The notes: generated from the sequence alone by a model not told the origin. A stretch of DNA of 64,000 bases from an uncultured Chthonomonadaceae bacterium (GCA_963835065.1 CAWIEK010000002.1:64001-128000); one strand, 5' to 3'; numbered from the stretch's first letter, positions 1 through 64,000 are shown. Translations and numbers: made by a program.

Positions 1-162
1 GGTTCCCGTCGTGGTGGTATCGGTTGAGTTCGCGGCATACGCGCCTGTCTCGTTGTTGGCGACGATGCTGATGTCATTGTGGCCGATGCCGGCATTTTCC
101 AAATCCTGCGCGGCTTTTTTGGCTTCGTCAAACGTGTCGAACAAACCTACGATGGTCTTCAA
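1..162 (-). CDS. General stress protein (YflT/17M-like N-terminus), 3' part outside window
   Basis: AGGAG SD then TTG at 162: MKTIVGLFDTFDEAKKAAQDLENAGIGHNDISIVANN..., a typical TIVGLFD...A..A...L...G....DISIV pattern; open to position 1. Not in the ORF track. Confidence 0.7.
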   Translation of the reverse strand, partial: MKTIVGLFDTFDEAKKAAQDLENAGIGHNDISIVANNETGAYAANSTDTTTTGT

Positions 163-291
163 TTTGTTTCTCCTTGCGTGGGGTCATACGCGGCATCTAG
201 GGCCGCCAGATACATGCGCAGCAATTCAGGCTGCGGGCTGTTACTGCATATTGCTCCTCAACAGGCGTGTCCGTTCCGAGCAGATCAGCCT

Positions 292-501
292 TTAAGGACG
301 GGCGGCGGACTTTCCTGCCGGAGCGGGCCGCGTGTTCTCGCTGGCGGCGGGTTCGCTGTGACTGCTGCTGTAAATCCGGTACGCGCCAAAAGCCAGCACC
401 AGAATAATCAGCAAGGCCAGCACCAGCGCCAGGGGCGCAGGGCCTTTTTTCTCCGGGCGGTCATACACTTTCACATTGGATGTGGATTGTGGGTCGGACA
501 T
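292..501 (-). CDS. Small single-TM hypothetical protein
   Basis: MSDPQSTSNVKVYDRPEKK + hydrophobic LALVLALLIILVLAFGAY; start choice (501 vs 519) uncertain. Confidence 0.65.
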   Translation of the reverse strand: MSDPQSTSNVKVYDRPEKKGPAPLALVLALLIILVLAFGAYRIYSSSHSEPAASENTRPAPAGKSAARP

Positions 502-912
502 TCGAGTTTCGCTTTCCAACGCTCATAAGACATCTGAACAAAGACTGTCTTCCAGGCAGCGTTAATTGCCCTGATACCAGCATCCATCGCCTTAACGCAA
601 GCGCTGCAAGCCAGGCGTTTGAAAACGCCAGGCACAAAGCAGGCCAGGTAACAATCCTACACAATCAACCGGCGAAAAATGATCGGAATGGATTTGCAAC
701 GATAAATTGCAACAATGGACTTGCAGCAAACGGAGAACGGTTATGCTCTCATTATGCGGCGCGATTGCGAATGTCGCTTGCGCTTCGGTGCAGAACATTC
801 AGGAGACGCCCAATTCTATTCAAAGGTTCCGCAACATTATAGGGGCGAAAACAGGAATGTTTTCGCCCCTGGCTCAATGCGCCGACAAGGGTTGAGGCGC
901 GAAAACTGCGTC

Positions 913-1326
913 TCAGCGCCCGCCCCCGGAGGCATTTCCTCCACTTCCGGCTGTGCCCGTTCCCTCGGTTCCCATGCTGGCGCCACTGGTTCCACTGCCG
1001 CCCGTGCTGGTCGCGCCCGTACTGCTTGTGCCCCCGGTTCCTGTCGTATTGCCCATGCCTGCCGCGCTGCCGGAACTGCTCGTACCGCCCGATCCACTGT
1101 TGGCGCTTCCTCTGGTGTTTGCGCTTCCTCCGGTTCCCCCGGCTGCCGGGCCGTCTTGATTGGCTTTGGACTGCGTATACTGGCGATCCGTCGTGCCGCT
1201 CATGGAACCCATAGACGAGTTGCCTCCCGTATCATCCGAACCGTGCGAACAGCCACCCACTGCGACTAAACTAACAGCCAGGCAAAGTCCAAGCCTGCGG
1301 CAAACATTCCCATTTTGGTTTCTCAT
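913..1326 (-). CDS. Gly/Ser/Thr-rich low-complexity lipoprotein
   Basis: GGAG SD, signal peptide with lipobox-like AVGGC, then a disordered G/S/T-rich tail. Confidence 0.7.
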   Translation of the reverse strand: MRNQNGNVCRRLGLCLAVSLVAVGGCSHGSDDTGGNSSMGSMSGTTDRQYTQSKANQDGPAAGGTGGSANTRGSANSGSGGTSSSGSAAGMGNTTGTGGTSSTGATSTGGSGTSGASMGTEGTGTAGSGGNASGGGR

Positions 1327-1638
1327 GTGTGTCTCCATTTCTCCTGCCATTTTAGATAAGAGACGACGATTTACAATTGTTCTTCTTATCCACAACAAGC
1401 GCTTTTTCAAAACACGTATTTTAACGGAATTCAGTTCGCGGCGATGGATACATTTTCCCTGCGCCCCAGCTTTAATCGCGGCGGCTATACCAAAAAGGTA
1501 AGAGGAAATACATCATTCGTTTATAATGTTTTCTCTTCCCGCCCGTTATATCAGGGTAACGCTGTCGCCAACCTCCCTATTCAGGCCCGGCAGCTATCGG
1601 GCGTACCCCTCAGCCGCCCCAAGAAGGAGTCAGATTTC

Positions 1639-2574
1639 GTGAATAACCTACCGAATGAACAGGATGTACAAGATGTACTGGAACTGCAACGCTTACGCAA
1701 AAACAATTCCCGGCGCGACCTGCTGCGCGGCCTGAGCGTGGGCGCCGTTGCCGCGCTTGGTGGCCTTGCAGCTAGCGGCTGCAGCTCCAAGCACGACAGC
1801 AACAATACCGGAACCGTCAATAACGGTGGAACGCCCGGCACGGCGCGGGACATAGACATCCTCAACTTTGCGCTGAATTTGGAGTATCTGGAAGCCGAGT
1901 TCTACACGTATGCTACGACCGGCGGGGGCATCGAAGCGCAGGGCATTGCCACCACCGGGCAAAACGGAACCGGCGGCAGCGCGCCAACGGGAACGACGAC
2001 CGGCGGCATCAAGGCGAATTTCGATAACAGCACCCTTGCAACGGTGGCCGCGCAGCTTGCCGATGATGAGCGCAAGCACGTGACGGATTTGCGCAGTACC
2101 ATTGTTTCGCTGGGCGGTGTCCCGGTTGCCAAGCCCAATATCTACCTGGGCGCGCTGGGCGTACAGGGCGTGGACATCAGCACAACCAAAGGATTTCTGA
2201 TTGCCTCGCGCGCCTTTGAAGACACCGGCGTGAGCGCCTACGGCGGCGCGGCGCGATACATCAGCAACAAAGATATCCTCCGCGCTTCGGCGCGTATCCT
2301 GGCGACCGAAAGCTACCATGCGGCCAACATCCGGCTGCAAATTTCGCAGCGCAGCATTGCCGACCCGCCCACGGACAACCTGGATGTGCCGCCGCCACCC
2401 ACCGGCCAGTTGTATTTCGCCGTAGACAGCAACGCGCTGGCGATTATCCGCACTCCCCGGCAGGTGCTTAACATCGTTCTGGGCGCGCCCGCCGGCAGTA
2501 CCACCGTGACCACAGGAGGCTTCTTCCCGAACGGAACCAACGCCAACCTTGCCACGCTAACGTCACTGGTTTAA
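1639..2574 (+). CDS. Tat-exported ferritin-like (Ferritin_2 / desiccation-related) lipoprotein
   Basis: AAGGAG SD before GTG 1639; SRRDLLRG twin-Arg motif, LAASGC lipobox; DIDILNFALNLEYLEAEFY, DERKH, FEDTGVSAY, TESYH di-metal ligand pattern. Confidence 0.85.
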   Translation: MNNLPNEQDVQDVLELQRLRKNNSRRDLLRGLSVGAVAALGGLAASGCSSKHDSNNTGTVNNGGTPGTARDIDILNFALNLEYLEAEFYTYATTGGGIEAQGIATTGQNGTGGSAPTGTTTGGIKANFDNSTLATVAAQLADDERKHVTDLRSTIVSLGGVPVAKPNIYLGALGVQGVDISTTKGFLIASRAFEDTGVSAYGGAARYISNKDILRASARILATESYHAANIRLQISQRSIADPPTDNLDVPPPPTGQLYFAVDSNALAIIRTPRQVLNIVLGAPAGSTTVTTGGFFPNGTNANLATLTSLV

Positions 2575-2696
2575 TCTGTCGGTATTCGGTGTTCGGTATT
2601 TGGTATTCGGAGGGGAGCGAACAAAGCTGAAAGCTGCATCTTTCCTTATCCCTGACCATTTACCACTTACCCCTTATTCCTTTTGGAGATTTAGCT

Positions 2697-3662
2697 TTGA
2701 AATATAACGAACAACAAACGCGCGTGGAGCGCGTGGAAGAAGAATTGATACAGGACGTTTTGAGCGATGCGGAGCGCGCCCAAACCCTGGAAACCCTGTT
2801 GTCGCGCCGTACCGTGCTGCGCGGATTAAGCGGCGGTACGCTGGCATTGATGGCCGGCGCGGCTCTGACCGGCGCGGAGCAAGCGGCCCAGGCCAAGCCC
2901 GGCTTCGGGGGAATAACCCGCGACACGAATCTTGACATTGCGATTCTGAATTTCGCGCTTCATGCCGAATACCTGGAAGGCGAGTTTTATACTTATGCCT
3001 TCACGGGCAAGGGCATGACCGCAAACGGCATTGATGTCACCGGCGTGGATGGCAGCGGCAACCCGGTTGCGGTTGGCCCGACAGCCGGCGGCACGGCAAT
3101 CAACTTCACGGATGCGGGCGTAAAGTCGGTGGGCAACAATATATGGCAGGATGAACTCAAGCACATCGCTTTCATCCGCAGCACGATTGTCTCGCTTGGC
3201 GGCAAGCCGATTGCCAAGCCGCCGCAGAACCTGGCGGCATTGGCAACGCAATTGAACCTTGACCCGGCTTCGCAGGCTCACTTCCTGATCGGGGGCCGCT
3301 CCTTCTGCGACACCGGCACATCGGCGTATTGTGGCACGTCCAAATACCTGACCACGCCCGCCGTTATTGAGGGCGCGGCGCGAATCCTGGCGGTGGAAGC
3401 ATTCCACGCGGGCGCGCTCCGCCTGCAAATCGCGCAGATGAATATCACGGCTCCGGCCCTGGACAACCTGGACGTGCCGCCGCCGCCGGCAAACGCCAAC
3501 TTCTTCACGGTGGATGCCACGACTGCGTTTGCCATCAGCCGCAGCGCGCGCCAGGTACTCAACATTCTGTTCCTGACGCCCAACAGCACCAACTCCACGT
3601 CCGGCGGCTTCTACCCGCAGGGCGTGTACGGCAGCATTCCCACACTGGAAACACTGGTGTAG
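2697..3662 (+). CDS. Tat-exported ferritin-like (Ferritin_2) protein, tandem paralog
   Basis: GGAG SD + TTG; SRRTVLRG twin-Arg motif; DIAILNFALHAEYLEGEFY, DELKH, VEAFH; clearly similar to the upstream gene. Confidence 0.85.
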   Translation: MKYNEQQTRVERVEEELIQDVLSDAERAQTLETLLSRRTVLRGLSGGTLALMAGAALTGAEQAAQAKPGFGGITRDTNLDIAILNFALHAEYLEGEFYTYAFTGKGMTANGIDVTGVDGSGNPVAVGPTAGGTAINFTDAGVKSVGNNIWQDELKHIAFIRSTIVSLGGKPIAKPPQNLAALATQLNLDPASQAHFLIGGRSFCDTGTSAYCGTSKYLTTPAVIEGAARILAVEAFHAGALRLQIAQMNITAPALDNLDVPPPPANANFFTVDATTAFAISRSARQVLNILFLTPNSTNSTSGGFYPQGVYGSIPTLETLV

Positions 3663-3695
3663 CCGTTCGTCGCTTGCATTGATGCACAAAACTAC

Positions 3696-3745
3696 GAGCC
3701 TGCCGAATTTGCAAAGAGTTCCTTCTTTGCAAGTTCGGCAGGCTT
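3696..3745. terminator. Long hairpin after the ferritin-like pair
   Basis: agcctgccgaatttgcaaaga ... tctttgcaagttcggcaggct near-perfect inverted repeat between convergent genes. Confidence 0.6.
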
Positions 3746-3777
3746 GTCGTTTAGCATTTAACGCGGCGGTGTTTAGC

Positions 3778-3903
3778 GCCTATCCCAATTGGCCGGGTAC
3801 TGAAAGTACCCGGCAGGAAAAAACAATCGTCCTACAGACGCACCTCTGTAGGACGATTGTACTTTGGTGCCGGGTACTTTGTACCCGGCCAATTGGGATA
3901 GGC
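3778..3903. repeat. REPIN-like composite palindrome, family A copy 1
   Basis: 23-bp perfect terminal IR gcctatcccaattggccgggtac; each end carries a GCCGGG-N-CCCGGC hairpin; inner IR acaatcgtcctacaga/tctgtaggacgattgt. Confidence 0.8.
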
Positions 3904-3925
3904 TCCTGGCAGCGAAATGCCCGTT

Positions 3926-4738
3926 TTAACTGACGCGCTTCAGCAGGCTTTTCCAGCGTTTCCAGGCGTCGTCACGGGCTTTTTTGTTGTCGGGGCTGGC
4001 ATCGGGGGCTTCGCCGGCGCGCATAAAGCCGTGTCCCGCGCCCTCATACGTGACCGGTTCATACGTCTTTTTGGTCTTTTTGGTCAGGTCTTTGGTCGCC
4101 GGGATGGTGGCGCCGATGCGAGCGTCATTGCCGGCATAAAAGCCGTACACCGGGCACGAAATGCGGGCCATATCCTCTTCGGCTGTCGGTCCCTGCCCGT
4201 AGAAGACAAAAGCCGCTTTGAGATTCTTGTTGTTCGTGGCAAACCGAAACGACTGCCCTCCGCCCCAGCAGAACCCGGCCACCACGACTTTGCCGTTGCA
4301 GGCAGGCAGTTTGGTGACGTAATCCGTGACGGCGTTGAGATCGGCGGTCACTTGTTCGGGCGGCAGCATGGAGATATACTTCACCGCCTCATTTTGCCCG
4401 CCGAGTTCCGCCGTGCCGCCCCCGCCGGGAGCCAGGCCGGAAAGCAGGTCGGGCGCAATGGCGATATATCCGGCTTCCGCCAGCTGATCCGCCACGCCCT
4501 TGACCCAATCGCTCAAGCCGAAAATCTCATGAACGATGACAACGGCCATCGCCTTGTTCTTCACTTCGGGATAAACCACGAAACTCTGCACTTCCCGCGT
4601 TCCCTGCTTGATCTTGACCCATTCCTGATGACGCGGCGATTTTTCCAGCCGCGCTTTGGCCCAATCCTGCGCCATTGACGGCCTGCCCGCCACAAAAAGC
4701 AGGGCACACACGGCCAGCAAACTCAATACTCGGTTCAT
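3926..4738 (-). CDS. Dienelactone hydrolase family protein with signal peptide
   Basis: VHEIFGL, GFCWGG nucleophile motif, YEGAGHGF; GAAGGAG SD before MNRVLS. Confidence 0.9.
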   Translation of the reverse strand: MNRVLSLLAVCALLFVAGRPSMAQDWAKARLEKSPRHQEWVKIKQGTREVQSFVVYPEVKNKAMAVVIVHEIFGLSDWVKGVADQLAEAGYIAIAPDLLSGLAPGGGGTAELGGQNEAVKYISMLPPEQVTADLNAVTDYVTKLPACNGKVVVAGFCWGGGQSFRFATNNKNLKAAFVFYGQGPTAEEDMARISCPVYGFYAGNDARIGATIPATKDLTKKTKKTYEPVTYEGAGHGFMRAGEAPDASPDNKKARDDAWKRWKSLLKRVS

Positions 4739-4936
4739 TGCGTCTCCTTCCGATGTCAGGGATACTTGCTCTGACTGCTTCATTCTTTATTCTACCCGCG
4801 TTTACCCAGGAACACAGTCCGTTCAAAACAGAATGAACAATTTCGGACTTCCCGGCGTCTCAACGTCATTCCCCGTTTGATTGGAAAGACAGACAGGCTT
4901 TGTCGTTCGCTACCAGAAATTAAGGAGTTCCGCGCA

Positions 4937-5329
4937 ATGGCACACATCGTTTTTTTTCGCCGCCAGAGTCGCGGCTTTACGCTCGTTGAACTGCTCGTTG
5001 TCACCCTGATACTGTCCATTCTGATGGCGGTTGCCTTGCCTTTGTACATCAGCGCGGTTACGGACAGCCGCAAAAAAACCAACCGCACTAACATGCAAAG
5101 CATTGCGACAGCGGTACAGTCTGCCTACACGGTCGGGCAAAAGACGGATTATTCCAGTTTCGCGGGCGGTATTTCCAGCGCCAAAGAACCGGATTTACAG
5201 ACACTTCCCATTGGGCCGAGCGGGGAAACTTACAGCATCACGGTTCCCGGCGCAAACGGCGGGCCGTTCATGGTGACATGTTCCGACCCGAACGCAGGCA
5301 CGTTTGAACCCGGTTACGATCACAAGTAA
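4937..5329 (+). CDS. Type IV pilin-like protein (prepilin N-methylation motif)
   Basis: TAAGGAG SD; SRG|FTLVELLVVTLILSILMAVALP. Confidence 0.9.
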   Translation: MAHIVFFRRQSRGFTLVELLVVTLILSILMAVALPLYISAVTDSRKKTNRTNMQSIATAVQSAYTVGQKTDYSSFAGGISSAKEPDLQTLPIGPSGETYSITVPGANGGPFMVTCSDPNAGTFEPGYDHK

Positions 5330-5461
5330 CTTTTCGATCATCGCGCCGCCCCGCTTTATCAAAATCCCCCATAAATGCGACATAATAATGCGAAATGGAG
5401 TGGTCAAGTTGACCCAAAGATTTCGCTTTAACAAAATCTCGCCCCAACGCGACATAATTAT

Positions 5462-5681
5462 AGCCCGGACGCGCAAGCGCGTCCGGGCTTCAGCAGGCGA
5501 ACAGGCAAGGGCCCGTTCATCACTTGTTGGGTCCACGCAGGCTAGACAGTGTTTTCGCGCCGCGTGAGCAACCGGTTAAAACAGGCTAACCCGCCTGCTC
5601 ACCTCGTTGACTATAATCCATGCTAGTCACCACCTCCTTTTGTGTCAAAATTATTATCGCAGATACGCGCGAAGTTGTCAA
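5462..5681 (-). other. Candidate small RNA / small-peptide transcription unit
   Basis: TTGACA(5681-5676)-17-GATAAT promoter, AAAGGAGGTG SD, ORF MDYSQRGEQAG* (5621-5586), 13-bp GC hairpin 5462-5489. Confidence 0.5.
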
Positions 5682-5843
5682 GTAGATATTTTGACATAAT
5701 TTAGGCAAGGTGTTCAGGTGATCGGTGTTCGGTGTTCGGTGTTTGGGTGTTGGATGCGCTGTTGTTTGTTCGGGCGTAAACTGTGGCTTGGCTTTGGGCA
5801 GGTTTGGGCAGGGGAATACTGGAATATCCGGGATGGCGGAAGC

Positions 5844-6644
5844 ATGAATGAGATAGCGGGCGGGCTGCGAAAATATGTGAAAACGGCGGCTATGGCGGCT
5901 ACGGGCTATCTTGGCGACAATCCCCTGTTTGTGATGGACTATCTGCTGCGGCTGCTGCGCGTGGCCGTGCTGTTGTCCCTGTGGCGCTTGCTGTTGCCGC
6001 GTGGCGATGCGGCTTCCGGGTTCACGCTGTCCCTGCTGCTCACGTATAGCCTGATCGGGGAAGCGTTTGCCGAACAACTGGAAGCGACAACCGATGTGGC
6101 ATGGGCGTTTTGGGACGGCACAATCGCCACGCGCTTCCTCAAGCCCCTCAGCGTGTTCGGGCAGTTTACCGCCGAGATAAGCGGCAAATGGCTGTTTCAT
6201 CTCGCAACATTTTCACTTCCTCTGCTATTGTTGGCTGTTCCCATCGGCGTTCATCCCCTGCCCGCAAGCGTATTCGCCGGACTGCTGTTTGTGCCGAGCC
6301 TGCTGCTTGCCGTTGGCGTGGGACTGGCGCTGGATTTTCTGTTTACCGGCCTTGCCATTGTCTGGCAGTTCCCGCCGTTTGCCATTGAGCGGGTACGCGC
6401 CGCCGTGTCCACGCTGCTGTCGGGCGCGTTTATTCCGCTCGCGCTCTTGCCCTGGCATTTAGGCAAATGGTTCGGCTGGCTGCCGTTCGCGTCTATGGCG
6501 TCCGCTCCCCTGCGCATCTATACAGGAACGGGCAACGCGGCCTGGCTGCTGGTCGCGCAGGCGTTCTGGTGCGTCGCGCTCTGGCCCCTGACGCTGTGGC
6601 TCTGGCGCGTCAATCGTGAAAAGATGGTGGTGTATGAAGGCTAG
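5844..6644 (+). CDS. ABC-2 family permease (DUF990-like)
   Basis: Six TM segments, DGTIATRFLKP motif, LLSGAFIPL..LP, LPFASMASAP. Confidence 0.85.
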   Translation: MNEIAGGLRKYVKTAAMAATGYLGDNPLFVMDYLLRLLRVAVLLSLWRLLLPRGDAASGFTLSLLLTYSLIGEAFAEQLEATTDVAWAFWDGTIATRFLKPLSVFGQFTAEISGKWLFHLATFSLPLLLLAVPIGVHPLPASVFAGLLFVPSLLLAVGVGLALDFLFTGLAIVWQFPPFAIERVRAAVSTLLSGAFIPLALLPWHLGKWFGWLPFASMASAPLRIYTGTGNAAWLLVAQAFWCVALWPLTLWLWRVNREKMVVYEG

Positions 6645-6663
6645 AGGAAGTGATGAACGCGGA

Positions 6664-7551
6664 ATGATGAATGATGAATGGAATTCAAATTCATCACTCA
6701 TCACTCATCACTCATCACTTATTATCCGTTTGCTGCGCCTGTGGGCGATGTATGCGCGGCTGGACTTGATTTGGATGACGCGGGATTTGAAGATGTTTGT
6801 GATGTGGACGATTACAGATGCCATCATGAGCATTGCCACCGTGACGAGCATTTGGCTGCTGTCCACGCGGTTTGCGGGCATCGGCATTTGGAGCCATGCG
6901 CAGGTCGTGTTTTTGTTGGGATACGCGACAACGGTTGGCGCATTGATAGATATGTTTTTCGGCTTCAACGTCGCTTTCATCAGCCGACGTTTGGGACGGG
7001 GGCAGTTCGATCATACGCTGATACAGCCGCAGCCCATCTGGATGGCCCTGCTCACGGAGGGGTTTGCGCCGTGCAGCGCGTCCCTGATGCTGTGGCCGGG
7101 CGTGGCGATGATGGCATGGGCGGTGCGGCATCTGGCGCTTGCGGTCACGCTGTTCTGGCTGCTGAAACTGCTTGCGTCCCTTGTCGCTTCCGCCGCCGTG
7201 ATTCTGGCGTTTCAATTTATGTGGGGCAGTTTGGCGTTTTGGGCGCCCCGCTCGGCGGAAGAAATCAGCAGTTCCACTGCCCGCCTGATGAACCAACTCA
7301 AATCCTATCCGCTTGATGGCGTAAGCGGAATTCTGGCCGGCAGCCTGCTGACCGTGTTACCGGTCGGCTTCGTAGCCTGGTATCCCTGCCGCCTGCTGTT
7401 GGGATTGGAACTGTCGCCCTGGAAGCAAGGCTTGCCTACAATCGCCGCGCTGCTGCTGTCTCTATTGGCCGCATTTATCTTTCAGCAGGGCCGGCGGCAC
7501 TATGCCCGTATCGGGTCGCAAAATTACAGTGACAGAGGGCATAGAGGTTGA
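6664..7551 (+). CDS. ABC-2 family permease (DUF990-like)
   Basis: GQFDHTLIQP, YPLD, VLPVGFVAWYP; N-terminus derived from a repeat module; start uncertain. Confidence 0.85.
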   Translation: MMNDEWNSNSSLITHHSSLIIRLLRLWAMYARLDLIWMTRDLKMFVMWTITDAIMSIATVTSIWLLSTRFAGIGIWSHAQVVFLLGYATTVGALIDMFFGFNVAFISRRLGRGQFDHTLIQPQPIWMALLTEGFAPCSASLMLWPGVAMMAWAVRHLALAVTLFWLLKLLASLVASAAVILAFQFMWGSLAFWAPRSAEEISSSTARLMNQLKSYPLDGVSGILAGSLLTVLPVGFVAWYPCRLLLGLELSPWKQGLPTIAALLLSLLAAFIFQQGRRHYARIGSQNYSDRGHRG

Positions 7552-7590
7552 TAGTTGATAGTTGATAGTTGATAGTCGAAGGAGCAGGCA

Positions 7591-8697
7591 GTGCAAACGG
7601 AACAAGTACAAGAAGACAATAGACAACAAGCAGATGATGAAAGCAAACATCTGCAAACAAGCGGGCTATCAACTATCAACTATCAACTATCAACTATTAT
7701 CGAGTTGCGCGGCGTGAGCAAGGCGTACCGGCAGCGGCAGCGCTCGGAGAAGCTGAGTGAAGTGTTTAAGACGCTGCTGCGGCCTGAGATACGGGTCGTG
7801 CAGGCGCTGCACAACATTGATCTGCAGATTGCGCGGGGCGAGATTGTCGCGTATGCGGGGCCGAACGGGGCAGGGAAAAGCACGACGGTCAAACTGCTGT
7901 CGGGGATGCTGTCGCCGGATACGGGCACGGTGCGCGTGTTGGGCATGGACCCGGCGGCGAATCGGCAGGCGTATGTGGGACGTATCGGCGTGGTCTTCGG
8001 ACAGCGCACGGAGTTGTGGCGCGACCATCCGGTGTCGGCAAGTTTCGAGTGGAAGCGCGTAGTTTGGGACATTCCGCGCGAACGCTATGAGCGCATGTCG
8101 GGACTGGTTAAGGAACTGCTGGATTTAACGCCGTTTTTCAACAGCCTTGTGCGCGAACTCAGTTTGGGGCAGCGTATGCGGGCCGATCTGGGACTGGCAT
8201 TGCTGCACGAACCCGAAATTTTGTTTCTGGACGAACCTTCGCTCGGACTCGACGTGCTTGCCAAGCGCAACATTCTGCGGTTCCTCAAGGACATCAACCG
8301 CGAACGGCAAATGACCGTCATGGTGACAAGCCACGATATGTCGGAACTGGAACAGCTTGCCGGGCGCATTGTGATGGTGGCGCAGGGCAAAATCGCTTAC
8401 GATGGCGACTTTGCCCGCCTGCGAACCGAATTTGCCGACCGCCGCGCGCTGATTTTGGAAACCACAAGTGACGCGGCTCCCCTGCTGCAAGGCGCAGCCC
8501 TGACGAGCAGCGAGTCAGGGCGCTATGAATATACGTTCGACGCCGCGCAAGTGAGTGTCGCCGACCTGCTCCAGCAAGCCTCGCAGCAAACGCGCATCGT
8601 AGATATGGAAACCCACCGCGCTCCCATTGACGATGTGATTGCGGATATTTACGAAAAGTGGAAAGTAGAGAGTGAGAGTGGAGAGAAGAAAAGATGA
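7591..8697 (+). CDS. ABC transporter ATP-binding protein
   Basis: Walker A GPNGAGKS, LSLGQRMR, ILFLDEP, TSH; GAAGGAG SD. Confidence 0.95.
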   Translation: MQTEQVQEDNRQQADDESKHLQTSGLSTINYQLSTIIELRGVSKAYRQRQRSEKLSEVFKTLLRPEIRVVQALHNIDLQIARGEIVAYAGPNGAGKSTTVKLLSGMLSPDTGTVRVLGMDPAANRQAYVGRIGVVFGQRTELWRDHPVSASFEWKRVVWDIPRERYERMSGLVKELLDLTPFFNSLVRELSLGQRMRADLGLALLHEPEILFLDEPSLGLDVLAKRNILRFLKDINRERQMTVMVTSHDMSELEQLAGRIVMVAQGKIAYDGDFARLRTEFADRRALILETTSDAAPLLQGAALTSSESGRYEYTFDAAQVSVADLLQQASQQTRIVDMETHRAPIDDVIADIYEKWKVESESGEKKR

Positions 8698-9869
8698 ATA
8701 TTCGGCAGTTGACGGGCGAGGAACTGGAACAGCAGTATTATGTTTGGTCGCAGGCGTTTGAGCATGGCAAGCGGGACATGAGCGAATGGCGCGAAGATGA
8801 CGCGGCGAACAACGAACGGCAGGCGATCTACGGCGTTTTCGACGAAGCGGGGCTGCAGGCGACGTTTTTGATTGTGGACATGCACCTGCATTTTGGGCCA
8901 CACGTGATTGTGCCAATGGGGGCTGTGAATGGCGTGGCCGTTCTGCCCGGCGCGCGGGGAAAGGGGTATGCGTCGGCAGGCATACGCTACTATCTACGGC
9001 AAATGCGTGACGCGAGACAAGTGGTCTCCATTTTGGAGCCGTTCAGTTGGGACTATTATCGTGGATTGGGTTATGAATGGATCGGCCTCAATCGGCGTTA
9101 CGCGGTTCCAAGCCGCCTGTTTCCGCCGTCTGCGGAAACCGCGCATGTTCGGGCGGCAATGCCACAGGATTTGTCGGCGGTCCGAAAAGCCTATACCACA
9201 TTTGCCGTGCGCTACCGGGGAATGTTACAGCGCGTTGACTCGGACTGGAAAACCATTATTGAGGACAGGCCAAAAGAGCATACCTATACCTATATTTACG
9301 AGCAGGATGGCAGCGTGGAAGGGTACATAACCTATCGCGGCGGCAAGCGCGAAGAAACTCGGCTGCGCGAGTTTATCTATCTGACCCGCCGCGCGCAACA
9401 AGGATTATTTGGCCTGCTACGCCGCCACGATATGCAGATTGACAAGTTTGTATGGAACGCGCCCGGTGACGATCTGCTGTACTCGCAGCTAACGCATTGG
9501 GATGTGGAAACCAAACTGCGTCCGTGCATCATGGGGAGGATTGTGGATGTTGTCGGCGCTCTGCAAGCGTGGAAGCCACTTCAGCCCACACAGGCGGATT
9601 TTGTATTGCAAGTGGAAGACAAACACGCGCCGTGGAATCAAGGCCGGTGGCGCGTAACAAGCACAGACGGGCAAACAACCGTAACCGCCACAAACGACGC
9701 TGCCGATCTCGAAATGGACATTCAGGCGCTGACGCAGGCGTATTTCGGGACGCCCTCCGTTGCGGAATTGCGCCGCGCCGAACGCCTGACAATCCACACC
9801 GAACGCGCCGCCGAACAATTGGCGCAATTGCTCGACGGCCCGCCAATGTGGGTCAACGACGGCTTCTAG
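8694..9869 (+). CDS. Eis-like GNAT acetyltransferase
   Basis: VAVLPGARGKGYA motif A, YRGLGYE, GRIVDV..AL, VEDKHAPWNQGRW SCP2-like C-terminus. Confidence 0.88.
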   Translation: MNIRQLTGEELEQQYYVWSQAFEHGKRDMSEWREDDAANNERQAIYGVFDEAGLQATFLIVDMHLHFGPHVIVPMGAVNGVAVLPGARGKGYASAGIRYYLRQMRDARQVVSILEPFSWDYYRGLGYEWIGLNRRYAVPSRLFPPSAETAHVRAAMPQDLSAVRKAYTTFAVRYRGMLQRVDSDWKTIIEDRPKEHTYTYIYEQDGSVEGYITYRGGKREETRLREFIYLTRRAQQGLFGLLRRHDMQIDKFVWNAPGDDLLYSQLTHWDVETKLRPCIMGRIVDVVGALQAWKPLQPTQADFVLQVEDKHAPWNQGRWRVTSTDGQTTVTATNDAADLEMDIQALTQAYFGTPSVAELRRAERLTIHTERAAEQLAQLLDGPPMWVNDGF

Positions 9870-9877
9870 GACGAACA

Positions 9878-10029
9878 AACCACCCGCTTCGCTAGAGACA
9901 CAGAGACACAGAGGAAAAGCCAATGCGAGAAGGAGAGAAGGGAGAAACCGCGTTCCTTCTTTTATCTCCTCTTTTTTCTCGTATCGGTTCTTCCTCTGTG
10001 TCTCTGTGTCTCTAGCGAAGCGGGTGGTT
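9878..10029. repeat. Long palindromic element with a 39-bp perfect IR; possible bidirectional terminator
   Basis: aaccacccgcttcgctagagacacagagacacagaggaa (9878-9916) and its exact reverse complement (9991-10029) between convergent genes. Confidence 0.85.
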
Positions 10030-10031
10030 CA

Positions 10032-12014
10032 TTACTCTACCGTGACGCTTTTGGCAAGGTTGCGCGGCTGGTCTATTTCGCAGCCTCGGACGCGGGCGAC
10101 ATGGTACGCCAACAACTGCATCGGAACCATTGCTACAATCGGCATCAGGGCATCATGGGTATTGGGAACCATGATGATCTGATCGGCGCAATCGGGGGCT
10201 TCCGCGCCCTCGCGCACGACGGCGATAATGGTTCCCTCCCGCGCTTTCACTTCCTTTAAGTTGCTGACCATCTTTTCGTTGGTGGCGGTTTGCGTACAAA
10301 AGCCCACAACCGCAACGCCGGGTTCCACGAGCGCAAGCGGGCCGTGCTTCATTTCCCCTGCCGGGTACGCTTCCGCGTGGAGGTAGGAAATCTCCTTCAA
10401 TTTCAGCGCGGCTTCCAGCGCGGCGGCGAAATCGTACCCGCGTCCCAGATAAAAGTAACTGTGGTGCTGCGACAGCAACTCCGCCATAGACGCAATGTAG
10501 GCATCCTGCGCCAAACATTGCTCGATTAGTTCGGGCAGGTGGCGCAAGGCATCAGGCAAGGATGAAGGATGAAGGATGAAGGATAAATCCGTTGCCGATT
10601 TTCGATTTTCGATTGCCGATTGCACTCCTTCTGTCTTATTTTCTTCTTCCTGTTCCCTGTTCCCTGTTCCCTGTTCCCTGAATTGCGCCAAATACAGTCC
10701 GAGCAGCGTCAGGGCGGTGAGTTGGGCGAGGTAGGCTTTGGTGCTGGCGACGCCGATCTCGGGGCCGGCCTGCGTGAGGAGAACGGCGTCGGCTTCCCGC
10801 GCCAGGGTGCTGCCGACGACGTTGACAACGGCCAGAGTCGTCGCGCCTTTGGCTTTGGCTTCGCGCATGGCCGCAAGGGTGTCCGCCGTTTCGCCGGATT
10901 GCGAAATCAGCACCACAAGGGTTTCTTCATCCACCAGCGGATCGCTGTAGCGGAACTCGCTGGCAACGCTCGCTTCTACGGGGCGGCGCAGCAATTGCTC
11001 GAACAGGCGCTTGCCGACCACGCCCGCATGATAGGCCGTGCCGCAGCCCACAATCGCCACGCGCCGAAACTTTTCCCAATCCGTCGGCGTGAGCGAAATA
11101 CCGGGCAGGGATATGCTGCCGTTCTCATTCAGGCGTCCGCGCAGCGTGTCGCGCACCGTGCGCGGCCCCTCGTAAATCTCTTTTAGCATGAAGTGGGCAA
11201 AACCGCCCTTTTCCGCCGCCGCATCGTCCCACGTCACGTTCAGCGGAACGCGCTCCACAGGTTCGCCAATCGCATTGGTGACGCAAACCCCGTCCGGCGT
11301 CAGCATGGCAAAATCGCCATCCTCAAGCAAGATCACCCGGCGCGTATAGCGCATCACGGCGGGTATGTCGGACGCCAGAAAATTCTCGCCCTCGCCCAAT
11401 CCAATCACAAGGGGCGAGTCTTTCCGCGCCACAAAAACCGTATCCGGCGCATCCTGCGAAATCACGGCGATAGCATACGAGCCGGTCACGCGCAACAGGG
11501 CGCGGCGAATAGCGGTAGAAAGCAAGGATGAAGGATGAAGGATGAAGGATGAAGTCTCTTCTTCTGTTCCCTGTTCCCTGTTCCCTGTTCCCTTCACTTC
11601 TTCAAACGTAGCGCTAATCAAATGCGCCAACACTTCCGTGTCGGTTTCTGAAGCGAAGACGATGCCCTGTTCGATCAGTTCGCGGCGCAGTTCGGCGTAG
11701 TTTTCGATGATGCCGTTATGTACGACGGCGATGCGGCCTGTGCTGTCGCGGTGCGGGTGGGCGTTGGCTTCACTGGGGCGGCCATGCGTGGCCCAGCGCG
11801 TGTGGGCGATGGCGACATGCGACTGGTGCGGCGTCGTTTCTAAGACGCGCTCCAGATTGGCGATTTTGCCTACCGCCCGCACGATCTGAATCTGCGTACA
11901 GTTGGGAAACGCGATGCCCGACAAGTCGTAGCCGCGATATTCCAGCCGCTTCAGATTGGTCAGCGCGGTTTCCACCGCCGCGCCGTGTCCCACATAACCG
12001 GTGATTCCACACAT
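10032..12014 (-). CDS. glmS: Glutamine-fructose-6-phosphate aminotransferase with two repeat-derived in-frame insertions
   Basis: MCGI, HTRWATHG, HNGIIENY, SQSGETADT, ALKLKEISY, C-terminal PRNLAKSVTVE. Confidence 0.97.
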   Translation of the reverse strand: MCGITGYVGHGAAVETALTNLKRLEYRGYDLSGIAFPNCTQIQIVRAVGKIANLERVLETTPHQSHVAIAHTRWATHGRPSEANAHPHRDSTGRIAVVHNGIIENYAELRRELIEQGIVFASETDTEVLAHLISATFEEVKGTGNREQGTEEETSSFILHPSSLLSTAIRRALLRVTGSYAIAVISQDAPDTVFVARKDSPLVIGLGEGENFLASDIPAVMRYTRRVILLEDGDFAMLTPDGVCVTNAIGEPVERVPLNVTWDDAAAEKGGFAHFMLKEIYEGPRTVRDTLRGRLNENGSISLPGISLTPTDWEKFRRVAIVGCGTAYHAGVVGKRLFEQLLRRPVEASVASEFRYSDPLVDEETLVVLISQSGETADTLAAMREAKAKGATTLAVVNVVGSTLAREADAVLLTQAGPEIGVASTKAYLAQLTALTLLGLYLAQFREQGTGNREQEEENKTEGVQSAIENRKSATDLSFILHPSSLPDALRHLPELIEQCLAQDAYIASMAELLSQHHSYFYLGRGYDFAAALEAALKLKEISYLHAEAYPAGEMKHGPLALVEPGVAVVGFCTQTATNEKMVSNLKEVKAREGTIIAVVREGAEAPDCADQIIMVPNTHDALMPIVAMVPMQLLAYHVARVRGCEIDQPRNLAKSVTVE

Positions 12015-12227
12015 GGTACAGGTTCCTTATAGTTCAAATTGGTTTGGTGTTCAGGTATTCAGGTATTCAGGTGTTCGGGTGTTCAGGTGTTCAAGCATTG
12101 AGTTGTTCAGTTGATGCTTGTTAATCATAAGATTAATAATCAATAAGATTAAGAAGAACCTTACGGTTTGCTGCTTCCTGAACACCTGAACACCTGAATA
12201 CCTGAATACCTACATTTCAGGACGGAT

Positions 12228-13091
12228 TCACGGTTGGTTCGTGACAGTTTTAGCCGCTTCAAAGACAAAAATAGTTCCCTGCCGCTTCAAACGTTCCGCA
12301 AGGGCGATCATTTCCTCGCGCTGCGCTTCGGTCAGGGTATCGGTGACTAAGCGGACGGTTTTGCCTTCCAGAGTGGGACCGCCGAAGCCCCAGGGATGCC
12401 GACGGCCTAATTTTGTACTGTCGGCGGCAATGATGATTTCCGGCACGTTGGCGAGGAGTTGTTTCAGAAACGCGGCTTCTTCGGCGCGGTGGGAGTACAG
12501 GTCAAGCGACCCGTGCGTTCCATTGCCGAACAGGACGCCGCTGGCTCCGCAGATGGCAACACTCGGCTGAAACGCGCTGTGAAACTCCGGGGTGTGGAAC
12601 GCGCAATCGTCGGCAACGTAGATTTCGCCCAAGACGCCCGCCGACAATCCCCCCGCCACCAATTCCAGCAGGGAGGGAACGCTGTTGGTGAAGACAATGA
12701 GATTGTGCGGCGACTCGCCTTCGATATGGGCGCGACGCATCTCCTGCGCGACGGCATAAGTGGTGCTGCCTGCCGTGAGCGCGACAGCCAGATCATCCGG
12801 CAGGGAACACACAATCGCGCGGGCAATCGCCTGCTTGCTGGCCGCGTTGCGTCCCAACTGGTCGGTGAAGTAACCGGGACTGTACCCGGAACGCGCCACC
12901 ATGACTTTACTGCGCCGCACTTCCAGGCCGTTGACCCGCTGTAGCATCTTTTGCAGATGGTCCAGGTCGCGGCGGATGGTACGCGCGTCGCATTGCAAGT
13001 TGGCGGCAAGCGCGTCCAGTTCCTGCGCATCCTCGGTTTCGGAAAGCAGTTCCAGCAGGCGCATACGGCGCGAGTCGGCTTGTTCTGCCAT
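12228..13091 (-). CDS. DeoR/GlpR family transcriptional regulator
   Basis: N-terminal HTH TIRRDLDHL, KQAIA, AGSTT, VFTNS, ADSTKLG; GGGAGG SD before ATG 13091. Confidence 0.85.
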   Translation of the reverse strand: MAEQADSRRMRLLELLSETEDAQELDALAANLQCDARTIRRDLDHLQKMLQRVNGLEVRRSKVMVARSGYSPGYFTDQLGRNAASKQAIARAIVCSLPDDLAVALTAGSTTYAVAQEMRRAHIEGESPHNLIVFTNSVPSLLELVAGGLSAGVLGEIYVADDCAFHTPEFHSAFQPSVAICGASGVLFGNGTHGSLDLYSHRAEEAAFLKQLLANVPEIIIAADSTKLGRRHPWGFGGPTLEGKTVRLVTDTLTEAQREEMIALAERLKRQGTIFVFEAAKTVTNQP

Positions 13092-13291
13092 GAACGTTAC
13101 AGCCTCCCGGCAAATGATGAAGGAAAAGGGAAAGAGGTTTGAATAAAACGGCTCCTGCGCTGAAAACAACGCGCCTATGTCTCATTATGGCAGCACAGGG
13201 ACACAATATCAAGGGTAAAATGCACAAATTCTTCAAATTCGTGACAAAAAGATTACCGAGAATAAGATTAGTGGCGACGGAAAAATTGTTC

Positions 13292-13320
13292 TTGACAGTT
13301 GGCGCGGAATTTCTTACAAT
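13292..13320 (+). promoter_or_regulatory. sigma70-type promoter
   Basis: TTGACA-17-TACAAT upstream of the amidase. Confidence 0.6.
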
Positions 13321-13436
13321 GCAAGGAGAAAATGTTGAAGAAGAAATGTTGAACGATGAGGGCAAGCAGGGTAAAGCGCGAACGATGCAGAAATTAGGCA
13401 GGAGCCGAACAGGAATGACGAAGAAAGGAGCGGAAT

Positions 13437-14204
13437 GTGAGCGGTGAAGGAACGCGCAAGCGAATACGTGGCGGGCGCAGGCGGCGCAGGCGGCTGTTAT
13501 TGCTGCTGTCGGGCGCAAGTTGTATGCTGTTGACCGTTTTAGGCATCGGCAGGCGGCTTCTGCACCGCAAGCCGGAAACGCCGCCGACACTGCCGCCGGT
13601 TGTGGTCGCGCCCCTCGTGCCGCTTGGCCCGCCCGGCATTGTGATCCATCATTCCGAGTCGCCCGCCGTGTATCACGGTATAGCCATGAACGCCGCCCGC
13701 TTGGAAGACATTCACCACCAGGAACACCCGGACTGGAAAACGGAGTACGAGGGCAAAACCTACTACATCGGCTACCACTATGTTATTTTGCCGGATGGCA
13801 CGGTGGAAACCGGACGGCCTGAAGGCTGCATCGGCTCCCATGCCCGCTCGCATAACGATTGGATCGGCATTTGTCTGATTGGAGGCTTTCAAACCAACAA
13901 TCACTGGTTCCCGGAAACGCCGACAAAAGCGCAGATGAAAGCCCTCGTCGCGTTATGCGAGCATCTCATGTCGAAGTACCACATTCCGCCCGATCTGGTG
14001 AAGCGACACCGCGACATCAATGATACATGGTGTCCCGGCGACCGCTTTCCTTACAACAAACTGCTGGCGCAACTGCAAACGTATGCCGCTACGCACCCCG
14101 AAACCAAAGCCATCCCCGGCAGAATCGTCTCGCTGGAACATCCGCCGCCCCCCGGAAGGAAGAAGAAGGACAAGGCTGCGGACGACAAACATAAAATGAT
14201 TTAG
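13437..14204 (+). CDS. N-acetylmuramoyl-L-alanine amidase (Amidase_2), membrane anchored
   Basis: IVIHHS, IGYHYVI..DG.VE.GR, GSHA, IGICLIG, HRD...T.CPG zinc motifs; N-terminal TM. Confidence 0.9.
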   Translation: MSGEGTRKRIRGGRRRRRRLLLLLSGASCMLLTVLGIGRRLLHRKPETPPTLPPVVVAPLVPLGPPGIVIHHSESPAVYHGIAMNAARLEDIHHQEHPDWKTEYEGKTYYIGYHYVILPDGTVETGRPEGCIGSHARSHNDWIGICLIGGFQTNNHWFPETPTKAQMKALVALCEHLMSKYHIPPDLVKRHRDINDTWCPGDRFPYNKLLAQLQTYAATHPETKAIPGRIVSLEHPPPPGRKKKDKAADDKHKMI

Positions 14205-14256
14205 CCCTGCGCGGTTATGGCTGTCAATCCAAAATGCGCCTGCCGCGCAATAGGCG

Positions 14257-14871
14257 TTATCGCGCTCCGTGCTGCAGGAGATAATTGACAATCTCAAAGT
14301 GGTGTTGGGCATCCGCGATGCGCAGCAGGGACGTATTCTCGCCATCTGCGGCGTTGACCTGCGCGCCGTGTTCGACCAGCATCTGCACGTTTTCCAGCGA
14401 ACCGCTCCGGCAGGCCAGCATCAGCGCGGTTTCTCCCTTGTGGTTGCGCAGGTTGACATTGGCGTGATGCTCCACCAGCGCGCGGACAATGGCGACGAAA
14501 TTGCCGCTGTTACCACGTGAAGAATCGTTGGTGAAGCGGGCGGCAAACATCAGGGGCGTATCGCCGTCCGGCGTGGCAAGGTCGGGGTTCGCGCCATAGC
14601 GCAGCAGCGTTTGCGTGGTCTGCACCGAACCGACAGCCGACGCCGTACATAAGGCCGGAAACCCTTGATCGCCACGGACGTTGGGATCGCAGCCCATTAC
14701 CAGCGCTTCCTCCACTTTCGGCGAGTTGGCGCAGTCAATCCACATCCACACGTCTCGATTATGCCACTGATGGTACAGCCAGAAACAGCATTGCAGCAGG
14801 ATGAGCGCGCAAACGCCGCCCGCGCAGGCCAGCGCTTGGCGTATAGGAGCCGATAATCGTCGCAGGCGCAT
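14257..14871 (-). CDS. Ankyrin repeat protein
   Basis: GDTPLMFAA, GETALMLAC, LVEHGAQVN repeats. Confidence 0.9.
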   Translation of the reverse strand: MRLRRLSAPIRQALACAGGVCALILLQCCFWLYHQWHNRDVWMWIDCANSPKVEEALVMGCDPNVRGDQGFPALCTASAVGSVQTTQTLLRYGANPDLATPDGDTPLMFAARFTNDSSRGNSGNFVAIVRALVEHHANVNLRNHKGETALMLACRSGSLENVQMLVEHGAQVNAADGENTSLLRIADAQHHFEIVNYLLQHGAR

Positions 14872-14989
14872 ACAGTGTCTCCTTAATTTAGGGTTTTAGG
14901 GTTTTAGGGTTCTATGTTTTTAGGGTAAGGTCACAGTGGTTATTTGTTCAACCCTAACCACCTGGAACCCTAAAACCCTAAAACCCTAT

Positions 14990-15847
14990 TCACGAGCTTC
15001 GCAACCGGGACAGAAACTGTTCAAAATTGTGCTGCGGTTCGTAGCCCAATTCGGCGGCTTTGCGGATGTCGTAGCGCGTGTGGATATGCGGAACATGCAG
15101 GCCGTGCTGCGCCAGCAGTTCCGTCGCGCCCGGATAATAGCGCTCGATTACGCTGTCCGGGTCGCTTGCCAGTTCCGGCCAATCTTCGTCCACGAATGGC
15201 TTGGCGCTTTGAATCAAGAAAGTCTCGCACTTGAACTCTTCCGCCACGATTGCGCCCAACGCCAGTTCATTGGCCTGCGCCACGTCCTCGCGATCCAGCC
15301 AGTTGTCCAGACGCCCCATGCCGGCCACTTTCCAGTCGGCGGGCATGAACATGCCGTAGCGCAAAATGGCGATGCGGAATCCATGCGCGCGGGCGTAATA
15401 GCGGCACATCTCTTCACTCAAATGCTTCGTCATCGGGTAGAGATGGGTGGGAATGGAGGGCACGTTTTCATCCATCACCCGAATCCCGCGCATTCCCTCT
15501 CCATAAACCTGATCGGTGGAAGAATACACCAGATTAGGAATCTGGTGCAGCAGCATGGCGCGCAGAATGTTATGGGTTCCGGTAACATTGACGCTGTAAT
15601 AGTCGTCCACGTTGCGCGAATCCGCCGCTGCGGAATGAAACGCGACCGCATGGATAATGGCGTCACAGCCCTGCATCGCATGAGTGACGGCAGCCGCGTC
15701 CCGAATGTCGGCCTGGATGCTGACGCTGCCTTCCGGCGCGAACATCGGCTCCAGATCGAACAACACCAACTGATGCCCCGAACCCAATAAGCGAGGGACT
15801 AACGCAAGAGGAAAGTTGCCCCGCGCCCCCGTAATCAGTATCTTCAT
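14990..15847 (-). CDS. NAD-dependent epimerase/dehydratase family protein
   Basis: MKILITGARG, NVTGTHN, YPMTK (YxxxK). Confidence 0.88.
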   Translation of the reverse strand: MKILITGARGNFPLALVPRLLGSGHQLVLFDLEPMFAPEGSVSIQADIRDAAAVTHAMQGCDAIIHAVAFHSAAADSRNVDDYYSVNVTGTHNILRAMLLHQIPNLVYSSTDQVYGEGMRGIRVMDENVPSIPTHLYPMTKHLSEEMCRYYARAHGFRIAILRYGMFMPADWKVAGMGRLDNWLDREDVAQANELALGAIVAEEFKCETFLIQSAKPFVDEDWPELASDPDSVIERYYPGATELLAQHGLHVPHIHTRYDIRKAAELGYEPQHNFEQFLSRLRSS

Positions 15848-16143
15848 TCTATAGTAGTTCCTTCCAATCACCCAACACCCAACACCTGACACCCAACACC
15901 AATGGATTGCTACTTGCATTGTAGTACGTATCCCGTTCCCGGTCAAGCGTTTTGCGAAAATAGTCTTTGTTCGGACGCGACAAAGGGAGCAGAACCCTTG
16001 ATACAAGGAAGAAGCGGGAACTAAGCCCTGATATATTACGTTGCAATGATGTATCGAGCCGATTTGCAGTATGTGGCTTAATACCTCTTTACTTCCGTAT
16101 CGCAAACGCAAGGAACTTTTTCCACAGAACAGGATAGCCAAAG

Positions 16144-17643
16144 ATGGAACCAAAACGCGCATTGGTGACGGGAGCGACAGGGTATGTCGGCGGACGGCTT
16201 GTTCCCCTGCTGCTGCAAAAAGGGGTTCGGGTTCGCTGCATGGCGCGGCAGCCGCGCCAATTGGAAGGCCGTTTTGACGGCAACCTTGCCGCGCCGGGAC
16301 AACTGGAAATCGCCGCCGGGGATGTGCTGAACCCGGAAGGTTTGGAGGCCGCGCTTCAGGGTGTGGATACGGCTTACTATCTCATCCACGCGATGGGCAG
16401 CAGCGCAAAAGGGTTTGAAGAACGCGACAAGATTGGCGCGATGAATTTTGCTAACGCGGCGGCAAAGGCGGGTGTTCGCCAAATTATTTATCTCGGCGGC
16501 TTGGGCAAGCGCGAGGAAGACACTTCCGCGCATTTGCACAGCCGGCATGAAGTAGGCGATGTGCTGCGCGCCGGCAAGGTGGCTGTGACGGAACTGCGGG
16601 CGGCGGTAATCGTCGGGGCAGGCAGCGCGTCGTTCGAGATGCTGCGCAGCCTGACCGAAAAGTTGCCGTTCATGCTGTGTCCGAAGTGGGTCAACACGCG
16701 CACACAGCCGATTTTTATCAACGACGCGCTTGCCTATCTCGTGGGCGCAATGGAGTGCGAGGCGTGTGGCGGGCGCATACTCGACATTGGTGGCCCGGAT
16801 GTGATGACGTACAAGGAAATGATGCTTGCGTATGCCGAAGTACGCCATCTAAAACGGACAATCATAGATGTGCCCGTACTGACGCCGCACCTGTCCGCCT
16901 ACTGGGTCAACTTGATGACGACCATCCCCGCGTCCATTGCGTTCCCCCTGATTGAAGGCTTGCGCTCCGAAACCATCGTTGAAAACGACGAGGCGCAACG
17001 GTTGCTTCCGCTTCCGCTCACGCCGTTCCGCGAAGCCGTTGCCCGCGCGCTCCGCGATACGAGTGACGCCAAAGTACCGACTCGCTGGTCGGGAGCGACG
17101 CGGGGACAAGTGCCGCGCATGCTGGACGCCACGCCGCCGGACAAAACCTTGATTCGCAACCAACAGATCGTCGAGACACGAGCAAGCGCGGAAATGCTGC
17201 ACCGAGCGACAGCGCGTATCGGCGGCAAAGTGGGCTGGTATTATGCGGATTTCCTGTGGGAGATTCGCGGGGCCATGGATCGGCTGATTGGCGGCGCGGG
17301 AGTGCGCCGGGGCAGGCGCGACCCGGAGCAAGTGGCAATCGGGGATGCCATAGATTTTTGGCGCGTGGAGGATTATACGCCCACGCGCCTGCTGCTGCGC
17401 GCGGAAATGATCGTGCCGGGGCGGGCATGGCTGGAGTTCCAAATCAAAGAGTTAGGCAACGGCACACGCCAGTTGGCGCAGACAGCCTATTACTATCCCA
17501 ACGGTATTTTGGGTTACGCTTACTGGTATGCCTGCCTGCCGTTCCATGTTTTTGTGTTTGGCGGCATGGCGCGCAACATTGTCCAATGGGCTGAGAAAGC
17601 GGAGCAAATCGAAAATCAAGCGTATGCCAATAACGCGGCGTGA
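16144..17643 (+). CDS. YbjT-like atypical SDR oxidoreductase with C-terminal DUF2867
   Basis: LVTGATGYVGGRL, HL.SR.EV, IGG..GWY..FLW..RG..DRL.GG.G, GDAIDFWRV, AEM..PG.AWLEF. Confidence 0.9.
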   Translation: MEPKRALVTGATGYVGGRLVPLLLQKGVRVRCMARQPRQLEGRFDGNLAAPGQLEIAAGDVLNPEGLEAALQGVDTAYYLIHAMGSSAKGFEERDKIGAMNFANAAAKAGVRQIIYLGGLGKREEDTSAHLHSRHEVGDVLRAGKVAVTELRAAVIVGAGSASFEMLRSLTEKLPFMLCPKWVNTRTQPIFINDALAYLVGAMECEACGGRILDIGGPDVMTYKEMMLAYAEVRHLKRTIIDVPVLTPHLSAYWVNLMTTIPASIAFPLIEGLRSETIVENDEAQRLLPLPLTPFREAVARALRDTSDAKVPTRWSGATRGQVPRMLDATPPDKTLIRNQQIVETRASAEMLHRATARIGGKVGWYYADFLWEIRGAMDRLIGGAGVRRGRRDPEQVAIGDAIDFWRVEDYTPTRLLLRAEMIVPGRAWLEFQIKELGNGTRQLAQTAYYYPNGILGYAYWYACLPFHVFVFGGMARNIVQWAEKAEQIENQAYANNAA

Positions 17644-17846
17644 AACGCGAAGCAGAAGTCAAAGAGCAGAATAAATCCCATTCTTTAACTTCTGTTATCT
17701 GCGGCGGAAGTTAAATTCGCCCGACACGAATCCCTTGAAATAGCGTATGCTATAGCGGTACAAGTTGTAGAAGCAATTCTGAAGAAAAGATTGCGTGGCA
17801 TGGCCTGACGAACCACTATTAGTAATGCTATTTACAGGGTAATTTC

Positions 17847-18782
17847 GTGGACAACAAAATTGTGAACTCCGATGAATCCTTTCCGCCGCGTTCCCGTTCG
17901 CTTTCGGGGCTGGACGCGCTTAATTCCGTTTCTCACGCCGCCGCATTGGACGCGCTGGCGCAGGCCGTTCGTGGCGAAGATGCAGATATAGATGTGGGAT
18001 TGGCGGCCCTGCTCATTGCTGTAAACCACTATCCCCATCTGGACGTGGCGGCGTATATGCGGAAATTGGACGCATTGGCGCAGGGCGCGCGCAGCCGCAT
18101 CGGCAGAACCCGCCGCGCCGAAAAAATCGTGGAAGCCCTGAACGCTTATTTGTTTGAAGAGCGGCAATTTCAGGGCAACGCCGAAGACTATTACAACCCC
18201 GCCAACAGTTTTCTCAACGAGGTTCTGGATACGCGCCGGGGATTGCCCATTACCCTGAGCATTGTCTACATGGCCGTCGCGCAGCGTCTGGAACTGCCCG
18301 TCAGCGGCGTCGGCCTGCCCCTGCATTTCATCGTGCGCTACGATCCTCCTGCTTCCCGCCTCGGAAACACGCCGCCCATTCTCATAGACCCCTTTTACGG
18401 CGGAGAAATTCTGACGCCTGAACAATGCCGGGAGCGCATCGAGCGCATCATGGGCCGCGCCATCGGCTTCGACCCCGCTTATTTGCAGCCCACGCCCAAC
18501 CGCCTGATCCTGTACCGCCTGCTCAACAATTTGAAACAAGTGTATGTGCAGCGCGAGGAGCCGGCAAACGCCGGGCGCGTCGTGGAGCAAATGCTGGTGA
18601 TTATGCCGGACAGCGTGGAAGATATTCGTGACCGGGGCTTGCTGTTTTTGCAGGAACGCGCCTTTTCTCGTGCCATCAACTGGCTGACCCGCTATCTGGA
18701 ACGCATGCCCAAAGCGGAAGACGCCGGCCATATCCAGCGCGCCATTCAGCAGGCGTATATTTTGCGGGCGCAGTTGAATTAA
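17847..18782 (+). CDS. SirB1 / transglutaminase-like protein with TPR
   Basis: FQGN..DYY.P.NSFLN.VL..R.GLPITLS, G.GLP.HF, IDPF..G, RDRGLL. Confidence 0.88.
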   Translation: MDNKIVNSDESFPPRSRSLSGLDALNSVSHAAALDALAQAVRGEDADIDVGLAALLIAVNHYPHLDVAAYMRKLDALAQGARSRIGRTRRAEKIVEALNAYLFEERQFQGNAEDYYNPANSFLNEVLDTRRGLPITLSIVYMAVAQRLELPVSGVGLPLHFIVRYDPPASRLGNTPPILIDPFYGGEILTPEQCRERIERIMGRAIGFDPAYLQPTPNRLILYRLLNNLKQVYVQREEPANAGRVVEQMLVIMPDSVEDIRDRGLLFLQERAFSRAINWLTRYLERMPKAEDAGHIQRAIQQAYILRAQLN

Positions 18783-18790
18783 GGTGTCCC

Positions 18791-22382
<3,592 letters not shown>

Positions 22383-22389
22383 ACGCTCT

Positions 22390-24172
22390 ATGAAAATCCT
22401 GATTGCTGAAGATGATCCTATTCCGCGCCGACTGCTGCAAGCCTCGCTGACGAAAAGCGGCTACGAGGTTGTGGTGGCGCGGGACGGGAATGAGGCGTGG
22501 GAGGCGCTGCAGGCCGAAGACGCGCCCAAATTGGCGATATTGGACTGGCTGATGCCCGGAATGGATGGCGTGGACGTGTGTCGTCGCGTTCGGCAGCGGG
22601 CTAACGCGCCTTACGTTTACCTGCTCCTGCTGACTTCCAAAGACAGCAAGGAGGATGTTGTCCGGGGCATGGACGCGGGCGCGGACGATTATCTTACCAA
22701 GCCGTTCGACCCGCACGAATTGCAGGTGCGCCTTCATGCCGGACAGCGTATTCTGGAATTGGAAGCCGCCCTGCTTCGCTCTTATGAAGAATTGGAGCGG
22801 GCGCATCGGCGCGAAGGCGAAACCGGGGCCAAAATCCAGCAGACGCTGCTGCTGGAACCGCCGCCGCCCCACTATGGCGGAATGGAGGTCGCCGCGCTGA
22901 CCATTCCCTCGCAGCAGATAGACGGCGATTTTTACGACTTTTTTACGCACCCGAACCCGTATCTGGATGTGGTTGTCGGTGACGTGATGGGCAAGGGAAT
23001 CGCCGCCGCCCTGCTCGGCGCAGCCATCAAAAGCCAATTTCTGCGCGCCCTGAGCCACCTCTTAATTGCCGAACACGGACGCCTGCCCGACCCGGAAGTG
23101 ATTGTCGCTGCCGTGCATCAAGCCGTCACGGGGCAGTTCATCGGGCTGGAATTTTTTGCCACGCTGTGTTACGCCCGCTTCGATCCCAAACAGCAACAGG
23201 TCACGTTTGTAGACTGCGGCCACACCAAAACCATCCGCTTTCGGCCCGCAACGGGCGTATGCGACACGCTGGAAGGCGACAACATGCCCCTCGGCGTCAG
23301 TGAAAAGGAAGTGTACCGGCAGGCGACAGTCGCGTGTCAGGAAAGCGACGTGTTTTGCTTTTACTCGGACGGCGTGACGGAAGCCCACAACCCTTCAGGA
23401 GAACAGTTCGGCGCAGACAGGCTGACAGCCATCATACAGGAAAGCGGACACGACAGCGCCCAGGAACTCATTGACGCTATTCACCGTGCCGTCGTCACGT
23501 TCTCGCAAAAAGCGAAGTTTGCCGATGACCTGACGTGCGTAGTGGTGAAAATGGGCGGGCAAGGCGTTTCTTGTGTCATGGACGCCGAAAATGCTACCCT
23601 TGCAATAGACGCAAAAAACGACTGCCGCTGCAATGGACGCGGAAAGCGCGGCTCCTGCGATAGTCCGGAAAGAAACTGGCCCTCTACAGGGAGGAGGCGA
23701 GACTGCTCCTGCCACATTGGAAATCACTAGCGATCTGGCGCAACTGGCAGCCGTTCGCGCGTTCGTTCGTGACTTTTGTGTTCGCAGTTCGCGTGGCAAC
23801 CCCGACGAAGACGGCATTGCGCAACTGGAAATCGCCGTCAACGAGGCGTTGAGCAACGTCATCCGCCACGCCTACGAGGGACAAGCCGACCGGCACATTC
23901 AGGTAGTGGCGTCCTTCTCCGAGGATGGCGTTGCCATTGAACTGCACCATCATGGCCTGCCCTTCAGCCCCAACAACGCCCCGCCGCCAAGTTTCGACGG
24001 CTCCCGCGACGGCGGCTTCGGCGTTTACATGATTGCGCAAAGCGTGGATGCCGTCCACTACGCTCAGGATGCGAACGGGCGGAACACGATTCGGTTGGTT
24101 AAGCAGATGAAATACGTGAGGTGTTGGGTGTTCAGGTGTTCGGGTGTTCGGAAGATGCCTCGTTCAACGTAA
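22390..24172 (+). CDS. REC + PP2C (RsbU/SpoIIE) phosphatase, probably fused to an RsbW-like kinase; one apparent +1 frameshift
   Basis: KILIAEDD, GDFYD, GDVMGKG, YSDGVTEA, DDLT; second frame (23633-24172) has EALSNVIRHAY and GGFGVYMI; extra A in the A6 run 23613-23618. Confidence 0.8.
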
Positions 24173-24233
24173 GCTGCATTGTCCCGAATACCCGAACACC
24201 CGAACACCCGAACACCCACCCAGGAGAATTACG

Positions 24234-24572
24234 ATGGAATTGGCGAAGGAGCAGGAAGGCGACGTTGTGATTGTTACGCCGCAGGGGGAGTTTCTGGACG
24301 CGAGCAATGCCGAGGCGTTCAAGCGGGACAGCGCGGCTTTGCTGGAAGGCAAGGCGCGGGTCGTGTTCGACATGAGTCGGCTGCAATTCGTGGACAGCGC
24401 GGGATTGGGCGCATTGCTGTCGTGTATGCGAAAACTAAGCGGCGCGGGCGGCGACTTGAAATTAGTTGGCCTTTCCAAACCGGTACGCGCCACCTTTGAA
24501 GTATCGCGGATGCACCGCATTTTCGACATCTACGCGACAAAAGAAGAAGCAGTCAAGGCGTTTGAAGCGTAG
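24234..24572 (+). CDS. STAS anti-sigma factor antagonist (RsbV-like)
   Basis: AGGAG SD; FDMSRLQFVDSAGLGALL with the conserved phospho-Ser. Confidence 0.92.
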   Translation: MELAKEQEGDVVIVTPQGEFLDASNAEAFKRDSAALLEGKARVVFDMSRLQFVDSAGLGALLSCMRKLSGAGGDLKLVGLSKPVRATFEVSRMHRIFDIYATKEEAVKAFEA

Positions 24573-24654
24573 CGAGTCGCAATAACGTTTACATCTTTGG
24601 GCGGGCTTCATTGACATTAATCAAAGTTTTCCCGTCTACCAACGAACAAACAGC

Positions 24655-24987
24655 TTATGATAAAACGAGGAAGGTTGCGGCGGCATCTGCCTCGAACTCC
24701 TTGACAGCCTCAAGATTGTCCCGCAAAACTCTTTCGATGGCATGAGTGGAACAATTACCAAGCCTTACCCAAATTACCTTTGGCGGGTAGCCTCGAACCA
24801 AGCTGCGCTGATGGAAATCAGAGTCTTTGGAAACAATCGTAAAGTTGTTTCGCTTGGCATAATCCCATATTATTGTGTCGCTCGCTTCTTTGAGACCGGC
24901 ATCACCTACATGCTGAGAGGTAGGGTAAACATCTGCCAGAGCGCCCACAAGCCGGTAGGATAGGTTCTGGTCAAATAAAAGTTTCAT
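24655..24987 (-). CDS. DUF5615 PIN-like toxin (VapC45-like)
   Basis: MKLLFDQNLS, IVSKDSDF, PPKVIWVRLGNCST. Confidence 0.88.
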   Translation of the reverse strand: MKLLFDQNLSYRLVGALADVYPTSQHVGDAGLKEASDTIIWDYAKRNNFTIVSKDSDFHQRSLVRGYPPKVIWVRLGNCSTHAIERVLRDNLEAVKEFEADAAATFLVLS

Positions 24988-25208
24988 ACCGGTACGCCGA
25001 GCAGCTTACGCTCACGATCAGCCGCGAAGGCAAGACACGCTTTGAGGTCTTCGTGGGTGAGGTCAGGAAAGTCTTCCAATATTTCTTCTTCCGTCATATC
25101 AGAAGCCATGTAATCTAAAACGTCGTAGACAGTGATGCGCAAACCGCGAATACAGGGCTTGCCGCCGCGCTTGTCTGGTTCGATGGTGATGTAGTTCTGG
25201 TAGTTCAT
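24984..25208 (-). CDS. DUF433 antitoxin
   Basis: ITIEPDKRGGKPCIRGLRITVYDVL, EEILEDFPDLT.ED..ACLAFAA; ATGA overlap with the toxin. Confidence 0.92.
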   Translation of the reverse strand: MNYQNYITIEPDKRGGKPCIRGLRITVYDVLDYMASDMTEEEILEDFPDLTHEDLKACLAFAADRERKLLGVPV

Positions 25209-25336
25209 AACACACCTTCTACTCTCTTGAAGAATACGGCATATCCCTCTATGTACGTCTGCTACAAACACACTCTCTTCTGGAAGAAGGAAGCGCCATG
25301 CAAACAGTTAAGGGAACGTTCCGTATATTGCTTGTC

Positions 25337-25365
25337 ATTATAGCGGAGAACTTACGCGGTGTCAA
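25337..25365 (-). promoter_or_regulatory. Consensus sigma70 promoter for the TA operon
   Basis: TTGACA-17-TATAAT on the minus strand. Confidence 0.75.
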
Positions 25366-25567
25366 CCACTTATGAAGACGGGAATGAGTTGAACAGAACT
25401 GATTTTATCCTTCTTCAATGTTCAAGCATTGCGCATCAAATGTAGTTTGTAGGCCGCACAAGATTTTAGCGGACAGGAACGCGAACAATTTAGCCTTCGC
25501 CCTGCAAGGGAGAAGGTAGCCCCCGACGGATGAGGGTAGAGGCTTTCAATACCACAGGGAGAAACGT

Positions 25568-26851
25568 ATGACGACACCATCTCGACGAGATTTTCTCAAA
25601 ACGACAACCACAACGGGCGCGGCGGCGGCACTGCTGGCGACGGGCAATTATGCGTATCCGCAGGGCGCGAAGAAACTGAGCGTCGGGCTTATCGGGTGCG
25701 GCGGGCGCGGCACGGGCGCGGCGGCGCAGGCGCTCAATGCGGACCCGGACGCGATTTTAACCGCAATGGGCGATGTGGCGCAGTCGCAGATTGACAACAG
25801 CCTGAGCGCGTTGAAGGGCGAAGCGTCGGTTGCCGGTCGGGTACAGGTGACGCCCGAACACAGCTTTGTCGGGCTGGACAGCTACAAGAAAGTGCTGGAC
25901 AGCGGCATTGACGTGGTGCTGATGGCCTCGCCGCCCGGTTTCCGCCCGCAGCATATTATCGCTTCGGTGGACGCGGGCAAGCATGTGTTCGCGGAAAAGC
26001 CGATGGGCACGGATGCCATCAATGTTCATGCCGCGCTGGAAGCGGCGAAACGGGCGCAGGCGAAAAATCTCGCGTTCGTGTCCGGTTTCTGCTGGCGGTA
26101 CAATCCGCCGCACCGCGCCTTTTACAAGCGCATCCACGAGGGCGCGATAGGGCAGGTGCGCTCGGTTTACGCCACGTACCTGACCGGGCCGGTGAAGCCG
26201 ATGCCGCCCGCCAACACGCGCCCGGCAGGCATGAGCGACGTGGAATGGCAAATCCGCAACTGGTACAACTTCGTGTGGCTGTCAGGCGACGGGCTGGTGG
26301 AGCAGGCGTGTCACAGCATTGACAAGATTTTATGGGCGATGAACGATGTTCCGCCGCTGCGCTGCGTGGGAACGGGCGGGCGCGTTTTGCCCAATAACGA
26401 GGGCAACATCTACGACCACATAGACGTGTTTTACGAGTGGGCGGACGGCAGGCGGGCAACGATGGCGCAGCGCCAAATTCCCTCCCCCTACAACGACAAC
26501 TCGGACTACATCACGGGTTCAAAGGGCGAGGGCATCATCAAGGGCGGCAGCGTGGAAACGCATGGCGATACGGCGTGGAAGTACGAGGGGCCGCAAAAGA
26601 ACATGTATCAGGTGGAGCATGACGAACTGTTCGCGTCCATCCGCAAAAACATGCCGCTCAACGACGGCGAGCGCATGGCGCGGAGTACGCTGATGGGCTT
26701 GATGGGGCGCATGGCGGCGTATACGGGCGAAGAGATCACATGGGAGCAGATGCTGAAATCGCAGGAGCGTCTGGTTCCCGTCAAACTGGAATGGAACATG
26801 AGCCTGCCGATTGCGCCCCTCGCCATTCCCGGCAAAAACACGTTCGTGTAA
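25568..26851 (+). CDS. Tat-exported Gfo/Idh/MocA oxidoreductase
   Basis: SRRDFLK, VGLIGCGGRGTGA, HVFAEKP, EQACHSID. Confidence 0.92.
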   Translation: MTTPSRRDFLKTTTTTGAAAALLATGNYAYPQGAKKLSVGLIGCGGRGTGAAAQALNADPDAILTAMGDVAQSQIDNSLSALKGEASVAGRVQVTPEHSFVGLDSYKKVLDSGIDVVLMASPPGFRPQHIIASVDAGKHVFAEKPMGTDAINVHAALEAAKRAQAKNLAFVSGFCWRYNPPHRAFYKRIHEGAIGQVRSVYATYLTGPVKPMPPANTRPAGMSDVEWQIRNWYNFVWLSGDGLVEQACHSIDKILWAMNDVPPLRCVGTGGRVLPNNEGNIYDHIDVFYEWADGRRATMAQRQIPSPYNDNSDYITGSKGEGIIKGGSVETHGDTAWKYEGPQKNMYQVEHDELFASIRKNMPLNDGERMARSTLMGLMGRMAAYTGEEITWEQMLKSQERLVPVKLEWNMSLPIAPLAIPGKNTFV

Positions 26852-26856
26852 TTAAA

Positions 26857-26930
26857 GCCCTCACCCCAACCCCTCTCCCACAAAACGTATTTCTGCTTCG
26901 CTTTGGAAATACGTTTTGTGTGAGAGGGGC
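26857..26930. repeat. CCCTCACCCC/CCCTCTCCC...GAGAGGGG palindromic element
   Basis: ccctctcccacaaaacgtattt / aaatacgttttgtgtgagaggg IR; related sequences near 25494-25537 and 32787-32850. Confidence 0.7.
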
Positions 26931-27017
26931 TAATTTGAGTTTGACCAACTCCCCCGATAATTTGCGCTCTTCGCCAACACCTGACACCTGACACCTGACA
27001 CCTGAAACCTGCACACC

Positions 27018-27254
27018 CTGACCACGTATTTCAAGCACTACCGCAGGCGGATGCAGACGACGTTTCGGAACCGGCAGGGGCAGCCAACCAGTTTCCGGCG
27101 CGAACTACAGGCACAGGCAACCCACTTGCGGCGCGTGATTTTACATCAGGAACCCTACGCGCCGTTTGAATTTCAGGTAGGCGGGCCGCATGACGATATT
27201 GCCCAACGCGACAAACCGGCGCAAACCTTGCTCAAGTACCAAAAGAAAAAGTGA
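27018..27254 (+). pseudogene. cas1: Cas1 C-terminal remnant
   Basis: LTTYFKHYRRRMQTTF..SFRRELQAQATHLRRVILHQEPYAPFEF resembles the Cas1 tail (F..YE.R.....SYR..I..QA..L...I....PY.PF); directly upstream of the CRISPR leader; 5' end is lost at a (CCTGACA)n tract. Confidence 0.65.
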
Positions 27255-27437
27255 TTTTGCCTCAGCAGCAAAGACAAGGGTAAGCCAGTGTCGGCGCTAA
27301 CCTCCAAAACGCTCAAAATAGGGTAGGTTAGCGCCGGAAAAATAATCTCAACATGCTTGACAACACACGAAAAATACGCTATACTGGCTCTATGTTTCCG
27401 AGGTTAGCGCCGATGAGAAGGAAACATGAGATAGAGG
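27255..27437 (+). promoter_or_regulatory. CRISPR leader with promoter
   Basis: TTGACA(27357-27362)-17-TATACT(27380-27385); 12-bp motif AGGTTAGCGCCG at 27325 and 27401 and inverted at 27292. Confidence 0.8.
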
Positions 27438-27705
27438 GTTGCAACCCGACCTCTTCCCCGTAGGGGATTGAAACGGATAGTTTTGCAAGTAGGCATCTTC
27501 TGTCACGGCGTCATAGTTGCAACCCGACCTCTTCCCCGTAGGGGATTGAAACGTATGTACCGCGAACGACATTCATTGCGCCAAGGTATCGGTTGCAACC
27601 CGACCTATTCCCCGTAGGGGATTGAAACGCTTTGTTACTGAAGCAAGTGAGGACCATCAACCCCACCAGTTGCAACCCGGCCTCTTCCCCGTAGGGGATT
27701 GAAAC
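27438..27705 (+). CRISPR. CRISPR array: 4 x 37-nt repeats GTTGCAACCCGACCTCTTCCCCGTAGGGGATTGAAAC, 3 spacers (41, 39, 40 nt)
   Basis: Repeats start at 27438, 27516, 27592, 27669; ATTGAAAC 3' handle; CCCC-GTA-GGGG hairpin; single mismatches only in the two leader-distal repeats. Confidence 0.97.
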
Positions 27706-27707
27706 GG

Positions 27708-27746
27708 AAAAGGTGGATAGAGCATGATAGGCTCTATCCACCTTTT
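27708..27746 (+). terminator. Intrinsic terminator after the array
   Basis: aaaaggtggatagagc-loop-gctctatccacctttt followed by a T-rich tail. Confidence 0.85.
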
Positions 27747-27813
27747 TCTTGTTAGTCGTCCTTGTTCCGAATTCGCCTCCAACCTCTCCGCGTTGTTCCC
27801 CGTCGGGATTTCC

Positions 27814-27916
27814 TTTGTCTGAACCAGGATTTATGTGATTTTGATGATTACCATGAGGAACGCGCCTCCTCAATCATGCTAATCCTCAAAACCCTAAAAA
27901 TCATGGTTCAGACAAA
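27814..27916. repeat. Inverted-repeat element (TTTGTCTGAACC ends)
   Basis: tttgtctgaaccaggattt ... aaatcatggttcagacaaa. Confidence 0.6.
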
Positions 27917-27996
27917 TTAGATCAGGTACACGCTTTGCCAGCCGTCGCGTTCGGCGTCGGGCGGGAACAGGGGCAGGCGGACGCGCTTCGTAGGCG

Positions 27997-28932
27997 CTAC
28001 AAGGGTTTTGTCACCAACACGGGGCTTGTGCGCAGGGAGACAAGCGTACTCTGCTGGCGGAGCGCCTCCGGCAACAAGGCCGCGCCGTTCTCGTCATGCA
28101 GGCGAACGCTCTGACGCAGATACTCAATCTTTCTTTCTTCCAGAACCGTTGCCAAAATCATCCCGCCAGACATGGTGGCGGTTGCGCCTGTAATATCGGC
28201 CATGATCTCATCTACTTCCACGTTGGCCTCCAGAGTGGCCTTGCGATAGACTTCGTTGACGACTTCTACCATACATTCTATCTGGTCGTACTCTTTTACA
28301 GGAACGGGATGACACGTTACGGTCTGCCCCGTAAACTTCTTGATGATGCTTTCTGCAACGCCAAACTCACCTGCCGAACCTTTGTCATTCGGCCCTTTTC
28401 CGTCTTCCGTGCAAATAACCCAGCAATGCTTTAAGGTGGCGGCATGATGCTGTACCGCCACTAGCAACGGCCCCCAATTGGATTTCAGCAGTTCCGCGCG
28501 AAAATCTTCCTGTTCAATAGCTGCTTTGACGGTAGCCACGTCCTTGAAGCGGCTCTCGCCCCGCCGGTCACTGTAGCGACTCAGCATCACAATCAGCGCT
28601 TGGCAGGGCTTTGGCGGCTCAAATGTGAACGAATGTTCCACCGAAGTCCTACGATAATTACGCGCCATAAGCCATACGGCGATTGCAAACAGCAGCAACG
28701 GCAGCGCAAAATCCGCCCCCATTCCGGCCAGCATCTCGCCCGGCTTATCAATGGTAAGCAAGCCGATTCGGTAAAGCAACAACCTTGCAATCCCGCTCAT
28801 CAGGCCGTACAAAGCGTTCGTAAATACGGCGAACATCGCTGCAGAATAGAAAAATGTCACTATAGCTTTGCCGGTTCGATTGCGGCTGAAGTCGAACATC
28901 CGGCTGAACGCTTCGAGAAGTTTACGGTTCAT
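27997..28932 (-). CDS. TM + CARF domain protein (Cam1-like type III CRISPR membrane effector)
   Basis: Two N-terminal hydrophobic helices; LIVMLS strand, NWGP..VAVQHH...L..CW.ICT, IMADITGATATMSGG (CARF DITGGxxxMS motif); in an operon with csx15 and cas6. Confidence 0.75.
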   Translation of the reverse strand: MNRKLLEAFSRMFDFSRNRTGKAIVTFFYSAAMFAVFTNALYGLMSGIARLLLYRIGLLTIDKPGEMLAGMGADFALPLLLFAIAVWLMARNYRRTSVEHSFTFEPPKPCQALIVMLSRYSDRRGESRFKDVATVKAAIEQEDFRAELLKSNWGPLLVAVQHHAATLKHCWVICTEDGKGPNDKGSAGEFGVAESIIKKFTGQTVTCHPVPVKEYDQIECMVEVVNEVYRKATLEANVEVDEIMADITGATATMSGGMILATVLEERKIEYLRQSVRLHDENGAALLPEALRQQSTLVSLRTSPVLVTKPL

Positions 28933-28974
28933 AATGGCTTTCTGCCCGCTTGTAATCGGAGCAATTGGGTCGCA

Positions 28975-29355
28975 TCAGCGTTGATCGCGCGCCCCGTCCC
29001 GAACGGTTTGTAAATTGATGATTTCCGCCACTTCAAAGCGGGGCGGCGTGGTGTCGGGCACGGGGCGCAGGCGGAGGATGGCGGGGAAATAGCCGCAGCG
29101 CCCGTGCAGTTCCGCCAGCAGCAGCGCGGCAATCGCGTTGTAACTCGGCAGGCTGATGAGCAGGGGCAGCGTCTGCCACTCGTCCGCCGACAGGCCCGCC
29201 GCGCTCAAAAGCTGCTGCGCCTGCCCCGCGTAAGGCAATCCCGGATCGAACTGCGTTTTCACGTCAATCACGCGCTCTATCGCCTGCCCGCTCTGCTGTT
29301 CCACGCCCGCGCGCTGTTCCGCCGTCAGCGGATGCGCAAAATTCACCACAATCAT
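28975..29355 (-). CDS. csx15: CRISPR-associated protein Csx15-like
   Basis: MIVVNFAHPLT..Q, EWQTLPLL, LLAELHGRCGYFPAILRLRP....PP.FEVAEIINLQ..R..AR; GGAGG SD. Confidence 0.8.
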   Translation of the reverse strand: MIVVNFAHPLTAEQRAGVEQQSGQAIERVIDVKTQFDPGLPYAGQAQQLLSAAGLSADEWQTLPLLISLPSYNAIAALLLAELHGRCGYFPAILRLRPVPDTTPPRFEVAEIINLQTVRDGARDQR

Positions 29356-29530
29356 GCCGCCTCCCATTCCCCTTCCAACAAAACATTCCCACCCCTGCCC
29401 CCTCACCTCCAATCCTCCCGCCCCACCACCAACGCCACTTCCAAAAGTTACAGCAACCAGGCATCATCCTGAAACCTGAAACAGGCATCATCCTACTGAA
29501 ACCTGAAACCTGAAACCTGAAACCTGCCCC

Positions 29531-30363
29531 TTATCCCCTGACCCGCGTTTGCCCCATGCCGATACCCGTTTTGCGCCCGGTTCCGGCATAAAAGGCGAAT
29601 TCGGCCAGCACGGTGGCGAGGTGGCGCTCCTCGGCGGAAAGGTCGCCAAGCCCAAACGCGCACTCGCCCACAAACCCGGTCTGCGCCACGCCCTTGAACC
29701 GCATGGCGCGGGTTTGCAGATGGTACGGCCCCAACAAAATACGTTCCGCGCAGGCAAGCAGGGCATCCTCGGCGATCTGCGGCACATCGGCGGCGGCGTG
29801 GGCGTTCCAGGCGCGCGCCCACGACTGCCACAGCAGGCGCGGGTCGGGCCACAAAATGTCGCGGTCATGGGAACGGAACGCGGTGGGCGTGACAAAGCGC
29901 AGCGTGAGCGTGTCGGCAGGCGGCGTCCGGTTCCACAGGTGGGCAAAGGACGCGCTGTTGGCGTCCGGGTGGCCGTCGGGCGTGGTGAGTACGTCGTGGA
30001 GGGCGTACTGCGCCCTGCCCAACCGCAAGGGCGCGGGCGGCTCCTGCTTCAGCAGCCCATGTACAAATTGCGGAAACAGCCCCTCGTCGAGCAGGGTGAT
30101 GCGCAGGGCGCAGTCGGGATTTTCGATTTTCGATTTTCGATTTTCGATTGGGGATGTGGGTGTTGGGGCTTGGCGGCGGGGTCGGGCGGCAGGAGATAGA
30201 CGGTGAAGGGCTTGCGGGCGTTGGCGGCGTGGAGGCGTTCGGCAAGGTCGGCATCCCCGCGCGCCAGCAGTTCGTAAAAGGCGGCGTGAACCACATCTCC
30301 GGCGTGAACCGGCAGGGGCGCGTTGTTAAGTCGGCGGAGGGTCAGCAGAAAAGCGTCGGGCAT
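29531..30363 (-). CDS. cas6: Cas6 crRNA-processing endoribonuclease, frameshifted across a (GAAAATC)4 tract
   Basis: N-part ...HAAFY.LL...D..LA..LH....KPFTV; C-part LRITLL, LRFVTPTAF, GFVGEC.F, AFYAGTGRKTGIGMGQT Gly-rich loop; the two parts are in different frames. Confidence 0.88.
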
Positions 30364-30479
30364 GGCATCCTGTTCCGGGTATAGACTGCGCCGTAGTTCG
30401 CCCTGCCCGCGCCGTTTTCCTGCGCGATCTATTATGCGGGGTGCGATTTAAATTTGGGGCACTCACATTGGCACGGGTT

Positions 30480-30600
30480 GCCAGGGATTGAAAATCCCTG
30501 TCTGGACAAAACAAGCGTCTTGCACACGCGACCATCAATGCTAGAATCCGCGTCTGCAAGACGCTTGCACTTTCCTGCCGGGTATTTTCAATACCCGGCA
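30480..30600. repeat. REPIN-like family A copy 2
   Basis: cagggattgaaaatccctg ... aagcgtcttgca / tgcaagacgctt ... gccgggtattttcaatacccggc. Confidence 0.8.
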
Positions 30601-30652
30601 CAGGCAATGCCTTAATTTTGCAACGCACCCTATTATGCACACAACAATCGGA

Positions 30653-33371
30653 CTAAAACCGGAAGGTTTTCGCAGCCATTGTGGTGTCCTGATACCAGCC
30701 GGACGCGGGCGACGCGATCATGTTTGACGGGGCGGGGCGCGAAGGTTTTGTCGGGGAGGGCAGGCAGGCCATACGAGCGGTCAATCACGCGCAGAGTCAG
30801 GGGCGCAGTGGATTTTACGCGCAGCGTGAGCGTCAGGCCGGCATCGGGCGCGTTGAAGTACAGCAGGCTCCAGGCGTGGTTCAGGCCGATGCTGCCGCCG
30901 ATGGGCTTGCCTTCTATGGTCGCGTCCAATACCGGCGTATTCGCGTCTGCCGCAATTTCCAGCAGGGGGGCATGACGGGGCGAGGCCACGCGCAGCCGCA
31001 GTTCCCGAACGCCGTTTTCCACGCGCTCACTCTCCAAAACGGCGGTCGGCGCGGCAAGCGGCGCAAGGGGCGCGGGCGTATGGAGAAACGTTTCCGGGCT
31101 GACCGGCAGAACATCCGGCAATGCGCCGCGCAGAGGATGCTCACCCAAAAACTGCTTTGTCCAGTCGTCCGGCTTGCGGTCATTGCTCGCCCACACCGCC
31201 GTATGTGTGTCCGCGTTCAGCGCGTAGAAAATGCTGTTGGAGCGCGGGCGCGTTTCGCTCGGCTGCAAGGCTTCCGCGCCCACCCACAGCAGAACCGCGC
31301 CGATTGCCATCAGCAGCAAAGGCAACGCCTGCGGATGCAGGGGCGCAACGCGAACCATAACCCGCATCTGCGGATACAGCAAGGCGATTGTCAGCGCGGT
31401 CAATGCGCCAACAATCGTCAGCGAACCGATGGACAGGGTCGCAAACAGTAGGCACAGCACAGGCAAGACCAGCAGAACGGCAGGCGCAAGTCCAAGCATC
31501 AGACACGTCAGCGCGATTTGCGCAGGGTTCATTCCCTCCTGCCATTTTCGGGGCGCGAACAGCAGCCCTTGCGCCACCAACACGCCAAGCAGGGGCCACA
31601 CAAACAGATAGCTTCCGCCCGGCAGCAGCAAGGCGGTCAGCCACGCCAGCAGCAGCCACCACACCATTGCGCCCATCGCAACCGCGTCACGCGCCAACAG
31701 GAACGGCATTTGCAGCCCAGGCGCACCCTGCGCTTCCCCCTCCGTTTTCGATACATCCGCTTCTGATTTCTCTTTGTCTTGTAACTTCTCTTTTTCGCGT
31801 TTACGAGGCCGCGTTTGCGTTTCCGCCGTTTCCTCTGCGTTGGTCCCGTTCCCCGCTGTCGTATCATGCTTACGCGCCGAACGCTTCCAATCCAGCAGCA
31901 ATATCACGCTTCCCATCGTCAGCAAAATGACGCCCGCTAATGTGGTATTGTCCAGATACAGCGTCATGCGCGGCGTCACGGCTCCCGATGTGAGCCAGTA
32001 CGTCAACCCGGCCAGCATCAGCACAACGGCGACAACCGCCCCACCCACGCGCAGCAGTCCTGACAGCAGCGCGATACCGGTCTGCCCATACCTCCGCCCA
32101 TTCCCCCGCCAAAACAATCGCAGAACCACAACGGTAAGCAGCGTTGCCAGCATCGCCAGAGGCACAGCCCACGTTTCCGGGTACGCGCACAGCCAGGTTC
32201 GCGTGATGTTGAAATAAATGGCGTCCGGCTGCCGCGCTTCCGTCAGGGACACGTTACCGAACTGCCGCGCCAGACTCAGCATGTTGTCGCCCTGATGCTG
32301 CAAACTGCGCAAATCCAGACGCTCCACACTGTCCAGGCTGGTGTGGTAATGCGCGGCGCGGTCAATAAAGGCGAAGTTCAGCCCAATCATGCCCCCATCC
32401 CGAAATTCCGTAAAATCCGTATCATTGGGCAGTTTCTTGTAGACGGCATAAAACAGGGAGGAGCCGAGCGGTTGTATCGCCCCCTGCCCGAACTGCCGCG
32501 CCAGCCACCCATTCCCCGCGCTGGTCTCGAACATCAGCGACGGCCCCGACGTGCCCCGCGCCTCGAAGTTCAGGACCAGAGTAGGAAATGATGAATGATG
32601 AGTGATGAGTGATGAGTGGGAATTCCATTCATCATTCATCATTCCGCGTTCAGCATTTCCTGCTGTTCCCTGTTCCCTGTTCCCTGTTCCCTGTCCTCCT
32701 TCTACAAACGCCCGCGCTCCAAGCAAGCCGGTTTCTTCGCCGTCGGTTAAAAGAATAACCAGGTCGTTGCGCAGGCGGAAAGGGTACCTCACCCCGGACG
32801 TCCATTTATGGACACCTTCTCTGGCCGCTTCTTCGCCGCCAGGGGAGGGGCTTTGCGAGTTAGCCGGGTTTGTAATGTCGCTGCGGGATTGGAGGGCGCG
32901 AAGGGTTTCCAGCAAAGCCGCTGCGCTTGCGCCATCATCGCTTGCGCCCGGCCCGGTGGAAACCGAATCGTAATGCGCGGCAAGCAGCACGGTTCCGGTG
33001 GGGTTAGTGCCGGGTATGCGCGCCCAGATGTTGTGGACGGTGGCGGCGCGATACGGGCGGGATGTTCGCGCGCCGACAACCGGCGTGGTTTGCAGTTGGG
33101 GCGATACTCCCAATTGCCGAAGCTGCGCCAGGAGATAGTCACGAACGCGGGCATGTTCGGATGCGCCCTGTGGATGGGGAGATTTAGCGATTTCCCGAAG
33201 CGACATGAGGGCGCGAGAAGCGGAAAATGCTTCGGCAGGCGCGTTCGTGGAACGAGGCGAGGGCGGCGTAATGGAGCGGAGCGCGACAAGCGCCAGCAGC
33301 GCCAGCCACAACAGCATCAGGCAGGCTTGCCACTGCGCCAAACGCCGATTGTGAGTAGGATCAACGGGCAT
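30653..33371 (-). CDS. M28 family metallopeptidase with a multi-TM domain; two repeat-derived in-frame insertions
   Basis: AHYDS, GPGASDD, TDGEE.GLLGA, NFEARG.SGP, PNDTDF, HYHT..D. Removing one G at 30729-30732 gives a natural end RPSNMIASPASGWYQDTTMAAKTFRF* at 30653; the ORF track ends at 30633. Confidence 0.88.
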
Positions 33372-33380
33372 AAAATCACT

Positions 33381-33590
33381 TCAACATTTAGCAATTTCGG
33401 CATCGCTCATTTGATCACGCGCCGCCAGAACATAGCGGAAAGCGGCATACCGGTAATGCTCCGTATTGTCGTCTTCACCGGACTGATAAATGGCGATTTG
33501 TTTATACAGCAGGTCGGCTTCCAAAAAGCCATATTCCAGCCAATCGGCATGGTAGCGCAGAATATCAAGTTGATGGGACAGTTCTTCCAT
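33381..33590 (-). CDS. Short hypothetical protein, possibly a truncated fragment
   Basis: 69-aa protein-like ORF (EDDNTEHYRYAAF) ending 10 nt before the peptidase start. Confidence 0.45.
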   Translation of the reverse strand: MEELSHQLDILRYHADWLEYGFLEADLLYKQIAIYQSGEDDNTEHYRYAAFRYVLAARDQMSDAEIAKC

Positions 33591-33985
33591 TCACTGCAAG
33601 TGCCCCTTCCCCACAACGCAAGCAGCAACCCTCCCGCAAAAACAATCCAGAAAAAAGACAGTAAAAAGAGCAAAAAAACGCCAAAACAAACGAACCCTTT
33701 GTCCAACGCAGCCGTCTAAAAAGTAGAATAACGTCTACTGTTTAGATGTTAGACACAGAAGGCGGAACGTTCGCAGTTCCTATCAACTCTCAACTCTCAA
33801 CTCTCAACTAAGAAGGGAGGTGCCAGTTCTATGTTCCGCTTCTCCCATCCGCCCTGACGCTGCGGAGGCCACGACGCCTCTCTCCTACAATCTGACACAA
33901 CGAGACATCGGGCTGGAAGCGCTGTATTGCCAAGATTTCGACGATGCCTCTACATACTCTTTTTCTACAGATACTTTTCTCTGCC

Positions 33986-34117
33986 TGCCGTTTGCCCGGC
34001 GTTTTCCTGCCGGGTGTTTTCAACCCTCGGAACGCTCTTGTCGGTATCCGGCCTCCCATTTCACAGCAAGCGTTTTCAATACCCGGAACGCCTGCCGGGG
34101 ATTGAAAAGCCCCGGTA
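33986..34117. repeat. REPIN-like family A, degenerate copy
   Basis: ttcctgccgggtgttttcaaccctcgg, ttttcaatacccgg and gccggggattgaaaagccccgg half-sites. Confidence 0.65.
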
Positions 34118-34136
34118 CAGGCTGTTCAGGAAAGCA

Positions 34137-34904
34137 TTATGGCCTGCGTTCGGCGGACGCGCGGCGATACTCGCGCATTACGGTTTCCACGTCACCGTCC
34201 ATGCAAATATGGCTGGTGTCCAGCCACAAGATGCGCTCCGCAACCCGCTCCACAGCGGCAAGATCGTGCGACACGAACACAATGGTTTTGCCCTGCGCCT
34301 GCAATTCCGCAATCAGGCGGTAGCATTTGTGCTGAAACGCCTCGTCGCCCACCGCCAGCACTTCATCCACGAGCAGCAAATCCGGGTCGGTATGCACGGC
34401 AATAGAAAAGCCCAGGCGCAGTTTCGCTCCATCGTTCCAGTTGCGGACAATGGTATCCGCCTTTTTTTCCAGTTCCGCGAACGCGATAATCTGTTCCCGG
34501 CGTTCCTGCACCTGCTGCGCGGTCATGCCGAGCATGGCTCCGTAAAAGGCGATGTTGTCGTAACCGTCCAGTTCGGGATGCAGTCCCGCGCCCAATTCCA
34601 GCAGGGGCGCGATACGCGGACGCTCACCGGACTGACTGAACATTTCCAGGGTTCCCGACGTTTGCCGGTATACCCGCGCCAGCAGGCCGAGCAGCGTAGA
34701 CTTGCCCGACCCGTTGCGCCCGATAACCGCCAGCGTCTGCCCGTGCGGGACGCGAAAACTGATGTTTTCCAGCGCGGTAAACGGCTCAATCCGGGTGCGC
34801 CGCGACCATTCCAGCACAGCGCGTTTGATAGAGTGCGCCTCATGCCGCACGCGAAACACTTTGGTCAGATTTTCCGCGATAATGGCGTCAGGACAGGAAT
34901 TCAA
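34137..34904 (-). CDS. wzt: Polysaccharide ABC exporter ATP-binding subunit (Wzt/TagH-like)
   Basis: GRNGSGKSTLL, PLLELGAG.HPEL.G..N, LLVDEVLAVGD.AFQ.KC, VSHD. Confidence 0.9.
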   Translation of the reverse strand: MNSCPDAIIAENLTKVFRVRHEAHSIKRAVLEWSRRTRIEPFTALENISFRVPHGQTLAVIGRNGSGKSTLLGLLARVYRQTSGTLEMFSQSGERPRIAPLLELGAGLHPELDGYDNIAFYGAMLGMTAQQVQERREQIIAFAELEKKADTIVRNWNDGAKLRLGFSIAVHTDPDLLLVDEVLAVGDEAFQHKCYRLIAELQAQGKTIVFVSHDLAAVERVAERILWLDTSHICMDGDVETVMREYRRASAERRP

Positions 34905-34907
34905 ACT

Positions 34908-35792
34908 TTAACTCCGTTCCACAAACTGCCACTTGCGCCGGTTGAAATACCAGTAGCAGAACCAGGCGAACGCAATCGTAATCAGGAACGCGCCCCCGAA
35001 CGCCGGCCAGTCCATCGGAATCGGCGGCAGTTCCCGGCCATTGGGCAGGTACATTTTATTGAATTTGGAGGGCGACAGCGGTTCCAGAATACACTTGCGA
35101 TAAGCGTCAATGATCGCCGTGATGGGATTTAACCTGTATACGGTCAGCAGCCAGGGATGGCGGCGCATCACGCCAAAATCGGCGGCAAGATCGGCGGGAT
35201 ACAAAATCGGCAGCAGAAACACGATCAGGTTCAGCACGGTGGTCACGATAAACTTTACATCATCGAAAAACACGTTCAGGGCGGACAGCAAAAGCGCGAA
35301 CCCCGCTGTCAGCAAAAACAGCATCAGGGTAATCAGAGGGAAATACAGCATGGACGGCAGCAGGGGAATGCCGACGCCGGAAAAACGGCGCACAACCACA
35401 AACACGACAAAAAACACCGCCCAGCTAATGAACAAATGCACCGTGTTGCTCAACACCGTCGCCAGGGGAATCACTTCGCGGGGCATGTACACTTTTTTGA
35501 TAATGCCGTAGTTGGCGAGCAGGCATTGACTGGCATCCAGCAGCGCGGTGGAAAAAAAGGTCCAGGGGATCAGGCCGCATAGCAGATAGGGCGCGTAATT
35601 CGGGTAATCAATACGCAGCGCTACTTTGAACAAGAACATGTACACGAACACTTGCAGCAGGGGCGGAATTATAGACCACAAAAGCCCTAATGCAGAGTTT
35701 TTGTAGCGTACCTTTAATTCGCGCCGCACGAACATGTGCAGCAAATAGCGGTAGCGCCACAGTTCCAAAAGGTTCTCGCGTGTTGTTGCCAT
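34908..35792 (-). CDS. wzm: Polysaccharide ABC exporter permease (Wzm/TagG-like)
   Basis: LWRYRYLL..FV.RELKVRYK.SALG.LW, KVYMPRE..P, PILYP, LNPIT..I..YR. Confidence 0.9.
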   Translation of the reverse strand: MATTRENLLELWRYRYLLHMFVRRELKVRYKNSALGLLWSIIPPLLQVFVYMFLFKVALRIDYPNYAPYLLCGLIPWTFFSTALLDASQCLLANYGIIKKVYMPREVIPLATVLSNTVHLFISWAVFFVVFVVVRRFSGVGIPLLPSMLYFPLITLMLFLLTAGFALLLSALNVFFDDVKFIVTTVLNLIVFLLPILYPADLAADFGVMRRHPWLLTVYRLNPITAIIDAYRKCILEPLSPSKFNKMYLPNGRELPPIPMDWPAFGGAFLITIAFAWFCYWYFNRRKWQFVERS

Positions 35793-35811
35793 CTTATGTG
35801 TTCCTGATATT

Positions 35812-36048
35812 TCAATCTGCGCCGTCCTCGTCCTCCTCGTCGTTGACAGCCGTTGCCACGTCTTCAGGCCGCGCCGGTTCCAGGAGGGCGAGCAGGGCGG
35901 AACGGGGTATCAGCACTTTGCGCTTGCCTGCGATACGGAAGGCTTGCAGGCGGCCTTGCCGGATGTAGGAGCGAATGCTGGACTGACTTACTTGCAGATA
36001 TTGTGCCGCCTGTTCGACGGTGAGCAAATCCCTGGCTTCCAGGTCCAT
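35812..36048 (-). CDS. Excisionase-family (HTH_17) DNA-binding protein
   Basis: LLTVEQAAQYLQVS.S.IR.YIRQGRL.AFRI.G...LIPRS. Confidence 0.88.
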   Translation of the reverse strand: MDLEARDLLTVEQAAQYLQVSQSSIRSYIRQGRLQAFRIAGKRKVLIPRSALLALLEPARPEDVATAVNDEEDEDGAD

Positions 36049-36238
36049 TCAGTTGTCCCTTTTGGTAAGTGGTCGGTCAAGCTATTCGGTCGCCGTCCTC
36101 CCCGCAAATGCAGGGCGCGGCAGTCAATTCCCACAACCGCAGCAAACCGTCGCAAAAGAAAATGCTGGGAAAGACTCCCGAAGGAGCGGGTGGAGCAAAA
36201 TTCAGAGGAATCGCGCAATCTATAAGCGAATTGGGTAG

Positions 36239-36268
36239 AGTATACAAAATGCCGACAGGGAATGTCAA
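36239..36268 (-). promoter_or_regulatory. sigma70-type promoter for HTH-wzm-wzt
   Basis: TTGACA-18-TATACT on the minus strand. Confidence 0.55.
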
Positions 36269-36407
36269 TAGCTTGCAGGAGTTTTACACAGGACATTGGC
36301 TAGATTCTGCGCAAATTGTTCGCCGGTATCGCCGGGGGCGCGTTTCCACTTTCCTGTACGTAAGAATAGTAGGGTGTTAGGGTTCTATGGTTTTAGGGTT
36401 TTAGGGT

Positions 36408-38036
36408 GTGGAGATTAATCCATTGCGGCAATTTTACGCTTGCTTTTGCGTTGTATGGGGTATCGTTTTTGGCGTTTGCGCCGCGTCTGCCACTGCGCAG
36501 GCGGAACCGGACGCAGGCATCCGGCGCGTGGTTGTGCTTGCGCCGCGCGCCATCGCGCCGACGCCGCAGGTGCAGCAGCGCATTGAGCAGGAACGCGCCC
36601 GCCGCAGCAAAGCGCGGCGTAAATCCAAACGGCGTATGCCCGTCCCGCAGGTTTCATCTGCTTCTAATGCCGCCGCGCCAACCCTTTCGGCGTCGAACGT
36701 TCCCGCGCCAACTATACCAACCGTTTCTATACCGAATGTTGCTGCGCAAGCCGGCAAGGATAGTCATGCCCCGAAAACGGAAGCCAATTCAGCGCCTCGT
36801 ATGGACGCCGGCAGGCCGAAGCAGAACCTTTCGCAAGCGCCTGCGGCTCCATTCGCCGCTACGCAGCCGTCCGGGGCTTCCACTTCAAGTGGCAAAACCG
36901 ATGTCGTACCCCCGGAGCAGCGCGCGTCATTGGCGCAGGCGCTTTTTGTGGACGCGCTGACGGAACGCTTACAGGATCGTTTGGGGATAGTCGTGGCCGG
37001 GGATAACGAGATTACCGCCGCTTGCCAGACCCTGCATCTGACGCCGGAACAAGCCGCGCAACCGGACAATGCGCGGCGATTGTGCGTACAATTACACTGC
37101 CAGGCCGCGCTGATACCCCATATAACCGCCTGTACCCTGCGCGAAGCCGCCACTCGTGACGCGGCTGTCTTCGCTCAAATCGAAACCATTTTTGCGCCCA
37201 CACAAGCGGAACAGGTTCCTTCCGGCAAGGCGGCTGCGAACGACACACCGCCCTTAGCGCAATGGCCTGCGCGTCTGGAAGTGGCGGGAACGGCTTCCTC
37301 GGATCGCGTACTTCTGCACAGCGCGTACAAGAAACCGCAGGCCGACCTTATCCGCGATGCCACGCAGCAGGCAGTCAACATTCTGCTTCACGCCCTGCGA
37401 ACCGGGGAGCAGGCTCCGTTCATGCGGATGGAAGACCGTATCGCCGTTACGCCGGTTCTCGCGCCGGGGGGAGCCGACAAACTGATTTTTACCGCGTCGG
37501 GGCGGCGCGTCATGCCTGCGTCTGTGGGTGAACTTCATGCGTCGGTAACAGCGCTGTTTTTGCCCGACCTGCTGCCCCTTGCGCCCGGCCACATCCTTAA
37601 TGAGAATGACGTTGCTGTGGCTTTCGCCGCGCAGGGGGGCAAGCCGAAAGAGTTGTGGCGGGGAGAAGACCAGCCCGCAATCAATCGCGTTCAAACCCTG
37701 GGGCGCAGCCTGCGCGTGGATTATGTTCTGCTGTCCCGCGTCACGGATGTGGAACTGTCGGAAAGCGAAGGCGCGTCGGATGCCACCGGCAACGCTTCGG
37801 CAACGGAACGGCAGCGCGCGGTTCGCGTGGAAGCCGTCGCCGCCCTGGTGCGCGTGGGAGACGGTGTGTTGCTCTGGCATGACCGCGCCATTGCCACCAT
37901 GGCCGCGCCCCTGCCTATGTTCACCGTGAATGGCAAATCGCCGTCCACCCAAAGTCTCGTCCACGACGCCACGCGCTTCGCCCTCGTGGAATTGCAGCGC
38001 CGCCTGCGTCGTTATCGGAGTACGTTTGAAAGGTAG
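36408..38036 (+). CDS. Secreted hypothetical protein with a Pro/Ala-rich linker
   Basis: Signal peptide ending ATAQA; two alpha/beta-like segments (LGRSLRVDYVLLSRV, ALVRV.DG.LLW). Confidence 0.7.
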   Translation: MEINPLRQFYACFCVVWGIVFGVCAASATAQAEPDAGIRRVVVLAPRAIAPTPQVQQRIEQERARRSKARRKSKRRMPVPQVSSASNAAAPTLSASNVPAPTIPTVSIPNVAAQAGKDSHAPKTEANSAPRMDAGRPKQNLSQAPAAPFAATQPSGASTSSGKTDVVPPEQRASLAQALFVDALTERLQDRLGIVVAGDNEITAACQTLHLTPEQAAQPDNARRLCVQLHCQAALIPHITACTLREAATRDAAVFAQIETIFAPTQAEQVPSGKAAANDTPPLAQWPARLEVAGTASSDRVLLHSAYKKPQADLIRDATQQAVNILLHALRTGEQAPFMRMEDRIAVTPVLAPGGADKLIFTASGRRVMPASVGELHASVTALFLPDLLPLAPGHILNENDVAVAFAAQGGKPKELWRGEDQPAINRVQTLGRSLRVDYVLLSRVTDVELSESEGASDATGNASATERQRAVRVEAVAALVRVGDGVLLWHDRAIATMAAPLPMFTVNGKSPSTQSLVHDATRFALVELQRRLRRYRSTFER

Positions 38037-38177
38037 ATAAGAGATAAGAGATAAAAGATAAGAGTAAATGCTCTGGTGCTATCCATCTGTGTGGCACATT
38101 GTATATTCTGCTGCTTCTACAAACTTCTATCTCTTATCTCTTATCTCTTATCTCTTATCTCTCTTATCTAAATCCCT

Positions 38178-38939
38178 ATGCCCACTTATCCCGCCAACGG
38201 CCTGGTCGTGCATCGCATTGACCTGGGCGAAAATGACCGTATCTTGACTCTGTTCACCCGCGAACACGGCAAAGTGTCTGCTGTCGCCAAGGGCGCGCGG
38301 CGGGCCAAAAGCCGTCTGAGCGGCGCGACGGACTTGTTCACGCACTCGCGCTTTCTGCTCGGAACCGGCAGGAATCTGGATATTGTCTCGCAGTGCGAAA
38401 TCGCCCAATCGTTTCCTGATCTGCGCTACGATCTGGAACGGCTGGCCCGCGCCACGTACTTCTGCGAACTGCTGGACCGATTGACGCTGGAACGGGACGC
38501 GATTGCCAGTGACGAGTTATTTGATTTAACCCTGTCCGCCCTGCACCTGCTGGCCCGCGCCGAAACCTATCTGGACGGCATTGTCCATGCTTACGAGTTA
38601 CACCTGCTGGCGATCATCGGGTACGCGCCCGTGCTGGATCAATGCGTGAAATGCGGCAACCCCTTAGAGCGGCGGCAAATCGGGTTCAGCCCGTCTTTGG
38701 GCGGAACGCTGTGCAACGCGGATCGCTACAAGGCCGATGATGCCGTTTCCTTATCACTGGACAGCGTGGAAATGATGCAGACATTGATGCAGGAACCTCC
38801 TGAAACAGTGCTTGGCCTGGAGCCTGCGCCCAAAACGGCAGCCGAAGTCGCCCGCGCCCTGCGCTGGTTCGTGCGCTTCCGGGCTGACCGCGACCTCAAA
38901 AGCGCCGACTTTCTGGATCAACTGCGCGCGGGAAAGTAA
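38178..38939 (+). CDS. recO: DNA repair protein RecO
   Basis: GENDRILTLFTREHGKV.AVAKGARR.KSRL; GY.P.L..CV.CG zinc-finger region. Confidence 0.96.
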   Translation: MPTYPANGLVVHRIDLGENDRILTLFTREHGKVSAVAKGARRAKSRLSGATDLFTHSRFLLGTGRNLDIVSQCEIAQSFPDLRYDLERLARATYFCELLDRLTLERDAIASDELFDLTLSALHLLARAETYLDGIVHAYELHLLAIIGYAPVLDQCVKCGNPLERRQIGFSPSLGGTLCNADRYKADDAVSLSLDSVEMMQTLMQEPPETVLGLEPAPKTAAEVARALRWFVRFRADRDLKSADFLDQLRAGK

Positions 38940-38951
38940 GGACTGAAAACC

Positions 38952-39695
38952 ATGCGGCTTATTCTTGCGGGCTTGTTCGTGGTTGTCGGCATATTCCTGG
39001 TGTTTTTGCTGCTTGGCCCCTGGCTGGAGCATCTGCCCCCGTTGCTTTCCATGCTGCTTATTGCTGTAATCGCGGGCGTGGGTTTCCTGGGGTTGTGCCT
39101 TGCCGCCCTTTTTCTCTTCAATGCGCCCGACCCTACAAGCAAGTCGGCGGCAGAATACGAGAAGCAAATGCGCGAATGGGAAGCGCAGGGATTGCTGACG
39201 GTTACGAATTACAAATTTACGCGGGCGTTTCGAGCGGATGAAGACGAAGCCATAGAAGAGGAAGACGAAGACAACGCCGAGGTGTCAGGCCCGCACTACT
39301 TCTTCGAACTTGACAACGGTACGGTGCTATACCTGTGCGGGCATTACCTGCCCGCGCCGGAAGGAACCCTTGACGGCCCAGACGCCTTTAATGGTGAAGC
39401 CCCGCCTTACCTGGAGGATGCCGACTTAATAACGGACCTGGCGCTTATGGCTGATGAATTAGATGCTCGACATGTGAGGGAAGGCCACTTTTCCTATACT
39501 ATCTCCTCTTTTGAGTTGACCGTCAAGCGTCACAGCATCGAGGACAGGATTGTTCAGGTTAGTTGCGATATAGGGCCGATAATGGATACTGCTCCGGCCA
39601 CGTTTTGGAACAACCCCTACTGGCAGAGCCACTCTGTCAACGATGGCGACATTCTCACCGACTGCGCCTACGATGAACTGCTTGCGGACTTATAA
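38952..39695 (+). CDS. Hypothetical membrane protein with an acidic C-terminal domain
   Basis: Two N-terminal TM helices; 247-aa ORF directly after recO. Confidence 0.7.
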   Translation: MRLILAGLFVVVGIFLVFLLLGPWLEHLPPLLSMLLIAVIAGVGFLGLCLAALFLFNAPDPTSKSAAEYEKQMREWEAQGLLTVTNYKFTRAFRADEDEAIEEEDEDNAEVSGPHYFFELDNGTVLYLCGHYLPAPEGTLDGPDAFNGEAPPYLEDADLITDLALMADELDARHVREGHFSYTISSFELTVKRHSIEDRIVQVSCDIGPIMDTAPATFWNNPYWQSHSVNDGDILTDCAYDELLADL

Positions 39696-39796
39696 TTCCC
39701 GCAACGCTTGTGCCTCTTATAAATTGTTTCGTCCAATCGCGCCGTTTCTGAACTAACGGCGCTTTCTTGCGTCGGTAACTGTGAAGCGCGCAAGTT

Positions 39797-39922
39797 GCCG
39801 GGCACTGAAAGTACCCGTCTCGGTGGCGTTCCGCCAAGCGTCCTACGGACGCACAATGCTTGTACAATGGGTTGCGTCCGCAGGACGCTTGTACTTTCCT
39901 GCCGGGTATTTTCAATGCCCGG
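39797..39922. repeat. REPIN-like family A copy 3
   Basis: gccgggcactgaaagtacccg ... caagcgtcctacggacgc / gcgtccgcaggacgcttg ... gccgggtattttcaatgcccgg. Confidence 0.8.
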
Positions 39923-39983
39923 TACGCAGGCCCTACAGACGGTAGTTTTTAACCAAAGGTTACAGATAGAAGAAGGATGCGTC

Positions 39984-42096
39984 ATGCTGAACATTCGCTG
40001 CAATAGAATTCAATGGACTGCTCTCGCCTTGTCGCTTGGCGTGGCCGGCATCACGCTGACCGCCAACACGCTGGCCGCATCGCCTGCGGACAAGGCCGCG
40101 CCGCCCACTGCGGGGGATGCCATCAAGCGCAGCCCCGCCGCCCATCCGCTTACCGAGGACGAGAAAATCGTCCATGTGCTGAACCGATTGGGATTTGGGC
40201 CGCGTCCCGGCGATGTCGCCAAAGTGAAGGCGATGGGACTGTCCCGCTACATTGACATGCAATTGCGCCCGGAAAGCATTGACGACTCTGCCGTAGACAG
40301 ACAACTCGCGGGCTATGCGCAACTCCAATTGAGCGGCGAACAGCTTGACGAGGAGTACAACACCTTTTTAAGTACGGCGCGTACGGCGCAAACGGCGGGC
40401 AAAGCCATCAAAAAGCAGGCCGCGCGGGACAATGCCGCAGCAGGCGCAAGTGAGGCCACGCCGGGCGTAACCAATGCCGCGCCGGGCAGCCAGAACAATG
40501 CAAGTGGCGCGGGCAATGCCGGTCAAGCCGGATAAGATGGCAGCCGAAGACACACAGGCCGTGCCGCCCCTTGCCGGTAAAAAAGCCAACAAAGGCAAAC
40601 GGGCGCTTGCGGGCGTGAATAGTGGCGCGGACATGATGCCCACGCAGGACGTTCGCGCTTTGCGGCAGCAGTTGGCGCAAGTGGCTCTGCCCATTACGCA
40701 GGCGCACGAGCAGTTTATGGCCGCGAAAATGGTACGCGCTATCGAGTCGGAGCGGCAGCTTCAGGAAGTGCTGGCCGACTTTTGGAACAACCATTTTAAT
40801 ATAGACCTGCGCCGCGCCCCCTGCGGGATTTTGAAAATCGCCGATGACCGCGATGCGATCCGCCCGCACATTTTGGGCAAATTCCGCGACCTGCTGGGAG
40901 CCAGCGCGCACAGCCCCGCCATGCTGGTGTACCTGGACAACTATCTGTCCACCGCCGACCCCGGCGCGGCGACATCCGCAGCGGCAATGACGCCCGCCCG
41001 ACGCGCTCGCCTCAAGGCCAATCCGCCGAAGAAGCAGCGCATGGGTGGCCTGAATGAAAACTACGCCCGTGAAATCATGGAACTGCATACATTGGGTGTG
41101 GATGGCGGCTACACGCAAAACGACGTGCATGAAGTGGCTCGCTGTTTTTCGGGCTGGAGCCTCGCGTCGGCAGGCGGCAACCGACGCCCCGGAGCGGGCA
41201 AGTACAGTCAAGTCGGCGCGTTCCGCTTTTATCCCGCCGTACATGACAACGGCGCAAAAACGGTATTAGGACAAACCATTCCTGCGGGCGGCGGCATTCA
41301 GGACGGCGAAAAAGTGCTGGACATTCTGGCTTCGCACCCCGCCACCATGCGCCACGTCTCCTACCAACTGTGTCAGCGACTGGTGGCCGACACGCCGCCG
41401 GCTTCCCTTGTAGACAAATGCGTGGCGACCTGGAAGCGCACGGATGGCGACCTGCGCGAAATCGTGCGAACCATTGCCATTTCGCCGGAGTTTTACGCGT
41501 CGGCTTCGTATCGCAGCAAAATCAAATCGCCGTTTGAATATGCGGTTTCGTCCGTTCGGGCGCTTGGCGGCACGTATGCGGGCGTAACCGATATGCGCGG
41601 CAGAGGGCAGGCGCGCGTCGCCCTTTCGCTCATCAAGCCGCCCAAGGGTGGCGGCTATCTGGACGCGGGGGAAACCACGCTGCTTGGACAAATCGGGACG
41701 ATGGGACAGCCGCTCTTCCAGTATCAGGCTCCCACCGGCTACCCTGAAGATTCCAGCAAATGGGTTTCGGCGGGCGCGCTGATTTCTCGCCTGAACTTTG
41801 CCCTGGCGCTGACGGACGGCAAATTAACGGATGTTACCGCATTCCAAGTAGTGCCTACGCCTGCCGATGCAAAACCAATCAACGCCAACAACGCTATCAG
41901 CAACGCGGGCTTGCTGGTAGATCAATTGTCAACGCAGATTCTGCACACGCCGATTGCGCCGTCCACCCGCGCCACGCTGCTCAAGCAGTTAAGCGCCGAT
42001 ACCGCGCCGGTTTCCACTGCCGCCACCGGCATAAACGTCACCGCCAACCGCGTCGCCGCTCTGCTATTAGGTTCGCCGGAGTTCCAGCGCCGATAA
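39984..42096 (+). CDS. DUF1800 family protein; apparent +1 frameshift near 40440-40530
   Basis: HVLNRLGFGPRPGD in the first frame; QLQEVLADFW.NHFN, SPAML.YLDN, LNENYARE.MELHTLG, LLGSPEFQRR in the second frame. Confidence 0.88.
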
Positions 42097-42182
42097 AGGG
42101 AGTGGGGAGTGGGGAGTAGGGAGTAGGGCATCAGATGTTCCTACTCCCTACTCCCTACCCCCTGCCTTGAAGGAGTTTTACA

Positions 42183-43565
42183 ATGCAAGTATCACGTCGT
42201 TTGTTTGTGAAGAATGGGGGCATTGCCCTCGCCTCAGTGGGGTTGGCTCCGGTTTTGGGACCGATGTTTTTGCGGCAGGCCGCGTTTGCGGCAGGGAATG
42301 AAGCCCGCAAAAAGGGTAAAATCCTGATCTGCATCTTTCAGCGCGGCGCGGCGGACGGCCTGAACATTGTCGCGCCGCATGGCGACCCCGGCCTGTACCG
42401 GCTGCGCCCGACTCTGGCCTTAGCGCGTCCCGGTGGCGGAGGGAACAACGCGCTGCTGGATATGGACGGTTTTTACGGCCTGCATCCCGCGCTGGCTCCG
42501 TTCCTGCCGATTTTCAAGTCGGGGCATCTGGCCGCGATTCATGCCTGCGGCTCGCCTGACGCGACCCGCTCACACTTTGATGCGCAGGACTTTATGGAGT
42601 CGGGCGAACCGGGCAACAAGAACGGCGCGGACGGCTGGCTGGCGCGTACGGTTCTCGCCTGTCCCGAAGACCGGGCGAAACTGACCGCCGCTTCAACGGG
42701 CGGCAGTCCGTTCCGGGCGGTCGCGTTGGGCGGCGATCACGGCCTGCCGCGCAGCCTGCAAGGGGATGCGGGCGCGCTTGCCATTCCCGATTTGAAAACG
42801 TTCGGCATCGGGGTTGCGAGTGGTGGGGAAGCGGGGCGAGGGCGTAAAAACGGCGGCGGGCGCGTCATGGCGGGTAACAGCGCTGCCAGCGCTGACATTC
42901 TGGCGTCGAACACGTCCGCGGCGGGCGGCTTTGAAACGCTGTACGATCATGCGGTGGGCGATGTGCTGCACGGGCCGGGCAAGGAGAGTTTTGAGGCCAT
43001 TTCGCTGCTGAAAAAGGCCGTGCCCGGAACGTATATACCTTCCAACGGAGCCGCGTACCCGACCGGGCGCTTTGGCGAGTCGCTGAAGCAGATCGCGCAA
43101 CTGGTAAAGGCCGATGTGGGCGTGGAAGTGGCGTTTGCGGAAATGGGCGGATGGGACACGCATGTCAACCAGACGCCGCGCCTGACGCAGCAATTGCGCG
43201 AATTCGGACAGGGCGTATCCGCGCTGTACGCCGATTTGGGCGAGCGGATGGCGGACGTAGTCATTCTGACGATGAGCGAATTTGGCCGCGCCGCGCGCCA
43301 GAATGGAACGGGGGGCACGGATCACGGCCACGCGACTTGCTTCTTCGCGCTCGGCGGGGATGTGAACGGCGGCAAAGTGCTTGGCAAATGGCCGGGCTTG
43401 GGCGACGGCCAGTTGTACGAAAACCGCGACCTGGCGATGACAACCGACTTCCGCGCCGTGTTCGGTGAAATCGCCATGAAGCATCTGGGCGCGCAGAGTT
43501 TGCCGCGCGTGTTCCCCGGCTACAAGGGTTCGCCTGCCGACTTCCGGGGCGTCATCCGCGCCTGA
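42183..43565 (+). CDS. DUF1501 family protein (Tat signal)
   Basis: SRRLFVK, IFQRGAADGL, TRSHFDAQDFME, GGWDTH, SEFGR...NG..GTDHG, DL..TTDFR. Confidence 0.92.
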   Translation: MQVSRRLFVKNGGIALASVGLAPVLGPMFLRQAAFAAGNEARKKGKILICIFQRGAADGLNIVAPHGDPGLYRLRPTLALARPGGGGNNALLDMDGFYGLHPALAPFLPIFKSGHLAAIHACGSPDATRSHFDAQDFMESGEPGNKNGADGWLARTVLACPEDRAKLTAASTGGSPFRAVALGGDHGLPRSLQGDAGALAIPDLKTFGIGVASGGEAGRGRKNGGGRVMAGNSAASADILASNTSAAGGFETLYDHAVGDVLHGPGKESFEAISLLKKAVPGTYIPSNGAAYPTGRFGESLKQIAQLVKADVGVEVAFAEMGGWDTHVNQTPRLTQQLREFGQGVSALYADLGERMADVVILTMSEFGRAARQNGTGGTDHGHATCFFALGGDVNGGKVLGKWPGLGDGQLYENRDLAMTTDFRAVFGEIAMKHLGAQSLPRVFPGYKGSPADFRGVIRA

Positions 43566-43587
43566 TACACTTGGGTATAAGTCTATT

Positions 43588-43687
43588 CACAGTAACCGGC
43601 GCAACGCCGAAGATAACGCTTTCGTTAGCACCACTAAGCCGTCAGAACCTATGGATAACGAAAAGGTTTTATATGCCGGTTACTGTG
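43588..43687. repeat. 100-bp element with a 13-bp terminal IR
   Basis: cacagtaaccggc ... gccggttactgtg with inner tttcgtta/taacgaaa. Confidence 0.5.
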
Positions 43688-43746
43688 GGCAGATTTAAGC
43701 CGCAATATACTGGCGGTTTCAACAAACATCAAGGCTGACTATCTAC

Positions 43747-44694
43747 ATGGATTCTAACGTTGAAAAGGGTGTGGAAGCGCAAGCCGCGCCGCTTGTTGTT
43801 GGGTTAGGGGAAGTATTGTGGGACGTTATCTCTCCCACTGAAAAATACCTGGGCGGCGCTCCGGCCAACTTCGCCTTCCACAGTTTGCAGCTTGGCGCGA
43901 ATGGCGTTGTCGTGAGCGGCATCGGTGAGGATGCGCTTGGACAGGAAATCACGGCGCAGTTAAAGGCCAAAGGGCTGGATACCACCTGTTTGCGGCAGGA
44001 CGCGCGCCATTCCACCGGAACCGTGACCGTGCAGAAAGACGCGCAGGGGCAGCCCACCTACAACATTCATGCCCCCGTCGCGTGGGACTTTCTGCCGTTC
44101 GACGATCTGCTGCGCCAACAGGCCGAAAACGCGGATGCGGTATGCTTCGGGACGCTGGCGCAACGTTCCCTGGCTTCCCGCGCTGCCATTCGCGCTTTTG
44201 TCACTGCCACGCGCCCCGACTGCCTGCGCGTGTTCGACATCAATCTCCGGCAAGCGTTTTATAATCGTGACGTGATTGAATCTTCGCTGGAATTATGCAA
44301 TGTCCTGAAATTAAACCACGAGGAACTGCCCGTTGTCGCCGACCTGCTGGAACTGCCGGGTAGCAATTCGGCGGACGAAACAGCCCTGCTCACATCGCTT
44401 CTGGCGCGTTACCCTTTGCGGCTTATCGCGCTGACGCGGGGCGGAAATGGCAGCGTTCTGACCACAAAATTCCGCCACTCAGAACATCCCGGCTACCCGG
44501 CGACAATCGTGGATACGGTAGGAGCCGGGGACGCTTTCACCGCCGCGCTGACCTGGGGATTGCTGCACACCGCCGATTTAGACACTATTCACGATGCCGC
44601 CAGCCGCCTCGCAAATTTCGTTTGCTCCCAACCCGGCGGTACGCCCCAAGTGCCCGCGTCTCTGAAGGCGCAGCTTGCTTTCGGCATGATTTGA
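43747..44694 (+). CDS. PfkB family carbohydrate kinase (fructokinase-like)
   Basis: GEVLWD, GGAPAN, FDINLR, LKLNHEE, DTVGAGDAF. Confidence 0.92.
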   Translation: MDSNVEKGVEAQAAPLVVGLGEVLWDVISPTEKYLGGAPANFAFHSLQLGANGVVVSGIGEDALGQEITAQLKAKGLDTTCLRQDARHSTGTVTVQKDAQGQPTYNIHAPVAWDFLPFDDLLRQQAENADAVCFGTLAQRSLASRAAIRAFVTATRPDCLRVFDINLRQAFYNRDVIESSLELCNVLKLNHEELPVVADLLELPGSNSADETALLTSLLARYPLRLIALTRGGNGSVLTTKFRHSEHPGYPATIVDTVGAGDAFTAALTWGLLHTADLDTIHDAASRLANFVCSQPGGTPQVPASLKAQLAFGMI

Positions 44695-44776
44695 AGAGAA
44701 TCAGCCATGAATGAACGCGAATGAACGCGAATAACGCTTGCTGTGAAATACCCTCGATAGGTTGAAAACACCCGCT

Positions 44777-44895
44777 CCGGGGATTAAAAATCCCTGGCAA
44801 CACAAAACAAGCGTCCTACGGACGCAACTCTATAGGAAGATTCCCGCGTCCGCAGGACGCTTGCACTTTCCTGCCGGGGATTTTCAATCCCCGGC
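44777..44895. repeat. REPIN-like family A copy 4
   Basis: ccggggattaaaaatccctgg ... caagcgtcctacggacgc / gcgtccgcaggacgcttg ... gccggggattttcaatccccggc. Confidence 0.8.
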
Positions 44896-44925
44896 CTAAA
44901 TTTCACAGCAAGCATGAATAGTACA

Positions 44926-46137
44926 CTAAGGCAGCTTCTGTGCGCCCTGCGCGGCAGTGGTGACGTAGATAGTGGTTTCAAGGCCGGTGGCGGCTTGGTA
45001 GATGGGAGGAACGTCGCGCAGGAACGCTTCCACAGCTTCATCCCCCACCAGGCTGACCGTGCAGCCGCCGAAGCCCGCGCCCGTCATGCGCGAGCCGTAC
45101 ACGCCCGCAATGCTCCGCGCCGCTTCGACCATCGCATCCAGTTCTGGACAACTGACTTCGTAATCGTCGCGCAGGCTTTCATGGGATTGGTTCATCAACT
45201 GCCCGAAACGCGCAATGTCGCCGGCTTTCAATGCGGTCACGCTTTCCAGAACCCGCGCGTCTTCCGTGACGACGTGCCGCGCCCGCTTACGCGCCAGTTC
45301 GGGCAGTTCCGCTTCGTAACGCTGAAATTCCTCAACGCTTACATCGCGCAGAGCCTTCACGTCCGGCAGATACTTTTGGAACAGGCGCACGGCTTCGGCG
45401 CATTGGTCTACCCGCTCGTTGTACCACGTTGTCAAGTTACCTTCGGGGCGTTTTTTATTGGTATTGGCAATCACAATGCTGACGCCCGAAGTCGGCAGGG
45501 GAACGGCCTCATAACTATAAGGAACGGCCTCGCCGGTTCGTTCGCGGGTATCAATCAGCAGCGCGTGGTTTGCCTGTCCCAACGCTGAAATAAACTGATC
45601 CATGATGCCCACTTTGGCTCCAATAAACTCACGTTCGCCCTGCCGCGCCAGCATTGCCAGCCGCATCGGGTCTACGGGCGTAGCGCTTGCCGTCGCCAGC
45701 GCCAGCCCACACGCGACCAGCATGGCGGCGGATGAGGACAAGCCCGCTCCCAACGGCACATCGCCGCTGATGACCGCGTTCATGCCCGTGACCGCCCTGC
45801 CTTCCCTGCCCATCACCCACGCCATCGCTCGCAGGTAGTTGTTCCAGCCCTGCTCGGATTTATCGGCGGGGTCCAGGTCCGCAAGGCGGAACGTGGAAGA
45901 TTGATCGAAGTTCAGCGCATACGCGCTTACTTCCCCATCCGAACGCCGCGAACCCACAATCATCACGTCGCGCTCAATGGCGGCAGGAAACACAAAGCCG
46001 TCGTTGTAATCAGTGTGTTCCCCGATCAGATTGACGCGCCCCGGCGCGCGGACGACAAACTCCGGCGCGCTTTCATACAATGCCATAAACTTTTGTTCCA
46101 GTTCCTGCCGACGCTGGCCTGCCTGTGTCTGTTCCAT
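44926..46137 (-). CDS. galK: Galactokinase
   Basis: APGRVNLIGEHTDYNDGFV, PLGAGLSSSA, GIMDQ, GSRMTGAGFGGC. Confidence 0.96.
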   Translation of the reverse strand: MEQTQAGQRRQELEQKFMALYESAPEFVVRAPGRVNLIGEHTDYNDGFVFPAAIERDVMIVGSRRSDGEVSAYALNFDQSSTFRLADLDPADKSEQGWNNYLRAMAWVMGREGRAVTGMNAVISGDVPLGAGLSSSAAMLVACGLALATASATPVDPMRLAMLARQGEREFIGAKVGIMDQFISALGQANHALLIDTRERTGEAVPYSYEAVPLPTSGVSIVIANTNKKRPEGNLTTWYNERVDQCAEAVRLFQKYLPDVKALRDVSVEEFQRYEAELPELARKRARHVVTEDARVLESVTALKAGDIARFGQLMNQSHESLRDDYEVSCPELDAMVEAARSIAGVYGSRMTGAGFGGCTVSLVGDEAVEAFLRDVPPIYQAATGLETTIYVTTAAQGAQKLP

Positions 46138-46387
46138 GCTGTTGATCCTCGCGCCTAGGGCGCTTTCAATGCTTACTTTCAATGGTTGCTTTCGATGCTT
46201 GCAAAGTATGTCGCAGTATAGCACACGGCGCGAATGGCTGCAAGAAGGGTCAGTGGTTAATAATGCCAACCTTCAGGGAACAACTAATTTATCTGGCGCG
46301 TCCTTGTCCATGCCTATCGTTCATACATCAGTATGCGGCAATGTGATCTGTTCGCATGGCCGCTCACCACACAAAGGAGATACTCTC

Positions 46388-46888
46388 ATGGCGGAGACAC
46401 CTCAGGATCGCTTGATTCGCTACATTCAGGACGCGCACGCTTCCGAAGTCGGCATTGTGACCGTTCTCAAAGATTTCATCAACGAAGTTGACAATGTGCA
46501 GGTAAAGGCCGTGTTCCAGGAGCATCTGGCCGTGACGGAAAGCCAGGCGCAGCGTCTGGAACAGCGCCTGATTGCGCTTGGCTCGGGCGCATCCGACGGC
46601 AAGGGATTCCTGAACACCCTTATGGGCAAAGCCGGTGACGTGATGCATGCCATGCACGACTCCAAAGACAAAACCACGCAGGACTTGATTAAAGCCTACG
46701 CGACGGAGCATCTGGAAATCGGCATGTACAAGTCGCTGTACTCCTACGCTTCCGCCGTTGGCGACACCCAGACCGCGCAACTGGCGAAGCAGATTCAGGC
46801 CGAGGAACAGGAAGCGGCGGACAAAGTGTTCCCGCTGATTACCCTGACCGCGCAGGCAGCTCTGGCGGCCACGACCGCAGCCGTTTAA
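46388..46888 (+). CDS. DUF892 ferritin-like stress protein (YciE/YciF-like)
   Basis: AAAGGAG SD; YIQDAHASE, HL..TE.Q..RLE, YATEHLEI..Y..L, EEQ. Confidence 0.88.
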   Translation: MAETPQDRLIRYIQDAHASEVGIVTVLKDFINEVDNVQVKAVFQEHLAVTESQAQRLEQRLIALGSGASDGKGFLNTLMGKAGDVMHAMHDSKDKTTQDLIKAYATEHLEIGMYKSLYSYASAVGDTQTAQLAKQIQAEEQEAADKVFPLITLTAQAALAATTAAV

Positions 46889-47064
46889 GGGGTTGAGAGT
46901 TGAGGGTTGAGGGCGCTGGCTCCTCTGCTGGAAGGCGGGGGAGCCGTTTTAGTTGTTGCCAGTTTAAATAGGAGCATGCCGACTTCTCCGAACACCCAAC
47001 ACCCAACACCGAATACCGAATACCGAATACCGAACACCGGCATTTACAGAATAAGGAGTTATAC

Positions 47065-47934
47065 ATGACTACGACGAATACGGATACGAGCGCCCGCGCT
47101 TCTGGAACATTTTTGTTGGGCGGCGATATTGCCGTCAACCGCATGGGGTTTGGAGCCATGCGTATCACGGGCAAGGGGATTTGGGGTGAGCCGCAGGACC
47201 CGGAACAGTGCAAGGCCGTGCTGCGCCGCGCTGTGGAATTGGGCGTCAACTTCATTGATACCGCCGATGCGTATGGCCCGGAAGTTTCGGAAAGATTGAT
47301 TGCGGAAACATTGCACCCGTACCCGCAAGACCTCATTATCGCCACCAAGGGTGGATTGACGCGGCAGGGGCCGGACAAGTGGCTTCCTGTCGGGCGTCCC
47401 GAATACCTGCGGCAGTGCGTGGAAATGAGTCTGCGCCGACTCAAAGTGGAGCGCATTGACCTGTACCAACTGCACCGCATTGACCCCAAAGTGCCCGTCG
47501 AGGAGCAGCTTGGCATTTTGACGGAGATGCAGCAGGAGGGGAAAATACGCCACATCGGATTGTCGGAAGTGTCCGTAAACGAACTGAAACACGCGCAAAC
47601 GCTGGCAACTATCGTTTCCGTGCAAAACCTGTACAATCTTTCCAACCGCAAGGCCGAAGACGTTTTAACCTACTGCGAACAAAACAGCCTGGGCTTTATC
47701 CCCTGGTTCCCGGTTGCGGCAGGCAAGCTGACGCAGCCCGGCGGGCCATTAGACAAGGCCGCGCAAAACCATCACGCGACCATGGCGCAGCTTGCCCTGG
47801 CCTGGCTGCTCAAACGCTCACCCGTCATGCTGCCCATTCCCGGCACATCCTCCGTCGCCCATCTGGAAGAAAACGTCGCCGCTTCCGGCGTTCCTCTAAC
47901 CGACGAAGAGTTTGCCGCTCTGACGCAGCAATAA
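47065..47934 (+). CDS. Aldo/keto reductase
   Basis: [48 protein letters not shown]. Confidence 0.95.
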
Positions 47935-47942
47935 CCTTAACG

Positions 47943-48656
47943 CTATCTGCGGGAAGCGGCAAGTTCGCGCACGGCAGGAGCCAACTGCATGAGGTCCGTC
48001 ACCACTTTGTCGGCGCGCTCCTGCTCCGTTCGCGGATCATAGTACACATAAAGTTGCCCGCGCCGGAATTGAACGGTTCCCATGCCCAACGCCCGCGCGG
48101 GCGCTACATCCACGTCCGGGCGATCTCCTACCATAATGGCAGCCTTTGCATCACATCCGGTCTGTTCCAGCGCCCATGTGAAAATCTTGGGGTCGGGTTT
48201 GGACACGCCTACGATTTCGTCAATGGCAGTCACGTCGAAATACGGCGTCAGGCCATAATCGCGCAAGGCGTCCATGATCTGCGGATGCTGATTGGCGATA
48301 ATGCCCAACCGAAAATCGCGTTTCAAGTCCTGCACCACCGTCAGCATGTTGTCGAGCAGCATCCCATACGGGCGCGGCTTGCGCATGGCCTCGTACTCCG
48401 CGTGTCCCTGATGAATGATAAGGTCCGCCCGCTCCCTGTCCGGCACGAACGCATAAACCGCGTCATTGTACGCGCCGGTTGGCGCAATACGGGCGCAATC
48501 CCGCACCCGCGCATGGTACGCATCCCATGTTACGTCAATGCCATTGCGCCGCATTGCCAGCAGCATCGAGTGGAACAGGTATTGATGCTGCGCATTCTCA
48601 TCGAACAGCACATCGCCGATGTCGAAAAAAATAATTTTTGTATTCATGTAGTCCAC
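47943..48656 (-). CDS. HAD family hydrolase
   Basis: FFDIGDVL, SKPDPKIF, MVGDR...DV.PA. Confidence 0.9.
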   Translation of the reverse strand: MDYMNTKIIFFDIGDVLFDENAQHQYLFHSMLLAMRRNGIDVTWDAYHARVRDCARIAPTGAYNDAVYAFVPDRERADLIIHQGHAEYEAMRKPRPYGMLLDNMLTVVQDLKRDFRLGIIANQHPQIMDALRDYGLTPYFDVTAIDEIVGVSKPDPKIFTWALEQTGCDAKAAIMVGDRPDVDVAPARALGMGTVQFRRGQLYVYYDPRTEQERADKVVTDLMQLAPAVRELAASRR

Positions 48657-48809
48657 GTACCTCCTATCTTCGTAACCCTATTGTTGACAGTACAGGCCGT
48701 CGTTGCTGCAATGGCGGACAGCGCTGATTTGTTCTGCAAACACGGCGCGAACCCCTGCAATAATGTGTGAGATATTCCGTTACAACTCGTTCCTATACAA
48801 ATTGGGAGG

Positions 48810-49373
48810 TTGATTGGCATGTGGTTACGTTTGACCGGCTGGTTTTATTGGCTGTTATCGCCTGGGTTGAACCTGTACCTGCGTTTGTTCATGCCCCGCT
48901 ATTCCCGTTTTCTGCGGCTCGACGCCTTAGCCGCTAAAGCTTTTCACAGAGGCAACTATGTCAAAGCGACGGAACTTGCCTCGGAAGCCTTGCGGCTTGC
49001 GGAAAAGTATACCGACGATTGGAACTATGGCAACGTGATCCATGACAGCCACCAGATTTTAGGGATGGTTGCTTTGAAAATGGGCGATGTTGCGCAGGCA
49101 AAGACCTCCCTTCTTGCAGCCGGCAAAACGCCCGGTTCGCCACAGTTGGACTCCTTCGGACCGAGTATCGTGCTGGCGCAGGAGTTGCTGAAACTGGATG
49201 AAAGGCAGGTCGTGAAAGAGTATTTAGACCTGGTTGCTGTATTTTGGGCAGCCGAGAAGGACGAGCGGTTTCGTGAGGTTGAAAAGAAAAATAAACAGTT
49301 GCTTCAAGAGTGGAAGGTGGATATTGATGCCGGGCGTGTGCCTGACTACTATCTGTGGAAGCAAAATCTGTGA
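48810..49373 (+). CDS. Hypothetical TPR-like protein
   Basis: GGGAGG SD; helical protein with DWNYGN.IH and AGKTPGSPQL.SFGP motifs. Confidence 0.7.
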   Translation: MIGMWLRLTGWFYWLLSPGLNLYLRLFMPRYSRFLRLDALAAKAFHRGNYVKATELASEALRLAEKYTDDWNYGNVIHDSHQILGMVALKMGDVAQAKTSLLAAGKTPGSPQLDSFGPSIVLAQELLKLDERQVVKEYLDLVAVFWAAEKDERFREVEKKNKQLLQEWKVDIDAGRVPDYYLWKQNL

Positions 49374-49400
49374 CAATTAATGATTGCCTCGCGGGTTGAT

Positions 49401-50312
49401 TCAGGACGAATGTAGCTGCGCGGTCTGCGATTCGGCGTGTTCTTCCATCGGAATCGTTTGCAGGATGAAGGGCGTTTGCGCAAGGGTTTCGGGTGGCAGC
49501 GCGATTTCGTCGGGCGCGACGCGCAGCAGTTGATTGGCGGGCGTACTGGAAGCCGTACTCATGGCGGGGCGCAGCAGTACGTCGGTTGCGGTGTGGTTGC
49601 CGTCGGAAGCGCGCAGCAGGGTTTGCGTCAGCCGTTGGTTTTCCACGCGCATTTGCAGGAACGGCAGACATTCTTTGGCGGCGGCCATGACATCTACATG
49701 GGTTGTGCGGTGAGCATCCTCTGCCAACTCCATGACTATCGGCAGCGAACTTGCATCGCCTACCTGTTGCAGCGCGCGCAGCGTCGTAATCTGAAGCTGC
49801 TCTGCCGTCGCCTGGAATTGTTTCGTCCAATTTCGCTTCAAGCCAAGTTTGCCGGCAAGCAGGCGGTTCAGAATGGCGTGGTGTTCGGGCGCAAGCAGGG
49901 GGGCATCGGAGGCTTGCAGGCGCGGCAGCAGTTTTTCCAGCAGCATGGCCGCGTCATTTCTTAAATCGTTATCGTTGTATTCCAGCATTTCGATCAGGCG
50001 TGGAACAGCGCGAACATCATCGAACTCCGCCAGCGCTTGAACGCCTTTTTTCTGCTTTTGCGTGGCCGCGTACATGCCTACGATCATTCCAGTAAAACTG
50101 CCAAACGAGTTGAAAATTCCTCCCAAGCCGTGAAGACTTCTTGTGAGGACGCCGATCAACATTATGACAAACAGGCTCAGGTAGAAACCCAAAAATATCT
50201 TGACAAATCGCCGCTTTTTGAGGGTTTTTCGCCGCTCGTCCGCCAGCAATGCCAGTAACTCGTCCAGCGAATTGAAAACAAGCGGCTCATCCTTTTTTGT
50301 GAATCTACCCAA
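49401..50312 (-). CDS. Membrane protein with HEAT-like repeats
   Basis: Two TM segments, DVRAVPRLIEML, LRALQQVGD...LP.V..LA. Confidence 0.75.
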   Translation of the reverse strand: MGRFTKKDEPLVFNSLDELLALLADERRKTLKKRRFVKIFLGFYLSLFVIMLIGVLTRSLHGLGGIFNSFGSFTGMIVGMYAATQKQKKGVQALAEFDDVRAVPRLIEMLEYNDNDLRNDAAMLLEKLLPRLQASDAPLLAPEHHAILNRLLAGKLGLKRNWTKQFQATAEQLQITTLRALQQVGDASSLPIVMELAEDAHRTTHVDVMAAAKECLPFLQMRVENQRLTQTLLRASDGNHTATDVLLRPAMSTASSTPANQLLRVAPDEIALPPETLAQTPFILQTIPMEEHAESQTAQLHSS

Positions 50313-50319
50313 ATCTTGC

Positions 50320-51234
50320 TTACTCCAGACCGTAAGAATCTTTACTTCCTAAATTAGCGTAGATTTCGCGCGTGGCTGTGGACTTGTTCAGCGTGTAGAA
50401 GTGGATGCCGCGTACCGAGCAGTCCAGCAGGTCACGGCACTGCTCGGTTGCCCAGTGGATGCCCACTTTCCTGACGTAATCCTCATCCCCGGCGCAGCGC
50501 AGCACGGACTTTTGCAGGCGGGCGGGAATCCGCGCGCCCAGCGCCAGTTCCGCCATTTTGTTCATGCCGCCCACCGATGTAATCGGCATAATCCCGGCGA
50601 GAATGGGAACGCTGATGCCTGCCAGTTCGCAGCGCTCGCGGAAATCATAAAAGTCGCGGTTGTCGAAAAACAACTGCGTCACGATGTAATCCGCGCCCGC
50701 GTCCACTTTGGCCTTCAAATAATCCATTTCATGCAGGCGGTTGGGAGTCGCGGGATGGCCTTCCGGGAAGCCCGCCACGCCGATGCCGAAGCCGCGCGGG
50801 TCGGGATGCTTGCCCTCCGCATTGAACTTCTTGATATACGCCGCCAAATCCCCGGCGCGGTGAAAAGCGTCCCCGCTCCGGTCATGCCCGGAACGATTGC
50901 GGGGCACGTCGCCACTCAGCGCGAGGATGTTGGAAATGCCGTGTTCGGCATAGCGTTCCAGAATGTTGCAAATCTCTTCTTCCGTATGGCATACGCAGGT
51001 CAGATGCGGAATTGGATCGCAGGACGTGGTGTTCTTGAGGCGTACCACCAGATCGTGCGTGTATTTGCGCGTAGACCCGCCCGCGCCATACGTGACGGAC
51101 ACGAAGGACGGGTGCAGGGTTTCGAGTTCGGCAATCGTGCCGAAAAGCTGTTCCGCCGCCACGTCGTTTTTGGGCGGCATGAACTCGAAGCTAAAGGTTG
51201 TGCGCCAGTTGGCGAAAATGTCGCGGATGTGCAT
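50320..51234 (-). CDS. metF: 5,10-methylenetetrahydrofolate reductase
   Basis: FSFEF.PPK, FVSVTYGAGG, HLTCV, AGFPEGH, KVDAGADY.VTQLFFD, HFYTLN. Confidence 0.96.
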   Translation of the reverse strand: MHIRDIFANWRTTFSFEFMPPKNDVAAEQLFGTIAELETLHPSFVSVTYGAGGSTRKYTHDLVVRLKNTTSCDPIPHLTCVCHTEEEICNILERYAEHGISNILALSGDVPRNRSGHDRSGDAFHRAGDLAAYIKKFNAEGKHPDPRGFGIGVAGFPEGHPATPNRLHEMDYLKAKVDAGADYIVTQLFFDNRDFYDFRERCELAGISVPILAGIMPITSVGGMNKMAELALGARIPARLQKSVLRCAGDEDYVRKVGIHWATEQCRDLLDCSVRGIHFYTLNKSTATREIYANLGSKDSYGLE

Positions 51235-51541
51235 GGTGGTTCAGGTATTCAGGTGTTCAGGTATTCGGGTGTTCAGGTATTTGGTTTGTAGCTTGCGCTG
51301 TTGGATTGAATGTAAACATGGTATATTCTACCTGATTTGCAGGCGAGCCGACAGCGTGTTTGTCTATGTTGCCTGTTTCGCAGGCTTATAATTCACGGTT
51401 ACGCCGTATTCTCATGCGGACACTGTATATTTTGACGTATTTGAAGCGTAAATAGAGGTGCGAAAGCCATTATATGGCCCACGCGCCCTACGTTACCAAA
51501 CACCTGAACACCTGAATACCTGAACACCGAATACCCAACCT

Positions 51542-52996
51542 ATGAAACGTCCACTCGCTATTCTCGCCCTGACATTGTTTTTGGATCTGCTCGGCTTCGG
51601 CCTGATTTTACCCCTGCTGCCCGTGTACATCACGCACTATGGCGGGCAGCCCTGGGTTGGCGGCGCGCTGCTTGCCACCTTTTCCACCGCGCAGTTTATC
51701 TTTTCGCCGATTTGGGGGCGCATGTCGGATAAAGTGGGGCGGCGTCCGTTGATTTTGCTGAGTTTGTGCGGCTCGGCGATTTCGTTTATCGCGTTCGGTT
51801 TCGCGCCCAACCTGCTGTTTTTGTTTGTCGCCCGGGTGGCGGCGGGCATCTTGTCGGCTGCAAGCCTGCCCACCGCGCAGGCGTATATCGCGGACGTGAC
51901 GCCGCCCGAAAAGCGGGCCAGCGGCATGGCCGTGTTGGGAGCCGCGTTCGGATTGGGCTTTGCGCTTGGCCCAATGATCGGCGGCTATGCGGGGCATCCC
52001 GTACATATCGGCGCGTTCCACACCAGTTCGCTGCAAACGCCCGCTTTAATTGCCGCAACGCTGTGCTTTCTCAACTTTTTGTGGGCATTATTCATGCTGC
52101 CGGAAAGCCTGCCCAAAGGCCAGCGGCAGGAGGGCAAGGAAGGCGGGGGCGTCCTGGCTGTGTTCCCCGCCATCAGCCGCGCCATGCGCAACCCCAACAT
52201 CAGCGCCCAATTAACCGTCTTCACCTTCACGACGTTTGCGTTTACGGCTGTGGAAGCGTCGTTTTCCTGGCTGACGCTCCTGCGGTTCCGCGACCTGCTG
52301 ACCCAAAACGCGCTTCACGCCTGGCAGACTGCCAACCCCGGCCTTGTGCCACCGGCGCAGCTTCCGCAGGATTTGATCGAACACGCGCAAACAGCGGCGA
52401 CAAGCAGCATTTTCGCGGTTGTCGGCGTAACTGCCGTTTTGACGCAGCTTGTCGTGATACGCGGCCTGGCGCACAAAGTGGGAGAAAACCGGCTGGTGAT
52501 GTTCGGCGCGGGACTGCTGGCGTTTTCATTAATCGGGATCGCGTTCGCGCCCTCACTGCTGCTGCTGCGCGTCCTGGCGGCGGGGATTGCGATAGGCAGC
52601 GGCGTCATGAACCCGTCCCTGAACGCGCTGATTACCCAGGCGGCGGGGCCGAAGGAGCGGGGCAGCCTGAGCGGTACGCAGCAGGGATTGGGCAGCATGG
52701 CGCGTATCATCGCGCCACCCATCAACAACACGGTCGTCGCCTGGCATCCCGGCCCGCTTCCCATCGGCAGTGTGCCCTTTATCAGTTCTGCCCTGCTGAT
52801 GACCGTCGCCTTTGTCCTGAGCCTGCGCCTGAAGCCCCTGTTGGAACAGGCCGTCACCTTCCCAAAGGGCGTTCCCGACACGCTGCTGCAAGACCAGCCC
52901 GCGACCAACGAAACCGGAATTGCGCCCGCGATTGAAGGCGATACCGCGTCTCCCAATGCAAACGGAATTTCATCCGTCAACAAAACAACGGGGTAG
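51542..52996 (+). CDS. MFS transporter (TetA/DHA1-like)
   Basis: LDLLGFGLILP.LP, G..SDK.GRRP, AYIADVT..E.R, GFALGP..GG. Confidence 0.92.
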   Translation: MKRPLAILALTLFLDLLGFGLILPLLPVYITHYGGQPWVGGALLATFSTAQFIFSPIWGRMSDKVGRRPLILLSLCGSAISFIAFGFAPNLLFLFVARVAAGILSAASLPTAQAYIADVTPPEKRASGMAVLGAAFGLGFALGPMIGGYAGHPVHIGAFHTSSLQTPALIAATLCFLNFLWALFMLPESLPKGQRQEGKEGGGVLAVFPAISRAMRNPNISAQLTVFTFTTFAFTAVEASFSWLTLLRFRDLLTQNALHAWQTANPGLVPPAQLPQDLIEHAQTAATSSIFAVVGVTAVLTQLVVIRGLAHKVGENRLVMFGAGLLAFSLIGIAFAPSLLLLRVLAAGIAIGSGVMNPSLNALITQAAGPKERGSLSGTQQGLGSMARIIAPPINNTVVAWHPGPLPIGSVPFISSALLMTVAFVLSLRLKPLLEQAVTFPKGVPDTLLQDQPATNETGIAPAIEGDTASPNANGISSVNKTTG

Positions 52997-53089
52997 TTTC
53001 CGAGAAGATGCTAGATAGGTGTTCACTACCTCGTATGAAAATGCCCGAACACCTGAACACCCGTATCTCCGTTTAGAGGAGCAAAATCC

Positions 53090-53698
53090 ATGAACACAAC
53101 CAACCCTTTGGAAATCCACATTCATCTGGAAGACGGGCGCATTGTGCGGTTTGTGCAGCAGGACGCGGAACTGGCGAAACAGCAGTTGGCGCACCTTCAG
53201 CCGACAAAACTGTTCGCGCAGCCCCTCATCATGCTCGGCGGCGCGGACTCGCTGACCACGTTTCAAATGACGCAGGTGGCGCGCATCGAATTCATTGCCG
53301 AACACACGCCCGATTACCCGTTCTACAACGGCGTCCTCGACATTCAGCAGATCACGCCCGATGAGTTCCGCGCCCGCTACTCCGCCAAAACATTCGCCGC
53401 ATTAAGGCAGGAAGCGCAGACTATCCCCGACAAACCTATTACCGTCTTTTCCGAAATGGAACTTGTCAACGGCGAACGGCTGTTTTTTCAGGTGTGCGTC
53501 AAGGTGGAGGAGCGTTTGCCGCTGGAGCAGGGAATGTTCGTGTCGCAGTTGTTCGGCGCGCACGGCCTTCACGCCCGGCGTTCGGGCGGCAACGGCATCA
53601 GCGTCGTCAACCCCGCCAACATCGCCCGCTTCACGCTTTATCCTTCGCCGCCCATTCTCCCGCCCGGAACCTGGCAAGCGTCCCGCGTGATCCAGTAG
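53090..53698 (+). CDS. Hypothetical protein
   Basis: GAGGAG SD, 202-aa ORF with host-like codon usage. Confidence 0.75.
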   Translation: MNTTNPLEIHIHLEDGRIVRFVQQDAELAKQQLAHLQPTKLFAQPLIMLGGADSLTTFQMTQVARIEFIAEHTPDYPFYNGVLDIQQITPDEFRARYSAKTFAALRQEAQTIPDKPITVFSEMELVNGERLFFQVCVKVEERLPLEQGMFVSQLFGAHGLHARRSGGNGISVVNPANIARFTLYPSPPILPPGTWQASRVIQ

Positions 53699-53754
53699 CC
53701 TCATGGTACATTAGCAAGCAGGACAAAGTAGGACACGACGAAATGGCTGACACT

Positions 53755-53973
53755 ATGAAGGAAACGATTAACCTGCTGGAAACGGTTGCTTTGCTTGCGG
53801 ATTTGCCGGAACGGGGTTTGTATCGCGGGCAGGTTGGCGCGGTTGTGGAAGAACTTGCCGGTGGCGTATACGAAGTTGAGTTTACGGATGCCAATGGACG
53901 CACCTACGCTATGCTGCCCTTGAAAGCGGAGCAGTTAATGGTGTTGCGCTATGCTCCCGCACAAGCCGCCTGA
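53755..53973 (+). CDS. DUF4926 domain protein
   Basis: LLETVALL.DLPE.GL.RGQVG.VVE.L..GVYEVEF.D..G.TYA. Confidence 0.85.
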   Translation: MKETINLLETVALLADLPERGLYRGQVGAVVEELAGGVYEVEFTDANGRTYAMLPLKAEQLMVLRYAPAQAA

Positions 53974-54040
53974 GATAACATAGGAAACTTGTGGGGAGCA
54001 GATGTATGCAATGCTCCTTAACTGCGCTTCAGGCTGTTGG

Positions 54041-54778
54041 CTACCAGGGTACAACGCCGTCTTCATCGAAGTAACCCCCGGTGGGGCCGTCCGGGGGCAG
54101 TGTCGCCAGCCGGACCGGAGCCGCCGCGCCCTGCTGAACGGTGCGATGCCCGCGATTCTGGTTCAAGTCCGTCGCCACATAGCCGGGATCCGCCGCGTTC
54201 ACCTTGATAGGCGTGTCGCGCAATTCGTTAGCAAACTGCACCGTGAGCGCATTAACAGCGGTTTTGGAGGAGGTGTAGGCCAGCGCATTGACAGCCGCAT
54301 ACTCCCAATTTGGGTTGCTCGTCTGCGTCAGGGATCCCAAGCCGGAAGACATGTTGACGATGCGCCCGGCTTCCGATTTTCGGAGCAGGGGCAGCATGGC
54401 TTTCGTAACCGCGAACACGCCGAACACATTGGTGTCGTAAGTGCGGCGCAGAATGTCCATGTCCAACTGGCTCGGCGGCGTTTGATCCAGGGCGATACCG
54501 GCATTGTTCACGAGAATGTCCAATTTGCCGAACTCTCCTTCGATCTTCAAGGCTGCCGCGTCAATGCTCGCCTGATCGGTGACATCCAGCGCAATAAAAT
54601 GCGCGTCCAATCCTTCCGACTGCATGGCCTGCGCCGCTTCCTGTCCCTTTTGCTCATCCCGCGCCCCAATCAGAACCGCGCTTCCCTGCTGCGCCAATTG
54701 CCGCGCGATTTCCAGTCCAATGCCTTTGTTGGCTCCTGTCACCAGCGCCACTTTCCCTTTGAGATTACTTGCTGTCAT
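54041..54778 (-). CDS. SDR family oxidoreductase (carbonyl reductase-like)
   Basis: ALVTGANKGIG, LVNNAG, YTSSK, DPGYVATDLN. Confidence 0.94.
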   Translation of the reverse strand: MTASNLKGKVALVTGANKGIGLEIARQLAQQGSAVLIGARDEQKGQEAAQAMQSEGLDAHFIALDVTDQASIDAAALKIEGEFGKLDILVNNAGIALDQTPPSQLDMDILRRTYDTNVFGVFAVTKAMLPLLRKSEAGRIVNMSSGLGSLTQTSNPNWEYAAVNALAYTSSKTAVNALTVQFANELRDTPIKVNAADPGYVATDLNQNRGHRTVQQGAAAPVRLATLPPDGPTGGYFDEDGVVPW

Positions 54779-54847
54779 TCGTTCCGCCTTTCTGTCTACA
54801 CACTCTTCCAACATGCCCCCTAACACCTAACACCTAACACCTAACAC

Positions 54848-55264
54848 CTACTCCTTACAGCCCTCCGCGCCCGGACACGCTTCCCCGGCTTCCACAACGG
54901 GCAGGTATTTCCCGCTCCATTCCCCGATGGCTTCCAGAATGGGTTTCAACGCGTGCCCGGCTTCGGTTAATTCGTAGCTTGTTCGGGGAGGCATCGTCGA
55001 GTGGATGGTTTTAACCAGCAATCCCACGTGTTCCAGCAGATTGAGCCGCTGCGTCAGCGTCGTCGTGTTGACATTGCCCCGGCGCATCAACTCATTGAAG
55101 CTGATGGGACCGCCCATCAGACTGTAGACGATCATCAGCACCCACTTTTCCTGCAGCAGCAGCGCGCCGCGAATGAAGTCGGCGGCAAGGCTGCATGACT
55201 GTGTAGTATCCGTGTGACAGGGCTCCGCGTTCTCCACATTTGTTGTATATTCATCATCCTGCAT
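54848..55264 (-). CDS. HxlR family winged-helix regulator
   Basis: KW.L.I...L..GP..FNEL, L..RL..LE..GL, PP...YELTEAG..L.PI. Confidence 0.9.
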   Translation of the reverse strand: MQDDEYTTNVENAEPCHTDTTQSCSLAADFIRGALLLQEKWVLMIVYSLMGGPISFNELMRRGNVNTTTLTQRLNLLEHVGLLVKTIHSTMPPRTSYELTEAGHALKPILEAIGEWSGKYLPVVEAGEACPGAEGCKE

Positions 55265-55474
55265 GTTGGGCCTTTACCTTTGAAACCGGTTGAGTTTGAA
55301 GCGGGCTGGAAGCAGCTTGACGACGACTACTCCATCAAGGTAGCATTGATGTATTGTTCTCAGCCTGTGCAAAGGTCAAACGCATATAACAAGCCTACCT
55401 TGATGTAGTCCTGGATTTGGCCTGGGGTTCATGACCATGTTATACCCGATTACGTAATCTGAAAGGTTGTTGTT

Positions 55475-56017
55475 TTGGCGCATGCTTTCGACATTATTTT
55501 GTGCGACGCGCTTCCTCCTGTAGTGAGGGCGTGGCAGCGCGCTTTTGCCGCGTATCCCGAAGTGGAAATACGGCGCGGCGATTTGCTGGAAGTCGAAGCC
55601 GACGCCTATGTTTCGCCCGCCAACAGTTACGGCATTATGGACGGCGGCATTGACGCGGCGTTGAGCGCGCGGTTTCCGCAGGTGGAAGCGCGGGTACAGG
55701 CGGCTATCGCGGCAGGCGGCAGGCTTTTGCCCGTGGGTCACGCCCTTGTCGTGGAAACCGGCGATGTGGATGTGCCGTATTTGATTTGCGCGCCGACAAT
55801 GGAACTGCCTTCCCGCGTTAGTCATACCAGCAATGCGTTTCGCGCCATGCTCGCCCTGCTGTCCGCCGTTGAACAGTTCAATGCCGAAAACGAGGACGCT
55901 ATTTCTTCTGTTGCCGTTCCGGGACTGTGTACAGGAGTGGGAGACATGGAACCCGAAATCGCGGCCTTGCAGATGGCGCGGGCGTATGCCGAGTGGCGCA
56001 GCGAGCAAGCGGAGTAA
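55475..56017 (+). CDS. Macro domain protein
   Basis: RGDLL...ADAYVSPANSYG.MDGGID.A, APTM, VA.PGL.TGVG. Confidence 0.9.
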   Translation: MAHAFDIILCDALPPVVRAWQRAFAAYPEVEIRRGDLLEVEADAYVSPANSYGIMDGGIDAALSARFPQVEARVQAAIAAGGRLLPVGHALVVETGDVDVPYLICAPTMELPSRVSHTSNAFRAMLALLSAVEQFNAENEDAISSVAVPGLCTGVGDMEPEIAALQMARAYAEWRSEQAE

Positions 56018-56088
56018 AGCCGTATAACGCTTGAAAATTTCTGAAGCAGGGCGGAATTCAGCATCACACAGACGCTTTGGAAGGTATT

Positions 56089-56493
56089 ATGAGCCGAGAT
56101 TTGGATGCGAAAGTACGCGGTCATTTTTGCCCAATTGGGCGAGGAGCGTCTGCAGAAGGCTGGACGCAACAGAACGCCGGAGGCCATTGTCGGGCGCATT
56201 GCCGAAGCCATGTTGCCGCGTTTTCACTCGAGCAGGCTTACGACATTGGCTTTCATCTGACAGACTGGAATAGCGATGCAGCCTTTCTTGTCGCGCTGAT
56301 CTTGTTCCCGGAGCGGTTCGATGCCGAAGAGATTGCCGAAGGGGTAGAAGGATTCCTCATCCACGCGCCGAACCATGTGGCCGCCGCCGCCAAATTGTTC
56401 GGCTATCCCATCGAAGACATTTTTGGCGTGGACGCATTGAGCGGCGACAATGAAGCAGCGCATCCGAAGAAGACGAATAGCAAACAACTGTAG
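56089..56493 (+). CDS. Hypothetical protein; two compensating indels suspected near 56119 and 56222
   Basis: C-terminal DIGFHLTDWNSDAAFLVAL..FPERF...HAPNH is protein-like; the +1 frame in between reads VIFAQLGEERLQK..IVGRIAEAMLPRF. Confidence 0.6.
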   Translation: MSRDLDAKVRGHFCPIGRGASAEGWTQQNAGGHCRAHCRSHVAAFSLEQAYDIGFHLTDWNSDAAFLVALILFPERFDAEEIAEGVEGFLIHAPNHVAAAAKLFGYPIEDIFGVDALSGDNEAAHPKKTNSKQL

Positions 56494-56498
56494 AAACT

Positions 56499-57227
56499 CT
56501 AACCCAGCCCAATTTCTTTTTAATCGCGTTTTTCACCGGCTTCGGAATCGCGTTGCGCATCCTGTCCTTGAAAACTTCGATAGGCGGCGGGGGCGTGTGG
56601 ACGATGGGAAAGCGGGCTTTGTTATAGGCTTGCGAGGGCCAGTCGTCGCCGTAGGGATCAAGCAGGGGCGCGGTGGTGCGCGTGAAGAAGGCGGTGTTGG
56701 CGACAACCGTTTCCAGATGGAACATGGCGTCTTCCTTCAGGAACGCATACAGGTTGTAAATGGTCGGTATCCAGATGTCGTCAATAATCAGGTAGCCGCC
56801 CGGCTTGATGTGCGGATACACGAAATAGTATTCCAGATCGGGAAACGGGTAGCTGTGGGGGCCATCCAGAAGGACGAAATCGAACGGGCGCGCGAACGTG
56901 TACGCGGGCAGCGTTTTTTGCGTGGGGCCGAGAATAAACCGCGTTGTATCGGCGTTGAACAAGGGGGTGGCGATAACGCGCTCATACGAGTCGTTGGCTT
57001 TGAAATCCGTGTCGCTGTTGGTGAACGTGAACACCTGATGGTCTTTGCTCAGATGCGACAGCAGCAGCGTACTGCGCCCGCACCCCGTTTCCATCGTGTA
57101 CTGCAAGTCCGTCGTCTGCCCGATGCGGAATATCTCTTCCAGTACCTGAGTCGGGCATGGTTCCCGCCCCGTGCCACACTTGCCCCAACTGCTGAACTTC
57201 CGTTAAAATTCCTGCGTTTGTTACCAA
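56499..57227 (-). CDS. Class I SAM-dependent methyltransferase (Methyltransf_24-like), apparent frameshifts
   Basis: METGCGRST, FDFVLLDGPHSYPFP, KPGG.LIIDD; removing one C near 57154 joins the N-terminus MVTNAG..HGAGTMPTQVLEEI; the end coordinate assumes a further indel near 56508. Confidence 0.75.
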
Positions 57228-57338
57228 CGTCGCGTTTCCGCCTTCCTATCGAATTTTAAAATAGCCGCGAATGAACGCGAATGAACGCAAATATATAACA
57301 GCGCAGATTTAAGGCCAGTACCGTTCAAGTAAGCGTTC

Positions 57339-57423
57339 GTAGGGACACAACATGTTGTGTCCGCTGCCTTGTTGTGCCGTCGTCGGAAGATGAGCGCGAG
57401 GACACAACATGTTGTGTCCCTAC
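57339..57423. repeat. GTAG-type REP doublet (REPIN)
   Basis: GTAGGGACACAACATGTTGTGTCC (57339-57362) and its exact reverse complement (57400-57423). Confidence 0.85.
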
Positions 57424-57465
57424 ACCGTTGTCTCAGGTGGAAACGCTCTTTTAAAGGGCTTTGAT

Positions 57466-58413
57466 TTAAGACAGCCGCTTTACCAGCCCGTTTTTGTCGT
57501 AATTGCGCGGGCGCTTGCGTTCCACAAGGTATTGTTCATAATACCCCACTTTGAACACCCATTCCAATTCCCACAGGGATGCGCCTTCCGGGTGCGGCCA
57601 GCGGGCCTTGCCGGTCAGCCGCCCCATCTTCAGTCCCATGCGGGCATGGCGCAGGCTTTGTTCGGGATTGGGCGCGTCGTAATGATCCCAATGGTACGAC
57701 ACATAAGCGTTGGAGCGTCCGTCTTTGTCCGCCCGGCGCAGCAAATCGGCGTGGGACAAACGCGCGGCTTCAAAATGGTGTTCCACATACGCTGCCAAGT
57801 TGGAAGCAACTGCGTAACCCGCAGCCGCCAACTGCTCCGCGAACAGGCTGTCTTCCCAAAACCCTAATGCGCCCGGACCGAGTTCCACATCAAACGCAGG
57901 CACTTTGCCTAACACTTCGCGGGAAAACGCCATATTCGCGCCGATCAAGCGCCGGGGTTCCACCGTATGCCACGTCAGGGTATCCGCGAAGTAACTGCGG
58001 TGTCGGGCTTCCATCCACTCGCGTTCCAGATGGGGCGCAAGCCGGATGCCGCCCTGTACGGCCTGCGCTTCGCCTGCCAGAATCGGCGCGCACAGGCTTG
58101 CGATCCAATCCGGCGGCGGGCGCACATCGTCATCCGTGTACAGCAGAATATCGCCCTGCGCGTGGGCAAGGCTGGCATTGTAAGCGAATCCCTTGCCCCG
58201 GCGTGGTTCCGCAATACACCGCGCCGGAATGTCGGGCAGGGCGCAGGACTGCACTACTTCGGGCGTCGTATCCGAGCCGTTATCCACAACAAGCAGTTCC
58301 ACGCCAAGATGCCCAGGAACGCAAACCTCCGCCAGCGACGCCAGCGTTTCCCGCAAATGCGCGGCCCGATTGGCGGTACAAATTATAATGGAAACATCCG
58401 GCTTACGCCTCAT
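57466..58413 (-). CDS. Glycosyltransferase family 2
   Basis: VSIIICTANR, VVDNGS, YTDDD, GANMAF.R, WED. Confidence 0.92.
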   Translation of the reverse strand: MRRKPDVSIIICTANRAAHLRETLASLAEVCVPGHLGVELLVVDNGSDTTPEVVQSCALPDIPARCIAEPRRGKGFAYNASLAHAQGDILLYTDDDVRPPPDWIASLCAPILAGEAQAVQGGIRLAPHLEREWMEARHRSYFADTLTWHTVEPRRLIGANMAFSREVLGKVPAFDVELGPGALGFWEDSLFAEQLAAAGYAVASNLAAYVEHHFEAARLSHADLLRRADKDGRSNAYVSYHWDHYDAPNPEQSLRHARMGLKMGRLTGKARWPHPEGASLWELEWVFKVGYYEQYLVERKRPRNYDKNGLVKRLS

Positions 58414-58479
58414 AATCCTCTTCCAAGCGTTGTAAATACCTGCCACACGAAAACGCCATATTGTCCCAACACCCGAATT

Positions 58480-59583
58480 CTATGCCAATTTCATTACCCG
58501 ATCCGCGAACGCGGCTATCGGGTCGGAAGGAATGAGTTGGCGTACCCGGACGGCTGCCGCCTGCCCCATTTGCCGCCACTGTTGCCGCCCGTTCCACGCC
58601 CGTTCCAGAGCGGCGTCCAGACTGGATACGGCGGGCGCGGCGGCGACAAACCCGTGTACGCCATCCTCCAACAGTTCCGTATTGCCCGCAACATCGGTGA
58701 CAATGCCCGGACGGGCGCACAGCATGGCTTCTACCAACGCTAAGGGAAGCCCCTCGTAACGGGAAGGCAGAATCAGCGCGTGATGGTCGGCCCAGATCGA
58801 AGCCACGTCGGGGCGAAAGCCGCCGAAGTGGACGCGCTCCAGGCCATACAGTGTTTTCAAGGCTTGCAGGGATTGGGCGTTGGGGCCGTTGCCGAACAGC
58901 GTCACATCCAATGCGCGGTTGCGCCACTTGTCTGCCGCCAGGGTTTGAAACAAAATGTCCTGCCCCTTTGCGCCGGGTTCCAGACGGGCGACGCAGGCCA
59001 GGCGCAGCCCTTCGGACTCGGACGGCCAGGGCAGGGAAATATCATACGCGACGTTGAACGGGTTGCGGACGACGGAAGCGTTGGGCAGGCGCGCGCCCAA
59101 TTGCGTTTCCAGCAGCCGACTGTTTCCCTCCGACACGAACAAAGCGGCAGTGGCCTGCGCGTAAGCCGACGTAATCGCCGGTATGTCCTCATCCGTCGGC
59201 CAGTAACGCTCCGAAGCCGCCTGCGCCAGCAGGGCGTAGGGAATCCGCCGTTTCGCGCACTCCAGCCCCCAGCCATGCCCCTCGTAATGCCCGCCCTGCG
59301 AAATGATGACGGCCTGCGGCTTCACCTGATCCAGCCAGTTGGAACCGGAAATGCCCAGCCGTCCCGCCACGCGCTGCACAACCGAAGGCTGCCGCCGAAA
59401 CGCGACTTCGCAGCCCGCGTCGCGCAGGGTAGTGAGCATTTTCGGCGTTTCCGGCCAGGCGTTGACGCTGACCGCAACCGCAATCCCGCGCTTCGCCAGC
59501 AGCAGGGCGGTTCGGCTCCAGAGTTCCTCGCTGCCGCCCCAGGGCAGGCCGTCCATTGTGGAAACAAACGCGATTTTCGTCAT
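58480..59583 (-). CDS. Glycosyltransferase family 4
   Basis: WGGSE, VARL...KGQD, PSRYEGLPLALVEAM. Confidence 0.92.
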   Translation of the reverse strand: MTKIAFVSTMDGLPWGGSEELWSRTALLLAKRGIAVAVSVNAWPETPKMLTTLRDAGCEVAFRRQPSVVQRVAGRLGISGSNWLDQVKPQAVIISQGGHYEGHGWGLECAKRRIPYALLAQAASERYWPTDEDIPAITSAYAQATAALFVSEGNSRLLETQLGARLPNASVVRNPFNVAYDISLPWPSESEGLRLACVARLEPGAKGQDILFQTLAADKWRNRALDVTLFGNGPNAQSLQALKTLYGLERVHFGGFRPDVASIWADHHALILPSRYEGLPLALVEAMLCARPGIVTDVAGNTELLEDGVHGFVAAAPAVSSLDAALERAWNGRQQWRQMGQAAAVRVRQLIPSDPIAAFADRVMKLA

Positions 59584-60524
59584 AAGCCTGCGTTTTCTCT
59601 GCGTTTCAGCAAGCCGTCAACGGTTCTTTGCGGCAGATAGCACTTCATCAGATGCCGTAATATCCAGCCATGCATCAGAAGAGAGGGTTTCATGCAGATC
59701 GCCTGCCACAAACATTCGCGCGCCCGCTGCCGATTGCCCGCGTCCATCGCTTGTAGCGAAGCCAGCATTGCCAGGCCATTATAGGCAGTGGCAAACCGAC
59801 GGCCCCGTTTCCACGTCTGCCAGGTGCGCGGCGTGGGCCATTTGCCGACATGCTTGTGCAGGACGCGCGAACAATTGACGTGCATGCGCCAGAAGTCATG
59901 GGAAGCGTTTTTGGCGTGATACCGATATAATAGGCACAAGCGGCTTTCAAACACGAACGCGCCCACCTGCGCCAGCCGAATAAACAAATCCCAATCATCC
60001 GCGCCCCAGATCTGGGTATCAAATCCGCCCACGCGCCGCAAAGCCGATGCCCGTATCAGCGTTTGGCCGGGTGTGGTGATCCAGTTCTTTTCCAGAAACG
60101 CTTTGTGCGCCTGCCCGGAGGGGCCGTCCATCTGGCAAAGCGGTTCGCCCACCGGGGTTCCAAACCCTTCCACGCCGCCATACACGAGGGAAGCGTCGGA
60201 ATGCCGGTTCAAAGCGGACACTTGCCATTGCAGTTTGTCCGGCGGCCACAAATCATCATCGTCAAGCAAAGCGATATACGCGCCTGTTGCTGCCGCAATG
60301 CCGCGATTGCGCGCGGCGGACTGCCCGGCGTTTGCCTGCGCGATATACTGAATACGTCCCGCTTCTATAAGAGGACGCAGCACGTCCGCCGTATCATCGG
60401 GTGAGCCGTCATTGACGACAATCACTTCATAGTCTGTAAACGTCTGCGCAAATACCGATCCAAGCGTTTGTAAAACATAGTCACGGTGCTTATACGTAGG
60501 AATAACAACACTGACAACGGGCAT
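59580..60524 (-). CDS. Glycosyltransferase family 2
   Basis: VSVVIPTY, VNDGSPD, ARN.G, LDDDD.W, GGFD. Confidence 0.92.
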   Translation of the reverse strand: MPVVSVVIPTYKHRDYVLQTLGSVFAQTFTDYEVIVVNDGSPDDTADVLRPLIEAGRIQYIAQANAGQSAARNRGIAAATGAYIALLDDDDLWPPDKLQWQVSALNRHSDASLVYGGVEGFGTPVGEPLCQMDGPSGQAHKAFLEKNWITTPGQTLIRASALRRVGGFDTQIWGADDWDLFIRLAQVGAFVFESRLCLLYRYHAKNASHDFWRMHVNCSRVLHKHVGKWPTPRTWQTWKRGRRFATAYNGLAMLASLQAMDAGNRQRARECLWQAICMKPSLLMHGWILRHLMKCYLPQRTVDGLLKRRENAGL

Positions 60525-60544
60525 AATATAACCTTATTTTCTTC

Positions 60545-61492
60545 TTAACCCTCAACCCTCAACCTGTAATAATCGGCTGCTTGGCGTAAGCCTTTCGGTA
60601 AATCCATTTTGGGAGCGTAGCCTAAAAGGGAATGGGCGCGGCGGATGTCTGCAATGGAATGGCGAATGTCGCCGGCGCGGGCCGGAGCGTAGCGCGTGAC
60701 AATATCCATGCCGGTTACGCGGCGCATCTGATCGAGCAGGGAATTAATAGAAGTTTGCTGCCCGCTTGCGACGTTAAAAACGCTTCCGAAGGCTTCGGGA
60801 TTGGTAACAGTCGCGGCAAGCAGGTTGGCGGCAACTACATCTTCGACGGCGCAAAAATCCCGCGTTTGTTCGCCATCTCCGAAGACCGTTGGCGGCTGTC
60901 CCGATAATAAGGCGGTCAGAAACAGCGGAATGGCGGCGGCATACGCGCTGTGCGGATTCTGGCGCGCGCCATACACGTTGAAATAGCGCAGGCACACGGT
61001 CTGCAATCCGAACAGGTGGGCAAACAAGCGGCAGTAGTGTTCGCCGGTCAGTTTCTGGATGCCGTAGGGCGATAAGGGACGGGGCAGAACGTCTTCATGC
61101 GTGGGCAGAATGTCGGTATCGCCGTAAACGGCTGCCGAGGAGGAAAAAACCAGCCGACGGATGCCGCTGTCACGCGCGGCCAGCAGCAGGTTGAGCGTAC
61201 CGCCGCTGTTGACGGCTTCCGACTGAATGGGATCGGCAATGGATTGCGAAACGGAAGCCAGCGCGGCAAGATGAAAAACCGCTTCCATATCGCGGCAGGC
61301 GTTGCGGCAGGCGAGGGCGTTGCGAACGTCCCCCTCCACAATCTCCAACTGCCGCCCCAATCCTTCCAGATTGGCGGGGTTGCCGGACGAAAAATTGTCC
61401 AGGACGCGCACCGTTACTTTTTGCGCCAGCAGCGCGCGTACCAGATGCGATCCGATGAACCCTGCGCCGCCCGTCACCAACGCGCTTTTCAT
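60545..61492 (-). CDS. NAD-dependent nucleotide-sugar epimerase (GalE/WbpP-like)
   Basis: LVTGGAGFIGSHL, SSAAVYG, SPYG..K, LRYFNVYG.RQ, GDG.QTRDF. Confidence 0.93.
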   Translation of the reverse strand: MKSALVTGGAGFIGSHLVRALLAQKVTVRVLDNFSSGNPANLEGLGRQLEIVEGDVRNALACRNACRDMEAVFHLAALASVSQSIADPIQSEAVNSGGTLNLLLAARDSGIRRLVFSSSAAVYGDTDILPTHEDVLPRPLSPYGIQKLTGEHYCRLFAHLFGLQTVCLRYFNVYGARQNPHSAYAAAIPLFLTALLSGQPPTVFGDGEQTRDFCAVEDVVAANLLAATVTNPEAFGSVFNVASGQQTSINSLLDQMRRVTGMDIVTRYAPARAGDIRHSIADIRRAHSLLGYAPKMDLPKGLRQAADYYRLRVEG

Positions 61493-61505
61493 AAAAAATC
61501 CTTTG

Positions 61506-62495
61506 CTATAAACGGGCGCGGACGAGATCATGCACATGCACCATGCCGACTACGCGCTGCTCGGCGTCCACGACGGGCGCAACCGAAATGGGCTGCGGGC
61601 GGTTTTCCATCTCCTGCATGGCTTCAAAGGCAAGCTGTTCGGGCGTCAGCAATACGCGCGGATGCGGATTCATCAGGGCTTGCGCCGTCAGCAGAAAGGT
61701 TTCGGCTCCGCGCGTTTGCAAGGCTCTGCGCAGTTCCGTTTCGGCAATCAAACCCAGTAAACGCCCCTCGCTGTCCACAACACAGGCCGCGCCGACGTGT
61801 TTGGCGCTCACTTCGCACAGCACTTCCTGAAAGTCGGCAGTGGGCGGCAGCAGGGGCAGGGCGTCCTCGCCGTGCCGCATAATATCGCTCACATGCAGCG
61901 TCAGCCGCCGTCCCAACCGCCCGCCCGGATGGTTGAGGGCGTATTCTTCGGGCAGCAGATTGCGCCGTTTTTGCAGGGTCATTGCCAGCGCGTCGCCCAG
62001 CGCAATCGCCACGAGAACGCTGGTTGTCGGCGCAAGATTGAGCGGGCAGGCTTCGCGCTCGATGGAAGCGTCCAAAACAACTTTCGCCTTTTGCGCCAGC
62101 GTGGACGCCAGATTACCAGTCAGCGCGATAATCGGGACGCGGCGCAGCAGAACGGTGGGCAGAATCGCCAGCAGTTCCTCGCTTTCGCCGCTGTTGCTCA
62201 GGGCGAGAACCACATCCGCGCGCCGCACCAAGCCCAGATCGCCGTGCAGGGCTTCCATCGGGTGCAGGAAAACGGACGGGCAGCCCACGGAAGTCAGCGT
62301 AGCCGCGATTTTACGCGCGGCAATGCCGGATTTGCCGACGCCCGTTGCGATCACCGTTCCCGCGCAGCCGTCCAGCAAATCCAGCGCGCGAACAAACGCC
62401 CCGTCCAGACGCTCACTTGCCAGACGTATGGCGGCCTGCTCCACTTCCATCACCGAATGGGCAAAGGCTATTTCATTGTCGGATGCTTTGTGCAT
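61506..62495 (-). CDS. kdsD: KpsF/GutQ arabinose-5-phosphate isomerase (SIS + 2 CBS)
   Basis: TGVGKSG..ARKIAAT, LHP.EA.HGDLG, EACP.NLAPTTS, HPGG.LG. Confidence 0.9.
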   Translation of the reverse strand: MHKASDNEIAFAHSVMEVEQAAIRLASERLDGAFVRALDLLDGCAGTVIATGVGKSGIAARKIAATLTSVGCPSVFLHPMEALHGDLGLVRRADVVLALSNSGESEELLAILPTVLLRRVPIIALTGNLASTLAQKAKVVLDASIEREACPLNLAPTTSVLVAIALGDALAMTLQKRRNLLPEEYALNHPGGRLGRRLTLHVSDIMRHGEDALPLLPPTADFQEVLCEVSAKHVGAACVVDSEGRLLGLIAETELRRALQTRGAETFLLTAQALMNPHPRVLLTPEQLAFEAMQEMENRPQPISVAPVVDAEQRVVGMVHVHDLVRARL

Positions 62496-62605
62496 AAGTT
62501 TAGGGTTTGTAGGGTTCGTAGGGTTTTAGGGTTTCAGGGTCAATACTGTAAAATAAGAGGGGCGATGAAGCATGCCCGATACATTTTCTTTGAACGGTAT
62601 TGAAC

Positions 62606-64000
62606 CTATACTCCTGCCTTCGGCTGTATGAGTTCCGTGTACAGTTTCTGCTGCGTGAGAAGCATTTCCTGATAACGGGCGTGGAAGTTAGTGTTGGGCG
62701 CGAACGTCTGTCCTAGCCGCGCTTCCGCTTCCGTAAGCGAGGGCAGCAATCCTACCCCTTCTAAGGCGAGCAGGGCCGCGCCCCGGCTGCTCGCTTCGGC
62801 TTCCAGAGCGAGCGTTAAAGGCTGCCCGATGGCGTCCGCCACAATCTGCGCCCATGCGGGCGAACGGCTGAACACGCCGCCGGACGCAATGATCTCTTCG
62901 GTTTGGGGAAACACGTCGCGCAAGCGCTGCGCGGCAAGGGCAAACCGCAGGGCAATGCCTTCCATGCAGGCGCGGACGATTTCGGCGGGATGGGTGTCCC
63001 AATTCATGCCGATTAACGAGGCGCGGGCGTCCGGGTTCCAGCCCAAACCCCGTTCGCCTGCCAGAAACGGCAGATACGTCAGGCCGGACGCGCCCGGTTC
63101 CATGGGCGCGATCTGCGTTTCCAATTCGTCGGCAGACGGCAACTGCAAGGTGCGATTCAGCCATTGGTACACATTGCCGCCGTCGCTGAACGCGGTTCCC
63201 ATGAGGGGGCGGCGCGTGTCCACCCGGTAGCGCCAAAGCCCGGACGGCGTGACCAATTGCGGCGCGTGAACCGTCGTCTGCTGATGGTCGGCGGATACCA
63301 CCGGAGCCGGGTCTTCCTGCCACAAAGCGCGAATCGCCCCGGACGTGCCTAAATTGATGGCGAAGCGGGCGGGCGTCAGGCAGCCGCTCCCCGCATTGCC
63401 GCAGGCTCCATCCCCCACCGCCGGTAAAAACGGCGCGTCCTTCAAGGCAGGCCATTTTTGCGCCCATTCGCCCTGCAAGCCCTGCGCGTGTTCGGTCAGG
63501 TTGACAACAGGCGCGAGGGTTTCCGGCGCAATGCCTAATTCATTCAGGGTTTCCGTATCCCATTGGCACTGCTGTTGATTGTACAGCCCCGTTCCCGACG
63601 CCATTGAAACCGACACCTGCCGCGCCTCCGGGCCGAACCAGCAGCCGTACAAATACTCGCTCGGCGAGGCCCACCGCGCCACCCGGTCATACAACTCGCG
63701 CTGCGTTTCCCGCAGCCACACCAGGCGGGCGGGATAGTAGGAGGAGTGCAGGATGCAGCCCGTGCGCTGATGAATGGCATGGGCGTCCAAATCCCGGCGC
63801 AAGCGCTGCGCGACGGCGGCAGAGCGCTGGTCGGCCCAATTGTAAATGGGCGTAATCGGGGTTCCGTCCGCATCCAGCCCGACAACGCTATGCCAGAAGG
63901 CGGAAATGCCCACGCACTGAATCGCGCCCGCCCTGTCCCCCATTTGCGCAAGCGCCTGATCCAGGCAGTCGCCCACATGATGCAAAAACTCTTCGGCAGG
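62606..64000 (-). CDS. gntK: FGGY-family gluconokinase, 5' end outside window
   Basis: WHS, WAD.R, RTG...H..Y, S.S.ASGTG, GDGA..N.GSG, GTSGA.R, PFLAGER..GW; frame open to 64000. Confidence 0.88.
   Translation of the reverse strand, partial: PAEEFLHHVGDCLDQALAQMGDRAGAIQCVGISAFWHSVVGLDADGTPITPIYNWADQRSAAVAQRLRRDLDAHAIHQRTGCILHSSYYPARLVWLRETQRELYDRVARWASPSEYLYGCWFGPEARQVSVSMASGTGLYNQQQCQWDTETLNELGIAPETLAPVVNLTEHAQGLQGEWAQKWPALKDAPFLPAVGDGACGNAGSGCLTPARFAINLGTSGAIRALWQEDPAPVVSADHQQTTVHAPQLVTPSGLWRYRVDTRRPLMGTAFSDGGNVYQWLNRTLQLPSADELETQIAPMEPGASGLTYLPFLAGERGLGWNPDARASLIGMNWDTHPAEIVRACMEGIALRFALAAQRLRDVFPQTEEIIASGGVFSRSPAWAQIVADAIGQPLTLALEAEASSRGAALLALEGVGLLPSLTEAEARLGQTFAPNTNFHARYQEMLLTQQKLYTELIQPKAGV

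Follow-up and report, generated by a model that had tools for sequence, protein, structure and literature searches.

A reading-frame break at a heptanucleotide tract in two cas6 paralogues of an uncultured Chthonomonadaceae bacterium

Introduction

A cas6 gene in the genome of an uncultured Chthonomonadaceae bacterium is divided between two reading frames, and the division falls at a short run of seven-nucleotide repeats. What does this arrangement represent: a switch that turns crRNA maturation, and with it a neighbouring effector, on and off, as the original prediction for this locus had proposed; a frameshift that has left the gene inactive; a site at which translating ribosomes change frame; or an error of assembly? 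The genome (G000; 8.0 Mb in 71 contigs) was analysed starting from one stretch of 64,000 nt on contig C2 (C2:64001-128000), referred to here as the window, and coordinates given without a contig name are positions within it.

Results and discussion

The two reading frames of cas6

The gene spans 29531-30363 on the minus strand, and its length of 833 nt is 2 mod 3. The N-terminal and C-terminal domains of Cas6 are both present, with no single uninterrupted reading frame running through them. The ATG ORF (30049-30363, minus strand, 104 aa) reads ...ARKPFTVYLLPPDPAAKPQHPHPQSKIENRKSKIPTAP... and, through the tract, ...KPFTVYLLPPDPAAKPQHPHPQSKIENRKSKIPTAP..., ending at the stop at 30049. It is Cas6-like only in its first ~60-75 residues, the remainder being out-of-frame read-through up to that stop. 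The frame one base back (-1) reads ...PIENRKSKIENPDCALRITLLDEGLF... and ...IENRKSKIENPDCALRITLLDEGLF... and is open as far as the stop at 29531, and the C-terminal part of the gene in this frame (29531-30133, minus strand) contains the end of Cas6_N followed by PF10040 with its glycine-rich GTGRKTGIGMGQ loop. Against Pfam, positions 1-60 of PF19308 (CRISPR_Cas6_N) match the ATG frame with 26.1 bits (cut-off 23.9), positions 84-146 of the same model match the -1 frame with 29.1 bits, and PF10040 matches the -1 frame over positions 1-89 of 89 (E = 2e-19); the glycine-rich loop of the C-terminal domain, GTGRKTG(I/M)GMGQ, can be aligned to that of homologues. Against the NCBIfam equivalog TIGR01877 the C-terminal piece on its own reaches 43.7 bits, below the cut-off of 58.65, and the best PADLOC matches for the pieces are Cas6d models. 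ORFs and translations agree with the original prediction that the N-terminal frame ends at 30049 and that the C-terminal half lies in another frame. Separate translation of the C-terminal part was considered and rejected: the first ATG, GTG or TTG in the -1 frame is at 30028, past the conserved ALRITLLDEGLF segment, and the first possible start is placed differently in the paralogue on contig C49 described below.

The repeat is a perfect (GAAAATC)4.6 tract of 32 nt (30118-30149, coding strand minus; TRF period 7, 100% matches), located in a loop of the protein between the KPFT and LRITLL strands. Its unit reads GAAAATC on the coding strand and GATTTTC on the plus strand, and in every frame it encodes the heptapeptide repeat SKIENRK. 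The 28-nt four-unit pattern occurs once in the 64-kb window and in none of 100 dinucleotide-preserving shuffles. Both the four perfect units in the cas6 loop and the lack of stop codons in all three frames had been described beforehand, and the TRF call and direct inspection of the sequence bear out these descriptions. Changing the unit number in silico with a script opened the frame at 2, 5 or 8 units (273, 280 and 287 codons, including the stop) and led to an early stop at 3, 4, 6 or 7 units, in accord with the earlier expectation that 2 or 5 units would join the halves into ~273-280 codons.

Other short repeats lie nearby. On the coding strand, three degenerate CCCNNNN heptads (30150-30170, minus strand) directly precede the tract; they encode the PQHPHP segment and, from their sequence, may be what is left of another, decayed tract, of the AACACCC class. 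Just past the cas6 stop begins a further heptamer tract, (GTTTCAG)4.4 (29496-29526, minus strand), which is found in both paralogues (at 3755-3785 of locus L013, the stretch C49:676000-683000, in the other copy). The sister species carries only ~two imperfect units at this site (L006, near 1500), which suggests that the (GTTTCAG) tract may have grown in place from a short seed. Two palindromes, ccagggattgaaaatccctg and gccgggtattttcaatacccggc, occupy the intergenic region upstream of cas6 at 30481-30500 and 30577-30599, and GGATTGAAAATCC-type hairpins seem to recur near 34000, judged by ORF translations.

The same break in a paralogue

A paralogous cas6 on contig C49 at 679 kb (76% identity over a 200-residue C-terminal query) carries a tract at the same site, made up of AATCCAA, three copies of AATCGAA and AATC. 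Each of the two copies is 833 nt long, with a 110-nt loop and the same 2-mod-3 (-1) offset. The ATG frames of both align with the intact loop of a sister-species protein (P0006) up to the HPxP motif before the tract, and the -1 frames of both align with it from ALRITLL onward, just past the tract, confining the frame break to the tract and ~10 nt on either side of it in both copies. A MAFFT DNA alignment placed a deletion of one base behind KPF in C49, which was rejected on the ground that the C49 ATG frame matches the sister protein well beyond that point, on to HPSP.

The cas6 orthologue in the sister species (G002) is without the tract and its loop is in frame as ...SPHPLPATRHHLPATGHALRITLL; this copy has other defects further along, and it groups with C49 (101 informative sites versus 53 and 51 for the alternatives). 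Intact distant relatives (P0003-P0005, 264-274 aa) have no heptamer tract in the loop, which measures 17-24 residues in these and 17-28 residues across intact Cas6 relatives. On these comparisons, either the two paralogues would have acquired the tract once the sister species had split off, whether by parallel growth, copying or site preference, or else the sister species would have lost it. Two further histories were examined and set aside. Recent gene conversion of the flanks finds no support in the eight codons after the tract, which differ between the copies at two synonymous sites, no fewer than elsewhere. The case for a clean 32-nt insertion, drawn from the fact that its removal restores the frame, was judged weak: of 63 single tracts that are in frame, 31 have a length not divisible by three, so that the extent of a perfect repeat does not give the size of the insertion.

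Both halves of the gene are conserved as protein. By the method of Nei and Gojobori (own script), dN/dS between the C2 and C49 copies is 0.23 for the N-terminal part (dS 0.46) and 0.18 for the C-terminal part (dS 0.96), compared with 1.0-2.7 in the wrong frames. Between C49 and the sister species it is 0.14-0.16 for the N-terminal part and part 1 of the C-terminal half (dS 0.39-0.46). The two halves have thus been under purifying selection (dN/dS ~0.2), with no sign of relaxation on the C49 branch, and further stops or indels are absent from both halves in C2 and C49 alike. Purifying selection without a second lesion indicates either that the frameshift is recent or that the gene still functions with it.

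One way in which the gene could function as written is recoding, as in other programmed frameshifts, with the four-unit allele working through ribosomes that slip by -1 on an A_AAA of the tract (zero frame CGA AAA TCG). Both paralogues call for a shift of exactly -1, with identical phasing of the tract against the zero frame, and both halves are under purifying selection; 3 nt past the tract there is also a small hairpin (GACUGCGC...GCGCAUC) of 7 bp, kept in both copies with one G-C to G-U change. This hairpin, however, overlaps codons of the conserved DCALRI segment, so that its conservation has another cause, and the regional fold is no better than that of shuffled sequences (z = -0.92; 32 of 200 shuffles fold as well). 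The X XXY YYZ slippery heptamer is absent, the only candidate being a four-A run. The sister orthologue and the more distant homologues are plainly in frame, and the same tract lies in frame in other genes, where slippage would do harm. We regard recoding as unlikely and give it very little credence.

A genome-wide family of heptamer tracts

The cas6 tract is one of a large family. Perfect tracts of at least three copies number 1,329 in G000 for period 7, compared with 31, 32 and 123 for periods 5, 6 and 8, and the heptamers fall into 68 unit classes, with 48 tracts of the GAAAATC unit. Most are 3.3-4.7 units long, their lengths clustering at 23-27 and 30-33 nt with just 31 of the 1,329 reaching 35 nt or more; in the GAAAATC class the most frequent length is the 32 nt found in cas6 (11 of 48). 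Among 26 related genomes searched, (GAAAATC)3 was found only in G000 and the sister species G002, and a member of the same genus (G001) has 5 heptamer tracts in 400 kb where ~66 would be expected at the density of G000. Short tandem runs of 7 nt, an excess of period 7 and a lineage-restricted distribution together identify the family as a dispersed heptanucleotide simple sequence repeat (SSR). The tracts frequently form inverted pairs ~100 nt apart.

To place the tracts relative to genes, we applied a codon-usage score of our own, trained on 1,387 long ORFs, to the 240-nt flanks of 1,008 tract clusters and of 3,000 random positions. One flank was coding for 455 of the clusters (1,245 of the random positions), neither for 304 (879), and both in the same frame for 167 (826). 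Both flanks were coding on the same strand in different frames for 73 clusters (32 random positions) and on opposite strands for 7 (10); 2 clusters (8 random positions) lay at a contig edge. At least 167 clusters are thus intragenic and in frame, contributing 7-residue peptide repeats to proteins such as GlmS, the gene for which (10032-12014, 660 aa) is open despite four or five tracts (e.g. 10558-10680 and 11524-11593). The gene for an M28 peptidase (30633-33371, 912 aa), 2.4 kb from the cas6 tract, is likewise open with three tracts (e.g. 32589-32694).

When only clusters consisting of a single tract with coding flanks on both sides are counted, 63 of 73 are in frame. The two cas6 copies are among the ten that are not; four more resemble gene junctions, with the upstream ORF stopping before the tract, and the last four resemble breaks within one gene, two of them near contig ends. 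For clusters that hold a GAAAATC tract and have both flanks coding on one strand, the in-frame count is 5 of 11. Tracts within genes are common in this genome and normally in frame, and cas6 is an exception.

Assembly error as a possible source of the break

Could the gene truly be in frame, one base or one unit having been lost, or two bases gained, in or beside the tract during assembly of both copies? The original prediction had cautioned that this assembly has many indels, and it does. Where the ends of two contigs overlap (C43:66163-74692 and C69:34600-43141), 8,546 nt show 98.56% agreement and 20 gaps. For 5.7 kb of this overlap 11 indels were listed, mostly single bases in ordinary sequence, and a large tRNA-synthetase-like gene within the overlap is broken in one copy and open over 1,016 codons in the other. 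A rate of frame breakage was obtained from 200 long ORFs taken from 400 kb of the same-genus genome G001, 98 of which have an orthologue of at least 60% identity in G000: these gave 10 frame switches in 143,739 aligned nucleotides, nine in ordinary sequence and one at a heptamer cluster, or about one apparent break for every 14 kb of conserved coding sequence. Some 300 kb of the assembly is duplicated at 91-99.7% (50 alignments of at least 1.5 kb), frequently where contigs end and with numerous one-base indels; the source of these stretches is either the binning of two strains into one genome or overlaps that were poorly polished.

At this rate the chance of a break in one given 110-nt loop is ~0.8%, and in both cas6 loops ~6e-5 by our own arithmetic. 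Random error is an unlikely source of the cas6 break because two paralogues break alike at the same tract. An error specific to the sequence context would be another matter, since the near-identical local sequence of the two tracts would expose both copies to it. Four other single-tract genes also show frame breaks, two of them near contig ends. Such an error at both tracts is possible, and the tracts that lie in frame elsewhere lend it no support: because tracts inside genes are normally in frame (63 of 73 single-tract cases, and 5 of 11 for GAAAATC clusters), the assembler evidently copes with heptamer tracts, including those in the open genes near cas6. Neither locus, moreover, is close to the end of its contig (C2, 94 kb of 239 kb; C49, 679 kb of 793 kb). 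A search of metagenome read runs returned one soil run, with 0.04 of the sampled words, and contigs that matched the tract only, with unlike flanks. Weighing these points, we consider an assembly artefact in both copies quite improbable.

The CRISPR neighbourhood and a third cas6

Downstream of cas6 in the window are csx15 (28975-29412, minus strand), which matches the full NCBIfam model NF040560 (E = 5e-48), and a gene for a 311-aa protein with TM and CARF regions (27997-28932, minus strand; PADLOC PDLC01053, E = 2.2e-29, with a weak match to TIGR02710). The latter is likely, from these family matches, to be a membrane effector gated by cyclic oligoadenylate, and its TM+CARF match makes a membrane effector of the Cam1 kind a fair guess for the effector that had been postulated here. 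A small array of four repeats follows (27437-27713, plus strand; repeat GTTGCAACCCGACCTCTTCCCCGTAGGGGATTGAAAC). No Cas10-complex genes were found among 12 further ORFs scanned in the window (11 in 10032-26851 and one at 33927-35132). Cas10-like matches occur on other contigs (C48, C63 and C44). The Csm1/Cas10-like match at C63:63760-64387 is divided between adjacent open frames, one of 315 codons and one of 218, through either another frameshift or another assembly indel.

The second locus (L013, and C49:683933-685901) comprises the split cas6, csx15, a shorter TM+CARF ORF and an array of 26 identical repeats. It also includes genes that we take, from sequence motifs, to be cas2, a reverse transcriptase (YADD) and cas1. 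Because of these three genes and the 26 identical repeats, the C49 locus looks like a live system. Its csx15 is apparently frameshifted near the 3' end. The 8-nt AUUGAAAC was taken as the tag of mature crRNAs from the C2 and C49 arrays.

A third cas6, on C63, is intact and open (282 aa) and adjoins an array with the repeat GTTGCAACGCCCGTTTGCCCCTCACGGGGATTGAAAC. This repeat and the window repeat share GTTGCAAC, a CCCC/GGGG stem and the ATTGAAAC end, a likeness from which the C63 Cas6 could process repeats of the window type. With an intact cas6 beside a related repeat, crRNA processing may not depend on the C2 and C49 copies. This weakens the original proposal that switching the window cas6 would gate crRNA maturation, given that loss of the gene need not stop it.

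Unit number and the case for a switch

A phase switch would operate by gain or loss of units through slipped-strand events, with cas6 OFF at four units and ON at five or two; the resulting crRNA supply would in turn toggle a type III response driving the neighbouring TM+CARF effector. Several points speak for such a scheme. The unit is not a multiple of three and lies within the frame, so that unit number sets the frame of cas6 as in a contingency locus, with opening at 2, 5 or 8 units; the break maps to the tract in both paralogues; both halves are under purifying selection with no second lesion; the C49 locus, with its 26 perfect repeats, looks live; and neuO provides a known phase switch that works through a coding heptanucleotide tract. 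Contingency loci, however, have repeats confined to the gene that switches or to a few such genes, and here the tract is one of 1,329, 48 of them with its own unit; at least 167 clusters sit within genes such as glmS and keep the frame, and frequent slippage there would be costly. At 4.6 units it is also far shorter than known coding heptamer switches, which use much longer tracts.

Variation in unit number bears directly on this question. Twenty tracts with the GAAAATC unit were taken from the sister species, and 14 of them have syntenic flanks in G000. Six of the 14 sites share the unit (G002/G000 lengths of 31/32, 37/34, 33/33, 33/33, 32/32 and 30/34 nt), and in all six the unit count has been kept across a synonymous divergence of ~0.4, with differences of at most 4 nt and never a whole unit. 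Seven sites have a different or degenerate heptamer at the equivalent position, and one has no tract in the stretch inspected. At seven orthologous sites (L051, L053, L055, L056, L060, L063 and L067) the position and ~4-5 copies are kept and the unit differs, with GATTTTC in the sister species facing GTTGATA, TGAAGGA or GATTGCC in G000; it looks as if heptamer tracts may be rewritten as wholes between the two species. The prediction that unit number varies found no support in this comparison with a related genome, in which the count was kept at all six same-unit sites.

Within G000 the picture is less uniform for the unit in question. Near-identical duplicated stretches (n = 65) provide 82 pairs of tracts of other units, of which 71 are equal in length, 5 differ by one edge base and 6 could not be placed; whole-unit changes number 0 of 82. 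The GAAAATC class provides four pairs: two are equal, one differs by exactly one unit, and one is complex, its difference scored as -7 by one method and -10 by another. One clean and one complex unit change in four pairs, against none in 82, would favour a switch at this unit, and GAAAATC may slip more than other units do.

Searches for other alleles of cas6 were negative. Two exact-pattern scans of metagenome contigs, one for the 3' flank of the tract and one for a conserved C-terminal stretch, returned no stretches; P0006 was the only longer protein to match the N-terminal ORF; a protein search with the C-terminal part found as close relatives only the genome's own two pieces and P0006; and a scan of genome contigs for cas6 yielded four distant loci and no ON-length allele. 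Both copies of cas6 are thus OFF at the modal length of the family, no ON allele was found, and the 39 nt that an ON allele needs is a rare length, given the 31 of 1,329 tracts that reach 35 nt. The intact third cas6 may, moreover, render a switch ineffective. A one-unit gain could possibly revert the frame, as it could for any short repeat, and would not amount to an evolved switch. That the frame of cas6 hinges on the tract holds good, the break mapping there in two copies; that the tract is a dedicated switch is possible but lacks support, the tract belonging to a genome-wide family that is often in frame inside other genes. We judge toggling of cas6 by slipped-strand unit changes to be improbable.

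A proposed tract-linked frameshift and its meaning

The reading that we tentatively favour, with confidence a little short of even, is a real, tract-linked frameshift that leaves both cas6 copies inactive as written. A GAAAATC tract, one member of the genome-wide family, occupies a variable loop of cas6 and, in the sequence as assembled, shifts the last three quarters of the gene into the -1 frame in C2 and C49 alike. In this reading it would have arisen in both paralogues, or been copied into them, once the sister species had diverged. The length of 32 nt would be set by the mutational process that holds the family at ~4.5 units, not by the needs of cas6, and the loss could be tolerated because the intact Cas6 on C63 could process repeats of the window type. 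The broader alternative, that both paralogues work across the frameshift, by slippage between four and five units or by a -1 ribosomal slip, with a stochastic crRNA supply as the outcome, is one that we doubt without dismissing it.

What follows depends on which of these is correct. If both copies are read across the frameshift, a type III TM+CARF module and an RT-Cas1 adaptation locus would be gated at crRNA maturation by an SSR, and continued use of the two genes would mean an SSR-gated or recoded CRISPR maturation step; among the matches listed in a literature search (12 of 42), none concerned an SSR-switched cas gene. If the frameshift is real and simply inactivating, a genome-wide heptamer process can knock out defence genes, and the case would show why frameshifts borne by repeats in draft long-read assemblies call for paralogue and genome-wide controls, not for judgement on a single case. 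The heptamer family poses a mechanistic question of its own, with ~4.5 units, 68 unit types and the wholesale replacement of units at sister-species sites.

Comparison with known systems

Cas6 proteins of the PF19308 + PF10040 kind are the closest point of reference for the gene, which shares with them both domains, the glycine-rich loop and an array alongside with a repeat ending in ATTGAAAC; unlike its intact relatives, it is interrupted where the loop joins the KPFT and LRITLL strands, through an offset of -1. The 311-aa neighbour resembles the TM+CARF effectors of type III CRISPR systems, Cam1 among them (PMC10808066), in matching TM+CARF models, a likeness at family level only. A point of difference is that no Cas10-complex genes were seen among the surrounding ORFs scanned.

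The gene neuO of Escherichia coli K1, carried by the CUS-3 prophage, is described as phase-variable through a heptanucleotide tract in its 5' coding region. The cas6 tract is like it in having a 7-nt unit within an ORF and in being in frame at every third unit number. In neuO the tracts run to tens of units, vary from strain to strain and are particular to that gene, whereas the tract in cas6, with 4.6 units, is part of a genome-wide family and had no length variant among the sequences searched.

Dispersed heptamers offer the nearer parallel. Known examples include the STRR of Calothrix and Nostoc, GGGAATC in Xanthomonas, GGGGA(T/C)T in Nostoc and TAACTGA in Beggiatoaceae, and the Xanthomonas repeats show a strong bias to about four units and are reported to be depleted within coding sequence (PMC4692102, PMC4679880). 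Like these dispersed SSRs, the repeats of G000 are short 7-base tandem runs, present in hundreds of copies and specific to a lineage; unlike them, they comprise 68 unit classes, not one or a few. In contrast to the Xanthomonas repeats as reported there, many of the G000 tracts lie within coding regions, where they are in frame, and one breaks a cas gene.
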